Part shown: in pieces, positions 1 to 64,000 of the stretch | Position numbering within the stretch: position 1 is the first letter of the stretch | Layout of the letters: each line of letters opens with the position of its first letter | NCBI GenBank assembly: GCA_947503575.1 | Contig: CANNDZ010000003.1 | Span: 159,100 to 223,099 of the forward strand | Direction of reading: 5' to 3' | Source: an uncultured Kordiimonas sp. | GTDB taxonomy: Bacteria; Pseudomonadota; Alphaproteobacteria; Sphingomonadales; Kordiimonadaceae | DNA: 64,000 nt | Made by a program: the position numbers and the translations under genes | The notes under the pieces: generated by a model | What the model saw: only the letters and a program-made list of their open reading frames with translations | What the model was told of the DNA's origin: nothing | Database searches by the model: none

Positions 1-2
1 TG

Positions 3-815
3 TCTTTCGGCAACACGATACTAAATCGATCGCGGGATCAACGGCTGACAATCGAAAAATTGATTGAACTGGCCGCCAGCAACGACCCTGTCGGCGCTTT
101 AATCAATCCTCAGTCTATCGGCCTGGTTGGGTATTCGATGGGTGGGTTTGGTGCAATGACCAGTGCAGGCGCAGGCTATATCCACACCAGCCCCAGCCTG
201 AGCCCGATACCGGAAGCCATGCTGGCAGGTATTCTGGCGGACGAAAATTATGTTGCGCCGCACCCTGCGTTGAAGGCGGTTGTGGCCATCGCCCCCTGGG
301 GCGCAACACCCGAAAACCGGGCCTGGAACCAGGATGCGGTTGCCAATATCTCTTTGCCGCTGTTGTTCATCGCGGGGGACCATGATGATGTTTCAGACTT
401 TGATGGCGGCATTAAATGGCTGTTCGGGGCTGCAACCGGTTCAGACCGTCACATGCTGGTATTTGAAAACGGTCGTCACAGCATTGGCGGCAACCCGGAA
501 CCGCCGTTTGCCGATGACTATTTTGACCTGACCGACTGGTTTAATGAACCTGTATGGCGGCGTGACAGGGTTGTTGGTATTAACCAGCACTTTATAACGG
601 CTTTCATGAACCAGTATTTGAAGGATGACACCGAGGCTGCGACATTCCTGAACGTTGCGCCGGTGCGCTCAAGCGAAGGCGAGTGGCCCATTCGGGCCGG
701 CGGATACACCGGCGGCACCTACAGCAGCGGCGACCAGGACGGCAAGCCATACTGGAAAGGGTTTCAGCGGCGATGGGCGCTGGGGCTTCAGATGCACAAA
801 GCAAAGCCGGAATAG
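3..815 (+). CDS. Alpha/beta hydrolase (dienelactone hydrolase/PAF-acetylhydrolase-like), 5' partial
   Basis: Nucleophile elbow GYSMGG, Asp in GDHDDV, His in GRHSIGG. The frame stays open back to base 3 (SFGNTILNRSRDQRL), so the gene starts before the window. Confidence 0.85.
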   Translation, partial: SFGNTILNRSRDQRLTIEKLIELAASNDPVGALINPQSIGLVGYSMGGFGAMTSAGAGYIHTSPSLSPIPEAMLAGILADENYVAPHPALKAVVAIAPWGATPENRAWNQDAVANISLPLLFIAGDHDDVSDFDGGIKWLFGAATGSDRHMLVFENGRHSIGGNPEPPFADDYFDLTDWFNEPVWRRDRVVGINQHFITAFMNQYLKDDTEAATFLNVAPVRSSEGEWPIRAGGYTGGTYSSGDQDGKPYWKGFQRRWALGLQMHKAKPE

Positions 816-847
816 ACGCGACCGACCAATAAATTAACCTTCAGGCT

Positions 848-878
848 AAAAAGCCGACGTACGATGCGTCGGCTTTTT
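848..878. terminator. Bidirectional intrinsic terminator
   Basis: AAAAAGCCGACG-TACGATG-CGTCGGCTTTTT between convergent genes. Confidence 0.85.
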
Positions 879-893
879 ATGGTTTTGTCAAAG

Positions 894-3800
894 TCACTCT
901 GCTGCAACCACCTGAAGGTCTGGTGCCGCCTGTTTGCGTCCCTTGGCGACTGTCATCGTGAAAGCAATCGGCGTGAAATACAGCGAGATAATCGTCGACA
1001 GTAATACGCCGCCAGCAATAGCCATTGCAAAGGGCGGCCAAAACCCACCACCTTCAATGATCAAAGGCAGAAATCCGCCAAACGTTGTTGTCGTTGTCGA
1101 AATGATATGCCGGCTCGATTCCATAACAATTTCACGAATACGCGACAGATCGCCTGCCATTGCGGCTTCGTCCTGCTGAAGCGCCGTCAAAATGATGATT
1201 GCCGCATTAATTGATACACCGATGGATCCAATCACCCCGATCAATGCCTGAATACCAAACGGGTAATTGAATATTTCAAGCGCCAATATGCTCATGCACA
1301 TGGACAGAACGGCGACAACGCCCGTAATCATCGACAGCTTGAAGCGATTAAAGGTTAGGACAATAGTTGCAATTGTCAGCACCACAATCAGCCCAATCGG
1401 AGCCAAAAGGTTATTGACCGTGCCCGCACGCTCATCAGAATCGCCCCCAATGGCAAGCCGGTACCCTGTTGGTATCGCCACAGGGTTGCGTGCCAGTTCT
1501 GCCTGAACATAATCCAGGGCAACCTGTGGCAGAACACCATTTTGCGTGAATGCCTGCACGGTGTTGGTGCGCTCGCCGTTCTCCCGGTTGATCGGACTTT
1601 CTGACGGCTCAAGGGTAATAGTGCCTAGCGCAGACAACGGCACCGCCTGATAGCGATCCTGACCATTACCCGCGACAGGAATATCTATAGATCGCAACCG
1701 ATCAAGACTTTCGCGCCATTCGTCTTCATACCGTACCCGAACCGGCAATTCTTCGGTATCTTCCAGCAAGGAACCGCCAGAAACACCTTCCAGGGCGGCT
1801 TCCAAGTGCCCGGATACACCGGTCAGAGTAAGCCCCGACAGATTTGTTTGGTCCTCGTTAGCGTTAAACACCAATTTGGGGCTACCGCCCATAAAGGTTG
1901 CGCGTGTGTGTTCGACATAGGGCACCCGGCTCATACGCTCCCGGATTTGCTCCCCGATATCGCGCAGCACATTCACATCTGGTCCGACAATCAGAATTTC
2001 CACCGGTGCATTGACAGGCGGCCCCTGATACAAACCCTTCACCAGCGTTTGAGATTGGGGCAAAGCGCGATCAAGTGTTGCTTGCAGGACGGGAATAACC
2101 TCGCGTGTTGCTTCCTCGGATGTCGTTGTGACCAAGGCTTCTGCAAAGCTTGCAACACCATCCTGGTTCGACAGCATATTATAGTAAAAGCTTGGCGCAC
2201 TCTCACCCACAACCCAGGTGACAGACGTGATTTCAGGCCGTGATTTGATGATCGCATCGGCCCGTTGGGCTATCGCACGTGTCTCGGAAATTGCAGCATT
2301 CCCGTCCAGCTTCAACTGAATGTAAAACTGATCACGTTCCACGCCGGGGAAGAACTGAGACGTGAGCGTTGGAAAAGACAGCAGGCCAATGATCGGAAGC
2401 GCCAGCGACGCGAACATGGCTGTCCCGCGATTGGCGATAGCCCAACCAACCGAACGATTAAAAAGCTGACCTACTTTGCCTGACTTCATGCCGCGCGCAT
2501 ACCAGGCGTGCGACTTGCCTTCGCCTTTGGCAGGCAGCAGCCAACCGGCAAGAGCAGGCGTAATTGTAAGCGCAAGAACAAACGACGCGATCAACATCAC
2601 AATCACAGCGATTGCGATGGAACCAACAAAGTCACCGGCCGGACCTGGCAACAGCGCCATAGGCATAAAAGCCAAAACCGTTGTCACAGTCGATGCCAGC
2701 AAAGGCCCAGCCAGTCTTTTGATGGCTTGTTCGACGGATTGCAGGCGCGGCACAGCGTCAATAAGGCGTCGCCGGATGTCATCGGTCATCACAATGGCCG
2801 CATCAACCAGAAGGCCAAGGGCAACAATCAGACCCGTGACAGACATTTGATGGATCGGCACGCCAGAATATTGCAGCACAGTTACAGACAACAGAGTTGT
2901 AAGCGGCAGCATGCATGCAACAATAAAAGCCCCGCGCCATCCAAGAGTGAAGAAAAGCACGATAACCACAAGGCTGGACCCGATCAGAATGTTGACCGAC
3001 AACCCACTCAACCGATCGATGGTGTACTGGCTTTGATCAAACAGGACGGTATGCTGGATATCGTCAGGCAGGGTTTGTTCAAACTCCGCGGTTTCAGCGC
3101 GCAAAGTTGCGACCCAACTATCAACTTGCAAACCTTCTTCCATCGTGGCGCCAACAAGGATAGCAGGTTTACCCTCTGAAATGCCGATACTGCTAACAGG
3201 CCAACGGGTTCCGCGCTGCAGGGTTGCAATATCTCCCACACGCACGACCGTTCCATTGGGCTCGGTTACCAACGGTACCTGGCGTATCCGCTCGACTGAT
3301 TTAATTTCACCTTTTACTTCAAGCAGGTAATTGTTTTCATCACCGCGTAACTGCCCTGCCCTGACCTTGCTATCTGCTTGCCGAATGGCGTTAACTACGC
3401 CGTTTGGCGACAAACCCAGATCACTCAGACGACGGGCATCTACAGTTACCAGTACCTCTTCCTCTTGTTCACCAAACAGGCGGACAATCCGGGCACCTGG
3501 CAGCTGGCGAAGCCGATCCCGCAGCAATTCCGCATACCGCTGGAGCTGCGACGGTTCCACATACCCCTCATCTTTCGGCGTCAAAACACTGATTGCTGTG
3601 TAGGCACCAAATTTATCATTATCAAATTCGGGGTCCGGTACACCGGCGGGGAAATTGCGCGCGGCATCGGACAGAGCATCTCGAATTTCAGACCAGGCGA
3701 TTTCAATTTCCTCGTCGCTGATCATCTGGGATAATTCGACGACAACAAGCGAAAAACCCTCACGCGAAATTGAGGTTATCTCCTCAATTTCTGCGATCTT

Positions 3801-4010
3801 TTTCAATTCCTCTTCAATTTTTTCGGTAACCAGCGATTCTACCCGTGCTGGGCTTGCACCTGGAAACGGCGTGGTAATTGTTGTGAACAGGTTGGTTATC
3901 GTGGGGTCTTCCTGTCGCCCAATTGTACTGAGCGCCGTTAAGCCCGTCACAATGATGATACCGATTGCCAGCGCAAAAACGCGCCATTCCCTGTAAAACA
4001 GCGTCAACAT
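894..4010 (-). CDS. RND efflux permease (AcrB/AcrD/AcrF family)
   Basis: 1038 aa, two TM clusters separated by large periplasmic loops, GLLVDAAIV in TM4, RP-like motif, start 1 nt after the MFP stop. Confidence 0.92.
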   Translation of the reverse strand: MLTLFYREWRVFALAIGIIIVTGLTALSTIGRQEDPTITNLFTTITTPFPGASPARVESLVTEKIEEELKKIAEIEEITSISREGFSLVVVELSQMISDEEIEIAWSEIRDALSDAARNFPAGVPDPEFDNDKFGAYTAISVLTPKDEGYVEPSQLQRYAELLRDRLRQLPGARIVRLFGEQEEEVLVTVDARRLSDLGLSPNGVVNAIRQADSKVRAGQLRGDENNYLLEVKGEIKSVERIRQVPLVTEPNGTVVRVGDIATLQRGTRWPVSSIGISEGKPAILVGATMEEGLQVDSWVATLRAETAEFEQTLPDDIQHTVLFDQSQYTIDRLSGLSVNILIGSSLVVIVLFFTLGWRGAFIVACMLPLTTLLSVTVLQYSGVPIHQMSVTGLIVALGLLVDAAIVMTDDIRRRLIDAVPRLQSVEQAIKRLAGPLLASTVTTVLAFMPMALLPGPAGDFVGSIAIAVIVMLIASFVLALTITPALAGWLLPAKGEGKSHAWYARGMKSGKVGQLFNRSVGWAIANRGTAMFASLALPIIGLLSFPTLTSQFFPGVERDQFYIQLKLDGNAAISETRAIAQRADAIIKSRPEITSVTWVVGESAPSFYYNMLSNQDGVASFAEALVTTTSEEATREVIPVLQATLDRALPQSQTLVKGLYQGPPVNAPVEILIVGPDVNVLRDIGEQIRERMSRVPYVEHTRATFMGGSPKLVFNANEDQTNLSGLTLTGVSGHLEAALEGVSGGSLLEDTEELPVRVRYEDEWRESLDRLRSIDIPVAGNGQDRYQAVPLSALGTITLEPSESPINRENGERTNTVQAFTQNGVLPQVALDYVQAELARNPVAIPTGYRLAIGGDSDERAGTVNNLLAPIGLIVVLTIATIVLTFNRFKLSMITGVVAVLSMCMSILALEIFNYPFGIQALIGVIGSIGVSINAAIIILTALQQDEAAMAGDLSRIREIVMESSRHIISTTTTTFGGFLPLIIEGGGFWPPFAMAIAGGVLLSTIISLYFTPIAFTMTVAKGRKQAAPDLQVVAAE

Positions 4011-4011
4011 C

Positions 4012-5166
4012 TTACTGGCCCCCGTTTGTCACGGTTTCGGTATCGCTGATAACATCAACATACTGCCCGGGCACCACCCGGTGCGTGCCACTTGCGACAA
4101 GACGGGCCTGTTCACCAATGTTTGCGGTAACGTAAACCCGGCTGGTTTCAGCATAAATAACTTCCACCGCCCGGCGGGCAATGCGGTTGCCTTCATCGCC
4201 TTCTTCAACTGCGAAGATATTCCAAAGGCCTTTTTTTCCTTCAATCAACGCCTCAACAGGTACCCAGTAGCCTTGCTGTACACGTGTTTCCGGCAAAGCG
4301 AGCTCCACGAGTTCACCGAAGGGGACAGAGTTTTCCGGCAGAATGTCGAGCAGAACATCCTGCGTTCTGGTGGTTTGATTAACGTCCGCCCGAATGGCAG
4401 AAATTTTGGCGGGAATGGGGGTTCCGCGGTAGGAGACAAACAAAGTTTCTGCCGTCTTCATGGCCTCAACACGGTCTGTAGGAACACTGATACGTGCTTG
4501 CTGAACTTTCGACTCCAGCAACGTAACAATCGTCATACCGGCGTCTCGCACAGCGCCAGTGTCCACAAGGCGTGCGCCCACTTGCGCGTCAAACGGCGCG
4601 TACAAAGATGACTTTTCAATGTTGATGTCTATGGTTTTCAGGGCGGCTTTTGTTTCGCTTACCTGCGCTTCCAAGGCTTCCCTATTCAGTCGCGCTTCGT
4701 CGTACCGTTGCTCTGTGCTGTGGCCCTGCTCAAAAAGCTGTTTTTGGCGCGTTTCTGTCAGTTTGGCTAGCTTCACTTGTGACGCAATTCTGTCAACCGC
4801 TGCCTGCGTTTGGGCGCGGCTTGCTTCCAGAAGGTCCGTATCCAGCCTGGCGATCAGCGCACCTTCGGCAACGAAATCGCCCTCGTCGACCATTACCGCA
4901 GCGATTTTGCCAGCCTGTTCAAACGACAGATTAACGGTTTGGCGGGCTTCGACCCGCCCTGCGTAATACTCGTTCACTTGATAACTTGGTTGGCGCTGCA
5001 CCGTTTCAACAGCAACGGGCAATCGGCGCACATCGGCGGCATCGTTGGATGACGCACGTAGATGCAGCCCTGCGGTGGCGAGTGCAATAAACCCACCAAT
5101 TAGGAGGAATGCAAATGACTTTCTCACTGCTGATTTTGAGATGACGATTGTTGCGTCTTTTTCCAT
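4012..5166 (-). CDS. RND membrane fusion protein (periplasmic adaptor)
   Basis: N-terminal anchor, lipoyl-like halves (GKIAAVMVDEGDFV, LYAPFDAQV), coiled hairpin, adjacent to the RND permease. Confidence 0.92.
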   Translation of the reverse strand: MEKDATIVISKSAVRKSFAFLLIGGFIALATAGLHLRASSNDAADVRRLPVAVETVQRQPSYQVNEYYAGRVEARQTVNLSFEQAGKIAAVMVDEGDFVAEGALIARLDTDLLEASRAQTQAAVDRIASQVKLAKLTETRQKQLFEQGHSTEQRYDEARLNREALEAQVSETKAALKTIDINIEKSSLYAPFDAQVGARLVDTGAVRDAGMTIVTLLESKVQQARISVPTDRVEAMKTAETLFVSYRGTPIPAKISAIRADVNQTTRTQDVLLDILPENSVPFGELVELALPETRVQQGYWVPVEALIEGKKGLWNIFAVEEGDEGNRIARRAVEVIYAETSRVYVTANIGEQARLVASGTHRVVPGQYVDVISDTETVTNGGQ

Positions 5167-5241
5167 TATTTATCTCGCCGTGTCCTCGCCGGTGTCCCGG
5201 GTTGCTGTTGTTGGCACTAGTCTTTCAGGCAAGTTCGCCTC

Positions 5242-5288
5242 TTGACGTTTATGTTAGTCCAATTTACATATGTTATCGTGATTAACAT
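5242..5288. promoter_or_regulatory. Divergent promoter with two abutting 19-bp inverted-repeat operators
   Basis: TTGACG at 5242-5247, followed by ATGTTA-N7-TTACAT (5251-5269) and ATGTTA-N7-TAACAT (5270-5288). Confidence 0.65.
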
Positions 5289-5343
5289 TTCAATACAAAA
5301 ACTTTCATAGTATCTATTCAAAGACGTATGAAGGACCCGCGAT

Positions 5344-6102
5344 TTGACACCGAACACCAAACACAGCACCGAGGAAGCGACTGGCCGCTATCACCATGGT
5401 GATTTGCGTAGCGCGCTTATTGATGCCTCAGTAGAGCTGGTTTCTACTACGGGCTCTGAGAGGTTTACGCTAAAAGATGCAAGCCGGATTGCAGGTGTCA
5501 GTGTAGCAGCCCCCTACCGCCATTTTTCTGACAAGTCCGAGTTGCTGCATGAGGTCACGGAAGTGGCTTTCAAAAAAATGTCTGATGACATGCTAAAAAC
5601 ATTGAAAGGCCAAGAACTTGGCACCATCGAGTCGATAACAGCACTGGGGCAAACCTATGTGCGGTTTGCCAGCGAAAACCAACAGTTATTCCGCTTGATG
5701 TGCCAAAATCATCAGGGTGGACCAGATGTCAATCTGGAGGAAATATTCAGACAACATGCTGCGGGGGAAAACGGCGCTGCCATCATTGACCTGCTGGATG
5801 TTAAAAACCATGATATCAGCACAAGCTTGTTGGCGCAGAACGCCCCCAATAATGGGATAGCCTGCTTTTCAATTCTGTTGAAAAGCGTTGCCACTTTTCT
5901 GGACCGAAACGGGCTGGATGTAAGAGAGACTCTGGCTATTGCAACGCCGATGTGGGCCATTGTGCACGGCACAGCATTTTTGTTAATTGATCACAAATTC
6001 AACAATTTAACGCCTAACATTAACACGGATGACATTGTTGAGCGGTCAACCCGTTACTTCCTTAACGGTCTTTTGCTTGAACATTCAGTAGACCCTGAAT
6101 AA
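5344..6102 (+). CDS. TetR/AcrR family regulator (YHHGDLR type, WHG-like C-terminus)
   Basis: YHHGDLRSALI, HTH AGVSVAAPYRHF, WAIVHG; divergent from the RND pair. Confidence 0.9.
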   Translation: MTPNTKHSTEEATGRYHHGDLRSALIDASVELVSTTGSERFTLKDASRIAGVSVAAPYRHFSDKSELLHEVTEVAFKKMSDDMLKTLKGQELGTIESITALGQTYVRFASENQQLFRLMCQNHQGGPDVNLEEIFRQHAAGENGAAIIDLLDVKNHDISTSLLAQNAPNNGIACFSILLKSVATFLDRNGLDVRETLAIATPMWAIVHGTAFLLIDHKFNNLTPNINTDDIVERSTRYFLNGLLLEHSVDPE

Positions 6103-6129
6103 AAAAGCCGCCCATTGTGAGGCGGCTTT
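6101..6129. terminator. Bidirectional intrinsic terminator
   Basis: AAAAAAGCCGCC-CATTGTGA-GGCGGCTTT. Confidence 0.8.
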
Positions 6130-6153
6130 CCATTTGGCTAGTTCTTGATGAAC

Positions 6154-7851
6154 TTAATGCGTTGTTGGCTTGGTAGCGCTTGGCTTGGCTTTGGGCGCTC
6201 GTTTCGCTTTTGCAGCCGTTGAAGCCGAAGCCTTAGTAGCCGCTTTTTTACCATTTACGGATTTAGCGCTTGCTGCCTTGCTTGGGGTCCGGGCAGATGC
6301 CGCCTTCGCGGGGGCTGCTTTGGCAGTGCCTGATTTAGCCCCGTTTGCTTTCGCTGGAGCTTTTGGGGTTTTGGGAGGGGCTTTTGTTGCACCTTCTGAA
6401 ACAGGCATTTCCTTACCCGCGGTCAAGGGGTCACCGGCTTTATCTGCCGCTGCCTGCAGTGCCGCGAATTCCTCGACGATAAGATCAGCGATATCCTGGA
6501 CATCTGGCACAGCAATTTTACAAGCGATCAATCCAAAATCGAGCCTGTCGACATAGCTTTGCAGGGTGATATTAAGTGCACATCCATGTGTCGCGATGGA
6601 AACAGGGAATTGCGCAACAACCTTGCTGCCAGCAAAATACATATATCTGCGTGGACCTGGCACATTGGATATGGTCACGTTGATCGGTGACGGCATCATG
6701 TTTACAAGGTCCGTCCGGCTTTGCATCTGCGCCATAGCAGACACAATAATAGGCGCACCAAAGAACACATAATCCTGTGGAATTACGTCCTTAACAGCGC
6801 CCAACTGCTTTTTGGATGCTTTTGTGCTTTCCTGTACAGACCGCAACCGCTTCATGGGGTCGGCAATATCGGTGCCCAGGCCGCAGGTCATACCTGTGAC
6901 CTGATTGGTATTGGCGGCATCGCCAAATTCCCGCAATGAAACCGGCACCGCCGCCACAAGCGAGTCTTCGGGCAATTCTTTGTGCCCATCTAGATAACGG
7001 CGCAAAGCACCGCCACAAATGGTGAGCACCACGTCATTCAGCGTGGAACCCGTTTTCTTCGCCAAAGCAATTGTTTCCGGCAACGACAGCGACTGAGCGC
7101 CGTAAGCACGTTGTTTCTGGATACGAACGTTAAACCGTGTTTTAGGCGCAGGCTTCAGGTTTTTGGCCAAGGCACTGCGGTCTTCAAAGGCGACTTTAGC
7201 GAGTGAGCCGACGGCTTTCACCATGTCTGGCACCTTTTTAACCACATCCACTTGCTGCTGCAGGAAACGACCATATGAACTACCCAGCAGCTCAAACATG
7301 CCTGGTTTTTCGGCCTGCAGCCGGATTTTATTCTTGGGTAAAGGCGGGCGCGGCACAGGTGCCCGGTCAGAAATAATATCCATAACGGCAATGCCGGCAC
7401 CACCGTCAACGCTGGCGTGATGGCTTTTTGTATAGAGCGCAAAACTGCCTTTTGGTAGCCCGAACTCTTCGTCTTCCAGGCCTTCGATGACATAAAATTG
7501 CCAAAGCGGCCGATCCCGATCCAGGGTCAGCGAATGCAGTCCCTGAATAATCATCCGAAGCTGTTCCACATTGCCTGGTGCAGGCAAGCTGGAGTGTTTG
7601 ATATGATAATCAAAGTCGATAGTGTCAGCGTTAACCCACACAGGATGATCGACATAAAAAGGGGTCGCCATCAACTTGCGGTGGAAAGAGGGAATCTCAT
7701 GCGCGCGCTCAGCGATCTGGGATTTCAGTGCTTCGTAGGGGTTGATACCTTCCTCCGGCGGTTCACATATCAACAAAGCAGAGACATGCATCGGTGTCTC
7801 GTCTGTTTCCATGTATAGAAAAGTAGCGTCCAAACCGGTCAATTTATGCAT
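6154..7851 (-). CDS. Wax ester synthase/diacylglycerol acyltransferase (WS/DGAT) with a Lys/Ala/Pro-rich C-terminal tail
   Basis: N-terminus LTGLDATFLYMET..PMHV, catalytic HHASVDG (HHxxxDG), NVTISNVPGP, LNITLQSY; ~90-aa basic low-complexity tail. Confidence 0.93.
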   Translation of the reverse strand: MHKLTGLDATFLYMETDETPMHVSALLICEPPEEGINPYEALKSQIAERAHEIPSFHRKLMATPFYVDHPVWVNADTIDFDYHIKHSSLPAPGNVEQLRMIIQGLHSLTLDRDRPLWQFYVIEGLEDEEFGLPKGSFALYTKSHHASVDGGAGIAVMDIISDRAPVPRPPLPKNKIRLQAEKPGMFELLGSSYGRFLQQQVDVVKKVPDMVKAVGSLAKVAFEDRSALAKNLKPAPKTRFNVRIQKQRAYGAQSLSLPETIALAKKTGSTLNDVVLTICGGALRRYLDGHKELPEDSLVAAVPVSLREFGDAANTNQVTGMTCGLGTDIADPMKRLRSVQESTKASKKQLGAVKDVIPQDYVFFGAPIIVSAMAQMQSRTDLVNMMPSPINVTISNVPGPRRYMYFAGSKVVAQFPVSIATHGCALNITLQSYVDRLDFGLIACKIAVPDVQDIADLIVEEFAALQAAADKAGDPLTAGKEMPVSEGATKAPPKTPKAPAKANGAKSGTAKAAPAKAASARTPSKAASAKSVNGKKAATKASASTAAKAKRAPKAKPSATKPTTH

Positions 7852-7970
7852 GATCGTCCCTTCCCACGTGCTGTATCGGTGCGGCTACCGCCGTTCATAG
7901 ATACTGCCTGATACCTAAGTTGCGCGTCTCCCCACGCAATTCCTTTATGCACGATTTTTTGCAGCAATAT

Positions 7971-7988
7971 TTAGAAATATCGCCCTAA
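7971..7988. promoter_or_regulatory. Possible degenerate copy of the phasin promoter box (TTAG-N10-CTAR)
   Basis: TTAGAAATATCGCCCTAA about 120 bp upstream of WS/DGAT; shares TTAGAAA and CTA spacing with the boxes at 13944 and 14348. Confidence 0.3.
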
Positions 7989-8023
7989 TCCAGCAAAAAG
8001 TATCGTTTCGGCCCTAAAAACGC

Positions 8024-8051
8024 AAAAAAGAGGGCACATAGGCGCCCTCTT
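8024..8051 (-). terminator. Intrinsic terminator after the hydrolase gene
   Basis: Minus strand AAGAGGGC-N8-GCCCTCTT followed by a T-run. Confidence 0.75.
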
Positions 8052-8079
8052 ACATCTAATCTATAGCCATTCAGATAGA

Positions 8080-8880
8080 TCAGGCCGGTACAGCCTCACC
8101 AAGCCCCGGTGTGCTGAAGAACGCTTTGCGGCTGCCTACATTAGTGAAGGGACGCCAAGTTCCTTCACGCTGAGCCAGTCTATCAGCAATAACATACAAA
8201 ACCGTAGGGTTGAAACCGAGGCCACAATGGCTTCCGGAAACCCGTATATTTTCGGTTTGCTTCTGCTTCACTTCACATACCGGCTTGTCCTGATGGCAAT
8301 TCTGCCACGCCACGATACCGTCTGTTTTGGTATAAATAGACGTTGTTGGCACCGGCGGTGCCTTGTGCATCATTGTTTCAATAGGCGGTTCATCAACAGA
8401 ATGGCCCGCCGCAAATTCATAAAAACGCCAGGCGTTTGAATTTTTGGGGTCGCCGGAATGCGGGCTGCCCAGTGAAATGACCAGCCGCGTTTGTTCGGGC
8501 CTCATTTTAGCGAGTTCGCGAGCGAAAATCCCGCCAAGGCTCCACCCCACAAGGCTAACTTTTTGCTGATGCGTCTCATAAACTTCGTCAATACGGTCCA
8601 GCATTCCTTCCAGAATACCGTCGCGCAGGCCAAGGTTACGGCCCAAACCCCAAGCGTAAGACGAATAACCGCGGTCAGTTAGAAAAGAACGAAGCGGCGC
8701 GGTAGACGAATCTGCCGCTCCTAACCCTGGCAACACCAAAACCGGGTGACCATCGCCGCGCGGCAATCGTTTTAGAAACGGTGTCGAAAGAGCCATTGTC
8801 CCAAGTTCCAGAAGGGCGCGCCCTTCCATCAACATCAAAAGGGGTGAAGGCGCTTTTACTTTACCAGAAAAATTGAACAC
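8080..8880 (-). CDS. Alpha/beta hydrolase (lipase/esterase, PGAP1-like)
   Basis: Oxyanion VLVLPGL, GWSLGG, DGIV, GSHCGLG; GTG start with AGGAG RBS. Confidence 0.88.
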   Translation of the reverse strand: MFNFSGKVKAPSPLLMLMEGRALLELGTMALSTPFLKRLPRGDGHPVLVLPGLGAADSSTAPLRSFLTDRGYSSYAWGLGRNLGLRDGILEGMLDRIDEVYETHQQKVSLVGWSLGGIFARELAKMRPEQTRLVISLGSPHSGDPKNSNAWRFYEFAAGHSVDEPPIETMMHKAPPVPTTSIYTKTDGIVAWQNCHQDKPVCEVKQKQTENIRVSGSHCGLGFNPTVLYVIADRLAQREGTWRPFTNVGSRKAFFSTPGLGEAVPA

Positions 8881-9089
8881 TCATGTCTCCTCAAAGCTTC
8901 CCTGACCGACCCTTGGGCTATCCAGCATGCAGGGTCATATTTCTGTCACAGAATGACAGCGGCATTTTGTCGCGTCAAACGAACATTCACATTTTTGCTT
9001 AAAAAAGAAACGATTGCACAATTTTTGAGCAATATTATGAAATTTTCTTACTTAAAGGAGGTAAGCAGACTGGCAAATGCGCTCAGGTC

Positions 9090-9731
9090 CTATTTTGACG
9101 TTTTTAACATTTTGTCGCGGAATTCAGTCAGCAAGGTCAGAAATTCATCTCCCCCGTCAACAACATAGGGCGTGAGCTGACTTATAAGACCATAAACACC
9201 ATTATGGATAGAAACCGGCGTTGATACGTCGCTGTCCAACAAAACCTGATACGTGGGCCAATAGGTAAGCTGCAGAGCAAATCGTTCCGCCATCTGGTCC
9301 GCTTCAATTTGGGAAATCGAAATAAAACCCGTTCGGTCAAGAGTGCCGATAATTGACGCCATGGTTGTCACTTTGTGCTGCACAAGACGGCGGAACCGGG
9401 ACTGCAAATCAGGATATCGTTCCAAAATGGATTGAAGATTACGGTAGAAAAACCGGAAATCTGCGATTTCTTCAAACAGGATATAAAAATACACCCAATT
9501 GTCCGATAGTTCCAAAGGCTTGTCGATCGGCGCCGTCAGCACCATCCGAAACTCTTCTTCAAAGTCGACAAAAAGCTGATGGATAATCGGGTCTTTGCCC
9601 TTGAAGTGATAATAGAGGTTGCCGGGGCTTATATCGAGCACGTTGGCAATGTCGACAGGCGTCACATTCTGCTCACCCTCTTCATTAAAGAGCTGCAGGC
9701 TATATTGCAAAATCCTGTCTTTGGTCTTCAT
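9090..9731 (-). CDS. phaD: TetR-family regulator, PhaD-like
   Basis: MKTKDRILQYSLQLFN...ISPGNLYYHFKGK closely resembles Pseudomonas PhaD (MKTRDRIL...ISPGNLYYHF, recalled from memory); located in the pha cluster. Confidence 0.75.
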   Translation of the reverse strand: MKTKDRILQYSLQLFNEEGEQNVTPVDIANVLDISPGNLYYHFKGKDPIIHQLFVDFEEEFRMVLTAPIDKPLELSDNWVYFYILFEEIADFRFFYRNLQSILERYPDLQSRFRRLVQHKVTTMASIIGTLDRTGFISISQIEADQMAERFALQLTYWPTYQVLLDSDVSTPVSIHNGVYGLISQLTPYVVDGGDEFLTLLTEFRDKMLKTSK

Positions 9732-9758
9732 GGCCCCTGCCCCCGTCGGCCTATTTCA

Positions 9759-10232
9759 TCACGACTTGGTAGCGGTTTTACTGGTTCGCCTGGCGGGTGC
9801 TTTTCCCGAAGTCTTACTGGCAGTCTTTACGGCAGCTTTTCTGGGGGCTGGCTTCGGCTTGGAAACAGCAGCCAAAATGGCGTCAATTTTTTGCTCCAGT
9901 ACGTCCAGTCGTTCTTCGATACGCTCGATGTTTTCCTGCTGGTCCGCCGTGGCTTCCGATATACCAAGCGCCGCTTTCATCCGCTCCATCCGGTCTTCGA
10001 CCTGAGCGCGCTGTTTTTCAGCAAATTCCGGCACGTAAGCTTTGGCAACCCCGGCAACTTTGCCTTCAAGTTCTTCGCCTTTGCCTACCAGGTCCTCAAA
10101 AATCTTCGTCGTCTCCCGACCCATTTTTGCATAAGCCTCGGTTGCATCCCCAACAGCACGACCATAGGCACCAATACCCGCCAACCAAATCTTGCGGGCA
10201 ATATCTTTGTCTTTTCTGGTTTTGTCGGTCAT
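9759..10232 (-). CDS. Phasin family protein (PhaF/PhaI-like) with coiled coil and short basic tail
   Basis: ARKIWLAGIGAY and FEDLVGKGEELE match the PhaI/PhaF granule-binding motif; ATG at 10232 has a GGAGG RBS (ORF track start 10244). Confidence 0.85.
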   Translation of the reverse strand: MTDKTRKDKDIARKIWLAGIGAYGRAVGDATEAYAKMGRETTKIFEDLVGKGEELEGKVAGVAKAYVPEFAEKQRAQVEDRMERMKAALGISEATADQQENIERIEERLDVLEQKIDAILAAVSKPKPAPRKAAVKTASKTSGKAPARRTSKTATKS

Positions 10233-10284
10233 TTCAGCCTCCACAAATCATGACCCGCCTTATGGCTTGTCATCACATCAATAT

Positions 10285-10339
10285 CACGTCGAGCACGGTC
10301 TATGTCGAACGCCGTTATGTCGAATACAGTTATGTCGAA
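10285..10339. repeat. Three 15-bp-period direct repeats (TATGTCGAA core) plus one degenerate copy
   Basis: TATGTCGAA at 10301, 10316 and 10331; CACGTCGAG at 10285. Confidence 0.85.
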
Positions 10340-11172
10340 TAGAGGGCATCCTGGGCGTAATCATCAGCGTGGTCGTCGAGGTACCGTGCGATAATCGGCA
10401 CAACTTGATGAGCACGAGAAACAGCAAACAAATGCCCGCCGCCCTTTACAATATTCAGGTCTGCACGGGGTATAGCCGCCTTCAAAATACGGGAATTGGC
10501 AAGCGGCACAATATTGTCCCGATCACCGGACATAACCAACGTCGGTTGTTTTAAAAACGGCAGCCTGTGCAAACTTGTCCACCCAGCCATTGCCATCAAT
10601 TGGTACAAGTAACCGCGCTTGGTCGGCGGGATAATACGGTTCTTGTGGCTAACGGCGGTTTTATCCGCTGCGTCCCCATACAGGGTTTCAAAGTTCTTGA
10701 GCATATAGTCTGTGTCAATATAACGGCGCGGGTTACCCATTTTACTCAGGGCACTGAAGTTACCCGGCACCATTGCCATACCGGCACTTGTTGCGAGCAA
10801 TACCAAGCTTCTAACCCGGTCCGGGTTACTAATGGCAAATTGCTGTGCGGCACCGCCGCCCCACGACACACCCATAACGTCCACATCAGCGTAGCCAAAC
10901 TCATCCAGAAGCTGATTTGACCATTTAACAATCGTAGAAGGCCTGTATGGCACGGTTGGTGCGGGGGACCCGCCAATGCCCGGCATGTCAAACACAATAA
11001 CATCCGAGCGTTCGCTCATCATTTCACCGAGCGGGGCAACCAGTTCAAGGTTGGCACCAATACCATTGAAAAACATAATCGGGCGTTTGTTACCCCCGGC
11101 GCGCCACCGGGCGGTGCGCAACGTCTGACGGCCTACCTTGACAAGGTTAACCTCTGGCTCGATAGCGGCCAT
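10330..11172 (-). CDS. phaZ: Intracellular PHA depolymerase (Pseudomonas PhaZ type)
   Basis: FNGIGANLEL, FDMPGIGGS, lipase box GVSWGG, GWTSLH, GDRD, GGHLF; ATG at 11172 has a GAGGAG RBS. Confidence 0.9.
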   Translation of the reverse strand: MAAIEPEVNLVKVGRQTLRTARWRAGGNKRPIMFFNGIGANLELVAPLGEMMSERSDVIVFDMPGIGGSPAPTVPYRPSTIVKWSNQLLDEFGYADVDVMGVSWGGGAAQQFAISNPDRVRSLVLLATSAGMAMVPGNFSALSKMGNPRRYIDTDYMLKNFETLYGDAADKTAVSHKNRIIPPTKRGYLYQLMAMAGWTSLHRLPFLKQPTLVMSGDRDNIVPLANSRILKAAIPRADLNIVKGGGHLFAVSRAHQVVPIIARYLDDHADDYAQDALYST

Positions 11173-11305
11173 ATATACTCTCTCCTCAATATGATGCGCC
11201 TTATGCTTTGTGCTGACTGCAGCACCGCGCATCTCTTCCGCCCCAAACGCTCCCAACGCCTGTAGCGGTCGCTTCCCTACTTTTATAGATAAGACTTTTT
11301 AGGAC

Positions 11306-12988
11306 TTATCCAAATACATATGTGCCCGGCGCATCGGCGAGCGGCTTGTATTTCGTGTTACCAAGCCGGTTTGGTGCCGCTTTTTCCTTGCCGGACCTCT
11401 CCTTCAGCCACCCGGACCAAGGCGTCCACCAGGAACCATCCTTCAACTCCGCGCCCGCCATCCAGTCGTCTGCGCTGCCGCCCATACCGTCCGGATTATG
11501 AAAATATTTCGCTTTCGGATTGCCGGGTGGGTTCAGCAGAGACTGGATATGCCCGCTATTGGACACGAAGAATTCGTTTTTACCGCCAAGCAGCTTGGAT
11601 GTGCGGAAACAGGCGCGCCACGGCGTTATATGGTCTGTAACCCCAGCAACAATAAAGCTATCGTGCGTTACCTGCCCCAAATCAAGCTTGTGCCCTTTGA
11701 AGTCCACAGTACCAGGGTTGGCAAACGGTGCCGTCATGTAGCTATCCAGAAAATCTGAATGCAAACCTGCAGGCAAATTCGTAGTATCATTGTTCCAGAA
11801 CAAAATATCAAATGCGGGCGGCGCATCTCCCAGCAGGTAATTGTTGACCACATAATTCCAGATCAGATCGTTCGGGCGCATCCAGGCAAAAGTCCGCGAC
11901 AGATCGTCCCCCGACAAAATACCCTTTTGCGCCGAGCGCGCGCGCGCCAGTTCAAGCGTTTCTTCCGACACAAGCGCCCCGACCTCGCTGTCTTCCTGGC
12001 GTGGGTCAAGCACGCATACCTGGAACGTTGATGAGTTTACGCGGTCGTCGCCCATCGCCGCCAAATGGCTCAAGAGCGTTGCAACCGTTATGCCCCCCGA
12101 ACAGGCACCGGAGACGTTAATTTTTTTGGACCGGGTAACTTTCATGACGGCGTCCATCGCTTCGACAACCGCATCAATGTATGTTTCCAGATGCCAGTCT
12201 GCCTGCTCTACGCCGGGGTTGCGCCAGCTTATGGCGAACAGCTGTATGCCTTGCGACAACAAAAACCGGAACAGGCTTTTGTCAGGCGTAAGATCAGACG
12301 CGTAAAATTTGTTGATCTGCGGCGGGATGATCATCAGCGGAATTTCATGCACTTTATCTGTCGTCGGCGTGTATTGGATCACTTCTAGCACTTCGCTGCG
12401 GAAAACTACCGAGCCTGGTGTTGTGGCCAGGTTTTCACCAACCTTGAACGGCCTGCTGTCGACCTGAGATGGGATGCCGATCCCGTTGACCATGTCATTA
12501 TAGGCGTTTTTCAGGCCGGCGATAATGGACATACCCCCCGTTTCATAGAGGCGCTTCATTGCCGCTGGGTTGCCGATCAGCGAGTTGGTGGGCGCAAGCG
12601 CATCTGTCACAACATCAAGGATGAAATGGGCACGGGCGCGGTCCATCTCATCAATTTCAGCTTCACTCAGCCAGTTATTCAGGTTTTCCTTCATTGCCAT
12701 CCAAGACTGCATACCCCTGCGGTACAAAGGGTTGAAGGCCCACGCGCGGTCTTGAAAGCGGCGATCTTTCGCATGGGGAGCATATTCGCTGTCCCCTTTC
12801 ACGATGTCGACCATATCCTTACCGTAGTTCAGGAAATGCTGACCAAATGTGGCTGGATTGGTTGCGGCTTGCTTGAGAACAACGCCTAATGACTTCACAA
12901 GCTCTGACCGGTGAACGCCAACAATTGGGCTGAAGGCCGTTGTTGCTTCTGCGGCGCGCTCGCCGACGGATTTTTTGGACCGTGCCAT
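11306..12988 (-). CDS. phaC: Class II poly(3-hydroxyalkanoate) synthase
   Basis: 560 aa, PPQINKFY, catalytic GACSGG (C296), WMRPNDLIWNY, DHITPW, SGHIQS, APGTYV. Confidence 0.95.
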   Translation of the reverse strand: MARSKKSVGERAAEATTAFSPIVGVHRSELVKSLGVVLKQAATNPATFGQHFLNYGKDMVDIVKGDSEYAPHAKDRRFQDRAWAFNPLYRRGMQSWMAMKENLNNWLSEAEIDEMDRARAHFILDVVTDALAPTNSLIGNPAAMKRLYETGGMSIIAGLKNAYNDMVNGIGIPSQVDSRPFKVGENLATTPGSVVFRSEVLEVIQYTPTTDKVHEIPLMIIPPQINKFYASDLTPDKSLFRFLLSQGIQLFAISWRNPGVEQADWHLETYIDAVVEAMDAVMKVTRSKKINVSGACSGGITVATLLSHLAAMGDDRVNSSTFQVCVLDPRQEDSEVGALVSEETLELARARSAQKGILSGDDLSRTFAWMRPNDLIWNYVVNNYLLGDAPPAFDILFWNNDTTNLPAGLHSDFLDSYMTAPFANPGTVDFKGHKLDLGQVTHDSFIVAGVTDHITPWRACFRTSKLLGGKNEFFVSNSGHIQSLLNPPGNPKAKYFHNPDGMGGSADDWMAGAELKDGSWWTPWSGWLKERSGKEKAAPNRLGNTKYKPLADAPGTYVFG

Positions 12989-13072
12989 ACGTATTCCCTA
13001 TTCCTGAAAGACGCAGATGGCGCCTCATGTACTTCCTGCGCCATTGTGTCGAAGAAAAATCGGTTTCGCTAG

Positions 13073-13100
13073 AAAAAAACAAAGCGACCGAGGTCGCTTT
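13073..13100 (-). terminator. Intrinsic terminator downstream of the PhaF-like gene
   Basis: Minus strand AAAGCGACC-TC-GGTCGCTTT followed by GTTTTTTT. Confidence 0.8.
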
Positions 13101-13143
13101 GAGTTTCTGCCAGGTACAAAGCCCACGGCAGAATAGAGATAAT

Positions 13144-13193
13144 GGCTGACAGACCTACTCAGGGGAGGGGGGAAGGGACTAAGCCTGTCAGCC
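13144..13193 (-). ncRNA. Candidate 3'UTR RNA hairpin with a C-rich (anti-SD-like) loop
   Basis: Minus strand GGCTGACAGGCTTA / TAGGTCTGTCAGCC 14-bp stem (includes two G-U pairs) around the loop GTCCCTTCCCCCCTCCCCTGAG. Confidence 0.35.
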
Positions 13194-13226
13194 TATTAGA
13201 CCCGAAGGACTAATAATTCTTTTTAC

Positions 13227-13844
13227 TTATGACTTTACGTCAGTTTTTGCTTCAACTGCAGCAGCTTTAGGGTCTACTTTCGGCGCTGCCGCTTTTGGCG
13301 CAGCTGCTTTAGGAGCGGCCGCTTTTGGAGCAACAGCTTTCTTCGGCGCAGGTGCAGCCTTTTTAACCGCTGGCTTTGCGACCGCTTTCTTCGCAACTAC
13401 TTTTTTAGCAGCAGCTTTTTTCACAGCAGGTTTTGCAGCTGGTTTAGACGTATTCACTTTCCGGCTCAGCGCATTTACTGTTTTCGTCAGCTTTGCAACT
13501 TCGGCAGACAGCTCTTCCACACGGTTGTTTCCACCAGCGCGGTTAAACACTTTGTTGCCAGCTTCTGAAACTTTTTCGCTTACTTCGTTGAAGCGTGCAG
13601 TCACGTCGGTAACGCGAGGCTCTACGTAACCGCGAACTTTTTCGATGTTACCTTGGGCCATGCCTTCAACTTCTTCGCCTTTTTGAACCAGGTCTTCAAC
13701 CAGTTCATCGCGACCGTTCATAAGCTTGTTCACGCCTTCTTGGGCGAAATCAAAAGCTGATTTGTGAGCGCCGAGCCATGCAAGGTAACCCTGACGGTAA
13801 GCGCGGACGACTTTAGAGTTTTGAATGTTGTCCATAAGTGCCAT
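13227..13844 (-). CDS. Phasin-like protein with histone H1-like C-terminal tail (PhaF architecture)
   Basis: N-terminal RQGYLAWLGAHK...EDLVQKGEEVE, heptad RVEELSAEVAKLTKTVNAL, then a KPAAK/AKKAV/PKAAA repeat tail; ATG at 13844 with AAGGA RBS. Confidence 0.75.
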   Translation of the reverse strand: MALMDNIQNSKVVRAYRQGYLAWLGAHKSAFDFAQEGVNKLMNGRDELVEDLVQKGEEVEGMAQGNIEKVRGYVEPRVTDVTARFNEVSEKVSEAGNKVFNRAGGNNRVEELSAEVAKLTKTVNALSRKVNTSKPAAKPAVKKAAAKKVVAKKAVAKPAVKKAAPAPKKAVAPKAAAPKAAAPKAAAPKVDPKAAAVEAKTDVKS

Positions 13845-13927
13845 GATCAATTCCTTATCAAATATAATCGTGTTTTGCGTGAGCTTGACGCTTTTGCTTG
13901 TGCGCGACGCTCGTTTATCCTGAGATC

Positions 13928-13964
13928 AAAGTAGCGGGGAAAATTAGAAAGCGCATACTAGAGC
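13928..13964 (-). promoter_or_regulatory. Promoter with the conserved 21-bp box
   Basis: TTAGAAAGCGCATACTAGAGC at 13944-13964; minus strand ATGCGC-17bp-TACTTT. Confidence 0.6.
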
Positions 13965-14003
13965 GTTATTTTCCCCGATACCTTTTGTTGGTCGGGTGTC
14001 TGA

Positions 14004-14234
14004 TTACTCAGCTGTGCGACCGAAAAAACCGTTCACACGCTCACGAGCGCCGGTTTCAACCGCTTCACCTTTTTGAACCAGATCTTCGATCAATTCATCG
14101 CGACCGTTGATCAGCTTGTTCATGTTATCTTGCGCAAGCTCGAAAGCCGCTTTGTGAGCGCCGAGCCACGCCAAGTAGCCCTGACGGTAAGAGCGAACAA
14201 CCTGTGAGTTCTGAATGTCTTCCAAAATAGCCAT
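14004..14234 (-). CDS. Short phasin-like protein (76 aa), paralog of the N-terminal domain of 13227..13844
   Basis: YRQGYLAWLGAHK and NGRDEL(I/V)EDLVQKGE shared with the downstream paralog; AAGGA RBS. Confidence 0.75.
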   Translation of the reverse strand: MAILEDIQNSQVVRSYRQGYLAWLGAHKAAFELAQDNMNKLINGRDELIEDLVQKGEAVETGARERVNGFFGRTAE

Positions 14235-14331
14235 GATATAGTCCTTTCAATCGTCTCTTTGTTTTCAATGTAACCAACTGACTGTGTCGATTTGACTTGG
14301 TGCGCCGGTTGGTTCGTTAACCTTGAGATGG

Positions 14332-14368
14332 AATGTAAGGAAAAACTTTAGAAAGCGCATACTAGAGC
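14332..14368 (-). promoter_or_regulatory. Promoter with the identical 21-bp box
   Basis: TTAGAAAGCGCATACTAGAGC at 14348-14368; minus strand ATGCGC-17bp-TACATT. Confidence 0.6.
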
Positions 14369-14568
14369 AGAATTATTTATAAAATATAATTATTTCAGAT
14401 ACTTGCGGAATTTTACTGGCTTGTTCCATGTTTCTATCTGGGCGATACCCTCTCAAAACCGGTCAGATGACCAGCACCGGAGGCACCAATTCAAACGAAG
14501 GTTTACAGGAAAGCGCTTTGACATCGAAAGGCGGGTTGCTAGGTTTTCAATCGCTTGTCGGGCAAGGC

Positions 14569-14597
14569 AAAACAAACGTCACAGAAAACAAACGTCA
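14569..14597. repeat. 16-bp-period tandem duplication
   Basis: AAAACAAACGTCA at 14569 and 14585. Confidence 0.8.
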
Positions 14598-14612
14598 ACG
14601 TTAGGGGATATC

Positions 14613-17600
14613 ATGCAACGCGCTCTCACCTTTTTCCTATCTATATTTATGGTCAGTTCCAGCATTGGCGCCACAGACGGGTATTATCGTTCCCCTACCT
14701 TCCATGGAGACACGCTTGTCTTTGCTTCAGAAGGAGACCTTTGGCGCGCCCCTGCAGGCGGTGGCAAAGCCTACAGATTAACCACGCACCCTGAACTGGA
14801 ACGGGCCCCCAAACTTTCGCCAGATGGGCAATGGGTGGCATTTACCGCCAATTATGATGGGGCGATAGAAGCGTATGTGATGCCCATAGAGGGCGGTAGC
14901 CCAAAGCAGATAAGTTTTGACAGCAGCATTGTGTGGGTTAGGGGTTGGTCCCCTGATGGTCGCGTGCTGTACACAAGCGTAAACCGCAGCGGGGCAACCC
15001 CGCGCATTATGCGGCTTGTTAACCCACAGACACTGGAAACCGAGGAACTGCCGTTATCCGGCGCGACAAACGGCACCTTCACAGAAAATGGAGGCCAGTT
15101 TTATTTCAGCCGCTACGGCATGGAAATGAATAATGACAATGCCAAGCTGTACCGCGGGGGCGGCATGGCACAGCTTTGGCGCTTCAATACCCGCCGGCAA
15201 CGGGAAGCGGTTCGCCTGGCAGCCGATTTCGGTGCACCGCTGCGCCAGCCAATGTGGTGGAACGACAGAGTGTATTTTGTCTCGGACAAAAGCGGTAGTG
15301 GCAACATCTGGTCCGTGGATGAAGACGGCAACAGCCCCCGTCAACATACAAATCATGATGGTTGGGACGTGCGGGAAGCGTTTCTTCGTGACGGCAAAAT
15401 CATGTACCGCCTTGGGGCAGATATTCGGCTTTATGACACTGGTTCAGGCGCGGATAACGGCATCGAACTGGAACTTACCAGTGACCTTGATGCCAGCAGG
15501 GTCCGTTGGATTGAAAAGCCGCTGGACTATCTGACATCTGCACGGCTGGGTGGCGGTAAAGACCGTGTTGCCCTAACCGCACGGGGGAAAATTGCACTGG
15601 CCGGGCAAGGCCCGATGCGGCTTGTTGATTTCCGTCTGCCGGGCGGCGCGCGGGCCCGCAACGCCATTGCCAGTGCCGACATGGACTGGATTTATGCAAT
15701 TGTCGATAATGGCGAATTTGGTGAAATATGGCGCTATTCATCTAATGGCATAGGCGACGGGGAACAGCTGACCAGCGGCGCGAACACCAGACGCTGGCAG
15801 ATTTATGTATCCCCGGATGGTCAGTCTATTGTGCATAGTGACGGTGAGGAGCGCTTGTGGCTGCTGGATATCGAGTCCAAGGAAAGCACTCTCATAGAGC
15901 AAGTCAACAACGCACCTGGCAATGATGTCTTTGGTGGCGTCGCCTTCTCGAACGATGGCAGCTTGATTGCGTATCATCGAGGTGATCAACGTGGAAACTT
16001 CGGCATCTACTTGTACGACACAGCCACGGGAAGACGTGAAAAGGTTACCAGTTCAAAATACAATAGTTTCGCTCCCGCAGTCTCTAACGACGGCAAATGG
16101 CTTTATTTCCTGTCTGACCGCAACTTCAGGGCAACCCCGTCATCTCCGTGGGGTGACCGCAACATGGGGCCTCAGTTTGATAAACGCACAAAAATATATG
16201 CGTTAGCGCTTGTACCGGGCGAGAGGTTCCCCTTCCAGTCCAACGATGAGTTGGTCGAAAGCGCGGAAGATAAAGACGAGGATGACAAGGAAGAGGCGGA
16301 CCAGGACGAAGAAGATAAGCCCAAAGAGCCAAGCGTGATTTGGGATGGCCTGGCCAGCAGGCTGTATGAAGTACCCGTCAGCGCTGGCAACTACAGCGTT
16401 TTAGCGAGCGCCGATAGCTTCCTCTATATGCTCGACCGAAATGGTGGCGGGGCAGCCGCCATCAAAAGCCTCAAGATTGATAATAAAAAACCCAAGCTTG
16501 AAACCTTTGCGTCAGGTGTGCGTGATTTTGACCTGTCGGTGGACGGGAAAAACATCTTCTTTTCCAAGGGCAGCAGAAATTCAGGGCAGCTTTATATCGT
16601 AAAAGCCGGAGCAAAGGCCCCAAAGGATTTATCGGATGCTCAAATCCAAACCAAAAGCTGGAAGTTGGCAATTGATCCATCAAAGGAATGGCCGCAAATC
16701 TTTGTTGATGCCTGGCGTATGCACCGCGACTATTCCTTTGATCCCAAGATGCGCGGTCTTGATTGGACGGCCATAAGGGCTAAATACGAACCTTTGGTCA
16801 GCCGGGTTGGACACAGGGATGAACTGCATGACCTGATTGGCCAGATGACCAGCGAGCTTGGTATTCTGCATTCCCAAATTGGTGGTGGCGACCTGCCACA
16901 AGACCGTGAAGCCGGGACAGATGCATCGCTTGGTGCCGTCTTCGCGGCTCAGGGGGAAGGCATGCAGATCACGCACATCTATCAAACCGAGGATGACCTG
17001 CCGTCCTCGCGCGGGCCACTGGCCCTGCCCGGCGTAGACGCAGCGGTGGGTGATGTGTTGTTGTCCGTTAACGGGCAACCGGTTGCCGACCAGCGGGCGT
17101 TGCAACTCGCCCTGCGCGAACGGGCGGGTGAGCAAGTCCTGCTTGAGCTAAAGCGAGGCAGCGACGAACCGCATCATGTGATCGTAAAGCCGGTGCCCAT
17201 GCGCACGCACACCATGCTCCGCTACCATGACTGGGTGGAAAACAACGCTCAAAAAGTGCGGGCTGAACACGGGGATACTATTGGTTACCTGCACATCCGC
17301 GCTATGGGCGGCAATGACATTGCTGCCTTTGCCCGTGACTTTTACGAGCACTGGGATAAAGACGGCATCATCATTGATGTGCGCGGAAACCGGGGCGGCA
17401 ACATTGACAGCTGGCTGATCCAGACTTTCCTGCGCAAAGTCTGGGCCTTCTGGCATTTCAATGGCCGTGCCGTACCATACGGCAATATGCAACAAACATT
17501 CAGGGGTCATGTGACGGTTCTTATCGACCAGTCCACCTACTCTGACGGCGAAACCTTCGCCGCGGGCATGAAAGCGCTTGAGCTTGCCCCGCTTATTGGC

Positions 17601-17903
17601 ACCCGCACTGCGGGGGCTGGTATCTGGCTGTCTGATCGTAACCGACAGTCTGATGGCGGCATTGCCCGTATTGCAGAATCAGCGCAGTTTGGCATGGATG
17701 GCCGCTGGCTAATTGAAGGCCGGGGCGTTTTGCCAACGATCGAGGTAACCAACCCGCCATTTGCGGAATACAACGGCGAAGACCTGCAATTGCAAACAGC
17801 AATTGACTATTTGCTGGACAAAATTCGCAGCGAACCAATCCCACCACTTCAGGGGCAACCTCTGCCGCCGGTCGGGTCCTATGGCCGGGATATTGTCGAA
17901 TAA
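14613..17903 (+). CDS. Tricorn protease homolog (peptidase S41, PD40 propellers and PDZ)
   Basis: Signal peptide MQRALTFFL, LVFASEGDLW, PD40 repeats, acidic linker, QMTSELGILH, PDZ, DVRGNRGG, catalytic TYSDGE, GTRTAGAG; start refined to the ATG at 14613 (AGGGG RBS). Confidence 0.93.
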   Translation: MQRALTFFLSIFMVSSSIGATDGYYRSPTFHGDTLVFASEGDLWRAPAGGGKAYRLTTHPELERAPKLSPDGQWVAFTANYDGAIEAYVMPIEGGSPKQISFDSSIVWVRGWSPDGRVLYTSVNRSGATPRIMRLVNPQTLETEELPLSGATNGTFTENGGQFYFSRYGMEMNNDNAKLYRGGGMAQLWRFNTRRQREAVRLAADFGAPLRQPMWWNDRVYFVSDKSGSGNIWSVDEDGNSPRQHTNHDGWDVREAFLRDGKIMYRLGADIRLYDTGSGADNGIELELTSDLDASRVRWIEKPLDYLTSARLGGGKDRVALTARGKIALAGQGPMRLVDFRLPGGARARNAIASADMDWIYAIVDNGEFGEIWRYSSNGIGDGEQLTSGANTRRWQIYVSPDGQSIVHSDGEERLWLLDIESKESTLIEQVNNAPGNDVFGGVAFSNDGSLIAYHRGDQRGNFGIYLYDTATGRREKVTSSKYNSFAPAVSNDGKWLYFLSDRNFRATPSSPWGDRNMGPQFDKRTKIYALALVPGERFPFQSNDELVESAEDKDEDDKEEADQDEEDKPKEPSVIWDGLASRLYEVPVSAGNYSVLASADSFLYMLDRNGGGAAAIKSLKIDNKKPKLETFASGVRDFDLSVDGKNIFFSKGSRNSGQLYIVKAGAKAPKDLSDAQIQTKSWKLAIDPSKEWPQIFVDAWRMHRDYSFDPKMRGLDWTAIRAKYEPLVSRVGHRDELHDLIGQMTSELGILHSQIGGGDLPQDREAGTDASLGAVFAAQGEGMQITHIYQTEDDLPSSRGPLALPGVDAAVGDVLLSVNGQPVADQRALQLALRERAGEQVLLELKRGSDEPHHVIVKPVPMRTHTMLRYHDWVENNAQKVRAEHGDTIGYLHIRAMGGNDIAAFARDFYEHWDKDGIIIDVRGNRGGNIDSWLIQTFLRKVWAFWHFNGRAVPYGNMQQTFRGHVTVLIDQSTYSDGETFAAGMKALELAPLIGTRTAGAGIWLSDRNRQSDGGIARIAESAQFGMDGRWLIEGRGVLPTIEVTNPPFAEYNGEDLQLQTAIDYLLDKIRSEPIPPLQGQPLPPVGSYGRDIVE

Positions 17904-17919
17904 GGATATTGTCGAATAG
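17888..17919. repeat. 16-bp tandem duplication covering the stop codon
   Basis: GGATATTGTCGAATAA followed by GGATATTGTCGAATAG. Confidence 0.85.
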
Positions 17920-17952
17920 GAAGCAAAAAGAAACAGCCGTAAAAATGGATAG

Positions 17953-17977
17953 CCGCAGGACACACTCCTGCGGTTTT
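17953..17977 (+). terminator. Intrinsic terminator
   Basis: CCGCAGGA-CACAC-TCCTGCGG-TTTT. Confidence 0.75.
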
Positions 17978-18017
17978 CCTATGTCCCCCTACTGTCAATC
18001 GGGTTGCGACCCAAATC

Positions 18018-19607
18018 TCAAGAACGGCCAACGGCGTTTTTAACGTCAGCAAACTTCTTTGTGCCCATAATAATGAGCGCGACGTTCATCAGCATAACAA
18101 TAAACAGCGCGGGCAGACCGCCGAGGTTTGATAGCATTCGCACACCGTCAACGCCTGAAAAGCTAACCATGATCCATGCCGTAACGCCGATCAAACTGGC
18201 CCAAACAATTTTCAGGCGCAGGGTAATCGGGCGCGTTTCTTCTTCTGACAGGGACATGTGCGCGTCTTCACGCTGGCATAAGCCTGAAATCGCCTCCGTA
18301 TTGCTATCCGCTGCGGTCACAAAACACACAAACGAGAGCAGCACAAAGGCGGCAGACCAAACGCCTGGCAGCGGCAGCGCCTCAAACAAGGCATATATAA
18401 CGCTTTCCGGTCCGGTCTCTTGCAAAACAGAATACAAACTCATACCAGCCTGATCATATTCAATTGCGCTCGCTCCAAAAATAGACATCCAGACAATCGC
18501 AAACGACGACGGCAAAACAAGGTTGAAAGTAATGAATTGCCGAACGGTGTACCCACGGGCAATCCGCCCCAGGAACAAAGCCGTAATGGGCGCCCACGCC
18601 AGCCAGTTAGCCCAATAGAAGGTTGTCCAGTCGCGGGACCAGGCTGCATCGCCCAAAGCCCCCTGCCCCAGGGAACGCGGCAAAAACTCAGAAGCGAAAT
18701 CAACAACACCTTGTGCCCCGAACGACAGCATTTTTGTTGTTGGGCCAACCACAAACAGCACAGCGCACAACAAAAGGAAAAACCGTACGTTCCAGTCTGA
18801 CAAAATGCGAATGCCCCGCATCAAGCCGGATACAGATGACACCATAAAAGCGCCGACAATCGCCGCAGCCACCAGCGCCAATAGCCCGGCACCAGCCGTG
18901 ACGCCAAAAGTTGACGCCAAACCGCTTGAAATAGATAAAATACCGACACCCAGACTGGCCGACATGCCTGCAACAAGCGCAAAAAGGGCGACGGCATCAA
19001 CAACGGAACTTGACCATGCACCGGAAGGGATATCACAAGAAGGATAGTCACCAGACCCTTTACCAGAACGGTGTTTACCAAAGGTCAACGAAAGGGGCGC
19101 AGATAAGGAATACCCCAGCCCTAAATTATAGTAAGCGAGCGCAAACGCCAGACTGGGCACCGTGTAAATTGCGTAGGGTGTGATCGTCCAATGCATAAAC
19201 AGCGACGACATGGCAAACCGCCGGGCGCCATCACTTGCGGGCTCAATGCCGGAAATCGCGGGCGGTTCATGGAAATGATACAACGGCTCCGCTGTTGCCC
19301 AAAAAAGAATGCCAATGGCGATGGTGGTGCATAACGTGATAGTAAACCAGTTCCACCGCGACAGTATGGGAACCGCCGCCTCACCGCCAATACGCACCTT
19401 ACCAAGCGGGGAAAACCAAACCCAGACAATCGTCAGCACAAACCCGAAGCTGCCCCAGTTAAACAGGGTCCCAAAATAGCGTAAAATCCATGTATTGGCA
19501 CCCGTCACCGCAGCAAGAAACGCATCAAGGTTTACCAAGCTCGCGGCAACACCAAGCAATAAAAGCGCCATGGGTGCGAACGTAACTGTCCGCCTGAGAT
19601 GTGTCAT
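18018..19607 (-). CDS. BCCT family transporter (atypical)
   Basis: 12 TM, AEPLYHF, HWTITPYAIY, WTTFYWANWLAWAP, RGYTVRQF, TAADS. Confidence 0.88.
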   Translation of the reverse strand: MTHLRRTVTFAPMALLLLGVAASLVNLDAFLAAVTGANTWILRYFGTLFNWGSFGFVLTIVWVWFSPLGKVRIGGEAAVPILSRWNWFTITLCTTIAIGILFWATAEPLYHFHEPPAISGIEPASDGARRFAMSSLFMHWTITPYAIYTVPSLAFALAYYNLGLGYSLSAPLSLTFGKHRSGKGSGDYPSCDIPSGAWSSSVVDAVALFALVAGMSASLGVGILSISSGLASTFGVTAGAGLLALVAAAIVGAFMVSSVSGLMRGIRILSDWNVRFFLLLCAVLFVVGPTTKMLSFGAQGVVDFASEFLPRSLGQGALGDAAWSRDWTTFYWANWLAWAPITALFLGRIARGYTVRQFITFNLVLPSSFAIVWMSIFGASAIEYDQAGMSLYSVLQETGPESVIYALFEALPLPGVWSAAFVLLSFVCFVTAADSNTEAISGLCQREDAHMSLSEEETRPITLRLKIVWASLIGVTAWIMVSFSGVDGVRMLSNLGGLPALFIVMLMNVALIIMGTKKFADVKNAVGRS

Positions 19608-19827
19608 ATTGTGTCTGCTGGCTTAAAAATATGAAGTGCAGCCTATTGCAACACTCAGCCATTGCCAAGTCTGTCAGGGTTCCACCGGCAGCATTTGAAC
19701 TATCGCATTTTTCATAAATGCCTGTTGCATCGGAGTTATGTCCAACCGTATTGTTGGCGGTATTGGGGTTTAACAAGCCGCAAGTATGTTTCAAGCTCAC
19801 TCACAGTTTAGCAAGAGACCCAATGCA

Positions 19828-20451
19828 ATGATGACAAAAATAATTCTGGCGTTGGCTTCAGGCCTTTTGTTGATATTGGGTGTACCCAGGTTTCTGGCTG
19901 CAATCTGGATGGCGGTCGGAGTCCCCTTTTATGATGATATTGTAAATAGGCGCCCAGTGGAACCTGCAGATATTGACCTGCTGATGGAATCCCGCGAGGC
20001 GGCATTCTCTCTGTCCGGGGAGCCCAAAGCGCTGGCCGAGCTGGGGACAATCTATTCCACCACCTCTCAGACACCTGAAAGCATTGCCTTGGCAATTGAA
20101 ACTACCAAACAGGCCCTGGCTCTAAACCCTGTCGATTCCTTCACATGGCATCGGCTGGCGGTTTTATTGGCAGGGACCCCTGATGGCGCTGAGGAGGCAC
20201 TGACTGCGTGGCGCACCAGTCATGGTCTGGCGCCCTACGAGCCCCCGCTTTACAATCAACAATTTCATATTGGGGTCTTCCTCTACCGAAATATGACAGA
20301 AGAAGACAGGGGTATTTTACGGGAATATGCCAACCGGGCTTACGCGCGAAGCCGAGGTGGTTTTCGCAAGTATGCACGAGACAATGACTTGTTGGAATGG
20401 GCAAAATTTGTACTGAGAGACCCCAAAAAAACGGCCTATCTATCCTCATAA
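19828..20451 (+). CDS. Hypothetical protein, N-terminal membrane anchor and TPR-like helices
   Basis: Hydrophobic N-terminus; ALALNPVDSFTWHRLA resembles a TPR motif. Confidence 0.6.
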   Translation: MMTKIILALASGLLLILGVPRFLAAIWMAVGVPFYDDIVNRRPVEPADIDLLMESREAAFSLSGEPKALAELGTIYSTTSQTPESIALAIETTKQALALNPVDSFTWHRLAVLLAGTPDGAEEALTAWRTSHGLAPYEPPLYNQQFHIGVFLYRNMTEEDRGILREYANRAYARSRGGFRKYARDNDLLEWAKFVLRDPKKTAYLSS

Positions 20452-20489
20452 CAAATGTTAACAACAGACAAACTTGGTCTCCTCGCAAT

Positions 20490-21761
20490 CTAGCTTGCTA
20501 TGGATTTGCTTTCTGTTCTAGTCGCCCTGTGTACATCCAGATTAAGAGGTGCCGTGCCGTAAGCGGCGTCAAAGGCTCGGTCAAGATCAGCGATAATATC
20601 CTCGACACATTCGAGGCCAACAGACAAACGAACCAATTCCTCGCTTATGTGATACTGTGCCAGTTCTTCAGCGCTATATGTTGAGTGTGTCATGCTGGCA
20701 GGGTGCTGAATAAGTGTTTCTGCGTCGCCCAGGCTGACAGCGAGTGTGATCAGGTCCAGGGCATTCAGCAACTTTTTGGCAGCGGGCATACCTCCTTCAA
20801 TTTCAAAAGGAACCATACCGCCAAATCGCTTCATTTGTTTTTTGGCAACTGCGTGTTGGGCGTAGCTTTCAAGTCCGGGATAATACACTCTGGTTACCTT
20901 GGGGTGGCGCTCCAGATAGTCTGCAACAATTTCTGCGCTGTCGCAGTGGCGCTCCATCCGCAGCTCCAGTGTTTTAATACCGCGCAGTATTAAATTCGCG
21001 TCTTGCGCCGATAAAACCGCACCCGTCATGTCCTTTAGCCCAACAAGGCGGATATGCTGAATAAGATCTGAACCTCCAACAACAGCGCCGGCAATCAAGT
21101 CGCCGTGCCCGCCCAGATATTTGGTGGCGGAATGCACGACCAGATCTGCCCCCAGCGTAAGCGGCTGCTGCAAATAGGGTGTACTGTAGGTGTTATCAAC
21201 AACTACGGTTGCGTCAACAGTATGAGCGATATCCGCAACGGCCTTAATATCGACGATGCGCATGTTGGGATTGGCGGGCGTTTCAAAATAAACCACCTTG
21301 GTAGAGGATGAAATCGCATCTTTCAGTTTTTCAGGGCGCGTCAGGTCAACGTGGGTGATTGTGATGCCAAATTTCTGCAGCGACTCCCGGAAAAAAGAGA
21401 AAGTGCAGCCGTACAATGTACCATCGGTGATAATTTCATCGCCTGGTTCAACAAGTGACCAGATTGCTGAACAGATTGCCCCCATGCCGGATGACGCAGC
21501 AACAGCTGCTTCCCCGCCTTCAAGGTCGGCTAGCCGCGTTTCCAGCAGCGCAAGGGTCGGGTTGCTGATGCGGGTGTAAAAATATCCATCACGCTCGCCC
21601 GCAAAAATCTCACCGCCCTGCTCGGCTGTTTCAAAGGCAAACGTGGACGACATATAAACAGGAGGGTTGAGCGCACCATGATGGTCCGCTGCGCGGTGTC
21701 CCTGATGAATGGCCCGCGTTGCGAAACCTTTTGATGCGTCCAGTGTGCCACTTTTGCTCAT
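20490..21761 (-). CDS. megL: Methionine gamma-lyase (Cys/Met metabolism PLP enzyme)
   Basis: [29 protein letters not shown] lysine in [33 protein letters not shown]; start refined to 21761. Confidence 0.85.
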
Positions 21762-21914
21762 AGTCAGTCTTTCCAATTACCAATTGGCCCAAATACCAAC
21801 GCGACAACGCGCTTCAATTGGTTCCAAATGTAACAAATTATGAGCGCAATTTGCTTGCTATTCATACATTAGAAGGGTTCAATATTGGCAATATCTGCCA
21901 AAATGGGTAAAAAT

Positions 21915-22367
21915 ATGGACACGATAGACCGAAAAATTGTCTCTGAACTGCAGAAAGATGGCCGAATCACCAACAATGATCTGGCAAATGCAGTCAACCT
22001 GTCACCATCCCCCTGCCTGCGGCGCGTTCGTAAACTGGAACGAGATGGTGTTATTCAGGAATACACGGCGGTTGTTGACCACGACAAATGTGGCTGGCCA
22101 ATTAGTGTTTTTGCCATGATCAAGCTGCAGCGACATGACGAAACAACGGTGCAGACATTTGAACGCCAGGTTCAAAATCTTGAGATGATACTGGAGTGTT
22201 TTTTAATGGCCGGGTCGGCTGATTATCTGGTCCACATTGTGGGCCGAAGCCTTGCTGACTATGAAGCCTTTGTGAAAACGAAACTGCACACAATTCCGGG
22301 GATTGCTTCAATTGAGTCCCATATCGCTTATGGCACAATCAAACGCGGTTTTCAGCTGCCGCAATAA
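21915..22367 (+). CDS. Lrp/AsnC regulator divergent from megL
   Basis: MDTIDRKIVSELQKDGR, LSPSPCLRRVRKLE, GSADYL. Confidence 0.92.
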   Translation: MDTIDRKIVSELQKDGRITNNDLANAVNLSPSPCLRRVRKLERDGVIQEYTAVVDHDKCGWPISVFAMIKLQRHDETTVQTFERQVQNLEMILECFLMAGSADYLVHIVGRSLADYEAFVKTKLHTIPGIASIESHIAYGTIKRGFQLPQ

Positions 22368-22393
22368 AAAACCGGCCCAAAGGCCGGTTTATT
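22366..22393. terminator. Bidirectional terminator
   Basis: AAAAAACCGGCC-CAAA-GGCCGGTTTATT. Confidence 0.8.
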
Positions 22394-22417
22394 GTTATCC
22401 CAGGTGGCGTTGGCACC

Positions 22418-22939
22418 TTATTTCTTCAGATACTCAAGCATCGTGTCTGCGTCTGACACTTCAAATGGGTCGGTCGGGCAATTGTCCTCAAACCCTGGCT
22501 CAACGAACATTTCCTTGATCTCGCCGTTGTCGACAAACATGGAGTACCGCCAGCTACGCAAACCGAAGCCCAGGTTATCTTTGTTGACGAGCATGCCCAT
22601 TTTGCGGGTGAATTCGCCGCTGCCGTCCGGTAGCAGGAAGACGTTTTCAGCACCCTGGGACTTGCCCCACTGGTACATGACGAATGCATCATTCACTGAC
22701 ACACAAATGATTTGGTCGACACCCAACGCTTTGAATTCGTCATACAGTTCTTCATAGCGAGGCAAATGGCTTGTTGAACATGTTGGGGTAAACGCGCCCG
22801 GCAGCGAAAACACGACAACCTTTTTGTTGTCAAAAATCTCGCTGGTGGTCAGATCTTTCCACTCAAAGGGGTTTGGGCCTTCAAGCGCATCGTTACGAAC
22901 GCGGGTTTTAAAAGTGGTTTTTGGGACATTCAAAATCAT
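22418..22939 (-). CDS. Peroxiredoxin, Prx5 type (PGdx N-terminal-like)
   Basis: [33 protein letters not shown]; ATG at 22939 with AGGAG RBS. Confidence 0.92.
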
Positions 22940-23086
22940 AAAGCTCTCCTGTGCTTGGGAATTGAAGCCACCATACATGCACAAGTTAGCAAGTTAAAAT
23001 TGATAATATGACGATAATTGATCGAAATAACCGATAAAGGAACCGGCCATGGTGGGCCGGCCCCGAAGCACGGCATGCCGCCCCTA

Positions 23087-23485
23087 TTACATCAGACCAA
23101 TAACCTGATAGGCAAGGACCCCAGCACTGCCCAGCAGTCCGATAATTGTCCCTAGTGCCCCAAAAACACGCAACACCAGAGGGCTATCCGCACTGGATAA
23201 GGCCAAAGCGTGGGAAAACCGAGCCAATACGAAAATGCCGCCGAGAATAAGGACGGTATTAGAAGCGCCACCAAGCAGTTCCAGCAGCATCAGCAGAATC
23301 AAAAACATTGGTGCGTTTTCAATCAGGTTTCCGTGCCGCCGGGTCAGGCGTAGCAAGTCCTGATTACCACCATCGCCAAGCGAAATAGACTCCGCCCGTC
23401 TTTTGTTGCCAACGGTCATCATCAATACGACCTGCAACACTGCAAGCACTGCGGCGACAAGCGCTGTAGTTAACGGTAATGTCAT
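23087..23485 (-). CDS. MAPEG family membrane protein
   Basis: SLGDGG, RRHGNLIENAP, ARFSHA; 3-4 TM. Confidence 0.9.
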   Translation of the reverse strand: MTLPLTTALVAAVLAVLQVVLMMTVGNKRRAESISLGDGGNQDLLRLTRRHGNLIENAPMFLILLMLLELLGGASNTVLILGGIFVLARFSHALALSSADSPLVLRVFGALGTIIGLLGSAGVLAYQVIGLM

Positions 23486-23583
23486 AATAGATCCCCTTTT
23501 TAATGTGACAGATCCGCATTATCTGCCTTGTGCATAGTTGGATAGAGTTCTGGCTTTAATAAGCCATTGAATTTAGACCCAGT

Positions 23584-23601
23584 TGGTGCATATATGCACC
23601 A
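23584..23601. promoter_or_regulatory. Perfect 18-bp palindrome at the LysR start (probable LysR recognition site)
   Basis: TGGTGCATATATGCACCA ends 3 nt before the ATG. Confidence 0.6.
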
Positions 23602-23603
23602 TT

Positions 23604-24494
23604 ATGAATTGGGATGACCTAAAAATATTCCTCGCGGTTGCCGAAGCGCCTTCCATGCGGGCGGCTGCCAAAGCGCTGCGTGTGAGCCACAGCACGGTGT
23701 CGCGGCGCATTGAAGCGCTGGAAGGAAAACTGGCTGCCCGGCTGTTTGACAGGCTGCCAGAAGGCTACCGCCTGACACCCGCAGGGCACGACTTATTGCC
23801 AATTTCCCAGGAGCTTAGGCAGAAAATTGATGCTTATAACCTGAGGGTTCTAGGGCGAGACACAGAACTGGAGGGCACCATTGTTCTGACAATGCCTGAT
23901 ACTGTTGGGATCGCGGTGATCATGCCTTACATCGCAGAATTTCAGGAAAAATTTCCCGATATAATTGTCCGTATTGACGACTCCGTCGAAATATATGATC
24001 TGAACCGCCGCGAAGCCGATATTGCTTTTCGGTTCACAAACGAGCCACCGGAACATTTGATTGGCAGGCGTATCGCGAACGCCCACCAGGCGATTTATGC
24101 CCACAAAGAATATGCAAGTGCGTTCAACTTGTCAGAACCGGATTGTAACGCCAAATGGATTGGCTGGGGGCAGCCGGAGGATAATCCAGCATGGATACAG
24201 TCGTCGCCCTACCCCCACCTGAAAATGGCAGGCCACTTCAATAATCCACTTATCCAAAAAGAAGCCGTGCGTCAAAAATTAGGTATTGGTCTATTGCCCT
24301 GCGCCCTTATGCAAAATGATGATGATTTTGTCTGTTTATCCGAGCGGCAACCATATTTGGATTTTTGGGTCCTGACCCACCGCGATCTGAAAGACACAGC
24401 AAGGCTACGCGTTTTTCGGGAATTCATTTTTGGCAAATCATCAGAGCTAAGTCGCATTTTTCGAGGTGATTTCGTAAAAAAAGGAGCCAAATAG
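23604..24494 (+). CDS. LysR family regulator
   Basis: MNWDDLKIFLAVAE, HSTVSRRIEALE, LFDRLPEGYRLTPAG. Confidence 0.93.
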   Translation: MNWDDLKIFLAVAEAPSMRAAAKALRVSHSTVSRRIEALEGKLAARLFDRLPEGYRLTPAGHDLLPISQELRQKIDAYNLRVLGRDTELEGTIVLTMPDTVGIAVIMPYIAEFQEKFPDIIVRIDDSVEIYDLNRREADIAFRFTNEPPEHLIGRRIANAHQAIYAHKEYASAFNLSEPDCNAKWIGWGQPEDNPAWIQSSPYPHLKMAGHFNNPLIQKEAVRQKLGIGLLPCALMQNDDDFVCLSERQPYLDFWVLTHRDLKDTARLRVFREFIFGKSSELSRIFRGDFVKKGAK

Positions 24495-24502
24495 CTCCTT
24501 TT
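24476..24502. terminator. Bidirectional terminator
   Basis: AAAAGGAGC-CAAATA-GCTCCTTTT. Confidence 0.75.
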
Positions 24503-24541
24503 GTGTCGATTTTTCGTAACTTTTTTACCTCAACAAGGGCG

Positions 24542-27500
24542 TCAGGGCTGCCAAACGGGCAGTCTACCCGGTGTCCATGGGGCACCCATTGCCTCGAGAC
24601 GATCCTCAAAAGTAGCGAGGCGTTCATCAACCAGGCGCAGGCTGGCAAGAGCGTCGGCAAACTCTTCAGACGCAATTTCATAAGCTCCGGTGTGCACACC
24701 CGTTGGTGCAGACTGTGAATGCCAATGACCAAAAATAATCGATGAAACCCGCGCTGATATTGACATTGGCACCGGCTCATTGCGGGATGCAATTGTGCGG
24801 TCCCCTGACATTTTCACCCGCAATTCCCGCAGGGCATCATTGATGGCGACAAGGGCTTGCTTGTCCGCTTCGCCCGCCGTTTCCGTGCGCAACAATGCTG
24901 CTTGCAAATGGTCAATCCGGCGCTGCATCTCACCCATCAAACCGCTGGCACCGTCCACCGCCCGCCGGAGTTCGGCAGTCTTATTCTGGAACTCAAGCAA
25001 TCCTGCGCGGTCTGCCGTAATTTCTGGGCTATTTTCCAATGGCTTAACAACAAAACTCTGCGGCTCCGAAAGCTGGCTAAGTACACCGTCCTGACGTACC
25101 GCAAGGGATACTTGATAGTCTCCCGGCAATGCCATCGGCCCGAACGGCTCACTGGCCCACGGGGGCCGGTAACCGGATGCTGTTCGCAACTGGACCCTGT
25201 TGGGCGCATCAAGGCGCAGGTCCCATGCAACACGATGCAACCCTTTGGTTTTCGGCGCGGTCAAACGCCGAACAACGGCGCCATTGGCATCTGTCACCGT
25301 CAGCACCAGGTACGGCGCTTCCTCTGTGTCTTCCTCCCTCAAGGCGTCCCAGCTTGGGTACGGTGTATCACCGCCGTCTTTCTCAATTTCTTGCTCGGCT
25401 TTACGCCGCATTTGCGCCTTGGTGTTATAGCCTTCGTTCAGATAATAGGTGAAAACAGCACCAAACGGCGGGTTTTCGGTGGTGAAATACTCATCACCCT
25501 GGCTACCCTTCAGCTCATTACCGTATTGGAAGCTTTCCACATATTGCCATGTGTCTTTTACCGGGAACAAAGTAGCCCGCGCGCCGGACACCGCATCAGC
25601 AGATGACCTCAAAGGACTATAATCATCAAGGATATAGATGCCACGCCCGAAAGTACCCACCACCAGGTCGTTTTCGCGGCGCTGGATTTCAAGATCACGC
25701 ACCGCAATGGTCGGCAGACCAGTTTTCATCCGGTGCCAGCTTTCACCGCCATCCTGGGTGAAGAAAACGCCGTATTCCGTGCCAACAAACAACAGGTTCG
25801 GGTCTTCATGGTCCTCAACAATGGTATGAACGGTGCCGCGTTCCGGCAGGTCACCCGAAATCAATCGCCAACTGCGACCTTTGTTGATGGTTTTCATGAC
25901 ATAGGGTTTAAAGTCACCACGCTTGTGATTGTCTACCACCGCATAGGCGACATTTTCGTCATGCATGGATGCCTGAACATCTTCAATCAAAGACATATCC
26001 GGCACATCCCTGAAGCTATCCACCGTGCGCCAGTTTGCGCCGCCGTCTTCTGATACACTGATAAGCCCATCATCCGTCCCGACGTACAGCAGGTTGGGCA
26101 CTATGGCGCTTTCGCTGAAGCCAATAATACTGCCATACCGCGACGTACTGTCGTTTTTGGCGACGGCGTCTACACTCCAGACCCGACCCATAACCTCAAG
26201 CGTATTGCGGTCGATTTTGCGCGTCAGGTCCGGGCTGATAGCCTGCCAATTACTGCCCCTGTCGTCAGAGCGATACACTCGTTCTGCTGAGTAATAGATA
26301 CGGTCCGTATTATGCGGACTAATCAGCAAGGGGGTATTCCAGTTCCATTTGGGTGCGTTTTCGCCAGATGCCGGTTGCGGCGTGATGTAAATCCGCTCCC
26401 CGGTGCGCCTGTCATATCGCGCCAGCCCGCCATACTGGTACTGCGTGTATATGCGGTTTGGGTCGCTGGGGTCGATTTGCGGTTCGTAGCCGTCACCGCC
26501 AATCAGGATAGTCCAGTCCTCGTTGCCGATGCCGTGCATATCCTGCGTTCTGGACGGCGCACACAGTGAATTGTTATCCTGTGTGCCACCACACACATTA
26601 TAAAAAGGTTCGGCGTTATCAGGCTGTATACGATAAAACTGTGTGATCGGCAGGTTGCGTACATGCCGCCAAGTCGCACCCATGTCCCAGCTTTCATAAA
26701 TACCGCCATCACCGCCGATAAACAGATGATTGCTGTTGGCCGGGTCAATCCAAAGCGCATGGTCATCAACATGCCTGAACCGGTTCGACATCGGTGCCCA
26801 GGTCTTACCGCCGTCGTGGGACACATTGCTGAATGTATCCAGTGAATACACGCGGTTCGGGTTGTTGGGGTCCACTACCAGCTCATTGTAATACTGAGGG
26901 CTTGTGGTTATGTGGCCAGATTGTTTGCGCCAACTGATCCCAAAGTTATCAGAGCGGTACACACCGCGCTCGGCATCACTGGCTTCAACAATGGCATACA
27001 GCGTATCAGGTGCAGATGGTGCCATCGCCAAACCAATACGGCCCATGTCATCTTTGCTTGGCAAGCCTGATTTCACCTCGGCCCAGCTCTCGCCGCCGTC
27101 CGCTGTTCTGTGGATACCGCTACCCGGGCCACCGTTGATCAGCACCCATACATGGCGGCGACGCTGGTATGTGGACACAACGATATTGTCGAAATCGTTA
27201 GGGTCGACAACAAACTCGTTAACACCTGTGTGCTCATCAATTTCCAGAATTTGGGTCCAGGTTTCGCCGCCGTCTGTGGTTTTATAAAGTCCGCGGTCGC
27301 CGCCTTCGTTCCACAACGGGCCCTGCGCCGCCACCAAAACAGTATCGCTGTCCTCTGGGTTAATCCAAATCTGGCTGATGTGACCACTGTCCTTCAGGCC
27401 CATGTTGGTCCAGCTTTTACCGCCATCCACAGACTTATAGACACCGTCACCGTTCGCGACAGACCGTTGGGCGTTGTTTTCCCCCGTCCCAACCCAAACC

Positions 27501-27823
27501 GTGTTTTCGTTTGTGGGATCTATCTCTATTACCCCAATGGAGTAAGACCCTTCGTTTTCAAACAGGGCTTGCCAGGTCGTGCCATTATTGTCTGTTTTCC
27601 AAAGGTTCCCCGATGACGTCGCCACAAAATAGGAATGAGCCCCGCCTTCATGAAAGGCAAAGTCTGAGATACGGCCAGACGTAAGCGCTGGCCCGATGTT
27701 TCGGAACTTCAACCCCGCAAAAGGATTATCCGCAGCAATGGCGGGCGCAGAATAAGCCCCACCCAAAATAGTTAGTCCAAGAAGGCCAGCTTTAAGCGCC
27801 TGAAGGGCTGCGCGTCGTTTCAT
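24542..27823 (-). CDS. Secreted BNR/Asp-box (VPS10/sortilin-like) beta-propeller protein, paralog 3
   Basis: Many SxDxGxxW boxes, FRNIGPALTSGRI, QFY, GGTQDN, GTFGRGIY, Ig-like LHRVAWDLR and a helical C-terminus; start refined to MKRRAAL (27823). Confidence 0.88.
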   Translation of the reverse strand: MKRRAALQALKAGLLGLTILGGAYSAPAIAADNPFAGLKFRNIGPALTSGRISDFAFHEGGAHSYFVATSSGNLWKTDNNGTTWQALFENEGSYSIGVIEIDPTNENTVWVGTGENNAQRSVANGDGVYKSVDGGKSWTNMGLKDSGHISQIWINPEDSDTVLVAAQGPLWNEGGDRGLYKTTDGGETWTQILEIDEHTGVNEFVVDPNDFDNIVVSTYQRRRHVWVLINGGPGSGIHRTADGGESWAEVKSGLPSKDDMGRIGLAMAPSAPDTLYAIVEASDAERGVYRSDNFGISWRKQSGHITTSPQYYNELVVDPNNPNRVYSLDTFSNVSHDGGKTWAPMSNRFRHVDDHALWIDPANSNHLFIGGDGGIYESWDMGATWRHVRNLPITQFYRIQPDNAEPFYNVCGGTQDNNSLCAPSRTQDMHGIGNEDWTILIGGDGYEPQIDPSDPNRIYTQYQYGGLARYDRRTGERIYITPQPASGENAPKWNWNTPLLISPHNTDRIYYSAERVYRSDDRGSNWQAISPDLTRKIDRNTLEVMGRVWSVDAVAKNDSTSRYGSIIGFSESAIVPNLLYVGTDDGLISVSEDGGANWRTVDSFRDVPDMSLIEDVQASMHDENVAYAVVDNHKRGDFKPYVMKTINKGRSWRLISGDLPERGTVHTIVEDHEDPNLLFVGTEYGVFFTQDGGESWHRMKTGLPTIAVRDLEIQRRENDLVVGTFGRGIYILDDYSPLRSSADAVSGARATLFPVKDTWQYVESFQYGNELKGSQGDEYFTTENPPFGAVFTYYLNEGYNTKAQMRRKAEQEIEKDGGDTPYPSWDALREEDTEEAPYLVLTVTDANGAVVRRLTAPKTKGLHRVAWDLRLDAPNRVQLRTASGYRPPWASEPFGPMALPGDYQVSLAVRQDGVLSQLSEPQSFVVKPLENSPEITADRAGLLEFQNKTAELRRAVDGASGLMGEMQRRIDHLQAALLRTETAGEADKQALVAINDALRELRVKMSGDRTIASRNEPVPMSISARVSSIIFGHWHSQSAPTGVHTGAYEIASEEFADALASLRLVDERLATFEDRLEAMGAPWTPGRLPVWQP

Positions 27824-27833
27824 CGTTTCGTCC

Positions 27834-27869
27834 CCTGAATACGGTCCTGAATGTGGTCCTGAATATGGT
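27834..27869. repeat. Three 12-bp tandem repeats in the RBS region
   Basis: CCTGAATACGGT CCTGAATGTGGT CCTGAATATGGT. Confidence 0.85.
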
Positions 27870-27910
27870 AATGTATGCGACCGCACCCCGAAGGCTGCGG
27901 CCATGAAAGC

Positions 27911-30900
27911 TTATTGAACGGCTGTTTGATTAAAAAGGCCAAGCCCTGCTCTGCGGGCGGCAGCCTTCAGATCAGACAGGTCTCGGGTGATCAGGTTATT
28001 GACCTCCGAGACAGCGTCCGACACTGCAGTTTTAGCCTTGTCCACCTGCGCAAGCGCTGCTTGGTTCGGGGCGTCCCGCGTACTGGAAACATAGGCGTTA
28101 GCAAGCCCTAAAACAGCACCAACCTTGTCCGCAGAAAAGACAATTCCCCGCGTCCCACGGGGGTTGCGAAAACGCTTTTCAATATCTTCAAATGCGCTTT
28201 TCACATCACCAGCTTTCTTGGATAAATCCTTGAAAGCATCTGCATTCTCATCGGCTGTCGCCGACTTGATCAGAGTCATCAGGGTGTCGATATCACGGCG
28301 AGCCTCCATAACCTGTGTCAAGGCAGCCTGCACCTGCGCGTTCAAGCCAGACAAATCTGTCCGCATTTGATAATTGGCACGCTGCGCACTTATATCAAAC
28401 TTGGACCGCGGGTCGGCCAAAACCTGAACCTCACCGCTGTCACTGTTATCGCCGTACTCAACGGTAACTGTGTAACTGCCTGGCAAAATTTCAGTGCCTG
28501 CGGGCAACATGCCGTCCGCACGCGGTTTTGCAGGTGGTGCGGCTTGGACGCCGTCCTGCCGCATATTCCACATAATGCGGTTAATACCCTTATGGGCATT
28601 GGCTTTAAATGTCCTGATCGTGTCACCGTTGCTGTTTGCGACTTTGACCGTAACCTTATTGCCATCGCTTTTTTCATCTCCGTCATCATCTTGATCAGCG
28701 GAGGCCCGCATCGCCACCTGACGAGCCTTTTCCTTAGCCGAATCCGGGTGAGGCAAGTCATCGCCTGACGCCATAAAGGTGATCATCACGCCAAACGGTT
28801 CGTTATCAGCGCGGAATTCCCCGCTGCCAGGGAAGCGTGTGCCTGGCGTCTGGTTGGCGCTGTATTGCATACCATCCGCGAGCGATAGAATTTTGAGGTT
28901 CTGGGTGAAGCTTTCCTCGTTCAATCCCCTCAACGCACTATAGTCATCTATCACAAAGGCAGATCGCCCGTGCGTGCCCAGGACAAGATCATCTTCCCCT
29001 TCATGGATGGCCACATCCATCACCGAAACGGTTGGAACACCCTCCGTCCATTTAGTCCATTCCCGGCCTGCGTTGGAAGAAAAGAACAAACCAAACTCAG
29101 TACCCAGGAACAAAAGGTTTTCGTCCTTGTGGTCCTGGCGAATAGAAAGCGCGTAGCCGGAAACGTCATCCGTTACCAGGGGCCGCCAACGCTGGCCATA
29201 ATTTTCCATACGGTACACATAGGGTTTGTTGTCACCGCGCCGGTGATCATCGACCACAATGAAAGCAACTGATGGGTCATACCGGGATGGTTCAATCATC
29301 GGTATCCAGCCGCCTTTGGGGCCCCGGCGAATGTTATCTTCAACACTATCCCATGTTGCACCACCGTCGCGGGTCACATGCACCCGACCATCGTCTGTAC
29401 CAATCCAGATAACGTTGGCGTCAATGGGAGACGGGTTGATGGATGTGATGCTGGTGTAGTTTTCTGCCGCCGTTACATCAGGGGTGATACCGCCGCTTTC
29501 TTTGTACGTTTGGAATTCCGGGTTGTTGGTTGTCATATCCCCGCTGATGATCTGCCATGTCTGGCCTCGATCCGTCGACTTGTGCACAAACTGGCTACCA
29601 TAATAGATGGTGTTTACATCAAACGGACTTTGAGCAAATCCTGAGTTCCAATTGAACCGCAATTCCGTGCCATCATCTGGACCTTTGGGCCGCACCAGAC
29701 GGCGCTCGCCTGTGTCCAGATTCCAGTCCACCAAAAAACCGCCCTGGCTCATGGAGATGCCCTCGCGGCTGTTGTTTGGGTGTGGAATGGTGTCAAAACC
29801 ATCGCCAAACGCCACTTCCTGCCAGTGCAAATTACGAATACCGCCGTTTTCAAACACTTCGGCCGGGCCGCGCCACGCGCCGTTATCCTGCAACCCGCCA
29901 TAAATATTGTAGGGCACATCATTATCGACAGCGACATGATAGAATTGTGCAAGCGGCAGATTTTCAACAAACCGCCAGGTTTCACCGCCGTCTTGCGTTA
30001 TGCCGATGCCGCCATCGTTGCCATCAATCATGTGGCGCGGATCATTGGGATTGATCCACCAGGCGTGGTTATCAATGTGAATGCTGTTGGTTGGCGCACA
30101 GCAGGCAATTGCGTCTACGAAATCAAACGACTTGCCGCCATCAATCGACATCTTGACCCGTGACCCCACCCGGTAAACCCGATCAGGGTTCTGCGGATCG
30201 ACCGCAATATCGTTATAATAAAAGGGCCGATCATTGATGTCCGGGTCAGAATTAACCGTCGCCCATGTACGCCCCCCATCATCAGAGCGCGACAGCACGC
30301 TTTTTTCCGCCTCAATCAAGGCATACACGCGATTGGGGTTGCTGCGCGAAATCGCGAATGCAGACCGCCCCAGCTGCCCCTCTGGCAACCCATCTTCCTG
30401 GGTCATTTGTTCCCACGTTTCTCCCGCATCGTGAGAAACATAAAGGCCAGACCCTTCACCGCCTGATTTGAAGAAATACGGCCAGCGCCTGAACTGCCAC
30501 ATAGAGGCAAAGAGTTTGTTTGGGTTAGAGGGGTCCATCTGAACATCGGTGGCGCCTGTGCTTTCGTTTACATACAAAAGCCGGTTCCATGTCTTGCCAC
30601 CGTCAGTGGTTTTGTAAAGACCGCGTTCTTCGCTATCACCCCACAATTTGCCCAAAACTGCAGCATAGGCCACATCCGGGTTGGTTGGGTCCAGCGCAAT
30701 CCGATTGATCCGTTCAGAGTTTTCAAGGCCGACTTTTGCCCATGTCTTACCGCCATCGAGCGATTTGAACATGCCACAACCGATTGACGTTGAATTCCGT
30801 GTATTGCCTTCACCTGTGCCAACCCAGATAACATCCGGGTTTGCCTGATTGATGGCAACAGCGCCAACAGAGGCACACTCCTGATCATCAAACACAGGGG

Positions 30901-31138
30901 TCCAGTTCAAACCACCATTGCTGGAAATCCAAACGCCACCTGTTGCGGCACCAACCACAATGTGATTGGGGTCCGATGCAACGGCGTCGATGGCTGCAAC
31001 GCGCCCGCTCATGGCGGCAGGGCCGACCACGCGGGCTTTCATGCCTGCGAGCAGGTCGCTATCAATATCAGCATGAACTGCTGCCGAGCCTAGCATCAAC
31101 GCAGCCGCACAGGTCATTGTTTTAAATATGTTTTTCAC
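27911..31138 (-). CDS. Secreted BNR/Asp-box (VPS10-like) protein, paralog 2
   Basis: ARVVGPAAMSGRV, Asp-boxes, QFY, GGLQDN, GTHGRS, INRIMWNMR; GTG at 31138 with GGAGAGG RBS. Confidence 0.88.
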   Translation of the reverse strand: MKNIFKTMTCAAALMLGSAAVHADIDSDLLAGMKARVVGPAAMSGRVAAIDAVASDPNHIVVGAATGGVWISSNGGLNWTPVFDDQECASVGAVAINQANPDVIWVGTGEGNTRNSTSIGCGMFKSLDGGKTWAKVGLENSERINRIALDPTNPDVAYAAVLGKLWGDSEERGLYKTTDGGKTWNRLLYVNESTGATDVQMDPSNPNKLFASMWQFRRWPYFFKSGGEGSGLYVSHDAGETWEQMTQEDGLPEGQLGRSAFAISRSNPNRVYALIEAEKSVLSRSDDGGRTWATVNSDPDINDRPFYYNDIAVDPQNPDRVYRVGSRVKMSIDGGKSFDFVDAIACCAPTNSIHIDNHAWWINPNDPRHMIDGNDGGIGITQDGGETWRFVENLPLAQFYHVAVDNDVPYNIYGGLQDNGAWRGPAEVFENGGIRNLHWQEVAFGDGFDTIPHPNNSREGISMSQGGFLVDWNLDTGERRLVRPKGPDDGTELRFNWNSGFAQSPFDVNTIYYGSQFVHKSTDRGQTWQIISGDMTTNNPEFQTYKESGGITPDVTAAENYTSITSINPSPIDANVIWIGTDDGRVHVTRDGGATWDSVEDNIRRGPKGGWIPMIEPSRYDPSVAFIVVDDHRRGDNKPYVYRMENYGQRWRPLVTDDVSGYALSIRQDHKDENLLFLGTEFGLFFSSNAGREWTKWTEGVPTVSVMDVAIHEGEDDLVLGTHGRSAFVIDDYSALRGLNEESFTQNLKILSLADGMQYSANQTPGTRFPGSGEFRADNEPFGVMITFMASGDDLPHPDSAKEKARQVAMRASADQDDDGDEKSDGNKVTVKVANSNGDTIRTFKANAHKGINRIMWNMRQDGVQAAPPAKPRADGMLPAGTEILPGSYTVTVEYGDNSDSGEVQVLADPRSKFDISAQRANYQMRTDLSGLNAQVQAALTQVMEARRDIDTLMTLIKSATADENADAFKDLSKKAGDVKSAFEDIEKRFRNPRGTRGIVFSADKVGAVLGLANAYVSSTRDAPNQAALAQVDKAKTAVSDAVSEVNNLITRDLSDLKAAARRAGLGLFNQTAVQ

Positions 31139-31153
31139 TACCCTCTCCCATCG

Positions 31154-31183
31154 AAAAAAGAAGGCGCCATAAGCGCCTTCTTT
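31154..31183 (-). terminator. Intrinsic terminator between VPS10 paralogs 1 and 2
   Basis: Minus strand AAAGAAGGCGC-TTATG-GCGCCTTCTTTTTT. Confidence 0.8.
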
Positions 31184-31190
31184 ATTGAGT

Positions 31191-34100
31191 TTATTCTGTG
31201 TCGGTGAAGTTTGGCGTCGCAACCGCACTACGACCACTGTCCGCAAACGCCTGATTGAAGGCCGCAATCTGATCGGAAACAACCGCATCCCTTGCCGCCA
31301 TGGCATCCCGGAACACTGCCGCAACATCGTTGAACCGCTCTTTTGTGCCTGCATTAACAGGTGGAATACCGCCATTCAGGTTGCCATACAGGAACTGCAA
31401 GTCAGAATGCAGCTTATCGGGCCAATTCAAAACATCCTGGAAGAATTCCCGTTCTGTGTTTATCAGACCTTTCTCCCAGTCCTCGATAGCCTTAACGGCA
31501 GCATCACCTGCTGCCTTCAGCGCTTCATGGTCCTTATTGGCTTCTGAAACCGTTTTCGCCTGAAGCTTGGCCTGCCGCATGGCGATAACCGACTGCTGCA
31601 ACTCGCCCAGCATATCAAATGCCTGGCTCACCATTGTGGTCTGCTCAGCAATAGCGGTGGCAGCAATATCAAGCCGTGGGTCCCACTGCACGTCAAAGCT
31701 TTGTTCTGACGTTGTGTCGCCGACGGTTAATCTTGCGGTATAGGTGCCCGGAGCTAACACAAAACCATCAACTTTGCGGTCGCTGCCTCCTGCAACGGAC
31801 CACAGGCCTTTGATTGGTTTCAGGGCCTCTGTTTGCAAGTCCCATTGCGCACGGTTAAGGCCGGTTTTCATTGGCAGGCTATAGGCACTGCCTGAGCCGC
31901 CGCCGTCTTCACCCTTTTTCTCGTCCGACTTGAGCGTGCGAATAACATCGCCGTCCGAATTCAGGATCTCAACAGAAATACCGTCCTCCGGCACATCTGA
32001 CAGGCTGTAATACAATGAAGCCCCTGATGGCGGGTTCGGGCTTGATGGACCACCATTGCGCGAGCCAGCGGTGGTCACGTGATAGGCAGTTGACGGGGCA
32101 AACAAAGTGGCGCCCTCATCAACATCGTCCTGCATCTGACGCAGCGGCGAAATATCGTCCAAAATCCAGAAGCCACGCCCCTGAGTGGACAACAGCAGAT
32201 CTGTGCCATGAACCTTGATGTCCGTTACCGGCAAGTGCGGCAAATTCATTTGCATTGGCTGCCAGTTGTCACCGTCATCAAACGATACATACATGCCGGT
32301 TTCGGTACCGGCGTATAGCATTCCTTTGCGTACTGTATCTTCCCGCACGACGCGCACGAAGTCACCTTCGGGAATACCGCCTGCAATTTGCGTCCAACGC
32401 CGACCATAGTTCGTTGTTTTGTAGATCAGCGGCGTATGATCGTTTTCCTTGTAACGGGTGACCGCGACGTAAGCGGTTGCCGGATCATGCGGCGATACGT
32501 CTATAGCATTGACGAGAGCCATGCCGATGCCGCGCGGCGTGATATTTTGCCAATTTGCGCCGTCATCTCTTGTTACATGCACAAGGCCATCGTCGCTGCC
32601 TGCGTAGAAGGTGCCAGCTTCATGCATGCTTTCTGCGACATAGGTGATGGTATTATAGTTTTCCGATACCTCATTGGTGATCGGGCCACCCATCGGGCCT
32701 TGCATGGCCTCGTCGTTGCGTGTCAGATCAGGGCTGACCTCTGTCCAGCTTACGCCCCGGTCGGTTGATTTCAGCAACTTGTTACCGGCATGGTAAATCG
32801 CAGATGGGTCATGCTGCGAGACCAGAATGGGCGCATTCCAGTTAAAGCGATACTTACGGTTCTTTGGCGGATTGCCAAAGGACATTTCAGGGTATGCACT
32901 GACATTGCGCTGGGTTTCGGTTTCAAAATCATATTCGTCAATCTGGCCGAGGTAGCACCCTGAATACGCGTAGCGCGGATTATCGCGGTCAAGCCCAACA
33001 AAGCCGCTTTCACAACCGCCAACAGCATGAAAGTCTTCCAAGCCAATAGAGCCGTCAGGTGCCCGGCTCAGGAGGGCAACAGTGCTGTTATCCTGCTGAC
33101 CACCGTAAAGACGGTAAGCAAAGTTATTGTCTGCATTCAGACGATAAATCTGGGTTGTTGGTTGATTATAGATCGTCGACCAGCTTTTGGCCCCGTCAAG
33201 CGACACAGTACCCCCGCCATCGTTGGCATTGATCATGATGTCCGTATTATCAGGATTGATCCACAAATCGTGAGTGTCGCCGTGCGGCACGCTGATTTGG
33301 TTGAAGCTTTTGCCCCCATCAATTGACTTCATAAACGGTGCATTCAGGACATAAACCGTGTTTTCATCCTTCGGGTCGGCAAAAACATGCATGTAATACC
33401 AGGAACGCGCATGCAGGCGGCGGTCACCGTTTACATGGGTCCAGTTTTCGCCACCATCTGTGGATTTATACAGCCCGCCTTTTTCTTTGGCTTCGACAAT
33501 CGCCCACACCAGGTCAGATTTGGCGGGCGATGCGACCACGCCAATTTTGCCCACTTGTTCGGGCAAGCCTTTGCCTGTTTTGGTCCAGGTTTCGCCACCA
33601 TCAACAGATTTCCAAATGCCGGACCCGGGCCCGCCAGAGCGAATGAACCATGGCTCTCGGTCTGTGTCCCACATCGCAGCATATAGAATGCGCGGATTGC
33701 TGGCATCCACTGTCAGGTCAACGGCACCCGATGTTTCATCGACAAACAGGGTTTTGTTCCAGGTTTCGCCGCCATCGGTGGATTTGTAGACACCACGGTC
33801 TTCCGTTGGTGCCCAGGGCGAACCTTGCACCGCTACCCAGATAACGTCGGCGTTTGTCGGGTGAATATGAACCGTGGATATCTGGCGGCTGTTCGGCAGC
33901 CCCATATTTTTCCAGGTTTTGCCCGCGTCTTTTGATATGTAAACGCCGTCCCCGTGCGAGGATGCGACACCCCGGAAAGGTGACTCGCCCATACCGACCA
34001 CAACAACATTCGGGTCAGACGGCGCAACAGCAATCGCACCGACAGAACCGGTTTTAAAGAATTTGTCAGAAACATTAGTCCAGTCGCCGCCGGCGTTGGT

Positions 34101-34346
34101 GGTTTTCCAAACACCACCGCCCGTGCCGCCCATGTAATACACGCGCGCATCGCTGGTTGTGCCTGCAACGGCAGTTACCCGGCCACCCCGCCAAGGGCCA
34201 ATGCTGCGATATTCCATGCCATCCAAATAGTTTGGTGGCACATAATAGTCATCTTCATCCGTCTGTGCGAAAGCAGGCAGTGCAAAAGCGCTGCTCATCA
34301 GGGCCGTACCCGCAAGCAAGGCCGTAAGTTTACTTTTTAGTGTCAT
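31191..34346 (-). CDS. Secreted BNR/Asp-box (VPS10-like) protein, paralog 1
   Basis: Signal peptide ending AFAQ, YRSIGPWRGGRV, Asp-boxes, QIY, GGQQDN, STQGRGFW, LNRAQWDLQ. Confidence 0.9.
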   Translation of the reverse strand: MTLKSKLTALLAGTALMSSAFALPAFAQTDEDDYYVPPNYLDGMEYRSIGPWRGGRVTAVAGTTSDARVYYMGGTGGGVWKTTNAGGDWTNVSDKFFKTGSVGAIAVAPSDPNVVVVGMGESPFRGVASSHGDGVYISKDAGKTWKNMGLPNSRQISTVHIHPTNADVIWVAVQGSPWAPTEDRGVYKSTDGGETWNKTLFVDETSGAVDLTVDASNPRILYAAMWDTDREPWFIRSGGPGSGIWKSVDGGETWTKTGKGLPEQVGKIGVVASPAKSDLVWAIVEAKEKGGLYKSTDGGENWTHVNGDRRLHARSWYYMHVFADPKDENTVYVLNAPFMKSIDGGKSFNQISVPHGDTHDLWINPDNTDIMINANDGGGTVSLDGAKSWSTIYNQPTTQIYRLNADNNFAYRLYGGQQDNSTVALLSRAPDGSIGLEDFHAVGGCESGFVGLDRDNPRYAYSGCYLGQIDEYDFETETQRNVSAYPEMSFGNPPKNRKYRFNWNAPILVSQHDPSAIYHAGNKLLKSTDRGVSWTEVSPDLTRNDEAMQGPMGGPITNEVSENYNTITYVAESMHEAGTFYAGSDDGLVHVTRDDGANWQNITPRGIGMALVNAIDVSPHDPATAYVAVTRYKENDHTPLIYKTTNYGRRWTQIAGGIPEGDFVRVVREDTVRKGMLYAGTETGMYVSFDDGDNWQPMQMNLPHLPVTDIKVHGTDLLLSTQGRGFWILDDISPLRQMQDDVDEGATLFAPSTAYHVTTAGSRNGGPSSPNPPSGASLYYSLSDVPEDGISVEILNSDGDVIRTLKSDEKKGEDGGGSGSAYSLPMKTGLNRAQWDLQTEALKPIKGLWSVAGGSDRKVDGFVLAPGTYTARLTVGDTTSEQSFDVQWDPRLDIAATAIAEQTTMVSQAFDMLGELQQSVIAMRQAKLQAKTVSEANKDHEALKAAGDAAVKAIEDWEKGLINTEREFFQDVLNWPDKLHSDLQFLYGNLNGGIPPVNAGTKERFNDVAAVFRDAMAARDAVVSDQIAAFNQAFADSGRSAVATPNFTDTE

Positions 34347-34420
34347 GTGTAGCTCCCCTTTATAAGCTGACCGGTCCGTGTCCCCAGATCTGGTCGACTT
34401 TCATCAAATCTTGTCGCTGA

Positions 34421-34996
34421 CTATTCAGCGGGCTGTCTTAGTCCGTCCGCCCGCAGTTGGGCGGCCTCTCGCTTTTTTTGTTTGTTTTTGCGCTTTTTTA
34501 TGCGCGGCATGAAAAACAGGTACAAACCGGTTGCCCATAGAATAAACAGAACAATCCCGGCGGGTAAAAATACAAAAAGCTTAGTGGCATCACTGAAAAA
34601 ACTGCCGTCATGAAGGCTTTCTATGAAGTCAGACCGCCGATACGCAACTTGCAGTATCGCACCCGTTTTTGTGTCAACCTGAACTTCGTAACTGTTTGGG
34701 CCAACAAACTTCACAATCCCTTTGCTGGGCTTGAAATCAACACGGTCCAGGTCGCCCCAAACCCAGGACTTTGCCTCTGGTACAGTCGTCGCCGCCCGGA
34801 ACAACTCTTCAAGTGTTAAAACAGGTATGTCAGTGGTGGACCCAGCAACGGTTTCAGGCTGAATCCAGGAAATTTCTTTTTTGAGCATCAAAAGGATGCC
34901 CGCACCGATCATGAGCAGAAGTGGCAGCGCGATAATGATCGAGCCCCAATGATGGATTGTCCGCAGTAATATCTGTGGCTTCAAGCCTGCCCTCAC
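34421..34996 (-). CDS. PepSY-associated TM helix protein
   Basis: RTIHHWGS, two TM segments flanking a PepSY-like loop, FIESLHDGSFF. Confidence 0.8.
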   Translation of the reverse strand: MRAGLKPQILLRTIHHWGSIIIALPLLLMIGAGILLMLKKEISWIQPETVAGSTTDIPVLTLEELFRAATTVPEAKSWVWGDLDRVDFKPSKGIVKFVGPNSYEVQVDTKTGAILQVAYRRSDFIESLHDGSFFSDATKLFVFLPAGIVLFILWATGLYLFFMPRIKKRKNKQKKREAAQLRADGLRQPAE

Positions 34997-35013
34997 CCAA
35001 GTTACATCCGGAC

Positions 35014-37017
35014 CTAAAAGATAGCCCGAAGCCCAATTATTATGGTCCGGCCGGGGTCCGGCAGACCTAACTGAGGCTCAACAAACGTGTCCGTCAAATT
35101 CTCAAGCTGAGCAAATAGCTCTACGTTTGACCCACTCGACACTGCACGAAGCAAATGCCTTGCTGACAAATCTAAAGTCATTGCAGGCGATAAGTCCAGA
35201 AACTCACCCGTTATGTCTTCTGATTTAGCCGCGCCTCTGTAAACCACCGATAGCCCAAAGGTGGTCTCAGCCCCTAATTGATACTGCGCGTCCATGCGCG
35301 CAAGCCAATTGGGACGATCTGAAAGGTAGAGACGATGAATTGAATTAGCAACAAAATCTGACTTTGCCCTGGTCCGGTTCCAAGTTGCATTTCCAGTCAC
35401 TTTCAGGCTTTCCGACATTCGCCAGTCCAGCTTTGTTTCAATACCGTAACTTCTGGACCCTGCCAGATTAACACGTTGACGCAGCATATCGCCGCCCATT
35501 TGCACAGACACCTGGTCCAGTGTGTTCTCTGACTCCACAAAAAAGGGCGTGACTTCAAGCGAGCCAGAGCGCCACGAATAGGCACCTGAAACTTCAAACA
35601 ACCAATTGTTTTCGGGAACAAGGTCGGGGTTCAAAACAAACCGGCCTAGTGCCTCGCCAAACAACTCTCGCATTGTTGGAAGGCGGACTTTCTTTCCCAT
35701 GCCCACCCGAAATCGCCAACGAGATGAAGGCATCATATTCAAATTCACGGACGCATTTACCCCGTCGAACGAACCAGCACTTTCCCGGCCTGCCGTTCTT
35801 TTTGGATCAAACACATCGTATCCAACACCAAAATGCAGTGATGCGACATCACTCAATGTCTGCTGGTGGTCAATCGCCAGGCTACCCAGAAAATGCGTGA
35901 AAACTTCTGTTTCATCATCTGGATCGCCGAGCATAACGCGCGTTTCTTCATGGCGTGCCCATTGCCCCGAGGCACTCACGATTGTCGTGTTTTCTTTCCC
36001 GGTTCGCGTAAGCGCCAACTTTACACCCGTAGTATCGTTGTCATCAAACTGGCGAGATTGCAGGACATTATAAGTAGCGTCAGTGAACGACTGAATTTCC
36101 TGGCGGTAATCCTGACTCCAGATGACTGTATTCAGGTCCAGGTTGGCGCTAACGAGCACATCAAGGTGCCCGGCAAGCAAAAGATGGTCCGTATCGGGGA
36201 AACGCCAAAAACGTGAGTTTGCAAGGTTAACGCGCTGCCCCTGTTCAGGCGCAATGCCAAACTGAGCCGCAGAATATAGCGCAGAGAAACCGAAACTACC
36301 CTGCCCGATGCGCCACTTACCGGTACCGGCAATATTGTTTGTTTGTCGGTCAGTATTGGTGATCAGATCATTCTGGTTAACAGAAAACAGTGAACCGGAC
36401 CGAGGTGAAATGCGCCCATCAAGGCTGGAATGGGCGACTGCGACTGTTCCATCAAACCCGTTTTGGGACACAGATGCGCTGGCTTCTGCATTACGCAAAC
36501 CACCATTACCAGCCGATAGACGAACGATCGATGGGGTTTCTGTCCCGGAGCTCAGGCTTATAACGCCGCCGGCAGTATTGGCACCAAACTGCATAGCCGT
36601 AGGCCCGACAAAGGTTTCAAGTTTTGAAATACCAAGGGCGGGAAACAAACTGAGGTCAAATCGGTTGTCCCACGGTACATTGACCGGAATGTCGTTCCAA
36701 ACCAATGCCAATTGTCGTTCACCGCTGCCCCGGATTGATGCAAGAACTTCCCCGCGTGAATTTGTGCGAATATTGATAGCCGGAACGGAAACGAGGATGT
36801 CTGCAAGGCTTTGGGGGCTTACAGGGGCAAATTCCTGCTGCGTAAGCGCAAATCCGGACCCTGGCTTCTCAAAAACTTCATCTTGCGCAGCCGTGACTTC
36901 GACCGTTTCAAGGTCATCTTTCCAAGCATCTGTGCCAGCAGCCACAGATGCAGGTGTTGGGGCGCACAAATACGCCACGCAAACAGACCCCATGATTTGC
37001 AGCGACGCGCGCGCCAT
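35014..37017 (-). CDS. TonB-dependent receptor (small, 667 aa)
   Basis: TonB box LETVEVTA, plug IRGSG, GANTAGGVI, alternating beta strands, ENLTD and terminal Phe. Confidence 0.88.
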   Translation of the reverse strand: MARASLQIMGSVCVAYLCAPTPASVAAGTDAWKDDLETVEVTAAQDEVFEKPGSGFALTQQEFAPVSPQSLADILVSVPAINIRTNSRGEVLASIRGSGERQLALVWNDIPVNVPWDNRFDLSLFPALGISKLETFVGPTAMQFGANTAGGVISLSSGTETPSIVRLSAGNGGLRNAEASASVSQNGFDGTVAVAHSSLDGRISPRSGSLFSVNQNDLITNTDRQTNNIAGTGKWRIGQGSFGFSALYSAAQFGIAPEQGQRVNLANSRFWRFPDTDHLLLAGHLDVLVSANLDLNTVIWSQDYRQEIQSFTDATYNVLQSRQFDDNDTTGVKLALTRTGKENTTIVSASGQWARHEETRVMLGDPDDETEVFTHFLGSLAIDHQQTLSDVASLHFGVGYDVFDPKRTAGRESAGSFDGVNASVNLNMMPSSRWRFRVGMGKKVRLPTMRELFGEALGRFVLNPDLVPENNWLFEVSGAYSWRSGSLEVTPFFVESENTLDQVSVQMGGDMLRQRVNLAGSRSYGIETKLDWRMSESLKVTGNATWNRTRAKSDFVANSIHRLYLSDRPNWLARMDAQYQLGAETTFGLSVVYRGAAKSEDITGEFLDLSPAMTLDLSARHLLRAVSSGSNVELFAQLENLTDTFVEPQLGLPDPGRTIIIGLRAIF

Positions 37018-37191
37018 ACATCAACTTTCAGTCAAAGCAGACCAAGCTAAACCAGCCAGCGTTACAGACAGCCATGTTTATCGGAAATCCCGCGGTAGGG
37101 CGCAACAGTTGTTGAATAAACTATAGTTTTATCAAACATCTATTATGACTTAGTACCGAAAAGTAAGATTGCCCAGAATACATAGAGCTGG

Positions 37192-39051
37192 TTATAGGAC
37201 CACTTCAGGAACCTCTGCCAACTCCACAAGTTTTTCGCGCGCTTGCGAGGCTTCCTGTTGGCGCTGCCACATGGCATGATACATACCACCCAACGCCAAC
37301 AAATGATCATGGGTGCCGCGTTCAACAATGGTGCCCTGGTCCATGACCAATATTTCGTCAGCACCAATAATTGTGGACAAGCGATGCGCTATGACAAGAG
37401 TTGTTCGGTCTTTCGATATCTGATCAAAAGCGGCCTGAATTCCTCGTTCGGTTTGGCTATCTAGTGCAGATGTTGCTTCGTCCAACAGCAATATAGATGG
37501 GTTTTTCAAAATCGTCCGCGCAATAGCAACACGCTGCTTTTCACCGCCTGAAAGCTTTAAGCCCCGTTCACCAACCTGCGTTTCATAGCCGTCTGGCAAT
37601 CCTGAGACAAAATCATGAATTTGCGCGAGTTTTGCCGCTTCAAACACTTCATCCTCGGTCGCTGAAGGACGGCCATACTGTATGTTGTAAAAAATGCTGT
37701 CATTGAAAAGAACCGTATCCTGAGGCACGACACCAATTTGACGGCGCAGGCTTTTTTGCGTGACCTGGGCAATATTCTGGCCATCAATGGTTACCTCACC
37801 AGAGGCAATGTCATAGAAGCGGAACAAAATTCGCGAAATTGTTGACTTTCCAGCCCCGCTTGCCCCGACAATTGCTGTTGTCTTTCCTGCCGGTACATCG
37901 AAGCTGATACCATGAAGAATACGGCGGTCCGGGTTGTATTCAAAGCACACATCTTTAAACGACACCGCCCCCCCTGCAACAGTCAGTTCACGGGCATCAG
38001 GTGTGTCTGCAACATCAGCATCGGTTGCAATCACCTCAAACATTTTTTCCATATCGGTAAGGGATTGCTTGATCTCCCGGTAAACAAAACCAAGGAAGTT
38101 TAGCGGCATATAAATTTGGATCAGAAGACTGTTAACCAGGACAAATTCGCCGATTGTAAATTGACCGTTCACAACACCCCGCGCCGCCATCCACAGAACA
38201 ATAACAAGCCCTAGAGAGATAATAATGCCCTGCCCGACATTCAGCAGCGTTAATGAGAGCTGACTGCGCACAGCAGCAGACTCATATCGCTCCAAGGCAC
38301 TATCATAACGCCCGCTTTCATAGCTTTCATTGGTGAAATATTTTACTGTTTCGTAATTCAGTAAGCTATCAATTGCCTTGGCGTTGGCTTTGGTGTCCTG
38401 CTCATTCATCTCTCGCCTGAATTTCAGTCGCCAATCCGTGATCAGGGTTGTGAAATAAATGTAGGAAACCAGACAAACGAAGGTCACCAACGCGTATAAA
38501 AAGCCAAATTTGACCCAGAAAATTGACGAAATCAGAACAATTTCAAGCAGCGTTGGCAAAATATTAAACAACATAAAACGTAACAAGAAATCGATGCCAC
38601 GCGTGCCGCGTTCAATGATACGGCTTAGCCCGCCAGTTTTACGTTCCATGTGGAACCGCATTGACAGGTTATGCAAATGCCGGAATGTATTAAGCGCAAT
38701 TTGCCGCATCGCATGTTGGCCAACCTTGACAAAAACGGCATCTCTCAGCTCACCGAACAATAAGGTTAGAACGCGCGCAACGCCGTAACCGATGATTAAT
38801 GCGACAGGCACGACCGCAGCCATTTGCAAGGCGTCTATGCCCTGTGTCGGCGTCAAGCTATCGACAGCATCTTTGAATAAAAACGGAACGTAAACGCCTA
38901 GTAGTTTGGCCATTACCAATAACGCCATAGCGCCAATAACCCGAACCCTGAGGTCAAGCCGGCCTGGTGTCCACAAATATGGCAAAAGGCTTTTTACGGT
39001 TTCCCAGTGACGTCGTCCGGCTGGATCGGTGTCTTCGGGTTGGCTGTCCAT
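37192..39051 (-). CDS. atm1: Atm1/HMT1-type ABCB half transporter
   Basis: RFHMERKTGGL, AIDSLLNYETVK, Walker A GASGAGKS, VGERGLKLSGGEKQR, DEATSALD; start uncertain (39051 chosen, track start 39123). Confidence 0.85.
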   Translation of the reverse strand: MDSQPEDTDPAGRRHWETVKSLLPYLWTPGRLDLRVRVIGAMALLVMAKLLGVYVPFLFKDAVDSLTPTQGIDALQMAAVVPVALIIGYGVARVLTLLFGELRDAVFVKVGQHAMRQIALNTFRHLHNLSMRFHMERKTGGLSRIIERGTRGIDFLLRFMLFNILPTLLEIVLISSIFWVKFGFLYALVTFVCLVSYIYFTTLITDWRLKFRREMNEQDTKANAKAIDSLLNYETVKYFTNESYESGRYDSALERYESAAVRSQLSLTLLNVGQGIIISLGLVIVLWMAARGVVNGQFTIGEFVLVNSLLIQIYMPLNFLGFVYREIKQSLTDMEKMFEVIATDADVADTPDARELTVAGGAVSFKDVCFEYNPDRRILHGISFDVPAGKTTAIVGASGAGKSTISRILFRFYDIASGEVTIDGQNIAQVTQKSLRRQIGVVPQDTVLFNDSIFYNIQYGRPSATEDEVFEAAKLAQIHDFVSGLPDGYETQVGERGLKLSGGEKQRVAIARTILKNPSILLLDEATSALDSQTERGIQAAFDQISKDRTTLVIAHRLSTIIGADEILVMDQGTIVERGTHDHLLALGGMYHAMWQRQQEASQAREKLVELAEVPEVVL

Positions 39052-39268
39052 ACTTCTCACGTTTGAGCCTTTCAAAAGCTTGCACAAAGCGGCCATAAAT
39101 AAGGTGCCGGATATTCGTGCCATATATCGCGTGGGGCTTCATCACAAAAGTGCATGACCAGTAAAAATTCGCTTTGCCTTTGAAACTGTTACTCAATGCC
39201 TTAGGCACTTGCAGCCTGACGGGATCAATTGTAGCGTTCGGTCATATGAAAGCCTGAGGCACACGTAC

Positions 39269-39742
39269 ATGAGCGACTATGATGAAATTCTGGTTTCTAT
39301 CCGGCGGATCACCCGGGCGATTGACCTGCAATCGAAAAAACTTGTTAAACAGGCAGGTTTAACGGCTCCTCAGCTTATCATCCTACAGGCGCTGCGTGCC
39401 ACGGGACGCATGTCACCAAGCGCTGTGGCAAAGTCAGTCTCCCTCAGTCAGGCAACAGTTACGTCTATCCTCGACCGGCTGGAAAAAGCAAAACTGGTAA
39501 GGCGCGAACGCTCCACAGAAGACAAGCGTATCGTTTTCGCCTGTCTGACGTCAGATGGACTAAAGCGCCTTGAGGAAGCACCAGAACTGTTGCAATCAGG
39601 CTTTTTGCGCGAATACCGCAAACTGGATGATTGGGAACGGTCCATGATTATCAGCGCCTTCCAGCGTGTCGCAACAATGATGGATGCCGATGACCTGGAT
39701 GCCTCGCCTATTCTGGATGTCGGCGAAATCGGCAAACACTGA
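39269..39742 (+). CDS. MarR regulator of the CosR/EctR type
   Basis: ILVSIRRITRAIDL, SQATVTSILDRLE, MMDADDLDASPIL resemble Vibrio CosR/EctR (from memory); directly upstream of a BCCT gene. Confidence 0.8.
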   Translation: MSDYDEILVSIRRITRAIDLQSKKLVKQAGLTAPQLIILQALRATGRMSPSAVAKSVSLSQATVTSILDRLEKAKLVRRERSTEDKRIVFACLTSDGLKRLEEAPELLQSGFLREYRKLDDWERSMIISAFQRVATMMDADDLDASPILDVGEIGKH

Positions 39743-39898
39743 TCTACACTTGTTCCTTTGAACTCTAATCGTTATGACTGCTGGTTAAACACATGTGGCA
39801 AACTAAGCCGCTGACGTTTGTTACCACTTTCGTGCATTGAATGCAGTGTGGGTTCAATCTTCAGTTGTTTTGAACACAAAGGGTGAGAAACGTAGATT

Positions 39899-41890
39899 AT
39901 GTTTGAACAACAGGTCAGCCAGGAAAGTGAGGCGGCAAAGCCCGGCCTTTTACCACCGGTATTTTTTCCTGCGGCAGGTGTTATTGCTCTTTTGGTTATT
40001 GTCACTCTGGTTGCTGGCGAAAGCGCCGCTGACTTGTTTGCTGGCGTTCAGGCCTGGGTTACCGGCACTATGGGCTGGTTCTACATGCTCGCGGTTACCG
40101 GTTTTTTGGTTTTCTGCCTGTATCTTGCGTTCAGCCGCTCCGGCGAAATCAAATTAGGCCCCAACGAGTCTGAGCCCGACTATAGTTTTCTATCATGGTT
40201 TGCCATGCTGTTTTCGGCAGGCATTGGTATCGGCTTGCTGTTTTTTGGCGTCGCGGAGCCGATCACGCATTTCCTAACACCTCCGGATGCCGACCCGCGC
40301 TCCGTTGAAGCCGCGAAACAAGCTATGCAGATCACCTTTTTTCATTGGGGCATTAACGGTTGGGCGGTTTATGCGATAGTGGGCCTGATCCTGGCGTATT
40401 TCAGTTATCGCCATAATCTTCCCCTAACCATTCGCTCTGCTTTGTACCCGCTGATCGGCGACAAAATACACGGCCCGATTGGTCACGTTGTAGACGTGCT
40501 TGCTGTGGTTGGCACGCTGTTTGGTGTTGCAACATCGCTGGGGTTTGGTGTCGCCCAGATCAATGCCGGATTAAACCATTTGTTCGATGTCCCACTGGAT
40601 ACAACAACTCAGGTCGTTTTGATCACGCTGATTACGGGGTTTGCGACGATATCGGTGGTTTCCGGCCTGGATGCTGGCATCAAAAAGCTTTCGGAACTCA
40701 ACATGATTTTGGCTGGGTTGCTTTTGCTGTTTGTCATCATTTTGGGCCCAACTCTTTTGTTTCTAAACAGCTTTGTCGAAAACATTGGCCTGTACCTTGA
40801 GACCTTGGTTGCGCGTAGTTTTCGCCTGTATGCATACGAAGATAGTAAGGAATGGCTTAGTAGTTGGACACTGTTCTACTGGGGCTGGTGGATCAGCTGG
40901 TCGCCCTTTGTGGGTATCTTTATTGCCCGCATTTCACGCGGTCGCACAATCCGGGAATTTATACTCGGTGTTCTGCTGGTTCCCACGACCTTTACATTCA
41001 TTTGGATGACAGCGTTTGGTAACGGTGCGCTGGCGCATGAGCTTGCAGGCACAGGGTCGCAGATAGCCGCCACAATTGAAAACAACCTACCGCTTGGCAT
41101 TTTCGCATTTTTGGAAACGCTACCCTTCTCTAGCCTTGTCTCCTTCATAACGATCATTTTAATTGTGACGTTCTTTGTCACATCGTCTGACTCCGGGTCA
41201 CTGGTTATCGATACCATTACATCTGGCGGGCATATCAACTCCCCTGTTTGGCAACGGGTCTTCTGGGCGATAACTCAGGGTGTTGTAGCAGCCGTGCTTA
41301 TGCTTGGTGGTGGCTTGGCTGCGCTTCAAAGTGCCACCATTACAACTGCCCTGCCCTTCACTTTTGTAATTATTTTTGCTTGTCTTGGCCTTTTAAAGGG
41401 TTTGCGCATGGAGATGGCAAAGTCGCAAAGCGCTGCATCGGCACCCGATATCATTATCAATGGCCAGGGTGCCAGCTGGAAGCAACGACTGAACGCGCTT
41501 TTGTCATATCCAAGCAAAAGCCAAATGACCCAGTTTATGGAAGACGTGGTCCGCCCTGCTCTTCAGAAAGTCGCCGATGAAATTGAACTTGGTGACAATG
41601 AAGTCAGGGTAGAAGTAACCGAAAAAGACACTCAGCTAAGGATAATGCACGGTGATGAAACAGACTTTTTATATTCCGTGCATGTTGCAGGGCTCCTGAA
41701 ACCGGATTTCGCGCATGCGCCCTCGGACCTCGACTCAAAAGAGAAGCCGCGTTTCTATCGGGCAGAGGTTCATTTGCTCGAAGGAAGCCAAAACTATGAT
41801 GTTTACGGTTTTTCTCAGGAAGAATTGCTGCAGGATATTCTGTGCCAATACAATAAACATATCCATTTCCTGAACCTGGCCAGAGCCTGA
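39899..41890 (+). CDS. betT: BetT-like choline/glycine betaine BCCT transporter with long C-terminal domain
   Basis: FSAGIGIGL, FYWGWWISWSPFVG, TSSDSG, cytoplasmic C-terminus SWKQRL...YRAEVHL. Confidence 0.8.
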   Translation: MFEQQVSQESEAAKPGLLPPVFFPAAGVIALLVIVTLVAGESAADLFAGVQAWVTGTMGWFYMLAVTGFLVFCLYLAFSRSGEIKLGPNESEPDYSFLSWFAMLFSAGIGIGLLFFGVAEPITHFLTPPDADPRSVEAAKQAMQITFFHWGINGWAVYAIVGLILAYFSYRHNLPLTIRSALYPLIGDKIHGPIGHVVDVLAVVGTLFGVATSLGFGVAQINAGLNHLFDVPLDTTTQVVLITLITGFATISVVSGLDAGIKKLSELNMILAGLLLLFVIILGPTLLFLNSFVENIGLYLETLVARSFRLYAYEDSKEWLSSWTLFYWGWWISWSPFVGIFIARISRGRTIREFILGVLLVPTTFTFIWMTAFGNGALAHELAGTGSQIAATIENNLPLGIFAFLETLPFSSLVSFITIILIVTFFVTSSDSGSLVIDTITSGGHINSPVWQRVFWAITQGVVAAVLMLGGGLAALQSATITTALPFTFVIIFACLGLLKGLRMEMAKSQSAASAPDIIINGQGASWKQRLNALLSYPSKSQMTQFMEDVVRPALQKVADEIELGDNEVRVEVTEKDTQLRIMHGDETDFLYSVHVAGLLKPDFAHAPSDLDSKEKPRFYRAEVHLLEGSQNYDVYGFSQEELLQDILCQYNKHIHFLNLARA

Positions 41891-41925
41891 ATCCGATGCA
41901 TGTCAGAGCTTAAAAAGGGTGATAA

Positions 41926-42267
41926 ATGGAAACGACGATTGAGTGGGATGATTTCCAGCGCATTGATATGCGGGTGGGCACCATTGTTTCTGCGGAGACT
42001 TTCGCCAAAGCACGCAAGCCCGCCTATATTCTTCAAATAGACTTTGGCCCGGATATCGGCACCTTAAAATCGAGTGCTCAAATCACAGACCTCTACACAT
42101 CCGATAGTCTTTTGGGCAAACAGGTTATGGGTGTGGTGAATTTCCCGAAAAAACAGGTTGGGCCGATTATGTCTGAATGTTTGATCACCGGCTTCGTGTA
42201 TGATGATGGCACCGTAATACTTGCGGTACCCGACAAACCAGCAAAAAATGGGACGCGACTGGCTTAA
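41926..42267 (+). CDS. csaA: tRNA-binding/secretion chaperone CsaA
   Basis: DMRVGTI, KSSAQIT, VVNFPKKQVG, SECLITG. Confidence 0.88.
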   Translation: METTIEWDDFQRIDMRVGTIVSAETFAKARKPAYILQIDFGPDIGTLKSSAQITDLYTSDSLLGKQVMGVVNFPKKQVGPIMSECLITGFVYDDGTVILAVPDKPAKNGTRLA

Positions 42268-42275
42268 ACAAACTT

Positions 42276-44291
42276 CTATGCCGCTGACCCCAACGCATCA
42301 ACAAGCGGACTAAGCCAGGGCTCATAAGGCTTCCATTGTGCAAGGCCCTTGGTATTAATTTTTTCTCTTACCTGTTCGGAACTCGCGGTGCGAACAGCTC
42401 GATCTGTTTTGTGAAAGTTCAAGCAAGCGTGTTCAAAAGGCAGACCGCAATAATCGAGAAGTTGCCGCACCTGCCCCTCTAAATCTGCAACCACATCTTC
42501 ATATTGCACGCGGAGTATTTTACCTGGCAGGACCTGGTCCCAATGGTTCATAAGGTCCACATATCCGGCGTAATAGCGACCGACTTCCTGGAGGCCGTAT
42601 GTGAACTCCTGCCCCTCCGCAAACAATTGTTTAAAACCGCTGAAACAGCAATCCATTGGATTGCGCCGAGCGTCGATGATTTTTGCGTTCGGCAGAATGA
42701 GACTGATGAGTCCGATATGTCGGAAATTGTTCGGCATTTTATCAATGAAGAAAGGCGCACCGGCGCGGTGCATGCGTGTATCTTCAATATATTGTTTGCC
42801 GTATTCCTCTAGTTGTTCAGGGCCGAGGTGTGTCAGGCCATATGGGTAGCCCTCAGGCGCATCGATTTTCTGCCGCCCCCGCAATCTGTGCGTCAGTGAA
42901 ATAATATTCGGCAGCTCAAGCGTGCCATCCACCTTGCTATGAGACGCCAAAATCTGTTCGAGAAGAGTAGACCCAGCGCGCGGAAGCCCTACGATAAAGA
43001 TCGGATCCGATGCCCGGTGCCCCACGCCTTCAAAGCGGTCAAAAAATGATTTGGTGCAAACGGCTTTCTGTGCAGCAAATTCTTCATCCATCTGGTCAGC
43101 ATCATAACGGCTTTGTTGCCGTTTATATCTATTGCCACGGTCGTAATAGGCAAAGGCCTGCTCATAATCGCCGTGATCGTCATAAGACTTACCAAGAGCA
43201 AAGCACAGTTGGATGCGGGTTGCCTGACTGATGTGTGATGCTTCGACCAACTTAACCATCGCCGCATGTTCATTTTCTGGAAATCGATACGTCTTAAGGT
43301 TAGCGAGCGCGTGATAGGCATCCCCGTGCCCTGGAGTTGCGGCAATAGCCGCCCGGTAGGAAGAAATAGCTTCTTCCTGCTGGCCAATCGTTTTGAGAAC
43401 ATGCCCGCGAGACGTCAGCGTAGCCGGGTCTTTCGGTAAAGCCTCTAGAACCTTGTCAAACATATCGAGCGCAGTCTCAAGGTGATTGGCTTGCAGACAT
43501 TCAATGGCATAATGCGACTGGAAGACCGGATTATCTGGATCGTTCTCCAGTAGGGTTTTTGCCTGCTTAAGGGCTTGTTGGTATTTCTGGCGTTTCCTAA
43601 GGACCGCAATATGGTCGAGCCGAACCTGGATATTGTCGGGCGCAAATTCTGTGGCACTTTCGAGTAGAAAATCGGCTTCTTCCATTGCCCCTAAACGACA
43701 CCCGATATCGGCAAGCAGCCGCATGGCCTCAACATGGTGTGGGTTAGCCTGCAGAAACTTGCGGCACAGGTTTTCGGCTTTCAAAAGCTTGTGTTCATGA
43801 ATGAAATTACTAACAGCCAGCAATTCTTTTGGTAACGCGGCAAGGCGACTGGCCTGCGCCTGTGCTTGGGAAGCCTCAGCCGCACGTCCCGCTTCAGCCA
43901 ATAGTTTTGCCTGAGTTCGCCAGCTTGCCTCCAGCGCAGGATTGGCATTGCACGCCAACCTAAAAGCGGCCAAAGCCTCGGCTTGGCGACCTTGAGCGTT
44001 TAATAAGTGGCCATGTTCCTGGTGTGCTCGTCCGAAGTCCGGGTCTTCATTCAGAAGGGTCGAGAGCGTATTAGAAGCATCGTCAACCCTATTAAGGTAG
44101 CGGCAGGCAACAGCCTTTATATAAAGCGCTTCTGGATGAAAAACCTGGGCACCAAGTATGGTTTCCACGGCTTCCAGCGCACCCTCGACAGAACCTTGAT
44201 AAAGCTTTTTCTGCGCATCCCGCAGAAACAAAGCGACTTGTTTCTCGTCCACCGGTTTTTCAACACCTCTATTGGAAAAGGCGCCAACCAT
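42276..44291 (-). CDS. TPR-repeat sulfotransferase
   Basis: N-terminal TPR helices; 5'PSB PIFIVGLPRAGSTLLEQIL, FIDKMPNNF, RRNPMDCCFS, VRTASSEQVR; no signal peptide. Confidence 0.92.
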   Translation of the reverse strand: MVGAFSNRGVEKPVDEKQVALFLRDAQKKLYQGSVEGALEAVETILGAQVFHPEALYIKAVACRYLNRVDDASNTLSTLLNEDPDFGRAHQEHGHLLNAQGRQAEALAAFRLACNANPALEASWRTQAKLLAEAGRAAEASQAQAQASRLAALPKELLAVSNFIHEHKLLKAENLCRKFLQANPHHVEAMRLLADIGCRLGAMEEADFLLESATEFAPDNIQVRLDHIAVLRKRQKYQQALKQAKTLLENDPDNPVFQSHYAIECLQANHLETALDMFDKVLEALPKDPATLTSRGHVLKTIGQQEEAISSYRAAIAATPGHGDAYHALANLKTYRFPENEHAAMVKLVEASHISQATRIQLCFALGKSYDDHGDYEQAFAYYDRGNRYKRQQSRYDADQMDEEFAAQKAVCTKSFFDRFEGVGHRASDPIFIVGLPRAGSTLLEQILASHSKVDGTLELPNIISLTHRLRGRQKIDAPEGYPYGLTHLGPEQLEEYGKQYIEDTRMHRAGAPFFIDKMPNNFRHIGLISLILPNAKIIDARRNPMDCCFSGFKQLFAEGQEFTYGLQEVGRYYAGYVDLMNHWDQVLPGKILRVQYEDVVADLEGQVRQLLDYCGLPFEHACLNFHKTDRAVRTASSEQVREKINTKGLAQWKPYEPWLSPLVDALGSAA

Positions 44292-44329
44292 GCGACGCCT
44301 TTTCTATTTATTTAGGATATATTAGGCGG

Positions 44330-46858
44330 CTAATAGTCGACTGAGAAGCGTAAACCGAATGTTCGCGGCCGGTTTATCGTAATCCGCTCCCTGTCAAAAA
44401 TCAGGTTGTTGTTAAGCTGTGCGCGCTCATCGGTAAGGTTTTCGCCGAAAACCTCTACTGACCAATTCTCCTTGCGCACACCAACCGCAAGCCCAAGAAG
44501 CAGATAGTCTTCCTGCTCCGCACGGTTGATCAAAACAATGTCACTGAATGACGCCCCTGAATAAGCGAGTGTTGGTTGAATATGGGCTTCAAAGTCCTCA
44601 TTTACGCTCCACTCGTAGCGCGCGCGCAGGTTACCTTGGAAGGACGGTGCGTAAGACAGGTCTTCACCGGGCTGCGCAATCGCCACACTGGCACCAACCA
44701 ACTCGGTTACTTCAGTATCCAAAAGCGAGAAAGCACCCATAATCTGCAAACCAGGTACCGTTTGCGGTGCCCACGTGATGTCCCCTTCGATACCCCTGAT
44801 TTCTGCATTCGCTGCGTTATCAGAGAAGAACAGATTGGTGATCGTTGGGTCAAAGATCGTTGTCTGCAAATCCTTAATTTCTACAAAGAACGCATTACCA
44901 TTGAAGCGCACAGAATTGTCAAAAAGGTCCAGTTTCCAGCCTAACTCATAATTAGTGACTTCGTCCGTGCGCACCACAGCTGGCACAGCACCGCCACCCG
45001 CGCCAGCAGGCCGGTTTGGCAACCCGGGGCGGAACCCTTCGGAATAGGTAAAGTAAATCAGGGTATTCTCATTTGGGGTCCAGGAAACGTTGCCCTTAAA
45101 GACGAACCCTTCTGCCTCAGCGCCACGCGGCACAGGCACGCCGTTGATAACCTGTGTGCCATCAAACTGTGTATCCAGATTGGTGCCGAAAGCATTTACG
45201 TCTTCCCCACCGAAGTTAAAGAAGCTGGAATTGGCACTGCCCCTTAACCGCACATCGACATCATGCCAGCGCACACCACCTGTCACAGCCAGTTTTTCAG
45301 GAATAAGGTCGTAAGTCACCTCGCCGAAGAAGCCGAGCTGTTTGTCGGTACGCGTGATATCGTTAAAGAAAATTACACCAAGAGGGCGTGGGTTCGGATC
45401 GCTGACGCTAGATCCGGGCAGCGGCCCATTTTGAGGCCAGCCAAAAACACCCGGTGTGAAACTTTCAGCAAACTGGGATCCAGGATAGGTGAAATCGTTC
45501 CGCTCAACCAATTCCTGGTCACTGTAGAAACCACCAAAGGTAGCACGCAAACGATTTTCTGCTGGCGTAGTGAAGCGCAACTCATGCGTAAACACTTCGG
45601 TTTCAGTTTCACTGGCCACAAACAGATTTGGTGCCTGACATGTACCGCTTGGCGCAGCATCACCCGGATACGTAACCGATGCGTCACAGATATAGTATGG
45701 CAGATATTGACCAACAAACAGATAGTCGGTGTAATCCACTGTCTGGTCAGTGTCCCGGTTCAGGAAAGCGCCTGTATAGACCATATCAAGCGCGCCAATA
45801 CGGCCTTCCAGTGTCCAGGCCGTGTTGTCGAAATCATCGACAACCTCATCACGGGAATATCGCTGAACCGACAAATCATCTGGGTCATCCAGTTCCGGAT
45901 CAAAGAAAAACACGCCGTCGCTGTCAATGCGCTGACGAGTGTGACTTGCAGTAAAGGTCCAGTCTTCGTTGATGTCGTAGGTCGAGCTAACACGGAAACC
46001 TGTATAGGAAGCATCGTTAAAGTCTTCCTCAACGATTTCCTGATTGTTTGCCGGTAAGAAGTTGACACCTGAGAGGTCCGCTCCTGCTTGAAAGCCGTCC
46101 GACGTCGGCACACCGTTTGGTCGCGGTGTTGAAGAAGCAAAGCGCGCGCTTTCAGCCGCTGTGATTGTGCCCGCTACATTGTCAATGTAACCGCCCTGAT
46201 TGTCGGCGTAAAAAACACCGCGCACAGCCCACTTCCCGTCAATAATCGGGTAGTTGATCATAGCTTCGACTTTTTCGCTCATTTCACCGTTTTTGGTGAA
46301 AGACACACCGCCAGCAACGCGCGCTTCAAATTCGTTCATGTTGGGACGATTGGTGATTAGCCGGATTGTGCCGGCCTGTGAGCTGGCACCAAATAGGGTT
46401 CCTTGCGAGCCGGGCAGCACCTCGATACGGTTAAGATCGGCAGCATAAACATCAAGGTTGCGCCCCACCTGCGTCACTGGCTGTTCGTCAAGGTAAAGTG
46501 CCACGTTCGGAGCAAGCCCGGCAACACCCGCCGTCGTCAGGTTGGGCGTGGTGGAAGCTAGACCACGAATGTAGATGGTGCCCTGACCAGGACCGCTGCC
46601 GCCCGCTGAAACGCCCGGCAACTGCAAAAGATAATCAGTGAAAACGTCGACATCTGTCTGCTCAAGTGTCGTGAAGCCAAGCGCCTGAACGGCGACCGGA
46701 ATATCCTGAGTGCTTTCCGCCCGCTTAGTCGCGGTGACTGTTATTTCCTCAATCCCGGTCGCCTTTTCAGCGTCTTGCGCGATTGCGCCGCTTGCAGCGG
46801 CAATCCACATTGGAGTCGAGGCCATCAAGCCCACTTTTAAAGAGGTCTTCCCAAACAT
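44330..46858 (-). CDS. TonB-dependent receptor
   Basis: TonB box IEEITVTA, IYIRG, EVLPGSQGTLFG, terminal RPRTFGLRFSVDY; ATG at 46858 with AGGAG RBS. Confidence 0.93.
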   Translation of the reverse strand: MFGKTSLKVGLMASTPMWIAAASGAIAQDAEKATGIEEITVTATKRAESTQDIPVAVQALGFTTLEQTDVDVFTDYLLQLPGVSAGGSGPGQGTIYIRGLASTTPNLTTAGVAGLAPNVALYLDEQPVTQVGRNLDVYAADLNRIEVLPGSQGTLFGASSQAGTIRLITNRPNMNEFEARVAGGVSFTKNGEMSEKVEAMINYPIIDGKWAVRGVFYADNQGGYIDNVAGTITAAESARFASSTPRPNGVPTSDGFQAGADLSGVNFLPANNQEIVEEDFNDASYTGFRVSSTYDINEDWTFTASHTRQRIDSDGVFFFDPELDDPDDLSVQRYSRDEVVDDFDNTAWTLEGRIGALDMVYTGAFLNRDTDQTVDYTDYLFVGQYLPYYICDASVTYPGDAAPSGTCQAPNLFVASETETEVFTHELRFTTPAENRLRATFGGFYSDQELVERNDFTYPGSQFAESFTPGVFGWPQNGPLPGSSVSDPNPRPLGVIFFNDITRTDKQLGFFGEVTYDLIPEKLAVTGGVRWHDVDVRLRGSANSSFFNFGGEDVNAFGTNLDTQFDGTQVINGVPVPRGAEAEGFVFKGNVSWTPNENTLIYFTYSEGFRPGLPNRPAGAGGGAVPAVVRTDEVTNYELGWKLDLFDNSVRFNGNAFFVEIKDLQTTIFDPTITNLFFSDNAANAEIRGIEGDITWAPQTVPGLQIMGAFSLLDTEVTELVGASVAIAQPGEDLSYAPSFQGNLRARYEWSVNEDFEAHIQPTLAYSGASFSDIVLINRAEQEDYLLLGLAVGVRKENWSVEVFGENLTDERAQLNNNLIFDRERITINRPRTFGLRFSVDY

Positions 46859-47307
46859 GTTTAAAGCATCTCCTGAGTAATGTTTTTTGGTCCAAAGCCG
46901 TGAAACAAAAGACTTCGGTGGCGAATATGCCAAATTGGACCACCTTTGTTTGGCGACCATAATTATTTGAATTGAAAGCTTCTCTAACAAACCGGTTGAT
47001 AACCTGTACATGGAAAATCTTGTTTTTACGAGGCATTGCAACAACAATGGCCATCAAGTGTTGCAAATAATCTATAGAATTCAAATTACTTGCCGCATCG
47101 CTTTCCCTGCCGACAAATCCATCGAACATAGTAAGCGTCCAGGTATTTCTTGAGCAGTACCGCTTATTCGTTTGCCTAAAGACCAGTTAATAGCCCGCGA
47201 TAATTTTAGGCTAGTAGGCACTGTAGGGATGGTAGTATCAGGGCAGCGCTCAGCGCCTCGTGACAAATGGAGCTTCAGACGAGTAATCGATAGTATCGAA
47301 CTGAGAC

Positions 47308-47339
47308 AAAAAATGGGAGAGCCTGCGAAGCTCTCCCAT
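47308..47339 (-). terminator. Intrinsic terminator after the upstream TBDR
   Basis: Minus strand ATGGGAGAGC-TTCGCAG-GCTCTCCCAT-TTTTT. Confidence 0.85.
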
Positions 47340-47371
47340 CCAATAGTTGGGCCGCTTACTAAGCTAGCAGC

Positions 47372-50080
47372 TTAGAAACGATAACGACCACGGAAGTAAT
47401 ACTGGCCGCCGTTGAAACCAAAGGGCGCAGCCTCTGGGTACAACTGACCAAGACTTCCTGCAAACGGGTTTTCGTCAGGATAGTTGTCGAACAGGTTGTT
47501 CACACCGGCGACCAACTCAAACTTCTCTGTGAGTTGATACGCGATTTCCGCATCAACCAGAAGTTCTGCACCGATATCGTTGACCCCGTTACCAGTGTCA
47601 TCCCATCCGCCAAAGTAGCTGAACCGCAGCAATGTAGTGATTGGGCCTTCAGCATGTGTCCAAGTTAGAGTGCTTCTGAAGTTCGGAAGCAAGTCTTCAA
47701 GTGCCTGTACACGGCCATCACTGATTGGGTTCAATGTACCTGTATCAGTAACTTCTGTTTCCGTGAAGTTCATGGCCAAAACAACGTTCGATACGCCATT
47801 ACGGAAATTGAAGCCATACCGGCCAACAACGTCAATACCACGTGTACTGGTGCTGAAACTGTTGGAGAAGAACCGGAACTGAGACAGATCATCAAGACCA
47901 ATAAACTCCTGACGATCAATGACGCCTGCCGCATCAAGGCCGGTCAACGCTTCGGATACAGTGCCAAAGGTATCACCCCTAACGGAGTTCAGGGCATCCA
48001 AGAAGTTCACGTTGGCACCCAGTGCAACACGGTTGTCAACGTCGATATCGAAGAAATCGACAGTCCAGGTAGACTCACCTAAGTCGAAAGCAAACCCAAC
48101 GGACATGTTGCGCGCTTCCTCGGTACCGAGTGTAGGACGTCCATTACCCTGACGTTCGATGAAGTCAGCCGCCAACTGTCCCGCAGCAGATGACAAAGGC
48201 AATGTACCCTGGTCAATAAGCTGCCCACCAACGTTTTGGGTGGTCACGTTTGTAATGTTGGCCTGACCAGCTGTCGGTGCATGGAAACCTGTTGAAATCG
48301 TACCGCGGATGCGGAACTTGTCGCTGACACGATACAAAGCGGCAAGTTTGTAGTTCAGGGTGTCACCAAACGCACTATAGTCTTCGTAGCGCAAAGCGCC
48401 CTGAAGCGTCAGGTTATCAGTGGCATCAAACTCAACATCAATGTAACCGGCATAGCTGTTCTGAGAGTTAGACGAGCTGTTCGGAAAACCACCAAAGCCA
48501 TTTGAACTTGATGAGAATCCTTGATCAGCAAGGGGCCCCAAGGCAAATGAGGCAGCGTCGCCCGCGTCCAGATCAAATTGCTCTTCACGATATTCACCAC
48601 CAAACGCGATGTTAATATCCGACGCAAAGTCACTCGCTATTGCATAAGAGAAATCCGCGTTGACGGCAGTTTCAATTTGTTCCTGGCCACCCGGTGTGAA
48701 GTTCCGGGGCGTATCTGGGCCAAGCGATGCGTTGATCGTGTTGTTGATGAAGAAGTCAGTGCGGTTTGAACCGTGCGTGATGCTCAGGTCGTAATCAAGG
48801 CCGCTTCCCATCTCCAGTTGACCCCGAACACCACCAGCGATGCTATAATCTCTGTTGTCACCGCCAAAGCGTGGCACAAAGCCACCCGGAATAGTTTCAA
48901 TGAAGGAGAAACAGTTAGCACTTGCTGTTACCTGCGCCAGGATGGTTGGGTCAGGAATGAGACCAGCATCACCAGTTAGTGGAATCCCTGCCGGGCAAGC
49001 TTCGCCAACGCCCAAGCCGTCAAGATCACCGACGCGAACAGAAGCAACGCCTTCCGGGTCAACCGCACCAGTCAATGGATCAACAGTCGGACCGCGGTAT
49101 ACGCCGCCACGGTTGGTCGGGTTTCTGTAGAAGAAGCCACCAGTCACCCGCCGTTCGGCATAACTACCGAAGGCATACAATTCGATAGACTCGTTAATAG
49201 TGAAAGCCGAGTTGACAAAAAGCTTTAGGTCATCTTCAACATCGGGCTGACCCCAATATTGTGGCACTTCATCCGTGTAAGTATTGATGGTGCGGAAATC
49301 AGCAGCGTCGGTATTACCCGCAGCTATCAGCGCCAGAACGTCGTCCCGAACAACCGAGCGAACTGTACCGTCGGTGTCGCCGTATTCGGCTGTAACATTG
49401 ACAAACCCGGCTTCACCCAGTGGCAGCCCCACATTGGCAGCAACGCGGTAATTATCGCCGTCACCCTCGTAAGTTGAACCGTAAGTCACCTCAACGGTTC
49501 CGCCTTCCGCACGATCTTGCAGCGCGAAGTTAATAACACCAGCGATCGCATCTGAACCATATTGCGACGATGCACCATCCCGCAGGACTTCAACGCGTTT
49601 TAACGCGAGGGAAGGCAATGCAGAAATATCCACACCTTGCGAGCCATCAGCAATACCGCCACCAAGGAATGAAATAACTGAGCCACGGTGACGACGCTTG
49701 CCGTTAACCAGAACAAGCGTGTTGTCAGGCGACAGGCCCCGCAGGTTCGCCGGGCGAACAATACTGGCCGCATCGGAAATAGGCTGTGTATTAATGTTGA
49801 ACGATGGTACGGATTGTCTCAGCAGGTCCTGCACGTCCGTCGCGGCACTTTGCCGGAACTCGCCAACTTCAATGACATCAATCGGCGCCGTTGTATCAAT
49901 CGCGGACCGTCCTTTACGACGTGTACCAAGTGTAACAATTTCTTCTACGTTAACGACTTTGACGCCGTCATCGTCATCTGCTGCGGCTGACTGCGCAACA
50001 GCCGGTGCCGCCATAATACTGGTCAGCAGGGCTGTTGACGTCATCAACCCAAGTCTCTGATTAAATGTAGTTCTGGCCAT
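47372..50080 (-). CDS. TonB-dependent receptor
   Basis: VEEIVTLG, NLRGLSPDNTLVLVNGKRRH, EVLRDGASSQYGSDAIAGVINF, terminal YRF; ATG at 50080 with GGAGG RBS. Confidence 0.93.
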   Translation of the reverse strand: MARTTFNQRLGLMTSTALLTSIMAAPAVAQSAAADDDDGVKVVNVEEIVTLGTRRKGRSAIDTTAPIDVIEVGEFRQSAATDVQDLLRQSVPSFNINTQPISDAASIVRPANLRGLSPDNTLVLVNGKRRHRGSVISFLGGGIADGSQGVDISALPSLALKRVEVLRDGASSQYGSDAIAGVINFALQDRAEGGTVEVTYGSTYEGDGDNYRVAANVGLPLGEAGFVNVTAEYGDTDGTVRSVVRDDVLALIAAGNTDAADFRTINTYTDEVPQYWGQPDVEDDLKLFVNSAFTINESIELYAFGSYAERRVTGGFFYRNPTNRGGVYRGPTVDPLTGAVDPEGVASVRVGDLDGLGVGEACPAGIPLTGDAGLIPDPTILAQVTASANCFSFIETIPGGFVPRFGGDNRDYSIAGGVRGQLEMGSGLDYDLSITHGSNRTDFFINNTINASLGPDTPRNFTPGGQEQIETAVNADFSYAIASDFASDINIAFGGEYREEQFDLDAGDAASFALGPLADQGFSSSSNGFGGFPNSSSNSQNSYAGYIDVEFDATDNLTLQGALRYEDYSAFGDTLNYKLAALYRVSDKFRIRGTISTGFHAPTAGQANITNVTTQNVGGQLIDQGTLPLSSAAGQLAADFIERQGNGRPTLGTEEARNMSVGFAFDLGESTWTVDFFDIDVDNRVALGANVNFLDALNSVRGDTFGTVSEALTGLDAAGVIDRQEFIGLDDLSQFRFFSNSFSTSTRGIDVVGRYGFNFRNGVSNVVLAMNFTETEVTDTGTLNPISDGRVQALEDLLPNFRSTLTWTHAEGPITTLLRFSYFGGWDDTGNGVNDIGAELLVDAEIAYQLTEKFELVAGVNNLFDNYPDENPFAGSLGQLYPEAAPFGFNGGQYYFRGRYRF

Positions 50081-50329
50081 CCATAGCCTCCCCTTCTTGT
50101 GTAGCTTTTGATGCAGGACAGCTAAATGCGATCTATCGCCCTGCCTCGTCTTTTCATGACGCAATTCATCAAGCCCGACAGATACACCCGAAACGCTGCT
50201 CAGCTACTGATCATCCGAAGCAGGGCGCGGTTCCTAATAATACCGCACTCAAACACTTCTTCTGGCCACCGCGTGAAAGTTAGAGCCAAGATCATTTTTC
50301 AACTTATGCTTTCCAAAATGCACTTTCGT

Positions 50330-50349
50330 TTATGACAAGGTTGTCATAA
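50330..50349. promoter_or_regulatory. Inverted-repeat operator candidate upstream of the TBDR
   Basis: TTATGACAA-GG-TTGTCATAA, perfect 9-bp arms. Confidence 0.55.
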
Positions 50350-50519
50350 TTAACCAATCATTTGTTGGTAAGAAAGAAAAACTTTTCTTGCATAAATACG
50401 CAAGAATACACCTCAAAATACCTAAAGTGTGACATAAATGTTTCTAAGGCATTTCAATATTATGACTCTGTCCAGAGTATGGGATGCTACGGCACTCCAG
50501 AAACAACACTCTTAGCGTG

Positions 50520-51071
50520 TTACCTTTGGGAAGTGGCGTCTTTGGTCATTGGAATGAAGTCAATTTCCATCTGCCGACCAACCGGATAAGCAACCCGCTC
50601 GTCGCCTTCATACCCGTTGCGACGATAAAAACGCGCCCCAGTAAGGGTGGCCATAAGCTCAAAACGGGTAAAGTTGGATTTTAGGGCTTCAGTCTCGCAG
50701 CGATTTAACAAAGACAGTCCAACATCATGCCCAACAAAGTCTGGATCAACAAAGAACGCCCGTATCTTTGCCCGGTCGACTTTAGGGTCTAAAAATGCAG
50801 GGTTGCGACTTGTGTAGGCGTTACCACCAAATAAAGTGGCACGCTTGCTCCAGCCCCCGCATCCAATTATTTGGCGATCGGTCTGACATACGAAGTAGGT
50901 TTGATCATCAATGAGTGCTGTATCAATCGCCCATGCACCATCAAGCGCAGCATCTACCTCTTCTGCTGAATAGTCTTTTATGCATAGCGCTTTCGCTGAG
51001 CGTTTTATCAGCGCTGCCAAAATAGGTATATCTTCCCGAACGGCTAGGCGAATGTGCACAATCGGCTCCAA
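50520..51071 (-). CDS. GNAT family N-acetyltransferase
   Basis: IIGCGGWS, KIRAFFVDPDFVGHDVGLSLL, ATLTGARFYRRNGY. Confidence 0.88.
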   Translation of the reverse strand: MEPIVHIRLAVREDIPILAALIKRSAKALCIKDYSAEEVDAALDGAWAIDTALIDDQTYFVCQTDRQIIGCGGWSKRATLFGGNAYTSRNPAFLDPKVDRAKIRAFFVDPDFVGHDVGLSLLNRCETEALKSNFTRFELMATLTGARFYRRNGYEGDERVAYPVGRQMEIDFIPMTKDATSQR

Positions 51072-51209
51072 TCAAGTGATTTAGAGAAAGCTGGCACATA
51101 AATAGCTCTGTTTCTAGAGGGTTTGCATAAGCCCATATTACGGGGCACATTCGCGCAAGTACTATATGCTTGTCGAAGTTCTGCGGTCTTTACTGCAATG
51201 GCTGCCCCC

Positions 51210-53636
51210 TCATTCCCTTCGCAGCACATTTATTGGACTCTCGGTAGAGATCTTTACTGCATCATAAAGTGATAGCAGCAAAATAATTGCCAGCAACATA
51301 ACGAGAGGCAAGGTCAAAAGAACACCGCCAATTTCTATGCGCTCAACATAAAGCGTGAGCCATTGCTCGCTGAAATACCATCCAGCCGGCACGGCCAAAA
51401 AGGCGCTGTAGACCAAAGGTCTCATGGATCGCAGCATAACAGGGAAAAAGATCTGGTATGGCCGTGCCCCCAAACACTTCCTAATTGCAGCAGACTTTCG
51501 CATCGCCATTTGCGCTGTTCTAAGCAGAGCAAGAAACCCGGTAAGGGCAATGCCCCCTGCAATAATTCCAAAAAATGTCAGCAAGTTTGACCGATCAACC
51601 GCATCTGCAAAAGTGGCTTCGATTTCGTTGGCAAGCTGAACCCTATCAATGGCGAATTCAGGAAGTGTCTGCCGCCATATTTCTTCGATCCGGTTAATCG
51701 TCTGCGCATCAGCCCCTTCTCTCAGCCGCGCTAATATGGTGCCATGGTTCCAGGGCCAATCAATAAACAGACGAGGTAAGATTTGTGTATCGGAGGGTTC
51801 AAAGCGAAAGTCGGGCACAACCCCAACAATCGTCAATTGAAATTGCCACGTGCCAGTCCCTTGAACAACAGCACCAATGGCGTCTTCCGGATTCGCGAAA
51901 CCAAACACCCGAACGGCGGCTTCATTGACCATAATATTTGCCGAGCCAGTGTTATCGCCCTGGCTCCGAGCATCTAGTTGATCGCCAGGGAAATCACGAA
52001 CCAATGCGCGGCCGACAAGCGGTTCGATACCCAGCACACTCAAGACATTGGCGTCTCCTGCCTGATAAGAAACGGTCACCGGTTCGTTCGTTTCATCTCC
52101 GACCAACCGGACCCGCATCGATGCCGTATTTTGACCCGGCAACCAAGCCACAAGACCAACCTCTTCAACGTCCGGAATCTCAGCAATACGATCAGAAATC
52201 AATCGCGCATGATCAATGTACCCCGGTACGTTAGACAGTCTGATCGCCTGGATACGCTCGGGATCATATCCAAGGTCCAGATTGCGAAGGTGGTTGGTCT
52301 GGTAATGCCCAACCGTCGCCAACATCATCACGCTTAAGGAAACCGTGAATTGGACAACCAACATGACGGTTGCAAATATGGACTTTACACTCATACCCAG
52401 TTGCTTTTTTGCCTGCAGCAGTTGAGCCGGTCCCACCTGTTCAATACGCGACAAAGAATAAAGACTTGAAAGCACTGCCGGTACAAACGCTGATACCAGC
52501 GCAACCAAAACAATGCTCCAGTCCACCGTTAATCCACTCTGGGTGCTCTCGGCGAAAAATAGATATGGCACCAAAATTTCGTGCACGGCGAGACTGATCG
52601 GAAAGGCAGGGATACTGAATACAAGGGTGCGCCAGGCGATTGCGGCTGCAATATGTTTGCGTTGGGCCCCGTGAATTTTCTTCAACACCAAAAGCTGCAA
52701 ACGGAGCAGGCTATCCGCCGTTGTCAAAAATATTGAGTTCAGGGTAACGGCCAGAAAAATCAAAACACCAATGCCTGCAAAAACCTGCAATTGGAATTTA
52801 TCCCCACGCGGGCGCAGCGCATAGAAATCCGTTGGCTGCAGATGCACATCTGCAATGGGTGAGAAGATGTAGCGCAACCGCTCGCTGGTTGCCCGGCCTT
52901 CATCTGCCGGTATATTCTGATCGATAAAGGTCGCAATATTGTTGTTCAGCCTATCAAATGACTGAGGGCTTTTAAGCCGAGCATATGTGTGGCTGCTGTA
53001 CCAATTCCAGTTGGACATAACATTGCCGGTGCGTTCAATGTAAGCGATAGGTACCGGTATGAAAATGTCATTGGCAAAATGGGTGTTTGAGGGCCATTCA
53101 GGTAAAACAGCAGCAACCCGATAGTCCTGAGGCCCCTCTGGCATTTGAATGGTGATGGTTTCACCCACAACATTAGTTTGGCCAAAGTATTTCAACGCTG
53201 CCGTGGCTGTTATTACTGAGGTTGATGGGGCAAGATTAGGCCGGTCCTCACCGTGCAAAACTGGCAGACGAACAACGTTAAAAAAGTTTGGATCAGCCCA
53301 GAAAACAACTTCATTAAAAACAGCATTGCCGCGCTGGACGCTCAGTACGCGCACTTGTAGGCGAGCGATGTCTTCAACATCGTCGGGTGCAAAGGCTGGC
53401 AATGCACCTGCCAATGGCGCGGGCACACGGGCCAGCCGTTTGCCGTTTGTCGGGAACAATGCACTCACTTGCGCTGTGACTTCATGGTCCTCAATCCAGG
53501 TATCATAGCCGACTTCACTGGCGATAAAACTGGCGATCATTAATATTGCTGTTAAAGCGATGGTAATCCCAAATCCACTTGCCAGTATCGGCAGCGTCGC
53601 CCGACCTATTTTCGGAAACCATCTCGATAACAGCAT
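51210..53636 (-). CDS. ABC transporter permease (tandem MacB-PCD/FtsX domains)
   Basis: 808 aa, ADPNFFNV, LGYDPERI, IVGVVPDF, two K-x-x-GA motifs (KKIHGA, RKCLGA). Confidence 0.8.
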   Translation of the reverse strand: MLLSRWFPKIGRATLPILASGFGITIALTAILMIASFIASEVGYDTWIEDHEVTAQVSALFPTNGKRLARVPAPLAGALPAFAPDDVEDIARLQVRVLSVQRGNAVFNEVVFWADPNFFNVVRLPVLHGEDRPNLAPSTSVITATAALKYFGQTNVVGETITIQMPEGPQDYRVAAVLPEWPSNTHFANDIFIPVPIAYIERTGNVMSNWNWYSSHTYARLKSPQSFDRLNNNIATFIDQNIPADEGRATSERLRYIFSPIADVHLQPTDFYALRPRGDKFQLQVFAGIGVLIFLAVTLNSIFLTTADSLLRLQLLVLKKIHGAQRKHIAAAIAWRTLVFSIPAFPISLAVHEILVPYLFFAESTQSGLTVDWSIVLVALVSAFVPAVLSSLYSLSRIEQVGPAQLLQAKKQLGMSVKSIFATVMLVVQFTVSLSVMMLATVGHYQTNHLRNLDLGYDPERIQAIRLSNVPGYIDHARLISDRIAEIPDVEEVGLVAWLPGQNTASMRVRLVGDETNEPVTVSYQAGDANVLSVLGIEPLVGRALVRDFPGDQLDARSQGDNTGSANIMVNEAAVRVFGFANPEDAIGAVVQGTGTWQFQLTIVGVVPDFRFEPSDTQILPRLFIDWPWNHGTILARLREGADAQTINRIEEIWRQTLPEFAIDRVQLANEIEATFADAVDRSNLLTFFGIIAGGIALTGFLALLRTAQMAMRKSAAIRKCLGARPYQIFFPVMLRSMRPLVYSAFLAVPAGWYFSEQWLTLYVERIEIGGVLLTLPLVMLLAIILLLSLYDAVKISTESPINVLRRE

Positions 53637-53639
53637 TGC

Positions 53640-54659
53640 CTATCTCCCCTGGGCCTTATTGAAAGTGCTATTTAAAAAATCAAAACTAAACACCTCTAAA
53701 ACATCAATTGCAGGTGCCAGAGATGATTGATTGCCACCAGCCACTAAAATTCGGTCTTTGACTGTGACGGCCCGAACATGACGTCTCGGTGTGAATGGTA
53801 AGGCGAGGTCGCGCCATTCACCAGAAGAAACATCAAAGCCTAAAACCGAAGACTGCTCATTGTAATCGCCAAATAAAAACAAACGGTTTTCATTTCCGGC
53901 ACCAGCATGTGCGCTTAGTGGTCTGGGTGGCGGCGTACCAAGTGACCATGAGTTGGCTTCAGGGTCAAAAATCTGTGTTAATGCATACGCCTTTTGGCGG
54001 TCGAACCCGCCAATTACATACACTTTTTCTTTCACCACGATGGATGCTGCATTACCAACAGCAGTGGGCATAGGCGTGCGCTCGACCCATGTGTCATAGG
54101 GAGGCGCGGTTTCAAATACGCGGCTACTTGGTTTTGAAACACCGGCCTCGACATCTCTGTAGATACCACCGAATACGAAGACTGACTGGCCTACTACCAC
54201 TGCGGATAAATCAATGAGAGGTACAGGTAAATCAGGTCCCCGCCATATGGCCTGGGTATCAAGGTCAATTCGCTCCACCTCGGCAGCAAGCCGCCGTTGA
54301 TCACCGACCTGAGTTCTGCCACCAAGCAACCATAAATGACCGTTTAACCAGACAGACGCATGGTTGGCTCTTGGAAAAATTGCATTGGCTAGAAATGTTT
54401 GCTTCAAAGTGTCGGGCGCAATCGCTTCAACCACCGACATCACGCCTGAATGGGTGTGATTTTCAGTTACGCCCGCCCCAATCGGCGCACCGCCTGAAAT
54501 GAAAGCACGCGCTCCATCAGTTGTCAGCGACGGAGCATATCGAGGAATATATAGGTGGCCGCGCGCCGTTTCTTGGGAGGATATGCCGGCGCTTGCAATG
54601 GTGCCAACCATCACCAACGTTGTCACATACTTCCCAATGGTTCTTAGCACAGCATTCAT
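53640..54659 (-). CDS. Secreted Kelch-repeat beta-propeller protein
   Basis: Signal-like N-terminus; repeats LWLLGG, VFVFGG, VYVIGG, LFLFG, ILVAGG, each followed by Y/W positions. Confidence 0.85.
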   Translation of the reverse strand: MNAVLRTIGKYVTTLVMVGTIASAGISSQETARGHLYIPRYAPSLTTDGARAFISGGAPIGAGVTENHTHSGVMSVVEAIAPDTLKQTFLANAIFPRANHASVWLNGHLWLLGGRTQVGDQRRLAAEVERIDLDTQAIWRGPDLPVPLIDLSAVVVGQSVFVFGGIYRDVEAGVSKPSSRVFETAPPYDTWVERTPMPTAVGNAASIVVKEKVYVIGGFDRQKAYALTQIFDPEANSWSLGTPPPRPLSAHAGAGNENRLFLFGDYNEQSSVLGFDVSSGEWRDLALPFTPRRHVRAVTVKDRILVAGGNQSSLAPAIDVLEVFSFDFLNSTFNKAQGR

Positions 54660-54678
54660 TGTTTCGTTTCCCTAGTCG

Positions 54679-55932
54679 CTACCTTCTTAACTCTTTAGGT
54701 GCGTTTTTCATTTCTTGGTTGGTTTGTTCGGGATTTCCGCCTTTTTGTCCGGCCAATAAACGCCATGCTGCCTCAAGCGGCCCCTGCCTGTAGCGTTTTA
54801 GCCATAAATCGCTTCCCACAAGCTGGATGGCCCAAACACCTACAACAAAGAGGAAAAGTATATCGGGATCGAGCGTATCGAACGCACCTGGCATGAAAAC
54901 GTGGAAAACAATCAAAAAGAAAATCGAATGAAAAATGTAATTAGTAAGCGCCGTCTTGCCGATGGCCTCGATCATACGCTTAATTTGACCGGTAATATTT
55001 GGGTAAAGGAAATGAATGGCGGATAGAAGCGCGAGTGACAGTACAGAGCAGCCTGTTCGGAAGGTGATATTTTGCAGCGGCAATTCCGTGGTAAAGCCCA
55101 TGAACGGACCAACGGTTGGATTAGAGCCAACGCGCGCCAAAATGCCATACAGCACAAGCGGCAGGCCAATACAGAGGCCAATTACAGCCCACTTTTTATA
55201 GAAGCCAGCATCTTTGCGGCCCTGCAGGGCACCAGACCTGAACAGTGCCATACCTATCAGCATGAAGCCAAAGGCACTCCATATCCGGAAATAAGGCAAC
55301 GCCGTCCATTGTAGAAACTGATTTCGCCATGCGTTGTAAGCAAAAAGGTCAGCATAAGTACCGGCATAGGCTTCAGAAATACTTGAAGGTGCATCGCCGT
55401 ATTCCACCCAGGAAAACAGCCATTTATCCAGTGTTTCGAAATATATTTGCGGCCACTCACCAATCAGAAGGCCGATAGTTTTAAAGCTGATGCCCACCAG
55501 AACAAGGGTCCAAACAGGAGCACGATAAAACAACAGCAAAAATGGCCCGCAAACCGCATAGGTGATTAATATGTCACCTGGCCACAAGATATAAGCGTGC
55601 ATCACCCCAAGCAAAAGCAGCACTGCCATTCGGCGAAGATAATATATGGAGAAACCTTTGGTCGTTCCGGCTGGCCCGGCAAGCAGGTAAATACTGGCAC
55701 CAAACAACATGCAAAAGATCGGAACAAATCGCTGATCAAAAATAAGATACTGACTGAGCCAGGCGCTGACACTCCAGAAGTCCGGCTCAATCACACGCGA
55801 CATGGAATCTCCGGCATGCCACGGAACATTTGCCACAAGCATGCCGAGAACAGCAACTCCCCTGAGAAAATCCAAGGACCTTATACGCCCTGTTTTCTCA
55901 CTGTTATTTCCAGCAACCCCTGCCCCTGTCAT
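54679..55932 (-). CDS. DUF418 (YeiB-like) membrane protein
   Basis: RIRSLDFLRGVAVLG, FCMLFGAS, GKTALTNY, WLKRYRQGPLE; ATG at 55932 with GAGGG RBS. Confidence 0.85.
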   Translation of the reverse strand: MTGAGVAGNNSEKTGRIRSLDFLRGVAVLGMLVANVPWHAGDSMSRVIEPDFWSVSAWLSQYLIFDQRFVPIFCMLFGASIYLLAGPAGTTKGFSIYYLRRMAVLLLLGVMHAYILWPGDILITYAVCGPFLLLFYRAPVWTLVLVGISFKTIGLLIGEWPQIYFETLDKWLFSWVEYGDAPSSISEAYAGTYADLFAYNAWRNQFLQWTALPYFRIWSAFGFMLIGMALFRSGALQGRKDAGFYKKWAVIGLCIGLPLVLYGILARVGSNPTVGPFMGFTTELPLQNITFRTGCSVLSLALLSAIHFLYPNITGQIKRMIEAIGKTALTNYIFHSIFFLIVFHVFMPGAFDTLDPDILFLFVVGVWAIQLVGSDLWLKRYRQGPLEAAWRLLAGQKGGNPEQTNQEMKNAPKELRR

Positions 55933-56191
55933 AAAACAGTCCCTCAATTATGTCGGCCATACCGGGCTTGGTTGCCAACCTGCCGCTAAGCAATGACACG
56001 TATGCACAAACGTAAATCGTTACAGTGTCATTCAGCTTGTTACGCCGATTTGGTTACTATATAACTTCTTTCGGGAGGCACAATGCAGCAATATGTAAAG
56101 CAATTACCAGAAAAATTCGGTAAACCGTTGAGGGTCTCGAACACGCAACCCCGGAGACTATAAGCAACACGCCTATCCAAGAGGTAATCAA

Positions 56192-57556
56192 ATGAAATTG
56201 ACCAAACGCCAATTCACTGCTTTAGCGACATCGTTCGCATTTGCCGGGCTTGCAAGGCATCAGGCTATTGCTTTGGAGAACCTTTCTGTCACGGGCACGG
56301 GATATGGGGCGCTGGTTCCAGACCCAAACGCCCTAATCGATTTACCGCCAGGCTTCTCATACGAGATTATCTCGAGCTTTGGTGACAGGATGACAGATGG
56401 CTTTCGGGTCCCGGACAACGCAGATGGGATGGGATGCTTTAAACTGGACGAGACACGCGTTACGCTGGTTCGCAACCACGAACTCAATGTATCAAACGAC
56501 GACCGCGGCCCGGCGCCTGATAATCCACAGCTTGATTTTACCATCTATGACAAACGGGATGACGGCACCCCTTTACCGGGCGGTACTACAACGATCATTT
56601 ACAATCTGAAAACTGGCGAAGTGGAAAAGGAATTTATCAGTCTGCTGGGTACCATCCGCAACTGCGCCGGCGGTGTAACGCCTTGGGGTAGCTGGCTAAC
56701 ATGCGAGGAAAACGTCACTCTAAGCGGCGATGGTGTTGACAAAGATCACGGTTGGGTTTTCGAAGTGCCCGCAAATGCCGATGGTCCGATTGACCCAAAA
56801 CCAATCAAGCAACTGGGACGCTTTAATCACGAAGCCGTGGCAGTCGACCCTAAAACTGGCATTCTATATTTGACCGAGGACCGGAACGACAGCCTCTTTT
56901 ACCGCTTTATCCCTAAAACACCTGGCAACCTTCATGAAGGCGGTAAGCTGCAAGCACTCGGATTTGCAGGACACACATCAGGCGCAGATAGCCGAAACTG
57001 GGACACACCTATATGGGATGTGGGAGACTGGGCCACCGCCTTCTGGATTGACCTAGACGATACTGATAGCCCCAATGTCGACGATTTGCGGATTAGAGGG
57101 CACGCCAAGGGTGCGGCAATTTTTGCGCGCGGTGAAGGCATTCATTGGGGCAACAATGAACTGTACTTCTGCTGCACGTCGGGTGGTCGTGCTGAATTGG
57201 GCCAAATCATGCGCTATGTGCCCAGTGCATTTGAAGGCACAGGCAAAGAAAACGATGAACCCGGCCAATTGCAGTTGTTTCTGGAGTCCAGCGACCCAAA
57301 CAGTTTTAACTTCGGCGATAACCTGACGGTGGCCCCAAATGGTCATTTGCTCGTTTGCGAAGACCAATACACTGACAATGTAGTCAATCACATTAGAGGG
57401 GTGACAACTGATGGTGAGGCCTATGACTTTGCCAGAATAAGAATTCAGTCAGAGTCTGCCGGCGCCTGTTTTTCACCAGACAGCACAACCTTGTTCGTCA
57501 ACATTTTCAGCCCCACAAGAACACTCGCAATTAAAGGGCCATGGCTACATTTATGA
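56192..57556 (+). CDS. phoX: PhoX-family alkaline phosphatase (DUF839)
   Basis: Tat-like TKRQF, RNHE, NCAGGVTPWGSWLTCEE, GRFNHEA, YLTED, RGEG, DNL, CED, ESAGACFSPD. Confidence 0.88.
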   Translation: MKLTKRQFTALATSFAFAGLARHQAIALENLSVTGTGYGALVPDPNALIDLPPGFSYEIISSFGDRMTDGFRVPDNADGMGCFKLDETRVTLVRNHELNVSNDDRGPAPDNPQLDFTIYDKRDDGTPLPGGTTTIIYNLKTGEVEKEFISLLGTIRNCAGGVTPWGSWLTCEENVTLSGDGVDKDHGWVFEVPANADGPIDPKPIKQLGRFNHEAVAVDPKTGILYLTEDRNDSLFYRFIPKTPGNLHEGGKLQALGFAGHTSGADSRNWDTPIWDVGDWATAFWIDLDDTDSPNVDDLRIRGHAKGAAIFARGEGIHWGNNELYFCCTSGGRAELGQIMRYVPSAFEGTGKENDEPGQLQLFLESSDPNSFNFGDNLTVAPNGHLLVCEDQYTDNVVNHIRGVTTDGEAYDFARIRIQSESAGACFSPDSTTLFVNIFSPTRTLAIKGPWLHL

Positions 57557-57596
57557 TTAAAAATACATCATTGATCTAAGTTTCTGGGCTAATTCT

Positions 57597-60500
57597 TTAT
57601 CCTATAACAATCTGTCCATTATCGAAGATGGCTTGTAATTCCGCCTCATCGATGCCTTCCAGAACGATAGTTCCGTGCGTGCCAATGGTCAGGGTGGTAT
57701 CATTGCCATCAAATGTTGCGGCGGCTAACAAATCAGCCAAAACAAGGCCTTCGATCTCTGAAAAGTCGAGCGTGTCTGTATCACCACCTGCAGAGCCAAA
57801 GTCGGTTATGGTGTCACTGCCAAAGCCGGTGATGAACGCAAATGTGTCATCGCCTGTGCCACCTGTTAAGCTATCATCCCCTGCACCGCCGTATATCAGA
57901 TCATCATCAGCGCCACCGTCAACAGTGTCGTCACCGGCGCCGCCAAACAGCGTGTCATCCCCGTTACCCCCATCAACCATGTCGTTGTCGGTTGCCCCAA
58001 AGGCCTGATCATTGCCGTTGCCGCCCATAAGGGTGTCGTTACCGCTATCAATGGTGCCACCATAAAGGATGTCGTTGCCGTTGCCGCCATTGATACTATC
58101 ATCACCAACACCGCCGCCAATGGTGTCCTGCGCGTTATCACCAAACACAGTGTCCATTCCGCTACCCGCAAAGATAACGTTATCACCGCCTTCAGTGTTA
58201 ACGACTGTACCAGTGTCAGTATTATAAGAACCACCAACGATAAGGTCATCCCCTTCACCGCCAAACAAGGTATCATCACCGGCTGGGCCTGTATTGTCTT
58301 CGCGGGTGGTTGCACGTGCTTCACCGCCAACAATTATGTCATTGCCTCGGCCACCGCCAATAACATCATCACCACTGTTACCTTGGACCGTGTCATCGCC
58401 CTCATCGTTTGGTCCCGCGAAAATACTGTCGTTGCCGCTACCACCGGCAACACTGTCGTTCCCCTCATCGCCGCGCAGGAAGTCATCGCCGCTACCGCCA
58501 GAAACAGTATCGTCGCCGTTACCGCCTTCGATCGTGTCGTTTAGCGAACCTCCAGAAACAGTGTCATTGTTACCCTGCGGATCATCTTGCTCGCGAACAA
58601 CAACAGGTTCTGGGTCAGGCTCCGGGATTGGCTCTGGCTCTGGTTCACTCACAGGGGCTGGTGCAGGCGAAGGTGCCGGAGCGGGTGCAGGCGCCGGGCT
58701 TTCTGTAACGCTTTGCCTGAATGCGAAGTTATTTGCCTGCAACACATCATTCACATCTGCAAAACCAAGTATCCTGAGGCTACTGCCATTACCAAGATCA
58801 ATGTTAAGCTCGTCGTCATTACCGTCCAGGGTCGAGTTCGCAATGATGTCAGCCAAGCTTGTCAGCGTTGTGTTAACGAGCTCAATGGTGTCACCATCAG
58901 CCGCATTAAAGTCCGTGATCGTAGTCTCATTCGTTTGCGATTGGCTGCGTCCCTTACCATCACTGACCACGTTTGCTGAACCAGCCACTACAAAGCTATC
59001 AGCACCCGCACCGCCCGTTAGCGTATCATCCTGATTACCCAGTTCATTACCGTCTTCATCAACAACACCTGCTGTCAGTGTGTCGTCACCGTCACCACCG
59101 TTGATGCTATCATTACCACCAAGACCGTTAAGGGCGTTGTTATTCGCATCGCCAGTAAGCGTGTCATTACCACTACCGCCGTTTGCGTTCTCAATATCCC
59201 TTAATGTATCAATATTGGAGCCAGAAGTCGCTGTTCCCGCAGCAAGATCAAGGTTGAGGTCAGAACTACCGCAGAAATCAAAGGTGTCGACACCATCACC
59301 GCCACTAAGAAAATCGCTACCAATACCACCCACAAGCGTATCATTGCCCCCGCCGCCCATCAGCGAGTCATCGCCAGCATTGCCTATCAGCCGGTTATCG
59401 CCATCATCACCAGTGACAGAGTCGGTGCCGTTCGAGCCAATAACATTCTCAAAGTTGGCAATTGTATCGGTATCACCTGCAAAATCTGTCGCCGTGCCAG
59501 TGGCAAGGTTAATAACAATTACGCTGGTCGGGTCGGCTGTATCAGTGAAATCGACCGTATCGATGCCGTCGCCGCCGTCCAGACTATCATTACCGCTGTT
59601 ACCGTCGATTGTGTCGTCCCCGGCACCGCCGGTGATTGTGTCGTTACCGGCACCACCAAACAGGCTGTCGTCACTCGCTGAGCCATTGATGGTGTCACCA
59701 GCATTACTGCCGATCACGCCTTCAATGCTGATTAAGGTATTGGTTTCACTGCCAGAAATGGCAGTGCCCGCTGTCAAATCAACGCTAACACCCATCAGAT
59801 TACTGAAATCAATGGTGTCGGTGCCATCACCGCCGTCCAGTGTGTCATCGCCGTTGCCGCCGTCCAGCGTATCGTCACCGTCCTGCCCCCGCAGGCTGTT
59901 GGCATTGCCATCACCGGTTAAGCTGTCATTGGCATTTGTGCCCACAAGGTTTTCAATACCGGATAGTGTTCCTGCCTGAGATAAACCTGAACCAACGGCA
60001 ATGCCGCCAAACCCCAGGCTAATGGTCCCCATCATAGACATACCTGTGCCACCGCCGCCAGAAGAGCTTATTGTTCCATTGGCAAGGCTGGCACTAACAC
60101 CCGCAAAGGTGCTGGTTTGCGACCCAAAGTCACTTTCTCCAAGGAAAGCTGTGTCATTACCATTGCCGCCGATGAAGGTGTTATTGCCACCACCACCAAC
60201 AAGGATGTCATCACCTTCACCACCATCAAGGCTGTCGTCATCGCCGCCGCCATCAAGCGTGTCGTTGTCGTCGCCACCAAACAAGGAATCATTCTCACTA
60301 CCACCGATCAGGCTGTCGTTACCGGCACCGCCAAGCAGTATGTCTTCCCCGTCATCGCCGCCACTTAGCGTATCGTTACCATCACCGCCATCAAAGTTAT
60401 CATTGCCGTCTGTGCCGCCAAACGTATCATCACCTGTTGTTCCAAGATCAGCCAAATCAGTCACTTCAATCGTGCGTGTATCGTTGGCTGATGCGCCGTT

Positions 60501-63500
60501 GGCGTCCACAATCGCGAGCGTCACTGTGCGATCTGCCGTAGAGGGTGATGTTGAACTGTTATCGAAACTAACAGCCCTCAACACTTCCTGCACAATCGCG
60601 GCTGTTGCCATGCTGTTGAAGGTGATCTGCAAGACACCATCGCCACCTACATCAACATCAGAACTACCTTGTGTGGCGGTACCAATGATCACACCGTTCG
60701 CAGATACGTTGCCCCCTGCCACTGTGATTGCGGGACCTGTGCCGTTACCGTCCACAATGCTAATGCGGTCCGTGGTTTCGCTGCCGTCTGTTATCTGAAT
60801 AAAGAGGCTCGCGCCGTCAAAGTCCGCGTCCCCATCTGCATCAGCCACCATAGCGGAAGCATCAAGTGCTGTTGCTGCGTCGCCTTCGGTGTAATTCAGT
60901 GGCGTGGTGTCATCAATGCTGATCGTTGGTGTATTATTACCTGAAACTGCCGCAGCGGCTCCTACCCCACCAGCTGGGCCAAGCGGGTTGGTCAAGAAAA
61001 TCGTGTTATTGCCGTTTGTAGACGTGATGCCGGTAAGTATCTGGTCAAAGTCAGCCTCGATAGTTGGCGTGCCTGTCGTTGTTCCAGATGAATATACTCC
61101 GGTGCGCAACACATTGGTGCCAACAAAGTTTAGATTACCTCCGTTATAGATACTGTTCTGTGTATTACTTTCTGAATTTGCAAAAATACTGTCAGTAACA
61201 GTTGTTGTTTGGTTACCACCACCGGAGAGTTGATACCCATCATTACGTGCAAATGTTGTGTTTGTGAATGTGACAATATTGGACCCGGAGCCATAACCTG
61301 TTCTGGTATATGAACGCACTGCGCTGCTATTCACACCAGCATAATTGTCCGCGATGGTAGACCCAGTAATAGAAAGATCACCTTCACGGATATGAATAGC
61401 GGAACCGCCAATGTCGTTACCGCCTGCGGTAGTGTTGCGGCTGAAATTACTATTGGTGATAGTCACTGGAGTTTCGAACGAGTTAAGACCCCCACCGTAC
61501 TGATTTGCCCTGTTGTCGGTGATAGCTGTGTTAGATATAACAAGGCTGGACGCGGCATATCTTGCGTGAATACCGCCACCTGTTGCTGCCGTATTGTTGC
61601 TAATGACGCTGTTGTTAATCGTGAGCGTTGACCCGTTCCGATTTTCAAAGAATAAACCGCCACCACGATTACTCAAACTGCTTGGGTCCAGGTAACCGCC
61701 GGTTATGGTAAGGCCATCAAGCGTCACATCACCGTCAGTGATGCTCAGCACGCGGCTCATGCCGTTCGCGTCAATCGTCACATCAGGTGTGCCGTCATCA
61801 TCCAGATCACCGTCGATGGTGACACCTGTGGTGATTTCAAGCTGGCTGCCACCCAGTGTGATGGTGCCGCCCTGATTACCTGATGTAGTGCCGTCCAGAT
61901 CAAAAGTGATTGTTGTGCCATCGCTTGCCAGCGCCAGTGCTTCACGCAGTGACAAGCCGCCACCGTCCGCCGTTTCCGCCGCCAAGTCACCCGTCACCGT
62001 GGAGTCATCGCCCGTATCGCTGTTGCTTGTTACCAAAAATGTTTGCGCAACAGCAGGGCCGGAGCCTGCCACAACTGTGCCGGACGGTGCCGCAGGACCG
62101 CCCGATATAACAGCGATGGTTTGAACAACGCCACCATTGTCTGCCAAAACACCAGTCGTGACAGTTCGCGCCCCACCGCCACTGCCTACTGTCGCAGACG
62201 CAACATTTGTGAAGATATTCCTTGGATCAGTTTCAACTGTGATATTGCTGGCGCCGGTATCTGGTGTGAAAGCTTCAGTTAAAACAACAGGGCCTGTAAT
62301 GTTAACCGTACCACCTGAATTATATATATTGGGCCTGGAGTCCGTTGTATCGCCAGAAAGGGACGAATCGCCAATAATACTCCCTGTTACATTGACGATA
62401 CCGCCATAAAGGGTAAGTTCACCGGCGCCGGACGTATTGTTTGCGTTACCGGTAATTGTACTTCCAGTGATATTCGCCGTGCCACCCGAAACATAAACTG
62501 CACCACCACGATTGATATAATTGAACGCAATCGTGGTATTTTGAATATCCACGACAGTAGCGGCACCCGCCACGTGAACTACGCCACTAAATGCGAAATA
62601 GCCATTTGTATTACTAGCGATCAGGCTGTCACGAATGGTCGTAGCCGCACTAGAGTTCACATAAACTGCACTTCCGGTGTTGTTTGCATAATTGTTGGAC
62701 AACACTGTGTCGGCAACAGTCAATGACCCAGCACCGCTAACATGAACGCCGCCGCCATTGTCGGCGGAATTATCTGTAACAACACTGTTCTGTATCGTAA
62801 CGGTGGCCGCAGTTCCAACCAAAACGCCACCACCATCATCGTTTGGAAAAACGGGTTGTCCCCCACTTATCGTTAAACCATCAAGCACCGTTGTTCCGCC
62901 ACTAATGTTAAACACACGGCTAGCATCGTTTGCGTCAATCGTTACATCTGGCAGATTGTCATCATCCAGATCACCATCAATGGTGATGCCTTGCGTGATC
63001 GCGAGCTCGGTGCCGCCAAGGGTAATGGTGCCGCCGTCCAACGCGCCAGCGAACGTAACCGTGTCACCCGTTTCTGCGAGACCAATGGCTTCCCGCAGCG
63101 AGAGGCCGCCACCGTCCGCCGTTTCAGCCGCCAGGTCACCCGTAACAGTGGCATCATCGCCCGTATCATCGGTTGTAGTAACAGTGAAAGTATCTGGCTG
63201 GGCGGTGATGTTAAACTGAACAGTGTCGTCGTCTGTACCCCCGTTACCATCGGATGTCTGAATGCGGATTGACCCTGCATTCGTGCCGTTCAGGTTTGGG
63301 GTGGGGGTAAAGGTCAGACTATTAAGGGCGCTGTTTATATCTGCAAGGGCACCACTGAATACGATCAACGGATCATCGGTGCCGTCGCCGGTCGTGAAAG
63401 CTATGAAACCAGCACTCAGAGATGCGGTCCCACCTGTGATGGTCAGTGTGACAGTCTGCGTGTCGTTATCACTATCGGCGATTTGAATATCGTCCGCAAT

Positions 63501-64000
63501 CGCGACATTGGTGTCATCCTCGTTCACCGTTGGCGCCGTAGGCAGCGTAATTGTGGGCGCAGCGTTGGGGCCAGTGGCGCCGAGCGCAGCATAGGCACCT
63601 GTTGCTGGTGCTGTTTGGCCCGCACCAGTGCCAGCTAGTGCGCCACCGACAATACCATTTACTGTAACCGTACTCGCAAAAATCTGGCTGAGATCAGTTT
63701 GAACCGTTGCCGACGTGCCGTTTACTGTTGGGTTTTGACCTGAAGTAATCAATGTTGCAGACGAAAAAACATTACTGCCAGTATAGGTGAAGGTACCGTT
63801 GTAACCGGGGCCACCGTCATAATTCACAGCATTGTTTTCGCTCGTAATTATGCTGTTGTTCACAGAAAAAACACGTGGCGGTGAGTACCCTCCTTCGATT
63901 AAAACACCATCACCACTATTGCCTGTTATCGTTGTGGAATTGAGCGTCAGTGAACCGCCGTAATTCAACCTGATACCAGCCGCGCCACCCGTGTTCTGCG
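57597..64000 (-). CDS. Giant RTX/T1SS-secreted adhesin-like protein, 5' partial
   Basis: More than 2120 aa with the frame open to the window edge; right-handed beta-helix repeats, two SLREA modules, cadherin-like domains, dozens of GGxGxD nonapeptides, a PA/PE linker and an acidic T1SS-type C-terminus. Confidence 0.88.
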   Translation of the reverse strand, partial: QNTGGAAGIRLNYGGSLTLNSTTITGNSGDGVLIEGGYSPPRVFSVNNSIITSENNAVNYDGGPGYNGTFTYTGSNVFSSATLITSGQNPTVNGTSATVQTDLSQIFASTVTVNGIVGGALAGTGAGQTAPATGAYAALGATGPNAAPTITLPTAPTVNEDDTNVAIADDIQIADSDNDTQTVTLTITGGTASLSAGFIAFTTGDGTDDPLIVFSGALADINSALNSLTFTPTPNLNGTNAGSIRIQTSDGNGGTDDDTVQFNITAQPDTFTVTTTDDTGDDATVTGDLAAETADGGGLSLREAIGLAETGDTVTFAGALDGGTITLGGTELAITQGITIDGDLDDDNLPDVTIDANDASRVFNISGGTTVLDGLTISGGQPVFPNDDGGGVLVGTAATVTIQNSVVTDNSADNGGGVHVSGAGSLTVADTVLSNNYANNTGSAVYVNSSAATTIRDSLIASNTNGYFAFSGVVHVAGAATVVDIQNTTIAFNYINRGGAVYVSGGTANITGSTITGNANNTSGAGELTLYGGIVNVTGSIIGDSSLSGDTTDSRPNIYNSGGTVNITGPVVLTEAFTPDTGASNITVETDPRNIFTNVASATVGSGGGARTVTTGVLADNGGVVQTIAVISGGPAAPSGTVVAGSGPAVAQTFLVTSNSDTGDDSTVTGDLAAETADGGGLSLREALALASDGTTITFDLDGTTSGNQGGTITLGGSQLEITTGVTIDGDLDDDGTPDVTIDANGMSRVLSITDGDVTLDGLTITGGYLDPSSLSNRGGGLFFENRNGSTLTINNSVISNNTAATGGGIHARYAASSLVISNTAITDNRANQYGGGLNSFETPVTITNSNFSRNTTAGGNDIGGSAIHIREGDLSITGSTIADNYAGVNSSAVRSYTRTGYGSGSNIVTFTNTTFARNDGYQLSGGGNQTTTVTDSIFANSESNTQNSIYNGGNLNFVGTNVLRTGVYSSGTTTGTPTIEADFDQILTGITSTNGNNTIFLTNPLGPAGGVGAAAAVSGNNTPTISIDDTTPLNYTEGDAATALDASAMVADADGDADFDGASLFIQITDGSETTDRISIVDGNGTGPAITVAGGNVSANGVIIGTATQGSSDVDVGGDGVLQITFNSMATAAIVQEVLRAVSFDNSSTSPSTADRTVTLAIVDANGASANDTRTIEVTDLADLGTTGDDTFGGTDGNDNFDGGDGNDTLSGGDDGEDILLGGAGNDSLIGGSENDSLFGGDDNDTLDGGGDDDSLDGGEGDDILVGGGGNNTFIGGNGNDTAFLGESDFGSQTSTFAGVSASLANGTISSSGGGGTGMSMMGTISLGFGGIAVGSGLSQAGTLSGIENLVGTNANDSLTGDGNANSLRGQDGDDTLDGGNGDDTLDGGDGTDTIDFSNLMGVSVDLTAGTAISGSETNTLISIEGVIGSNAGDTINGSASDDSLFGGAGNDTITGGAGDDTIDGNSGNDSLDGGDGIDTVDFTDTADPTSVIVINLATGTATDFAGDTDTIANFENVIGSNGTDSVTGDDGDNRLIGNAGDDSLMGGGGNDTLVGGIGSDFLSGGDGVDTFDFCGSSDLNLDLAAGTATSGSNIDTLRDIENANGGSGNDTLTGDANNNALNGLGGNDSINGGDGDDTLTAGVVDEDGNELGNQDDTLTGGAGADSFVVAGSANVVSDGKGRSQSQTNETTITDFNAADGDTIELVNTTLTSLADIIANSTLDGNDDELNIDLGNGSSLRILGFADVNDVLQANNFAFRQSVTESPAPAPAPAPSPAPAPVSEPEPEPIPEPDPEPVVVREQDDPQGNNDTVSGGSLNDTIEGGNGDDTVSGGSGDDFLRGDEGNDSVAGGSGNDSIFAGPNDEGDDTVQGNSGDDVIGGGRGNDIIVGGEARATTREDNTGPAGDDTLFGGEGDDLIVGGSYNTDTGTVVNTEGGDNVIFAGSGMDTVFGDNAQDTIGGGVGDDSINGGNGNDILYGGTIDSGNDTLMGGNGNDQAFGATDNDMVDGGNGDDTLFGGAGDDTVDGGADDDLIYGGAGDDSLTGGTGDDTFAFITGFGSDTITDFGSAGGDTDTLDFSEIEGLVLADLLAAATFDGNDTTLTIGTHGTIVLEGIDEAELQAIFDNGQIVIG

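Follow-up and report, generated by a model that had tools for sequence, protein, structure and literature searches.

A Kordiimonas locus joining PHA and neutral-lipid genes suggests joint management of two carbon stores

Do the genes for two kinds of carbon store, PHA and neutral lipid, form one managed locus in a marine Kordiimonas (Alphaproteobacteria; 3.6-Mb genome), or do two gene sets simply lie side by side? The question arose from a first-pass annotation of the window (the whole stretch of DNA analysed, 64,000 nucleotides), which proposed that one locus builds, coats, positions and mobilises both PHA granules and wax ester/triacylglycerol (TAG) bodies. Eight co-directional ORFs were confirmed on the minus strand from 14234 to 6154, in the order short phasin, PhaF-like phasin, phaC, phaZ, phasin, phaD-like TetR, hydrolase and WS/DGAT (Table 1), and ORFs and profile matches bore out the annotated order and identities, including one phaC, three phasin-like genes and a synthase/hydrolase pair. 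A PhaC_N search found a single PhaC in the genome, which also encoded a single WS/DGAT, both inside this locus. Our preferred reading, to which we assign a probability of roughly 0.6, is a composite carbon-storage locus in which two older modules lie end to end and PHA and neutral lipid are jointly controlled.

Table 1. Features of the locus in order of transcription (all on the minus strand; positions are those of the window).
Feature	Position	Strand	Size	Evidence
Operator-like box CTAGTATGCGCTTTCTAA, TCTAGT-N8-TCTAAA, upstream of short phasin	14348..14365	-		Exact 21-nt repeat of 13944-13964
Short PhaI-like phasin	14004..14234	-	76 aa	ORF; only the N-terminal domain of the PhaF-like paralog
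Second copy of operator-like box, upstream of PhaF-like gene	13944..13961	-		21-nt repeat, alignment
PhaF-like phasin	13227..13850	-	207 aa	Phasin-like domain at the N terminus, then a coiled-coil segment and an A/K/P/V tail resembling histone H1
Dyad or hairpin ATTAGTCC-TTCG-GGTCTAAT (ATTAGT-N8-TCTAAT)	13195..13214	-		Half-sites match relatives' PhaF promoter box
Stem GGCTGACAGGCY / RGNCTGTCAGCC closing ~28-nt C-rich loop, phaF 3' region	13144..13193	-	12-bp stem	Conserved
Intrinsic terminator 3' of PhaF-like gene	13073..13101	-		Hairpin and U-run in 9/12 loci
PhaC, class II-like PHA synthase	11306..12988	-	560 aa	PhaC_N 196 bits
PhaZ-type intracellular PHA depolymerase	10330..11256	-		TIGR02240 243 bits, short of equivalog cut-off 250.6 bits
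Third phasin	9759..10244	-	161 aa	PF05597 45.9 bits, exceeds cut-off
PhaD-like TetR regulator	9090..9731	-		TetR_N and PF13972 C-domain
Sigma-70-type hydrolase promoter, TTGACG-N17-CATTCT	8950..8978	-		Phylogenetic footprint, 11 loci
Lipase-like alpha/beta hydrolase	8080..8880	-	266 aa	GWSLG motif; profile matches
Intrinsic terminator, hydrolase/WS/DGAT gap	8023..8051	-		Hairpin and U-run in 10/12 loci
Operator-like dyad TTTAGG-GCGATATT-TCTAAA, WS/DGAT promoter region	7970..7989	-		Footprint across loci
WS/DGAT	6154..7851	-	565 aa	TIGR02946 436 bits, cut-off 310

The first module would be a class II pha cluster in alphaproteobacterial form, with two PhaF/PhaI-type phasins followed by phaC-phaZ-phasin-phaD. 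Most likely it builds PHA, probably of medium chain length, from (R)-3-hydroxyacyl-CoA, coats and tethers it, and depolymerises it again. Its short phasin was paralogous to the N terminus of the PhaF-like neighbour (192-nt direct repeat, 80% identical) and was kept in eight relatives at 66-95% identity, with a weak match to the NCBIfam phasin-related model. The PhaF-like protein, whose tail contained a 57-residue A/K/P/V run (residues 136-192), was homologous to the third phasin (BLASTP E=7e-10), which itself ended in a short basic K/A/P/T/S tail. PhaC, with a lipase-box-like GACSG at residues 294-298, scored best on the class II model (TIGR01839, 701 bits vs 503 bits on the class I model) but did not reach the 855 bits of the curated class II cut-off; the annotated class II PHA cluster is therefore better called class II-like. 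PhaZ carried GVSWG at residues 129-133; its start was uncertain (TTG 11256 or ATG 11172), and relatives aligned from residues 8 to 34 on. The PhaD-like TetR family (PF13972) also adjoined phaC in Tepidicaulis and Robiginitomaculum.

In the second module, the WS/DGAT would esterify acyl-CoA to diacylglycerol or fatty alcohol, and the Ser-Asp-His lipase-like hydrolase is its likely mobilising partner, as PhaZ is to PhaC. The hydrolase triad (Ser114-Asp187-His218) was invariant across 44 sequences, and the AF2 model (pLDDT 88.5) had minimal lipases and CalB as its closest folds. The hydrolase family comprised 591 confirmed loci; among the best 80 of these, a WS/DGAT lay within ~10 kb in 40, mostly directly adjacent. 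The WS/DGAT consisted of a catalytic core (residues 1-475) with an intact HHxxxDG motif (HHASVDG, residues 144-150) and a 90-aa basic tail (residues 476-565, encoded at 6154-6426) containing 27 Ala, 18 Lys and 10 Pro, with a net charge of +18. Of 56 hydrolase-linked WS/DGATs, 41 had a basic tail of 20 aa or more. Since the Kordiimonas genome yielded no clear candidate for a fatty acyl-CoA reductase, the product may more likely be TAG than wax ester. Alternatively, the pair might act on PHA-pathway substrates, for instance by acylating 3-hydroxyacyl units or PHA chain ends or as a thioesterase or transacylase pair, and make no storage TAG or wax ester, a reading that would also fit the lack of a clear reductase candidate, the closeness of the pair to PhaC here and in Mesorhizobium, and the weak palmitoyl-thioesterase match of the hydrolase, which stood beside weak matches to lipase and PGAP1 families. 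We consider this highly improbable: the pair mostly occurs without any PhaC nearby, the WS/DGAT core can be aligned from end to end with characterised wax-ester/DGAT enzymes and has its active-site motif intact, and the hydrolase fold is nearest to true lipases.

The predicted linkage of the WS/DGAT and hydrolase to pha genes in relatives was found: the full eight-gene string was syntenic in about 12 other Kordiimonas-clade genomes and one sister genus (G003, G004, G010, G012, G018, G022, G024, G027, G029, G030, G031 and, in the sister genus, G034). The gene arrangement is far beyond chance; 12-13 other genomes had their genes in this order, with proteins at 70-95% identity. The pha module was also found without the lipid pair in G007, in Tepidicaulis marinus, which had the same five-gene string (PhaF-like phasin, phaC, phaZ, phasin, phaD-like TetR) and no WS/DGAT nearby, and in Robiginitomaculum, where the cluster was rearranged, with the TetR gene on the opposite strand, a phasin gene ~4 kb upstream and again no WS/DGAT nearby. 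Conversely, the hydrolase and WS/DGAT pair was widely distributed among Alpha- and Betaproteobacteria, in most cases with no pha genes beside it. On this distribution, the locus is composite, its pha and neutral-lipid parts being separable modules. In Mesorhizobium and other Hyphomicrobiales, class II-like phaC-phaZ lay beside the hydrolase-WS/DGAT pair in divergent orientation, in one case 165 bp apart; in Mesorhizobium loti LU, genes for an acyl-CoA synthetase, a MaoC/PhaJ-like hydratase, PhaC and PhaZ were divergent from WS/DGAT and hydrolase. By tblastn, phaC/phaZ-WS/DGAT adjacency was likewise found in L058, L099, L105, L119, L122 and L123, the phaC of L119 being a fragment only. The neighbourhood apparently arose independently in these Hyphomicrobiales.

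It is possible, if unlikely, that the modules are neighbours by descent only, the lipid pair having landed beside the pha cluster in a subclade ancestor and the two having kept independent regulation and separate inclusions, with nothing but a storage role in common. Each module stands alone in other genomes, as this would predict, and in family f7 class II-like phaC-phaZ and the WS/DGAT-hydrolase pair were unlinked, more than 2 Mb apart. The locus-bearing species may also form one subclade; because species without the locus also lacked the orthologous flanking protease, whether a species of the genus has it may depend on subclade membership and not on a unit having been gained or lost. Transcription signals point the same way, with separate promoters and a conserved terminator between hydrolase and WS/DGAT, whose stem sequences differed between loci. 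The eight genes, though co-directional, are indeed not one transcription unit: conserved terminators and promoters split the locus into at least five predicted units (short phasin; PhaF-like; phaC-phaZ-phasin-phaD; hydrolase; WS/DGAT) rather than one operon. The stem in the phaF 3' region had a consensus fold of -26 kcal/mol with two compensatory pairs, and an Rfam search with it gave no match. Against descent alone stand the recurrence of phaC-phaZ beside the same pair, in another arrangement, in Mesorhizobium and other Hyphomicrobiales, and a related conserved dyad in the phasin and WS/DGAT promoters that is otherwise absent from promoters of this genome.

The locus had four copies of this 6-8-6 inverted repeat: one ahead of each of the two PhaF-type genes, one ahead of WS/DGAT, and one in the phaF-phaC gap, where the element can be read either as a DNA operator or as an RNA hairpin. 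The 17-nt core of the phasin box was near-invariant in 21 aligned phasin promoters from 12 genomes (one G/C variable position, and A for T in one copy); the 17-mer was identical upstream of the Robiginitomaculum phasin genes and had one change in Tepidicaulis. The core of the WS/DGAT dyad, TTAGGGCG..ATTTCTAA, was kept in 10 of the 11 loci that retain this spacer, the exception (L032) reading TTAGTAAG. The pattern TAG-N7-TTTCTAA, defined partly after the sites had been seen, had five sites in the 3.6-Mb genome, of which three were promoter-placed, all in the locus, and two were within ORFs. No clean copy was found in promoter position at the hydrolase or phaC promoters. In Pseudomonas putida, PhaD operators are 6-bp inverted half-sites with 8 bp between them; the protein is an activator whose signal is thought to be a CoA intermediate of beta-oxidation (PMC7590123). 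Geometry, the sole basis for the assignment, suggests that the dyads of the locus are PhaD-type operators, with which the PhaD-like TetR would pair. A control-site motif common to both stores suggests that PHA and neutral lipid are managed together.

The same boxes could instead mean that the phasins and PhaD-like regulator serve TAG/wax-ester bodies at least as much as they serve PHA, PF05597 phasins being the droplet coat and PhaC a secondary client. The box lies in phasin and WS/DGAT promoters and not clearly at the phaC promoter, and a single synthase is accompanied by three phasin genes. However, Tepidicaulis keeps phasin-phaC-phaZ-phasin-phaD and the phasin box, and Robiginitomaculum a phasin, the box and a PhaD-like TetR near phaC-phaZ, with no WS/DGAT in either neighbourhood. 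PHA is therefore the ancestral client of the phasins, and we think the alternative improbable. Returning to the composite locus under joint control, we postulate that one acyl-CoA pool feeds both modules and that the PhaD-like TetR switches the coat proteins and the neutral-lipid synthase together at high acyl-CoA flux. The basic A/K/P tails of PhaF, the third phasin and WS/DGAT probably bind a polyanion, for which nucleoid DNA is the best precedent, and would bring PHA and lipid storage to the same surface in the cell; common positioning, and mixed PHA/lipid inclusions, can at this stage be only a matter of speculation. The annotated idea of one locus handling both stores thus holds in part: synteny, recurrence in Hyphomicrobiales and the dyad common to phasin and WS/DGAT promoters speak for it, although the modules are separable and not one transcription unit.

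Like the P. putida cluster (phaC1-phaZ-phaC2-phaD with divergent phaI-phaF), the Kordiimonas locus has a class II-best synthase followed by a TIGR02240-type PhaZ and a TetR regulator downstream, PhaF-type (H1-tailed) and PhaI-type (short) phasins, and promoter dyads with the 6-8-6 geometry reported for PhaD operators. Unlike it, the locus lies in an alphaproteobacterial host, has one phaC instead of two and a third phasin in the phaC2 position, carries its phasin genes co-directionally upstream, under separate promoters, falls below curated cut-offs for PhaC (701 vs 855) and PhaZ (243 vs 251), and has a lipase-like hydrolase and WS/DGAT appended. The WS/DGAT core aligned full length (residues 3-477, E ~1e-63) with AtfA of Acinetobacter baylyi ADP1 (PDB 7nxg) and Ma2 of Marinobacter (PDB 6chj), with HHxxxDG present and the TIGR02946 cut-off passed, but these enzymes (455-463 aa) lack its 90-residue basic A/K/P/S/T tail, and it differs further in having a lipase-like gene as conserved partner and in its physical linkage to pha genes. 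PhaM of Ralstonia eutropha is a nucleoid-tethering granule protein with a lysine/alanine/proline-rich H1-like tail. The histone-H1-like tail of P. putida PhaF likewise tethers storage granules to the nucleoid (PMC7590123). The tails in the Kordiimonas locus are similarly K/A/P-rich and histone-H1-like, but here one is on the neutral-lipid synthase itself and not on coat proteins alone, and DNA binding is presumed. In Rhodococcus, the lipid-droplet proteins TadA and MLDS bind heparin or DNA, the basic region being on a structural protein. The concept, that basic protein regions fasten bacterial neutral-lipid bodies to polyanions or to the nucleoid, is the same, whereas the protein families are unrelated, and the Rhodococcus basic region lies off the synthase and has no pha linkage.

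The eight open reading frames of the locus stood in the order short phasin, PhaF-like phasin, phaC, phaZ, phasin, phaD-like TetR regulator, lipase-like hydrolase and WS/DGAT in the ORF listing of the window, as the first-pass annotation had proposed, and profile searches backed every one of these identities. Unrelated genes flanked the locus: a tricorn-type S41 protease at one end and, at the other, an operon for RND efflux together with its TetR regulator. In the 3.6-Mb genome, PhaC_N and WS/DGAT were each matched exactly once, in both cases within the locus.

Features of the storage locus, with positions in the window, protein lengths and distinguishing characters
Feature	Position	Length	Characters
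Whole locus	6154-14234		Eight minus-strand ORFs
Short phasin		76 aa	Paralog of the N-terminus of the 207-aa PhaF-like protein; 192-nt direct repeat, 80% identical
PhaF-like protein		207 aa	57-residue continuous A/K/P/V run, residues 136-192
PhaC		560 aa	G-X-C-X-G box present as GACSG, residues 294-298
PhaZ			GVSWG, residues 129-133
Third phasin		161 aa	PF05597 45.9 bits, above gathering threshold of 28.8; short basic tail
TetR regulator, PhaD-like			TetR_N and PF13972; downstream of phaZ and phasin
Hydrolase		266 aa	Alpha/beta type; Ser114, Asp187, His218
WS/DGAT		565 aa	HHASVDG, residues 144-150; basic tail, residues 476-565
Operator-like 6-8-6 boxes	14348, 13944, 13195, 7970, minus strand
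Dyad ATTAGT-N8-TCTAAT (the 13195 box)	13195-13214		Between phaF and phaC
Stem-loop	13144-13193, minus strand		Just after the PhaF-like gene
Hydrolase leader motif	~8900-8945, minus strand		Between hydrolase promoter and start codon

PhaC scored 701 bits against the class II model TIGR01839 and 503 bits against the class I model; it was nearer class II yet below the trusted class II cut-off of 855.4 bits, and on these HMM scores, from which the class was assigned, it can be called 'class II-like'. It also matched PhaC_N (196 bits). Homologues at ~60% identity came from marine Alphaproteobacteria and were mostly named 'alpha/beta fold hydrolase'; the best 120 homologues listed were all alphaproteobacterial, and orthologs included those of Kordiimonas aquimaris and Kordiimonas sp. 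SCSIO 12610, at 84-87% identity. This clade of class II-like PhaC proteins is under-annotated: most (database matches P0004, P0012, P0036 and others) bore only the hydrolase name at NCBI, and a few older records read 'class II poly(R)-hydroxyalkanoic acid synthase'. PhaZ was probably of the Pseudomonas intracellular type, with 242.9 bits against TIGR02240, just under the equivalog cut-off of 250.6. The PhaF-like protein scored 21.7 bits against PF05597, below the gathering threshold of 28.8, and was homologous to the third phasin (E=7e-10). Its A/K/P/V run gave weak HC2 and H1-like matches, and its composition points to a C-terminal tail of the PhaF type (AAKP, histone H1-resembling). The short phasin was tied to PF05597 phasins solely through its paralogy with the PhaF-like protein. 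The TetR regulator is a candidate PhaD that lies in the pha cluster, and 6-8-6 dyads are present in the locus.

The three catalytic residues of the hydrolase were invariant in 44 sequences. The folds nearest its AlphaFold model (pLDDT 88.5) were minimal lipases (6nkc, 1i6w) and the CalB type, the best matches being named Lip_vut1, B. subtilis LipA and CalB, with TM-scores of only ~0.5; by sequence, matches to solved structures were weak. The protein has a Ser-Asp-His triad in a predicted lipase-like fold, and on the simplest reading, by analogy, the enzyme would be a mobilizing lipase beside WS/DGAT, parallel to PhaZ beside PhaC. A leader motif, AAATGTGACCGGGGAGGGTCC, with a small hairpin (GACC...GGTC), lay ahead of the hydrolase gene; it was kept in nearly all relatives, and the copy in the window was divergent.

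In the predicted WS/DGAT, PF03007 and PF06974 both exceeded their cut-offs and the HHxxxDG motif was present; the protein scored 435.7 bits against TIGR02946 (cut-off 309.95) and matched PDB 6chj and 7nxg. As far as about residue 475 its core could be aligned with the solved enzymes of Marinobacter and Acinetobacter, and the tail that followed held 27 Ala, 18 Lys and 10 Pro, with a net charge of +18. All Kordiimonas orthologs had such a basic tail, of variable length. Among 56 hydrolase-linked WS/DGATs, counting only those with complete 3' ends, 41 had a tail of 20 aa or more, and the net charge was at least +5 in 38 of these 41; we found no description of basic-tailed WS/DGATs in the open-access literature. 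A genome search returned no convincing fatty acyl-CoA reductase, the best PF07993 match being partial (54 bits, in an ORF of ~340 aa) and to a profile that is non-specific, with matches in 14 of 14 control genomes. This puts triacylglycerol, or wax esters made from alkane-derived alcohols, on a par in likelihood with the classical wax-ester route, and SDR-type reductases as well as alkane-derived alcohols may serve as other sources of fatty alcohol.

Within the genus, the pha and neutral-lipid genes were inherited together. Across 31 same-genus genomes and a sister genus, orthologs of WS/DGAT and of the class II-like PhaC co-occurred in 13 genomes besides that of the window, and 17 of the 18 remaining same-genus genomes had neither. 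When all twelve local proteins were compared with 17-kb regions by tblastn, relatives showed the complete gene string; in most string-bearing loci whose contigs reached far enough the flanks were also the same, at 55-95% identity, and two fragmented assemblies (G022, G031) kept the same order across contig ends. In another relative (G012, locus L027, 8808-9649) the phaZ ortholog aligned as two overlapping pieces, which suggests a frameshift or assembly error. An empty site was sought in locus-lacking Kordiimonas through the protease flank, and no clean insertion or deletion was shown; the ortholog of that protease was absent from every locus-lacking species searched for it. Instead of an insertion or deletion, the joint absence of locus and protease may reflect a subclade. 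In the Kordiimonas genome G007, phaF-phaC-phaZ-phasin-phaD stood without hydrolase or WS/DGAT, in a different context.

Each module also occurred without the other elsewhere, so the Kordiimonas locus is a juxtaposition of two older units. Tepidicaulis marinus had the same pha architecture (phasin, PhaC, PhaZ, PF05597 phasin and PF13972 TetR) without WS/DGAT, and in Robiginitomaculum it was rearranged and likewise had no WS/DGAT nearby. The hydrolase family comprised 591 confirmed genomic loci; in 40 of the best 80, WS/DGAT lay within ~10 kb, directly adjacent in most. Taxa with the pair included Reyranella, Rhizobacter, Rubrivivax and Robiginitomaculum, mostly with no pha genes nearby, and distant paralogous pairs within Kordiimonas genomes kept the pairing (30-34% identity for WS/DGAT, 45-50% for the hydrolase). 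In Bradyrhizobium centrosematis (L063, 4548-10750) a hydrolase homologue without an adjacent WS/DGAT lay at a fixed distance from genes for a 531-aa protein with a partial PhaC_N match and an alpha/beta-hydrolase domain, a PhaZ-like hydrolase, a GNAT protein and a DUF445 protein. About 30 similar Bradyrhizobium/Xanthobacteraceae loci had this arrangement, which may be another storage-related neighborhood.

The two modules came together a second time outside Kordiimonas. Class II-like phaC-phaZ divergently adjoined WS/DGAT and hydrolase in Mesorhizobium (L058, L081, L123), in a Hyphomicrobiales MAG (L122) and in other MAGs (L099, L105 and L119, the last with only a phaC fragment at a contig end), with identities of 46-49% for phaC and 41-46% for phaZ. 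The tblastn matches of phaC and WS/DGAT in L105 were separated by ~165 bp. In M. loti LU (L081, 3258-10756), one operon encoded an acyl-CoA synthetase, a MaoC/PhaJ-like hydratase, PhaZ and a class II-like PhaC, and WS/DGAT and the lipase-like hydrolase were oriented divergently from it; this is a fatty-acid-to-PHA route beside a neutral-lipid synthase. In one family compared (f7), in contrast, the two modules were far apart. The divergent arrangement outside Kordiimonas argues that the linkage was selected and not accidental.

Intergenic regions were aligned from 12 loci. A terminator hairpin with a U-run followed the hydrolase gene in 10 of them, with differing stems (-11 to -19 kcal/mol), and in 9 a terminator lay behind the PhaF-like gene, at a matching position in the alignment. 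The hydrolase had its own conserved promoter (TTGACG-N17-CATTCT), a conserved promoter region preceded WS/DGAT, and gaps inside phaC-phaZ-phasin-phaD were short. With terminators conserved and promoters separate, a single operon for all eight genes was rejected, and at least five transcription units are predicted. Immediately downstream of the PhaF-like gene, a 12-bp stem (GGCTGACAGGCC / GGCCTGTCAGCC) with a C-rich loop of ~28 nt was strongly conserved in nine Kordiimonas-clade loci, with two compensatory pairs. It had no Rfam match, and an Rfam scan of 5900-14500 gave nothing meaningful. In P. aeruginosa, PhaF has recently been reported to bind RNA and to activate translation (PMC12818456).

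A promoter element was common to both modules. Both PhaF-type promoters carried the box (C/T)TAGTATGCGCTTTCTAA, whose 17-nt core was near-invariant in 21 aligned promoter copies: one G/C position varied and one copy had A for T. The 17-nt phasin box TAGTATGCG(C/G)TTTCTA(A/G) also lay upstream of phasin genes in Robiginitomaculum (L134, 5523) and Tepidicaulis marinus (L135, 9157); it is conserved across different alphaproteobacterial orders with a strictness unusual in a regulator site. The WS/DGAT promoter read TTAGGGCG(A/C)(A/T)ATTTCTAA in 10 of 11 relatives keeping the spacer, and TTAGTAAG in locus L032. Written as dyads, the phasin box is ATTAGT-N8-TCTAAT and the WS/DGAT site TTTAGG-N8-TCTAAA. 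Upstream of a hydrolase-WS/DGAT pair in genome G049 (L034, ~5400-5440) were two tandem copies of CAGTATTTCTTAA, which is similar to the Kordiimonas box in its right half. The pattern TAG-N7-TTTCTAA occurred five times in the genome (5.3 expected); three copies were promoter-placed, all in the locus, and two lay inside ORFs. A genome-wide box search gave no wider regulon, other strict matches falling inside ORFs or beside unrelated genes. PhaD operators of P. putida are 6-bp inverted half-sites with 8 bp between them, and PhaD acts as an activator, believed to sense a CoA intermediate of beta-oxidation (PMC7590123). The Kordiimonas dyads match this geometry, from which we infer by analogy that the PhaD-like TetR probably pairs with the 6-8-6 boxes.

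The first-pass annotation had read the region as one locus for PHA and wax ester/TAG, possibly with mixed inclusions. The gene arrangement it described is confirmed, and its interpretation is supported in part: co-inheritance, recurrence in another lineage and the shared promoter element together support a functionally coupled storage locus. Common positioning of PHA and neutral lipid, and mixed inclusions, are speculation. We consider improbable the combined reading in which a PhaD-like regulator controls a single acyl-CoA-responsive storage regulon, basic-tailed WS/DGAT and PhaF-like phasins gather on the same nucleoid-bound scaffold, PHA and neutral lipid are deposited in hybrid or physically coupled inclusions and, more broadly, WS/DGAT tails represent a widespread, unrecognized DNA anchoring of lipid-droplet synthesis in Alpha- and Betaproteobacteria. 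The Kordiimonas locus and its independent Mesorhizobium counterpart offer a compact natural system with just one PhaC and one WS/DGAT, in which the partitioning of acyl-CoA between stores is testable by simple knockouts because there is a candidate common regulator with defined operator-like sites. The lipase-like partner and basic H1-like tail, an under-annotated feature, mark a large clade of WS/DGATs and suggest a testable mechanism for lipid-droplet positioning in bacteria. The class II-like type of PHA cluster, which is common among marine Alphaproteobacteria, is likewise under-annotated.

Some bacteria are known to store polyester as well as neutral lipid; to our knowledge, the genes for the two are unlinked in them. 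Our search of the open-access literature found nothing relevant on a described pha and WS/DGAT cluster or on Kordiimonas storage lipids. The locus is not a Pseudomonas-type pha cluster (phaC1-phaZ-phaC2-phaD with divergent phaI-phaF): it has a single phaC, a phasin where Pseudomonas has phaC2, and phasin genes co-directional with the pha genes. What is new relative to known systems is the fusion, in an alphaproteobacterium, of a class II-like pha cluster with a conserved WS/DGAT-lipase module in which the synthase bears an H1-like tail.

Follow-up and report, generated by a model that had tools for sequence, protein, structure and literature searches.

PhaF of Pseudomonas putida KT2440 is a phasin of family PF05597 that tethers granules to the nucleoid. 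In its published model, PhaF combines an amphipathic helix with a 22-aa zipper and a tail that binds DNA (PMC3574117), and a hydrophobic motif, WLAGLG(I/A), is conserved near the N-terminus of PhaF-type phasins (PMC7267194). PhaI (~139 aa), a short, tail-less paralogue of PhaF whose gene lies directly upstream and has its own regulated promoter, retains the coiled coil, by means of which it forms hetero-oligomers with PhaF (PMC7590123, PMC3574117). MinP, a 48-aa N-terminal fragment of PhaF, binds granules strongly but, lacking the zipper, is not fully active as a phasin (PMC7267194). A literature search on PHA or phasins in Kordiimonas yielded no specific reports. We analyzed a pair of phasin-like genes, a long one (L) and a short one (S), in a 64,000-nt window of the genome of an uncultured Kordiimonas sp., an alphaproteobacterium of Kordiimonadaceae.

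Both genes are on the minus strand. An ORF of 207 aa was listed at 13227..13850 with a TTG start at 13850; the true start of L is likely the ATG at 13844, giving a protein of 205 aa (13227..13844). S (14004..14234) encodes 76 aa. The sequence AAGGA, read as the ribosome-binding site, is located 7 nt 5′ of the ATG in each case (13852..13856 for L and 14242..14246 for S, minus strand). The two proteins have RQGYLAWLGAHK...NGRDELxEDLVQKGE in common, and pairwise alignment gave 66% identity and 86% similarity across 74 aa (E 3e-36), far beyond chance. An earlier sequence-only reading had described two ORFs with this core at these positions, the longer one extended by a heptad stretch and a K/A/P-rich tail; both descriptions were borne out, the tail being 74 aa long.

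The same reading had suggested that the pair may be an independently evolved PhaI/PhaF-like module from an unannotated family, and had proposed a comparison with PF05597 and PF09361. In a profile-profile comparison, the L family aligned with 21 PF05597 proteins over columns 10-90 at an hhalign probability of 99.3% (E 1.5e-20), and the S family aligned with PF05597 proteins at 92% (E 5.7e-7), values that are not fully independent because the comparison set was taken from matches to the query itself. PF05597 was matched at E<=0.01 (best 2.5e-6) by all 18 L-type sequences scanned, i.e., L of the window and 17 relatives, and was found in 20 of 21 distant phmmer matches. Precomputed PF05597 annotation is carried by the close relatives P0003 and P0021, and NCBI already lists one Kordiimonas orthologue as "phasin family protein". 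Neither L nor S matched PF09361 (Phasin_2) at E<=1 in Pfam, and no match to it was found anywhere in the genome. These findings indicate, at the level of sequence, that L and S belong in diverged form to the PhaF/PhaI phasins, as a lineage-specific variant and not a new family. They extend a known family and do not overturn current understanding.

The signature motif leads to the same assignment. WLAGLGA is represented by YLAWLGA in L and S of the window and by WLAWLGA in most relatives, a difference of 1-2 substitutions, and intermediate sequences span the motif from WLAWLGA to IWLAGIGA. The latter form occurs in a third phasin of the window (9759..10244, minus strand; PF05597, E 7e-12), a canonical family member with a short basic tail that contains KIWLAGIGAYG...DLVGKGEELEG. 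YLAWLGA aligns with IWLAGIGA column for column, and L is 30% identical to the third phasin (E 7e-10), gap-free over the motif region; the resemblance is thus closer than the loose one that had been reported. In favor of a separate family are the scores of the window's proteins, which fall below the Pfam and NCBIfam cut-offs: L alone scored 21.7 bits with PF05597 (E 2.2e-4; gathering cut-off 28.8 bits) and 22.1 with TIGR01837 (cut-off 94.7), and S as a single sequence had no Pfam match. NCBI records list the S orthologues as "hypothetical protein" (taxon Kordiimonadaceae), and a long branch of 2.07 substitutions per site separates the clade of S and L from other PF05597 phasins. However, the profile alignments, the 18 of 18 PF05597 matches, the gap-free alignment with the third phasin, the bridging sequences and the existing orthologue name refute independent origin at the domain level, and we regard it as very improbable. 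The claim of unannotated status holds for S but not for L. The diverged WLAWLGA and the sub-threshold Pfam scores imply that this clade is missed by current models.

L has the full PhaF architecture. Residues 1-102 (13539..13844, minus strand) form the long N-terminal helix with YLAWLGA (residues 20-26) and LVQKGE, which is the putative granule-binding domain and aligns with the WLAGLGA...LVxxGE core of PF05597. Residues 107-132 (13449..13526) form a three-heptad Val/Leu zipper, as assigned from the heptad register and the AF2 helix, with V109, L112, V116, L119, V123, L126 and V130 at the a/d positions. Residues 133-205 (13230..13448) form a disordered K/A/P/V tail, a putative nucleic-acid-binding region. 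The AF2 model contained helices at 11-102 (pLDDT 66-87) and 107-132 and disorder at 133-205 (pLDDT <50); its pTM was 0.23, the models of L and S being single extended helices, a shape for which matches of fold would carry no meaning. The zipper weakly matched the Pfam LPP leucine zipper (E 8e-4). A PDB sequence search matched the zipper region only, to (designed) coiled coils and bZIPs, and did not find a solved homologue of these proteins. The ~74-aa tail contains 38% A, 27% K, 14% P and 12% V, with a net charge of ~+17, and a 15-nt tandem repeat is present in its coding region at 13277-13340. HC2 or histone H1-like models weakly matched the L tail (E ~2e-4 to 6e-4, all below cut-offs), and HC2 matches were found in 8 of the 18 L-type sequences. 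AlgP, histone H1-like and Hc2-type K/A/P proteins resemble the tail in composition only; L differs from them in that a phasin domain precedes the tail.

L and PhaF thus have in common an N-terminal amphipathic helix with a WLAGLG-type motif, a leucine zipper of ~22 aa in PhaF, and a disordered, histone H1-like K/A/P tail. Both genes have their own promoter and are located near a class II-type phaC, phaZ and a TetR-family (PhaD-like) gene. They differ in several respects. L is shorter (205 vs ~260 aa), and its N-domain has diverged, carrying WLAWLGA or YLAWLGA and an extra AHK/ANK segment and scoring below the Pfam threshold when taken singly. The tail of PhaF is built of regular AAKP/KPAA repeats, whereas that of L mixes KKAxA and PKAAA units. 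The L gene is upstream of phaC and co-directional with it; phaF is downstream and divergent. PhaF belongs to Pseudomonas, and the role of L in its Kordiimonadaceae host is putative.

S corresponds to the N-terminal helix alone. Its collinearity with L stops at ~residue 76-80, short of the zipper (107-132), and its AF2 model was one helix (residues 11-75, pLDDT 85.5), in agreement with the suggestion that the 76-aa member is a minimal N-terminal-helix protein. Like PhaI, S is short, has no tail and is encoded under its own promoter directly upstream of its tailed paralogue. However, S stops before the zipper and has no counterpart of the coiled coil by which PhaI hetero-oligomerizes with PhaF; architecturally it is therefore not a PhaI. 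The proposed PhaI/PhaF likeness applies to the layout (short tail-less gene first, then the long gene encoding the zipper and K/A/P tail, own promoters, phaC-phaZ...phaD-like neighbors) but not to the coiled coil. S resembles the engineered MinP/Bi1 more than PhaI: MinP likewise consists of the N-terminal helix with a WLAGLG-type motif and has neither zipper nor tail (PMC7267194). MinP is man-made, whereas S is a natural gene of 76 aa under purifying selection with a VNGFFGR motif of its own; its granule binding is putative.

The possibility that S is a decaying, functionless remnant was considered, since it is a truncated copy from a partial tandem duplication and three genomes (G003, G007 and Kordiimonas sp. 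SCSIO 12610) have L but not S. This is contradicted by the dN/dS of its orthologues, 0.02-0.22 at dS up to ~1.4, which indicates purifying selection. Length is constant (74-76 aa in 8 genomes; 75-76 aa in 9 of 10 protein clusters), and the VNGFFGR motif, located in the conserved C-terminal end VNGFFGRTAE, is kept along with the ribosome-binding site and promoter box. S is evidently a real gene, and we give the remnant explanation hardly any credence. The remaining cluster, P0055, is 102 aa long and looks like an L-type protein that has been truncated. Another match, P0058 (217 aa), has a dehydrogenase-like N-terminus fused to the C-terminus of S and is probably an assembly or gene-call chimera. 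Three giant ankyrin-repeat proteins from a library profile search with the S family were rejected as homologues, because on inspection the likeness of the ankyrin consensus "...RDEVVELLIKEGADVEAK" to "GRDELIEDLVQKGEAVE" was a matter of chance.

The history of the pair was reconstructed from a tree and from the DNA. S and L were monophyletic (support 100/97) relative to 21 other PF05597 phasins, in a tree that had no Pseudomonas sequences among them. The S clade (support 100/99) was nested in an L clade that excludes G003 and G007 (98/98). A 17-bp box, TAGTATGCGCTTTCTAA in minus-strand reading, precedes both genes; one copy (13944..13960) ends 99 nt 5′ of the L start, and the other (14348..14364), co-duplicated with the N-terminal coding part, ends 113 nt 5′ of the S start. 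DNA similarity between the S and L regions extends from the box to ~codon 60. As read from this tree and alignment, S arose once, within the genus, by a tandem duplication of ~390 bp comprising the promoter box and approximately the first 75 codons of L. Being the product of a separate duplication inside Kordiimonadaceae, S is not an orthologue of PhaI. Because the S clade is nested in the genus's L copies, the short/long pairing arose in parallel to Pseudomonas PhaI/PhaF, as a re-invention of that arrangement on the phylogenetic evidence; the domain itself did not. An arrangement of PhaF with a short companion, so far studied in pseudomonads, was evidently re-created separately in a marine alphaproteobacterial lineage, which points to selection for having a tethering and a non-tethering phasin together. 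In G030, a genome of the same order whose PhaC is 52% identical, phaC and phaZ are present without flanking phasins, and no ancestral arrangement was therefore obtained from this locus.

L and S adjoin a phaC-phaZ-phasin-TetR cluster of the class II phaC-phaZ...phaD-like type. The synthase gene phaC (11306..12988, minus strand) was assigned as class II-type by TIGR01839 (E 8e-211, below the curated cut-off), and is separated from L by an intrinsic terminator (13080..13101, minus strand) with a 9-bp stem followed by TTTTTTT. L orthologues of 154-205 aa are present in 9 of the 25 genus genomes; phaC was found in all nine of these and in none of the 16 genomes without L. The cluster also contains a co-directional gene for a WS/DGAT (6154..7851), which bears a K/A/P/S/T tail of ~90 aa and is kept in the related loci L014 and L015. 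The presence of a WS/DGAT with a similar tail means that L and S could be coating wax ester or mixed lipid instead of PHA. In that case they would resemble droplet proteins of the apolipoprotein or MLDS/TadA type and would cover droplets of wax ester or triacylglycerol, or bodies in which PHA and lipid are mixed; the droplets would be anchored to the nucleoid by basic tails, which L, the third phasin and the WS/DGAT all carry. Weak Apolipoprotein A1/A4/E matches in 17 of the 18 L-type sequences (best E 2.8e-5) are in line with this; however, their scores fall far short of the threshold (24 against 90 bits) and are at a level that any amphipathic helix typically gives. The homology to PF05597 PHA phasins, the position of the genes immediately 5′ of phaC and the co-occurrence in 9 of 9 genomes also argue against lipid droplets, which we consider an unlikely target. 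A search of genome contigs for related loci gave nothing but a Nocardia match, which was spurious and driven by low-complexity tail patterns.

As a PF05597 pair, L and S probably serve the PHA granules of the adjacent PhaC under control of the box, L as the tethering and S as the non-tethering member. The N-terminal amphipathic helix of L, with YLAWLGA and LVQKGE, would lie on the granule surface, and the three-heptad Val/Leu zipper would oligomerize the protein. The K/A/P/V tail (+17) is proposed to bind nucleic acid, DNA or RNA; if so, it would attach granules to the nucleoid and thereby distribute them when the cell divides. S, as the granule-binding helix alone, would most likely act as a surface-coating filler that neither oligomerizes nor tethers. 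If S competes with L for the surface, as we propose, the strength of granule tethering would be tuned. Duplicate copies of the box would drive both genes. A more specific version is possible but tentative: S may be a natural mini-phasin, co-regulated with L through the same box, and the S:L ratio may set the valency of granule-nucleoid tethering, with S as a competitive cap. As a natural counterpart of MinP, the 76-aa protein could in that case serve as a small, ready-made affinity tag for PHA beads, and it offers a test case for the action of a phasin helix without oligomerization.

A TetR-family regulator (9090..9731, minus strand; PF13972, E 5.8e-29) occupies the PhaD position of the cluster and is the candidate binder of the box. 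PhaD of P. putida has the operators PC1 and PI (PMC7590123); in contrast, the box was not found in the phaC promoter here. PhaR and phasins of other types were not found in the genome, and a sigma-70 consensus scan of 12900-14450 found no promoter. The box, a candidate operator/promoter element, is probably read by this PhaD-like regulator. PhaF itself has PhaD as an interaction partner and influences transcription of the pha genes (PMC7590123), and PhaF of P. aeruginosa binds mRNA through KPAA motifs of its disordered tail and activates translation (PMC12818456). L could by analogy be chiefly a nucleic-acid-binding regulator, either an RNA-binding translation activator or an AlgP/H1-like DNA binder, with S as a regulatory antagonist or partner that titrates, for example, L or the PhaD-like regulator. 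The KPAA/KPAV/PKAAA units of the L tail fit such a role, K/A/P tails being capable of acting as RNA-binding activators of translation rather than as DNA tethers (PMC12818456), as does the fact that S and L have one unique operator-like box in common. However, exact KPAA occurs only once in the L tail, conservation in both proteins is strongest in the N-terminal phasin helix, and the strict linkage with phaC points first to a granule role. A chiefly regulatory pair is accordingly quite unlikely, and we prefer the granule-coating pair under control of the box. The box provides a handle on phasin-gene regulation outside Pseudomonas: just two copies were found in the 3.6-Mb genome, and each of the 19 S and L genes examined is preceded by it, 16 of them by an identical copy and the rest by one within a single mismatch.

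Two paralogous genes on the minus strand encode the long, tailed phasin-like protein L and the 76-aa protein S, a paralogue of the N-terminal part of L. S extends over 14004..14234, with AAGGA and a 7-nt spacer before its ATG at 14234. The L ORF was listed as 13227..13850 (207 aa from TTG). Reading of the sequence revealed AAGGA and a 7-nt spacer before an ATG at 13844; because this arrangement matches that of S, L was taken as 205 aa (13227..13844). S and L showed 66% identity and 86% similarity over 74 residues (E 3e-36), and RQGYLAWLGAHK...NGRDELxEDLVQKGE was present in both. In L, heptad a/d positions were V109, L112, V116, L119, V123, L126 and V130. The 74-residue tail (13227-13448, minus) consisted of 38% A, 27% K, 14% P and 12% V, with a net charge of +17. 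These findings confirmed the pair described in the sequence-only reading, including the placement of both ORFs, the shared motif, and the heptads and tail of L. L orthologues were 154-205 aa long and differed mainly in the tail, which is encoded in part by a 15-nt tandem repeat (13277-13340; ~4 copies) specifying PKAAA units; repeat expansion and contraction is thus suggested. A 7-residue insertion, RVTDVTA, at L residues 77-83 (~13596-13616; RFSDVTA or RINEATA in relatives) was limited to some of the L orthologues in the family alignment, and equals one extra heptad of the long helix.

S and L had been proposed to form an independently evolved, unannotated family with a core only loosely resembling that of the third phasin, the canonical PF05597 protein of the same cluster. 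L alone scored 21.7 bits against PF05597 (E 2.2e-4; Pfam cut-off 28.8 bits) and S had no Pfam match on its own, which accounts for the impression of looseness. The likeness is in fact closer: L and the third phasin shared 30% identity (E 7e-10) and aligned without gaps over the motif region, where RQGYLAWLGAHK...EDLVQKGEEVEG of L pairs with RKIWLAGIGAYG...EDLVGKGEELEG. When phmmer was run with L, 20 of the 21 matches past the close family carried PF05597. All 18 L-type sequences (the window's own and 17 relatives) matched PF05597 at E<=0.01 (best 2.5e-6). Profile comparison with PF05597 and PF09361 (Phasin_2) had also been suggested. The L family matched 21 PF05597 proteins with a probability of 99.3% (E 1.5e-20, columns 10-90) and the S family matched PF05597 proteins with 92% (E 5.7e-7); the comparison proteins had been recruited as matches to L, so that this test is not fully independent, although their Pfam labels are. 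PF09361 matched neither L, S nor any other protein in the whole genome. The S-family profile recovered only 32 proteins from 1.84 billion representatives; intermediate motifs among them (WLAWLGANK, WLVYLGTAG, WLAYIGAYG, IWLAGIGAYG) bridge S/L to the canonical family. WLAGLGI, the motif called conserved in all PhaF-like phasins (PMC7267194), reads YLAWLGA here and WLAWLGA in most relatives. NCBI already lists one L orthologue as 'phasin family protein', whereas S orthologues carry the name 'hypothetical protein'. Thus, an independent family was not supported, and S and L form a diverged, lineage-restricted clade of the known family PF05597.

Giant ankyrin-repeat proteins (P0056, P0062 and P0071) matched the S profile, at best with E 1e-23 across 12 repeats. 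This was judged a chance likeness, since the ankyrin consensus '...RDEVVELLIKEGADVEAK' looks like 'GRDELIEDLVQKGEAVE'. In a 217-aa protein, P0058, the last 48 residues of an S orthologue follow a dehydrogenase-like N-terminus; this protein is probably a chimera created by assembly or gene calling. One public source misannotates an L orthologue as 'archaellum component FlaC'.

For L, AlphaFold2 with the family alignment predicted two helices (11-102 and 107-132), broken at GGNN, and disorder throughout the tail (133-205; pLDDT <50). PDB sequence matches (designed coiled coils and bZIP zippers only) and a weak Pfam leucine-zipper (LPP) match fell on the second helix, and weak HC2/H1-like matches on the tail. 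This predicted three-part architecture is that of the published PhaF model, in which a long amphipathic helix binds PHA, a zipper of 22 residues tetramerises the protein and the tail binds DNA (PMC3574117). L would likewise lie on the granule through its helix, oligomerise through its zipper and bind nucleic acid through its tail, tethering granules to the nucleoid. PhaF of P. aeruginosa activates translation and uses KPAA motifs in its tail to bind mRNAs (PMC12818456); the L tail may therefore bind RNA rather than, or besides, DNA. S was predicted as one helix (11-75; pLDDT 85.5). Its collinearity with L ended at ~residue 76-80, where EKVRGYV pairs with ERVNGFF, and S thus has neither zipper nor tail. 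In PhaI the coiled coil is retained, and PhaI forms hetero-oligomers with PhaF (PMC7590123, PMC3574117); S, which has no coiled coil, is therefore not PhaI in architecture. The PhaI/PhaF-like module proposed earlier was thus supported in part: the short-plus-tailed pairing and the PhaF-like architecture of L agree with it, whereas S differs from PhaI and an independent origin of the domain was not supported. MinP, a 48-aa piece engineered from the N-terminus of PhaF, is no weaker a granule binder than the entire domain. It nevertheless falls short of full phasin activity, and its authors attribute this to the lack of the zipper (PMC7267194). By analogy with MinP, S would be a surface-binding helix that neither oligomerises through a zipper nor tethers, and would be expected to occupy granule surface, dilute L and tune tether strength. 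We infer all functional steps of this mechanism. The S/L finding is no surprise for a specialist; it is of use for annotation, with S as a possible natural PHA tag.

S and L are followed by phaC, depolymerase, third phasin, TetR, alpha/beta hydrolase and WS/DGAT genes, in this order and all with the same orientation, on the minus strand. Between L and phaC lies an intrinsic terminator (13101..13080, minus); phaC encodes a class II-type PHA synthase (11306..12988; TIGR01839 E 8e-211, under the curated cut-off). Then come an mcl-type PHA depolymerase (10330..11256; TIGR02240 E 4e-72), the third phasin with a short basic tail (9759..10244; PF05597 E 7e-12), a TetR regulator in the PhaD position (9090..9731), the hydrolase between TetR and WS/DGAT genes, and WS/DGAT (6154..7851). 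The three PF05597-type ORFs in the window are the sole recognisable phasins of the genome. Because the cluster includes WS/DGAT, S and L may instead coat wax-ester or mixed bodies; apolipoprotein-type matches, weak and far under threshold, in 17 of 18 members point the same way. Basic low-complexity tails occur at the C-terminus of L (74 aa, +17), of the third phasin (34 aa, +11) and of WS/DGAT (~90 aa, K/A/P/S/T), which hints at nucleic-acid tethering or condensates as a theme common to storage bodies. Cluster order was identical in two related assemblies; the closest named relatives were Kordiimonas sp. SCSIO 12610 and Kordiimonadaceae MAGs. Upstream of S lies a divergent gene for a Tricorn-type protease (~1100 aa; 14403-17903, plus), also found in related assembly L014 and absent from SCSIO 12610, which has L without S.

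A 17-bp box, TAGTATGCGCTTTCTAA, was present at 13944-13960 and 14348-14364 (plus-strand coordinates; minus), its only two occurrences in the 3.6-Mb genome. It was found ~100-190 nt upstream of every S and L gene examined (19, from 11 genomes, those with L only included), with at most one mismatch (identical in 16). Its sequence forms an imperfect inverted repeat (TTAGnAnGC/GCnTnCTAA), and a conserved ...TCTCAAGGTTAACGA stretch comes after it. No PhaR (PF07879) was found in the whole genome, which makes the TetR protein of the cluster the obvious candidate for binding this putative operator. The phaC1 and phaI promoters of P. putida carry operators built from 6-bp inverted half-sites, by which PhaD activates them (PMC7590123), whereas the box was not found at phaC here.

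Among 25 genus genomes, L was present in exactly the nine that carry this phaC at >=78% identity. The class II-type cluster is thus accessory in the genus, with perfect L/phaC co-occurrence; in one other genome, G016, the sole PhaC was distant and class I-like (33% identity). S was present in seven of the nine, G003 and G007 having L only. In a maximum-likelihood tree of N-domains, S copies formed one clade (100/99) nested inside an L clade that leaves out G003 and G007 (98/98), and branching within the S clade paralleled that of L. S and L together were monophyletic (100/97), on a long branch, relative to 21 further PF05597 phasins, among them the third phasin. A single duplication inside the lineage is the simplest reading. 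DNA similarity between the S and L units extended from the box to ~codon 60 and then faded, and the start codons are 390 nt apart, indicating partial tandem duplication of promoter and N-domain. S thus appears to be a new architectural variant, a natural mini-phasin that arose together with its candidate operator, and the S/L pairing a parallel re-invention of the short-plus-tailed phasin arrangement. S as a decaying remnant was rejected on the basis of its dN/dS between orthologues of 0.02-0.22 (dS up to ~1.4), similar to that of the L N-domain, its constant length (74-76 aa) and its conserved C-terminal motif VNGFFGR(T/A).

Follow-up and report, generated by a model that had tools for sequence, protein, structure and literature searches.

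The two phasin-like genes of a storage-lipid locus in an uncultured Kordiimonas are preceded by identical copies of a 21-bp box, which is most probably (about 85%) the operator of the PhaD-like TetR regulator encoded in the same gene cluster. This assignment had been proposed by a sequence-only reading of the window (the whole stretch of 64,000 nucleotides analyzed here). It is now supported by the conservation of the box core across species, by the co-occurrence of box and regulator in nine genomes, and by the presence of the box in phasin promoters located beside distant PhaD homologues.

The repeated box in the phasin promoters

The cluster comprises on the minus strand, in this order, genes for a phaI-like and a phaF-like phasin, PhaC, a PHA depolymerase, a PF05597 phasin, the TetR regulator, a hydrolase, and WS/DGAT (Table 1). 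The phaF-like protein possesses an AKP-rich tail resembling histone H1, and the phaI-like protein is 66% identical to its N-terminus (calculated over the shorter protein). The PhaD-like TetR shows 38% identity to PhaD of a Pseudomonas-type cluster, with ~70% over the first 50 residues, and its helix-turn-helix stretch SPGNLYYHF was the same in all 15 diverse homologues compared. The names of its nearest homologues point to Kordiimonas (order Kordiimonadales, Alphaproteobacteria). Among solved structures, no complex of a close TetR homologue with DNA was found, and the best matches (3rh2, 3nnr) are uncharacterised TetR-family entries.

Table 1. Positions of genes and regulatory elements in the window.
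Feature	Position	Strand	Remarks
Operator box 1 (putative), CTAGTATGCGCTTTCTAA	14348..14365	-	phaI-like promoter; exact repeat, conserved core; 21-mer extends to 14368
Weak -35-like hexamer ATGCGC, box 1	14355..14360	-	17 bp upstream of TACATT
Predicted -10 TACATT, phaI-like promoter	14332..14337	-	fixed box-to-TA distance across taxa
phaI-like short phasin gene, 76 aa	14004..14234	-	downstream of box 1; weak phasin-related match
Hairpin enclosing box 2	13935..13977	-	MFE -23.4 kcal/mol, z = -2.69
Operator box 2 (putative), same 18 bp as box 1	13944..13961	-	phaF-like promoter; 21-mer extends to 13964
Weak -35-like hexamer ATGCGC, box 2	13951..13956	-	17 bp upstream of TACTTT
Predicted -10 TACTTT, phaF-like promoter	13928..13933	-	same geometry as phaI-like promoter
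phaF-like phasin gene, 205 aa	13227..13844	-	downstream of box 2; weak PF05597, PF07382 and apolipoprotein matches
Intrinsic terminator	13101..13080		after phaF-like gene
Class II-like PhaC	12988..11306	-	
PHA depolymerase	11256..10330	-	
PF05597 phasin	10244..9759	-	
PhaD-like TetR regulator gene, 213 aa	9090..9731	-	PF00440 + PF13972; presumed binder of the boxes
Lipase-like alpha/beta hydrolase	8880..8080	-	
Operator box 3 (putative), looser, TTAGGGCGATATTTCTAA	7971..7988	-	120 bp upstream of WS/DGAT start
WS/DGAT (wax ester synthase/diacylglycerol acyltransferase)	6154..7851	-	PF03007 + PF06974; downstream of box 3
Second TetR	5344-6102	+	beyond WS/DGAT

The 21-mer TTAGAAAGCGCATACTAGAGC occurs exactly at 13944-13964 and 14348-14368, and these two copies are the only exact ones in the window as well as in the 3.6-Mb genome. 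A third match was not found in the window even when up to three mismatches were allowed (expected number 0, 100 shuffles). The 16-bp dyad core of the box likewise has two exact copies genome-wide (3.6 Mb), and its matches with two mismatches in the genome (n = 4) did not exceed the number obtained with the reversed-pattern control. Both copies are located in non-coding DNA, ~100-115 bp upstream of the starts of the paralogous phasin-like genes. When the box is left out, identity between the upstream regions of these genes amounts to 51% in the 123 columns that can be aligned (57 columns are gapped), and the third codon positions in the coding starts of the two paralogues are 63% identical. The 21/21 match thus represents an island of identity, and the earlier description of an exactly repeated box with diverged flanks was confirmed at both positions.

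The core TAGWAWGCGCWTWCTA, which had been described as a dyad, is self-complementary at 12 of its 16 positions. The remaining four (W) are non-complementary in the actual sequence, and the dyad is therefore imperfect. Read on the coding strand, the functional core is (T/C)TAGTATGCGCTTTCTAA, and the conserved element accounts for 17-18 bp out of the 21 identical bases. In the window boxes the left half-site is CTAG instead of TTAG. At the position of box 2, other species have CGATTAG and the window has GCTCTAG. The extra GCTC common to both window copies looks lineage-specific, and a comparison of the sequences suggests that local conversion has turned the phaF copy into the phaI form.

On the coding (minus) strand, both copies contain the hexamer ATGCGC, which is followed after 17 bp by TACTTT in the phaF-like and by TACATT in the phaI-like promoter. 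The arrangement claimed earlier, a box overlapping a weak -35 region 17 bp from a TAnnnT element, could thus be read in both copies, and its geometry was compared across 51 distinct sites from various taxa, each with at most one weighted mismatch. A TA exactly 10 nt past the box was present in 47 of the 51 sites, 38 of which had TAnnnT, and box positions 6-8 were ATG in every site (51/51), without a symmetric partner. The spacer between box and -10 region was T-rich and then C-rich. These features suggest that the operator is fused with a weak -35 region, with ATGnnn lying inside the dyad, and such a fusion would account for the conserved asymmetry and orientation of the box. The hexamers are poor (2/6 and 3-4/6 matches), and an extended -10 region is absent from the phasin promoters of the window. 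Because both hexamers are weak, a scan of the region with the strict sigma-70 consensus revealed no promoter.

Conservation within the genus and beyond

Of 41 related genomes, nine contain the phasin pair, and the phasins of the eight others are 54-95% identical to those of the window. The gene for the PhaD-like TetR is present in exactly the nine genomes having the box and the phasin pair, and exact copies of TAGTATGCG(C/G)TTTCTAA, as well as copies with one mismatch, were restricted to the same genomes. In the remaining 32 relatives neither exact nor one-mismatch boxes were found, and matches with two mismatches were scattered and at control level. Phylogenetic footprinting, which had been suggested along with the operator assignment, revealed an unchanged core in the orthologous promoters of eight other species of the same genus, embedded in scrambled flanks. 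Upstream of the phaI orthologues the core is conserved in seven genomes; in the genus alignment the phaI copies read nnTCTAGTATGCGCTTTCTAA, and the phaF copies of other species read CGATTAGTATGCGCTTTCTAA. Regulator, phasins, and box are inherited as one block, so that their joint presence in genomes of the genus does not tell the TetR gene apart from the other genes of the cluster.

Outside the genus, the motif TTAGTATG-N4-TTCTAR is found upstream of PF05597 phasin genes adjoining PF13972 TetR genes. This holds for alpha- and gammaproteobacteria and, in a looser form, for betaproteobacteria. We analyzed 80 distant loci (one genome per species, 1.28 Mb) that had been retrieved solely via TetR homologues with 33-51% identity. 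In 26 of the 80 loci there was a box with no more than two weighted mismatches and a downstream TA, and in 22 the box had one mismatch or none, compared to ~0.4 expected in 1.28 Mb according to our own arithmetic. The distance between box and TetR gene at the distant loci ranged from 75 bp to 4.1 kb, and 54 of the 80 loci had no canonical box nearby. Alphaproteobacteria with the motif include Parvibaculum, Hyphomonas, Henriciella, Algimonas, Hellea, and Robiginitomaculum, the Gammaproteobacteria include Halieaceae, Spongiibacteraceae, and Porticoccus, and the looser form occurs in the betaproteobacterial genera Massilia, Accumulibacter, and Lautropia. The box was oriented towards a gene for a phasin-signature product in nearly all sites examined, and seven of the eight such products scanned matched PF05597 above the cut-off. 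In Marinobacter and in a Halomonadaceae genome the motif is located away from the TetR gene, upstream of genes whose products are small, resemble apolipoproteins, and have a basic AKP tail.

PhaD of P. putida is an unusual TetR-family activator that binds to and activates the promoters PI and PC1, and a CoA intermediate of beta-oxidation has been proposed as its effector (PMC7590123; PMC9049629). Its operators in PI and PC1 of P. putida KT2440/KT2442 (de Eugenio et al. 2010, summarised in PMC7590123) comprise 29 bp in PI and 25 bp in PC1, and each consists of one site with 6-bp inverted half-sites 8 bp apart (PMC7590123; PMC9049629). Pseudomonas-type clusters were recognised by the gene order phaC1-phaZ-phaC2-phaD with convergent phaF-phaI, which is found in two genomes of the order of Marinobacter. 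PhaD of these clusters contains PF00440 and PF13972, as does the TetR of the window. Variants of the motif are present in the two phaI (PI) promoters (TTAGGGTGCCGATTCTAA and CTAGTATGTGATTTCTAA, each followed by tttttc..cTAC) and in the two phaC1 (PC1) promoters (TTAGAGGGCATTTTCTAA and CTAGGGCGCATTTTCTAA). In the notation nTTAGn-N8-nCTAAn, the motif forms a dyad of 20 bp and fits half-sites of 6 bp separated by 8 bp. Other species have ATTAGT-N8-TCTAAT, which is complementary at 5/6 positions, and the window copies have TCTAGT-N8-TCTAA(T/A), which is complementary at 3-4/6 positions, the lower value being due to the CTAG in the left half. Judging from where the box lies in the two Pseudomonas-type clusters and from how the P. 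putida operators have been described in words, it probably corresponds to them. Full-text literature searches with the motif strings returned nothing relevant.

The WS/DGAT box and the hairpin around box 2

The sequence-only reading had also pointed to a looser TTAG-N10-CTAA element upstream of WS/DGAT. This element, box 3, is indeed present just past the terminator of the hydrolase gene, and it is conserved as TTAGGGCG(A/C)(A/T)(A/T)TTTCTAA in all seven genomes with the hydrolase-WS/DGAT order, in most of which ATAATG follows after ~10 nt. It resembles the PC1-type boxes of Pseudomonas-type clusters. A position weight matrix (PWM) derived from the collected sites was run over the whole genome, with the reversed genome as control. 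The two phasin boxes took ranks 1 and 2 with 26.5 bits each, and box 3 ranked third with 19.6 bits, a value that is marginal on score alone given the control maximum of 18.8 bits. Beyond these three cluster sites, the next matches in the genome (18.8 and 18.7 bits) were at control level. No box was found at phaC, phaZ, the gene for the PF05597 phasin, the TetR gene itself, or the hydrolase gene, and alignments of the regions upstream of phaC and the hydrolase gene revealed other conserved elements in place of the box. One relative (G012) has an extra strong box upstream of a gene for a paralogue 45% identical to the cluster hydrolase. Of the storage-lipid regulon suggested earlier, the part comprising three promoters within the locus therefore stands, whereas the genome-wide PWM scan gave no site above background outside the cluster.

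Box 2 is flanked by a 10-bp inverted repeat (13935-13944 / 13968-13977, CGGGGAAAAT / ATTTTCCCCG); the arms of this repeat, in whose loop the box had been placed before, are present, and the hairpin has a z value of -2.69. Each of the seven species that have two phasin genes shows the phaF copy of the box in the loop of a stem of 9-12 bp whose arms vary in a compensatory manner (GGGGAAAA/TTTTCCCC, GGGGCTAAA/TTTATCCCC, and GGGAGAGAAA/TTTTTCTCCC), with G-U pairs in one species. No such stem surrounds the phaI copies of the box in these seven species. The 3' arm of the hairpin makes up the spacer that separates box 2 from the -10 region of the phaF promoter, and the 5' arm is located just past the phaI stop codon. 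A canonical U tract is absent. A search of Rfam returned no family at the box, the only match being a sub-threshold one to BjrC1505 in the phaF 3' UTR. The most economical reading is that the hairpin might be an RNA structure ending the phaI transcript, e.g., as terminator, attenuator, or stabiliser, which overlaps the phaF promoter.

Regulatory model, alternatives, and comparison with known systems

According to our model, the regulator would bind as a dimer to inverted half-sites of the form TTAG(T/A)A ... T(T/A)CTAA, i.e., TTAG-N10-CTAA. The centre of the operator would hold the poor -35 region (ATGCGC), and the TAnnnT -10 region would begin 10 nt past the operator end. With a transcriptional start ~7 nt after the -10 region, the operator would span roughly -40 to -23. 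Three promoters would be under the control of one regulator, those of the phaI-like and the phaF-like gene with strong boxes and that of WS/DGAT with the looser box. From the occurrence of the box at these three promoters we propose that the coat proteins and the neutral-lipid synthase answer to one regulator that senses a lipid metabolite.

Provided that the PhaD-like protein uses the box as its operator, activation appears somewhat more likely than repression, at little better than even odds: P. putida offers a precedent, the hexamers of both the -35 and the -10 region are weak, and no extended -10 region is present. The case for activation is weakened by the position of the site over the -35 region, as is classically seen with repressors. 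The PhaD-like protein might accordingly be a classical TetR repressor that sits on the -35 region and is released by a ligand of the acyl-CoA or 3-hydroxyacyl-CoA type, an alternative that deserves serious consideration even if we judge it doubtful on the whole. It would agree with the position of the box across the predicted -35 region, where repressor operators usually lie, with the Pfam name of PF13972, 'bacterial transcriptional repressor', and with the fact that most TetR-family proteins repress (PMC7590123). However, the characterised homologue PhaD activates PI and PC1 (PMC7590123; PMC9049629), and with such poor hexamers (2/6, 3-4/6) and no extended -10 region the bare promoter should be weak. 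That the box is bound by another regulator, either the second TetR or an unlinked factor, and that the PhaD-like TetR acts elsewhere, is improbable. The second TetR gene adjoins WS/DGAT in seven genomes, and co-inherited cluster genes are indistinguishable by co-occurrence, but it is absent from the box-bearing genomes G003 (76% complete) and G007, both of which have the PhaD-like gene. Moreover, distant loci retrieved by means of the PhaD-like protein alone still carry the box, and the PhaD precedent (PMC7590123) and the lack of a PhaR gene in the genome also argue for the PhaD-like TetR as the binding protein.

The two remaining explanations dispense with a transcription factor. The strictly conserved orientation and distance to the -10 region, together with the lack of a canonical sigma-70 promoter, could indicate that the box is a promoter element of an alternative sigma factor rather than an operator. 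This is very unlikely, since the outer TTAG/CTAA blocks, spaced by 10 bp, make up the kind of dyad that a dimer would need, TTAGTA would lie 22 bp from the -10 region and hence too far away for a -35 region, a GG/GC signature of the sigma-54 type is missing, and PhaD footprints have been reported on PI and PC1 (PMC7590123). Hardly any weight is given to the idea that the identity is a relic of tandem duplication or gene conversion without sequence-specific function. The phasin genes are paralogues, and the identity extends 4 bp (GCTC) past the core, where the phaF copy has CGAT elsewhere, which suggests local conversion; yet the core of 17-18 bp has been retained in different species and classes and at loci with a single copy, and a flank identity of 51% argues against a recent copy.

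The operator assignment provides a precise and testable operator/promoter model for the PHA/wax-ester hybrid storage locus of a marine alphaproteobacterium and suggests that WS/DGAT, a neutral-lipid synthase, is wired to the same regulator as the phasins. The signature TTAGTATG-N4-TTCTAR, 10 nt, TAnnnT could reveal genes for phasin-like or lipid-body coat proteins and PhaD regulons in unannotated genomes, and the promoter could serve as a compact, probably metabolite-responsive part for storage-lipid engineering. A wider idea, to which we give slightly less than even odds, is that PhaD and its box constitute an ancient pan-proteobacterial 'lipid-droplet coat' switch whose composite operator/-35 element has been kept with hardly a letter changed in the alpha, beta, and gamma classes of the Proteobacteria. 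If this were true, the targets would shift with the storage compound and be phaC1 in pseudomonads, WS/DGAT and a lipase-like hydrolase in Kordiimonas-like bacteria, and, in Marinobacter, small apolipoprotein-like proteins with AKP tails. In the locus, the coat proteins of PHA granules and wax-ester/TAG synthesis would then be coupled through one regulator, and the hairpin at the phaF box would add a link between the phaI and phaF transcripts at the RNA level.

A dedicated regulator acting on phasin promoters in step with storage-granule formation is reminiscent of the autoregulatory PhaR(AniA)/PhaP systems, which reportedly operate in Cupriavidus, Paracoccus, and Herbaspirillum (PhbF). PhaR-type operators are TGC-rich. 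In contrast to the TetR of the window, PhaR(AniA) belongs to an unrelated family (PF07879/PF05233). The complete genome yielded no PF07879 match and thus no candidate for a PhaR-type regulator, whereas the control genome of Caulobacter gave one. In TetR/tetO and QacR/IR1, a homodimeric helix-turn-helix protein binds to a dyad of 15-30 bp overlapping the promoter, and the box of the window is likewise a dyad overlapping a promoter. QacR is among the solved structures that are sequence-related to the PhaD-like TetR. However, TetR and QacR are drug-responsive repressors of efflux genes, whereas the targets in the window are genes for a storage-lipid coat and a synthase, and the closest characterised relative of the window TetR is an activator.

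The closest parallel is the P. putida PhaD system. In both cases a TetR-family regulator (PF00440 + PF13972) is encoded within a class II-type pha cluster, and an inverted-repeat operator lies inside phasin and storage-lipid synthase promoters, binding in the window being predicted from the sequence. Unlike the P. putida pha cluster, the cluster studied here belongs to an alphaproteobacterial, Kordiimonas-like host, its genes are all co-directional, a box is present at each phasin gene and none at phaC, and the box of the enzyme type is found before WS/DGAT instead of phaC1. Identity of the regulator itself to PhaD of a Pseudomonas-type cluster is only 38%. A PhaD switch on phasin promoters is already known from Pseudomonas, and the mechanism is not of a new kind. 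What is new is the alphaproteobacterial hybrid PHA/wax-ester locus in which copies of the box are found at both phasin genes and WS/DGAT, with phaC left without one.

The box in the two phasin promoters

The box, an 18-bp TTAG-N10-CTAA-type motif that is the presumed operator of the PhaD-like TetR protein, is present in the promoters of the phaI-like and the phaF-like gene. The phaF copy reads GCTCTAG in the window genome (13962-13964), the same sequence as in the phaI copy (14366-14368), while in all other species it reads CGATTAG, as seen by comparison with the orthologous loci of relatives (L136-L143). Because the phaF copy agrees here with the phaI copy and differs from its counterparts elsewhere, the sequences suggest that the two promoters underwent a short gene conversion in the window lineage. 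This event would also have altered the left half-site of the phaF copy from TTAG to CTAG. Within the genus, both promoters also have a second block in common, which contains the near-palindrome GGTTAAC and begins about 7 nt 3′ of the predicted -10 region, at the presumed transcription start. At the box sites compared in distant taxa, this block was not seen.

The phaF copy of the box lies inside a hairpin, whose stem is maintained by compensatory changes in seven species; in the same comparison, the phaI copies had no enclosing hairpin. The phaI transcript probably ends in this hairpin, which overlaps the phaF promoter.

Features of the cluster and of a related genome (positions refer to the window unless a locus is named)
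Feature	Position	Strand	Location
Hairpin around the phaF copy of the box	13935-13977		phaF promoter
Second promoter block tcAAGGTTAACGA	about 14313-14325 and about 13909-13921	-	both phasin promoters
Conserved structured RNA	13075-13226	-	phaF-like 3′ UTR, between stop codon and intrinsic terminator (13101..13080)
Conserved palindrome	within about 8881-9089	-	5′ of alpha/beta hydrolase gene
Extra strong box TTAGTATGTGCTTTCTAA	L134 (G012:C1:3774700-3778700), locus position 1968		outside the cluster

Conserved elements other than the box

The structured RNA in the phaF-like 3′ UTR consists of a hairpin, ATTAGTCC-TTCG/TACG-GGTCTAAT, followed by a long stem, GGCTGACAGGC.../...GCCTGTCAGCC, around the C-rich loop CCCTTCCCCCCTCCCCT. 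Its sequence is near-invariant across seven genomes, the sole changes being of the wobble type. An Rfam scan gave a sub-threshold match to the alphaproteobacterial sRNA BjrC1505 (24.6 bits, E = 0.049). This RNA may be a 3′ UTR-derived sRNA with an anti-Shine-Dalgarno-like loop. Its first hairpin contains the TTAG-N10-CTAA pattern by chance.

The palindrome of the hydrolase gene is followed, some 35 bp further downstream, by a conserved -35-like hexamer (TTGACG). Both arms differ between its variants in two related genomes, TTGCACAAATTTTGTGCAA (G004) versus TGCCTAAAGAATAGGCA (G010). It has the look of an operator for a different regulator, which could be the second TetR protein of the locus (5344-6102).

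Genes associated with the box

Only one product of the cluster, encoded by 9759-10244 (-), exceeded the cut-off for the phasin family PF05597, and its gene has no box. In the box-bearing phaI/phaF-like pair the PF05597 match is weak or absent. Unlike in the window cluster, the box of other taxa belongs to the canonical PF05597 phasin gene. In the related genome G012, the extra box is followed after 8 nt by TATATG and, downstream, by a gene for a 251-aa hydrolase with 45% identity to the lipase-like hydrolase of the cluster (8080-8880). The box shared with the window cluster, here TTAGTATGAACATTCTAA with TA 10 nt later, was found in three Marinobacter loci (L110, L111, L112) and one Halomonadaceae locus (L109). 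There it precedes genes for small apolipoprotein-like proteins of 131-155 aa with basic AKP/KK tails, which are distant from the PhaD-like TetR gene. These hosts belong to wax-ester-storing genera, and the proteins are candidates for lipid-body coat proteins with PhaD-type regulation.

Follow-up and report, generated by a model that had tools for sequence, protein, structure and literature searches.

The three long tandem genes analysed here, from a contig of an uncultured Kordiimonas sp., encode exported paralogs, A, B and C, each modelled as a clamshell of two seven-bladed Asp-box propellers that is homologous to the GH74 xyloglucanases and lacks the GH74 catalytic pair. As a tentative reading, which we favour while holding it somewhat short of probable, the three proteins form a periplasmic module that binds or processes peptides, with specificities divided among its members. 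Within the window, the whole 64,000-nucleotide stretch of DNA that was analysed, the genes are:

31191-34346, minus strand: paralog A, open reading frame with translation, 1051 aa, start unchanged
27911-31138, minus strand: paralog B, GTG start, 1075 aa, A-like architecture
24542-27823, minus strand: paralog C, ATG start, 1093 aa, A-like architecture

The start of B was corrected to the GTG at 31138, which is preceded by the ribosome-binding site GGGAGAGGG, and that of C to the ATG at 27823. Pairwise identities were 34%, 33% and 32% (BLASTP over ~1000 residues, E 6e-175 to 2e-143), a similarity that, judged from the alignments, is far above chance. The initial annotation had described three long, diverged tandem genes, exported and sharing one architecture; the open reading frames (1051-1093 aa, 32-34% identity) agree with the first part of this description, and sequence and model together bear out the second. 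The signal peptide of A covers residues 1-27 (34266-34346), that of B ends in VHA before D, and that of C runs from MKRRAAL to AIA before AD; all three leaders are of the Sec type and without a lipobox. The twin-Arg-like leader that had been pointed out is present in C, but the arginine pair is missing from most C orthologs, whose leaders vary (MIRSASK, MKKRTTI, MKNRFG and others). Tat export was rejected on this ground and, because the twin arginine is not conserved, all three proteins are probably exported by Sec. They are most likely soluble and periplasmic. The C protein also carries the C-terminal motif APWTPGRLP.

In the AF2 model of A (pLDDT 88.4, pTM 0.86), the two propellers occupy approximately residues 45-735 (32142-34214) and are followed by a beta-sandwich (residues 754-888; 31683-32087) and a helical bundle (residues 896-1036; 31239-31661), both of which are specific to the family. 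Strict Asp-boxes number eight in each of the three proteins. W835, the tryptophan of the WDL/WNM motif, falls within the predicted beta-sandwich, and four long helices then follow. A Foldseek search of the PDB with the C-terminal module returned generic Ig-like matches only (E ~1e-3). The helical tail is the least conserved region of the family proteins; the models (pTM 0.86-0.87) place its helices in a compact intramolecular bundle, so that an extended coiled coil is slightly disfavoured.

The best 25 Foldseek matches of the A model were all GH74 (E 1e-25 to 1e-19), with TM scores, normalised on the target, of 0.52-0.59; the structures compared were xyloglucanases/OXG-RCBH (PDB 1sqj, 2cn2, 5fkq, 6mgj and 6p2m). 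Alignment with hhalign gave a probability of 99.7-99.9% and was collinear over Q41-688 / T1-760. Besides the tandem pair of seven-bladed Asp-box propellers, the two families have the local motif PHG...IDP/INP in common, and GIEEN of GH74 corresponds to GxQDN here. However, the family is only 15-16% identical to GH74, has another set of invariant residues, adds a C-terminal module of ~300 residues (the beta-sandwich and helical bundle) that has no PDB relative, and sits in loci without a polysaccharide-utilisation context. Above all, it lacks both catalytic aspartates. These are D35 and D465 in OXG-RCBH numbering, PDB 2ebs being the D465N mutant. The position of D35 corresponds to T75 of A, in a column that among 150 sequences holds T (94), A (34), V (12), S (7) or G (1) and never D or E, while D465 falls either in an unaligned insert or in a variable column with D in 60 of the 150. 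A different hhalign register puts D35 on E182/D183 and D465 on ~D586. Conserved GH74 catalytic residues would have marked these proteins as ordinary glycosidases; the pair was missing in the 150 family members, and because both aspartates are absent the family is not a GH74 glycosidase and a canonical GH74 enzyme was rejected. Databases regularly give homologues misleading names ('glycosyl hydrolase', 'VPS10 domain protein', 'photosystem II assembly factor-like'), the first of them without evidence, as the initial annotation had stated.

The same annotation had called the propellers VPS10, and this did not hold: Foldseek comparison with sortilin (5znn) gave TM scores of 0.13/0.20, and the model shows two seven-bladed units of the GH74 type, so that a ten-bladed VPS10 fold was rejected. 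All three proteins do match Pfam Sortilin-Vps10 and BNR, the former at E 1.2e-30 for A. The PF15902 scores of 100-113 bits, against a cut-off of 33, come from partial matches that recur 2-5 times and each span one blade only (positions 3-115 of the 446-position profile). The likeness to sortilin is one of Asp-box blades and of a Pfam score above the cut-off, whereas the ten-bladed propeller and the cysteine-rich 10CC module are lacking, with only 2-5 Cys in each protein. The function proposed for the present family resembles that of sortilin, whose ligands are peptide C-termini. The NCBIfam model F510_1955 family glycosylhydrolase scored 135-147 bits over 3-4 stretches, below its curated cut-off of 175 bits. 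A GH33 profile match was marginal (E 0.002). GH33 sialidases have a six-bladed propeller, an Arg triad and a Tyr/Glu nucleophile; the present family has an N-terminal R-x-I-G-P motif, and a number of its Arg, Glu and Tyr residues are invariant. Tricorn, S9 prolyl oligopeptidase and DPP-IV are comparable in that some family members join their propellers to PDZ or peptidase domains, and in a periplasmic peptide-scavenging setting, but no kinship of sequence or fold goes past a generic propeller, and A, B and C have no recognised peptidase domain.

The family is very large and uncharacterised, with at least 6300 clusters at 50% identity (matches at E <= 1e-30), and is strongly conserved in Acidobacteriota, Gemmatimonadota, Bacteroidota and some Pseudomonadota. 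No characterised member was found in a full-text literature search; a BNR protein from RB-TnSeq work was rejected as a member, since it belongs to a different, Ycf48-like family. In the tree, A, B and C fall into three deep clades (99% support for the B-type clade), each of them an ancient subfamily that other lineages have kept as well. Orthologs of the A type occur in four phyla, and C-type orthologs that are 63-67% identical occur in many alpha- and gammaproteobacteria; identity across phyla is 41-67%. Tandem divergent paralogs recur, as A-B in locus L007, as A-C in L008 and as pairs in Flavobacteriaceae. The divided specificities proposed in the initial annotation fit this tree and the count of 103 positions common to all clades against 30 that are clade-specific. 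The three subfamilies would have a common core site and differing peripheral residues, and therefore the same chemistry with different specificities.

Among 150 sequences from four phyla (numbering of A), R47, R56, E121, R184, R230, E285, Y317, Y318, H355-x-D357-x-H359, D376, Q399, Y401, D406, Y411, Q418-D419-N420, W503, D586, E682, T721 and R724 are invariant, which includes the whole of the Q-x-Y...QDN motif noted at the outset (Q399, Y401, Q418, D419, N420). About 30 polar residues are invariant across the 150 members. D376 (on blade 7) and D585/D586 lie in B-C loops, the kind of loop that carries the GH74 catalytic Asp, and D419 is found where the second propeller begins; D376, D419 and D586 are kept in 150/150 sequences and D585 in 149/150. 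Conserved aromatics are W362, W503, Y317, Y318, Y401 and Y411. The invariant Arg, Asp, Glu, His, Tyr, Gln and Asn residues would form a ring contributed by the propeller B-C and D-A loops and the inter-propeller hinge. From these loop positions, we infer that the ring is the putative working site, in the cleft between the propellers.

Fused domains point to peptides. PDZ inserts or fused peptidases were found in 7 of the best 150 representatives (~5%): in three clusters a PDZ insert follows residue 287, beside the invariant E285, and Peptidase_C1, S51, S10 and M14 occur in one fusion each. Apart from peptidases and PDZ, these same representatives carry no fused domain for which an enzymatic or substrate-binding role is recognised, and no GH, CBM or other sugar-related domain was fused. 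The family invariants are retained in all fused forms, and four of the fusion architectures were seen again in independent assemblies. Such fusions are evidence of association, not of identity of function.

The gene neighborhood of A, B and C contains the following features:

34421-34996, minus strand: PepSY-2TM, small inner-membrane protein (191 aa) whose gene lies 74 nt upstream of A
35014-37017, minus strand: TonB-dependent receptor (TBDR), 667 aa, Pfam Plug and TonB_dep_Rec_b-barrel
44330-47047 and 47372-50164: two further TonB-dependent receptors
14403-17903: Tricorn-like S41 protease
31151-31183, minus strand: terminator-like hairpin in the A-B gap, 11-bp stem and T run
27879-27902, minus strand: GC-rich hairpin directly 3' of B, without a T run here
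27831-27868, minus strand: 12-nt unit (ATTCAGGACC core) in three direct copies that overlap the C ribosome-binding site
24474-24502, minus strand: intrinsic terminator after C, AAAAGGAGC-loop-GCTCCTTTTTTT

The TBDR at 35014-37017, which matches NCBIfam subfamilies only weakly, ends 17 nt upstream of the PepSY-2TM gene and probably heads a TBDR-PepSY-A unit, in which A would be co-transcribed with the other two genes; this gene order is conserved in G010, G012 and L096. A sigma-54 promoter between the PepSY-2TM gene and A was considered and dropped, as its spacing does not fit. B and C would follow behind terminator-like hairpins. The A-B hairpin is preserved via compensatory changes in the orthologous loci L005 and L006, where the hairpin after B does have a T run. 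Relatives have a single copy of the 12-nt unit, and the terminator after C also serves a convergent LysR gene.

PepSY-2TM consists of a TM helix, a periplasmic PepSY-like domain of ~100 aa and a second TM helix, and matches Pfam PepSY_TM (PF03929; E 1.7e-12, 48.3 bits against a cut-off of 28.8). It adjoins a family gene in 6/6 Kordiimonadales genomes that hold it and likewise in L095. Among 80 metagenomic loci, its orthologs adjoin a D-, A- or B-type family member in 23; other loci pair it with exported amidohydrolases (14), TBDRs (7), GGT (3) or S9/DPP-IV (3). Across 80 A-type loci no operon partner was conserved across phyla, the commonest neighbour cluster (10/80) being a generic SDR, and the 137 immediate neighbours of these cross-phylum genes are spread over 152 Pfam families, none of which is represented more than 4 times. 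Peptidases were not enriched beside them (2-3 of the 137), nor was any SusC/SusD or other CAZyme context found in the 80 loci, many of them from Bacteroidota. The Tricorn and TBDR setting mentioned in the initial annotation is therefore real in the window but not general for the family, and a general TBDR, Tricorn or PepSY link for A-type genes was rejected (0-1 of 80 loci).

GH74 enzymes come out first in both the structural and the profile comparisons, and A, B and C could be a divergent, glycan-active sister family of theirs acting on a ubiquitous periplasmic glycan, with the catalytic carboxylates moved to other loops; D376 with D419 or D586 would be the candidate residues. The complete conservation of these aspartates and the near-complete conservation of D585, the GH74-like loops of D376 and D585/D586, the alternative register, the conserved aromatics and the abundance of polysaccharide degraders in the host phyla all fit. 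We nevertheless consider this rather unlikely, as the canonical pair is missing, the 80 loci lack CAZyme neighbours, the best 150 representatives are fused to peptidases and PDZ and never to GH or CBM, and the PepSY partner elsewhere adjoins amide hydrolases.

The PepSY partner raises another explanation, in which the proteins are metal- or redox-linked, with PepSY-2TM as a haem reductase: they could, for example, serve as binding or processing proteins for a metallophore that the adjacent TBDR takes up, or be H-x-D-x-H metalloenzymes that need reduced metal. The PepSY_TM proteins that have been characterised use haem to reduce ferrisiderophores or copper (PMC13038864). As in FoxB and CrpH, TM helices flank the PepSY domain of the present protein, and conserved His lie near both membrane faces. 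The invariant H15 and H129, on either side of the membrane, are compatible with bis-His haem ligation, and the conserved TBDR-PepSY-A order and invariant H355-x-D357-x-H359 would also suit such a role. PepSY-2TM is, however, half the size of those reductases (one PepSY and two TM helices versus two and four), and it neighbours exported hydrolases and the propeller family, not siderophore receptors alone. Most family members lack a neighbouring PepSY or TBDR gene, the other partners of PepSY-2TM are hydrolases that have no obvious use for electrons, and no Fur-box-like sequence was recognised by eye upstream of the TBDR; we regard this explanation as improbable. Least credible to us, and very unlikely, is a non-catalytic role as scaffold or chaperone-like receptor, in which the proteins would hetero-oligomerise via the C-terminal helices, a possibility raised in the initial annotation. 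The recurrence of tandem divergent paralogs would agree with it, but the ~30 invariant polar residues and the identity across phyla are typical of enzymes, conservation is lowest in the tail, which is modelled as a compact intramolecular bundle, and terminator-like hairpins separate the genes.

The peptide reading that we tentatively prefer draws indirect support from the PDZ and peptidase fusions and from a PepSY partner common to exported amide hydrolases. The ligand would most likely be a peptide or polypeptide, and the family would serve in periplasmic oligopeptide or protein scavenging, either capturing peptides (perhaps at their termini) on behalf of peptidases or hydrolysing them itself, with a subset working together with PepSY-2TM. 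Against it count the glycosidase as nearest fold, a conserved Trp/Tyr/Asp/Glu-rich site that would also suit carbohydrate, the characterised PepSY_TM proteins being metal reductases and not peptidase partners, and the lack of peptidase enrichment beside A-type genes, together with fusions in only ~5% of representatives. A bolder form, which we think unlikely, is a new periplasmic class of peptide-processing enzyme, possibly a new type of peptidase, with a GH74-like double propeller as its framework and the invariant H-x-D-x-H/D376/QDN/DDG residues as its site. PepSY-2TM, a half-size protein that may bind haem, would be its functional partner and would also serve exported amidohydrolases, GGT and S9 peptidases.

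What is new here is that a family routinely mislabelled 'glycosyl hydrolase' lacks the GH74 catalytic pair, and that a concrete alternative can be named in the peptide link through fusions and the recurrent PepSY membrane partner. PepSY-2TM is thereby flagged as a partner common to several exported hydrolase families, and what had been an annotation dead end becomes a testable hypothesis on periplasmic peptide processing by sediment and soil heterotrophs.

The initial annotation had described three tandem paralogous propeller genes, and this was confirmed by the open reading frames and by the mutual identity of the products (32-34% across ~1000 residues, E <= 1e-143). The genes, called A, B and C here, and the one preceding them are:

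31191-34346, minus strand: A, 1051 aa
27911-31138, minus strand: B, 1075 aa, GTG start behind the ribosome-binding site GGGAGAGGG (start corrected)
24542-27823, minus strand: C, 1093 aa, ATG start (start corrected)
34421-34996, minus strand: PepSY-2TM, 191 aa, just upstream of A, with a PepSY-like domain between two transmembrane (TM) helices

The signal peptide of each of the three proteins is of the Sec type, with an Ala-x-Ala site, and lacks a lipobox. The "MKRRAAL" leader of C had been taken for a twin-Arg-like export signal; however, its twin arginine is not retained among C orthologs, so Tat export is unlikely. The names carried by homologs point to a Kordiimonas-like alphaproteobacterium as the source of the genome. 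A fourth paralog, D, is located elsewhere in the same genome (locus L009, G000:C1:752000-768000), flanked by genes for a GST, a class-C beta-lactamase-family serine hydrolase and a patatin-like lipase, and is the sole family copy in many Kordiimonas genomes. In a tree of 121 sequences, A, B and C (with D) sort into three deep, well-supported clades, so the tandem did not arise by recent local duplication. Of the positions that are conserved in these clades, 103 have the same residue in all three and 30 have residues that vary from clade to clade. The family is large (6332 clusters at 50% identity with E <= 1e-30), with A-type orthologs 41-58% identical in Acidobacteriota, Gemmatimonadota, Bacteroidota and Gamma- and Alphaproteobacteria, and C-type orthologs 63-67% identical in many proteobacteria. 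Its distribution is patchy, with 15 of 26 relatives having it (0-10 copies each) and only 5/197 evenly drawn genomes of the phylum. The closest species retain the whole block running from a TonB-dependent receptor (TBDR) gene through PepSY-2TM to A, B and C, and elsewhere in the order the arrangement is PepSY-A-C or A-B.

A canonical intrinsic terminator follows A and another follows C, whereas the GC-rich hairpin after B lacks a T run, which has been lost in this genome; compensatory changes in relatives preserve the hairpins 3' of A and B. These elements suggest that transcription of the three genes is at most loosely coupled. One further intergenic feature overlaps the ribosome-binding site of C:

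27831-27868: a 12-nt unit (ATTCAGGACC core) repeated three times in tandem

The same unit is present as a single copy in the orthologous loci L005 and L006. In three species (including the L005 and L006 equivalents) the stretch separating the PepSY gene from A (34347-34420) contains a short hairpin whose TGGGACA-like loop is conserved. This hairpin may be a regulatory element; a sigma-54 promoter at this site was rejected, as the spacing does not fit.

Pfam recognized only Sortilin-Vps10, BNR blades and a weak FlgD-type Ig domain in the three proteins, and the NCBIfam match to "F510_1955 glycosylhydrolase" was sub-threshold. The AlphaFold2 model of A was confident (pLDDT 88.4, pTM 0.86) and comprised a signal peptide, two propellers (residues ~45-735), a beta-sandwich (754-888) and four long helices (896-1036). 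The top 25 Foldseek matches of this model in the PDB were all GH74 xyloglucanases (E 1e-25 to 1e-19, TM 0.52-0.59 on the target, identity 15-16%), whereas sortilin gave a TM of merely 0.13-0.20. The proposed VPS10 fold, with its ten blades, is thereby rejected, and the label reflects common Asp-box blades instead. The C-terminal module, modelled in isolation (pLDDT 88, pTM 0.87), had no meaningful match in the PDB and is the least conserved portion of the protein.

A check for the GH74 catalytic Asp pair had been proposed, and a profile of four real GH74 sequences taken from PDB alignments, one of them a D465N mutant that reveals the position of a catalytic residue, was aligned against a profile of 150 family members. 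The alignment was collinear, with a probability of 99.7-99.9%, and the pair was found to be absent. D35 (OXG-RCBH numbering) pairs with high confidence with T75 of A, in a column of T, A, V, S or G that is acidic in 0/150 sequences; D465 sits in a segment that the family lacks, and in global mode it pairs with a variable column in which 60/150 sequences have D. A, B and C thus share ancestry with GH74 but are not canonical enzymes of that kind; they add new variants to the GH74/Asp-box double-propeller group. Around 30 other polar residues are invariant across the 150 sequences, which span four phyla (A numbering):

Residues 47-318: R47, R56, E121, R184, R230, E285, Y317, Y318
Residues 355-411: H355-x-D357-x-H359, D376, Q399, Y401, D406, Y411
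Residues 418-724: Q418-D419-N420, W503, D585, D586, E682, T721, R724

By predicted secondary structure they map to the B-C and D-A loops and the inter-propeller hinge, on the face opposite the Asp-boxes, the same face that GH74 catalytic residues occupy, and they probably cluster in space.

Gene neighborhood across phyla is uninformative on the function of the family. At 80 A-type loci no neighbor family recurred in more than 10, the immediate neighbors (n=137) were scattered over 152 Pfam families, and TBDR, Tricorn and PepSY genes were essentially absent. The Tricorn-like protease noted earlier is present in the window but shows no link to the family in other genomes:

14403-17903: Tricorn-like protease, 1166 aa, with PD40 propeller, Tricorn_C1, PDZ_Tricorn and Peptidase_S41 domains

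Elsewhere in the window, one strand encodes, side by side, a TPR-sulfotransferase fusion protein (671 aa) and a pair of large TonB-dependent receptors (905 and 930 aa; 42276-50164), and a minus-strand reading frame of >2130 aa (57597-63998) continues past the window end. Genes for a wax-ester synthase/DGAT (6154-7851) and a PhaC polyhydroxyalkanoate synthase (11306-12988) lie <5 kb apart, which suggests two storage-lipid routes.

Among the 150 best representatives, three clusters have a PDZ domain inserted directly after residue 287, beside the invariant E285, and four are fused to a C1, S51, S10 or M14 peptidase, while none carries a fused glycoside-hydrolase or carbohydrate-binding domain. 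The family invariants are retained in all PDZ- and peptidase-fused forms, and four fused architectures were seen again in independent assemblies. Collectively, P0337, P0372, P0365, P0378, P0351, P0364, P0375 and P0381 bear Peptidase_C1 with a lectin-like domain, S51, S10, M14, PDZ, TPR or an additional PQQ-type propeller. In P0254 the entire double propeller seems to have been duplicated in tandem.

The PepSY-2TM gene adjoins a family gene in 6/6 genomes of the order that have it, and an unrelated genome has a 44% identical ortholog next to a family member with a PDZ domain. In a reciprocal scan, a D-, A- or B-type family gene was the immediate neighbor of PepSY-2TM orthologs in 23 of 80 metagenomic loci; we estimate well under one such adjacency by chance, because a genome has at most ~10 family genes among several thousand. 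No PepSY gene was found near D at L009, even though D-type genes are the commonest PepSY neighbors in metagenomes. Other enriched neighbors (loci L096-L175) were exported amidohydrolases (14/98), TBDRs (7), gamma-glutamyltranspeptidases (3) and S9/DPP-IV peptidases (3). BaxI-like proteins also adjoin PepSY-2TM orthologs at these loci (6).

The fusions and the PepSY association lead us to propose, tentatively, that the family is a periplasmic module directed at peptides or proteins, sometimes working with the PepSY two-helix membrane protein. Such a module could be a capture device or else a new hydrolase, with different specificities provided by A, B and C. A glycosidase with a relocated catalyst would agree with the GH74 ancestry and with the acidic, aromatic conserved site, but we consider it unlikely. 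Hetero-oligomers joined through the helical tails, as first suggested, would be improbable. PepSY-2TM looks like a FoxB-type PepSY_TM unit of half the size and has invariant His residues at either face of the membrane. Those PepSY_TM proteins that have been characterized reduce metals in a haem-dependent manner (PMC13038864), so a role linked to metals or redox beside the TonB receptor stays a rival, although quite an improbable one.

The earlier view of A, B and C as peptide or glycan receptors or hydrolases survives in part: the exported, deeply diverged paralogs stand and the peptide idea gains indirect support, whereas the VPS10 fold and the Tat leader do not hold. A large, conserved and mis-annotated family is now tied to testable partners.
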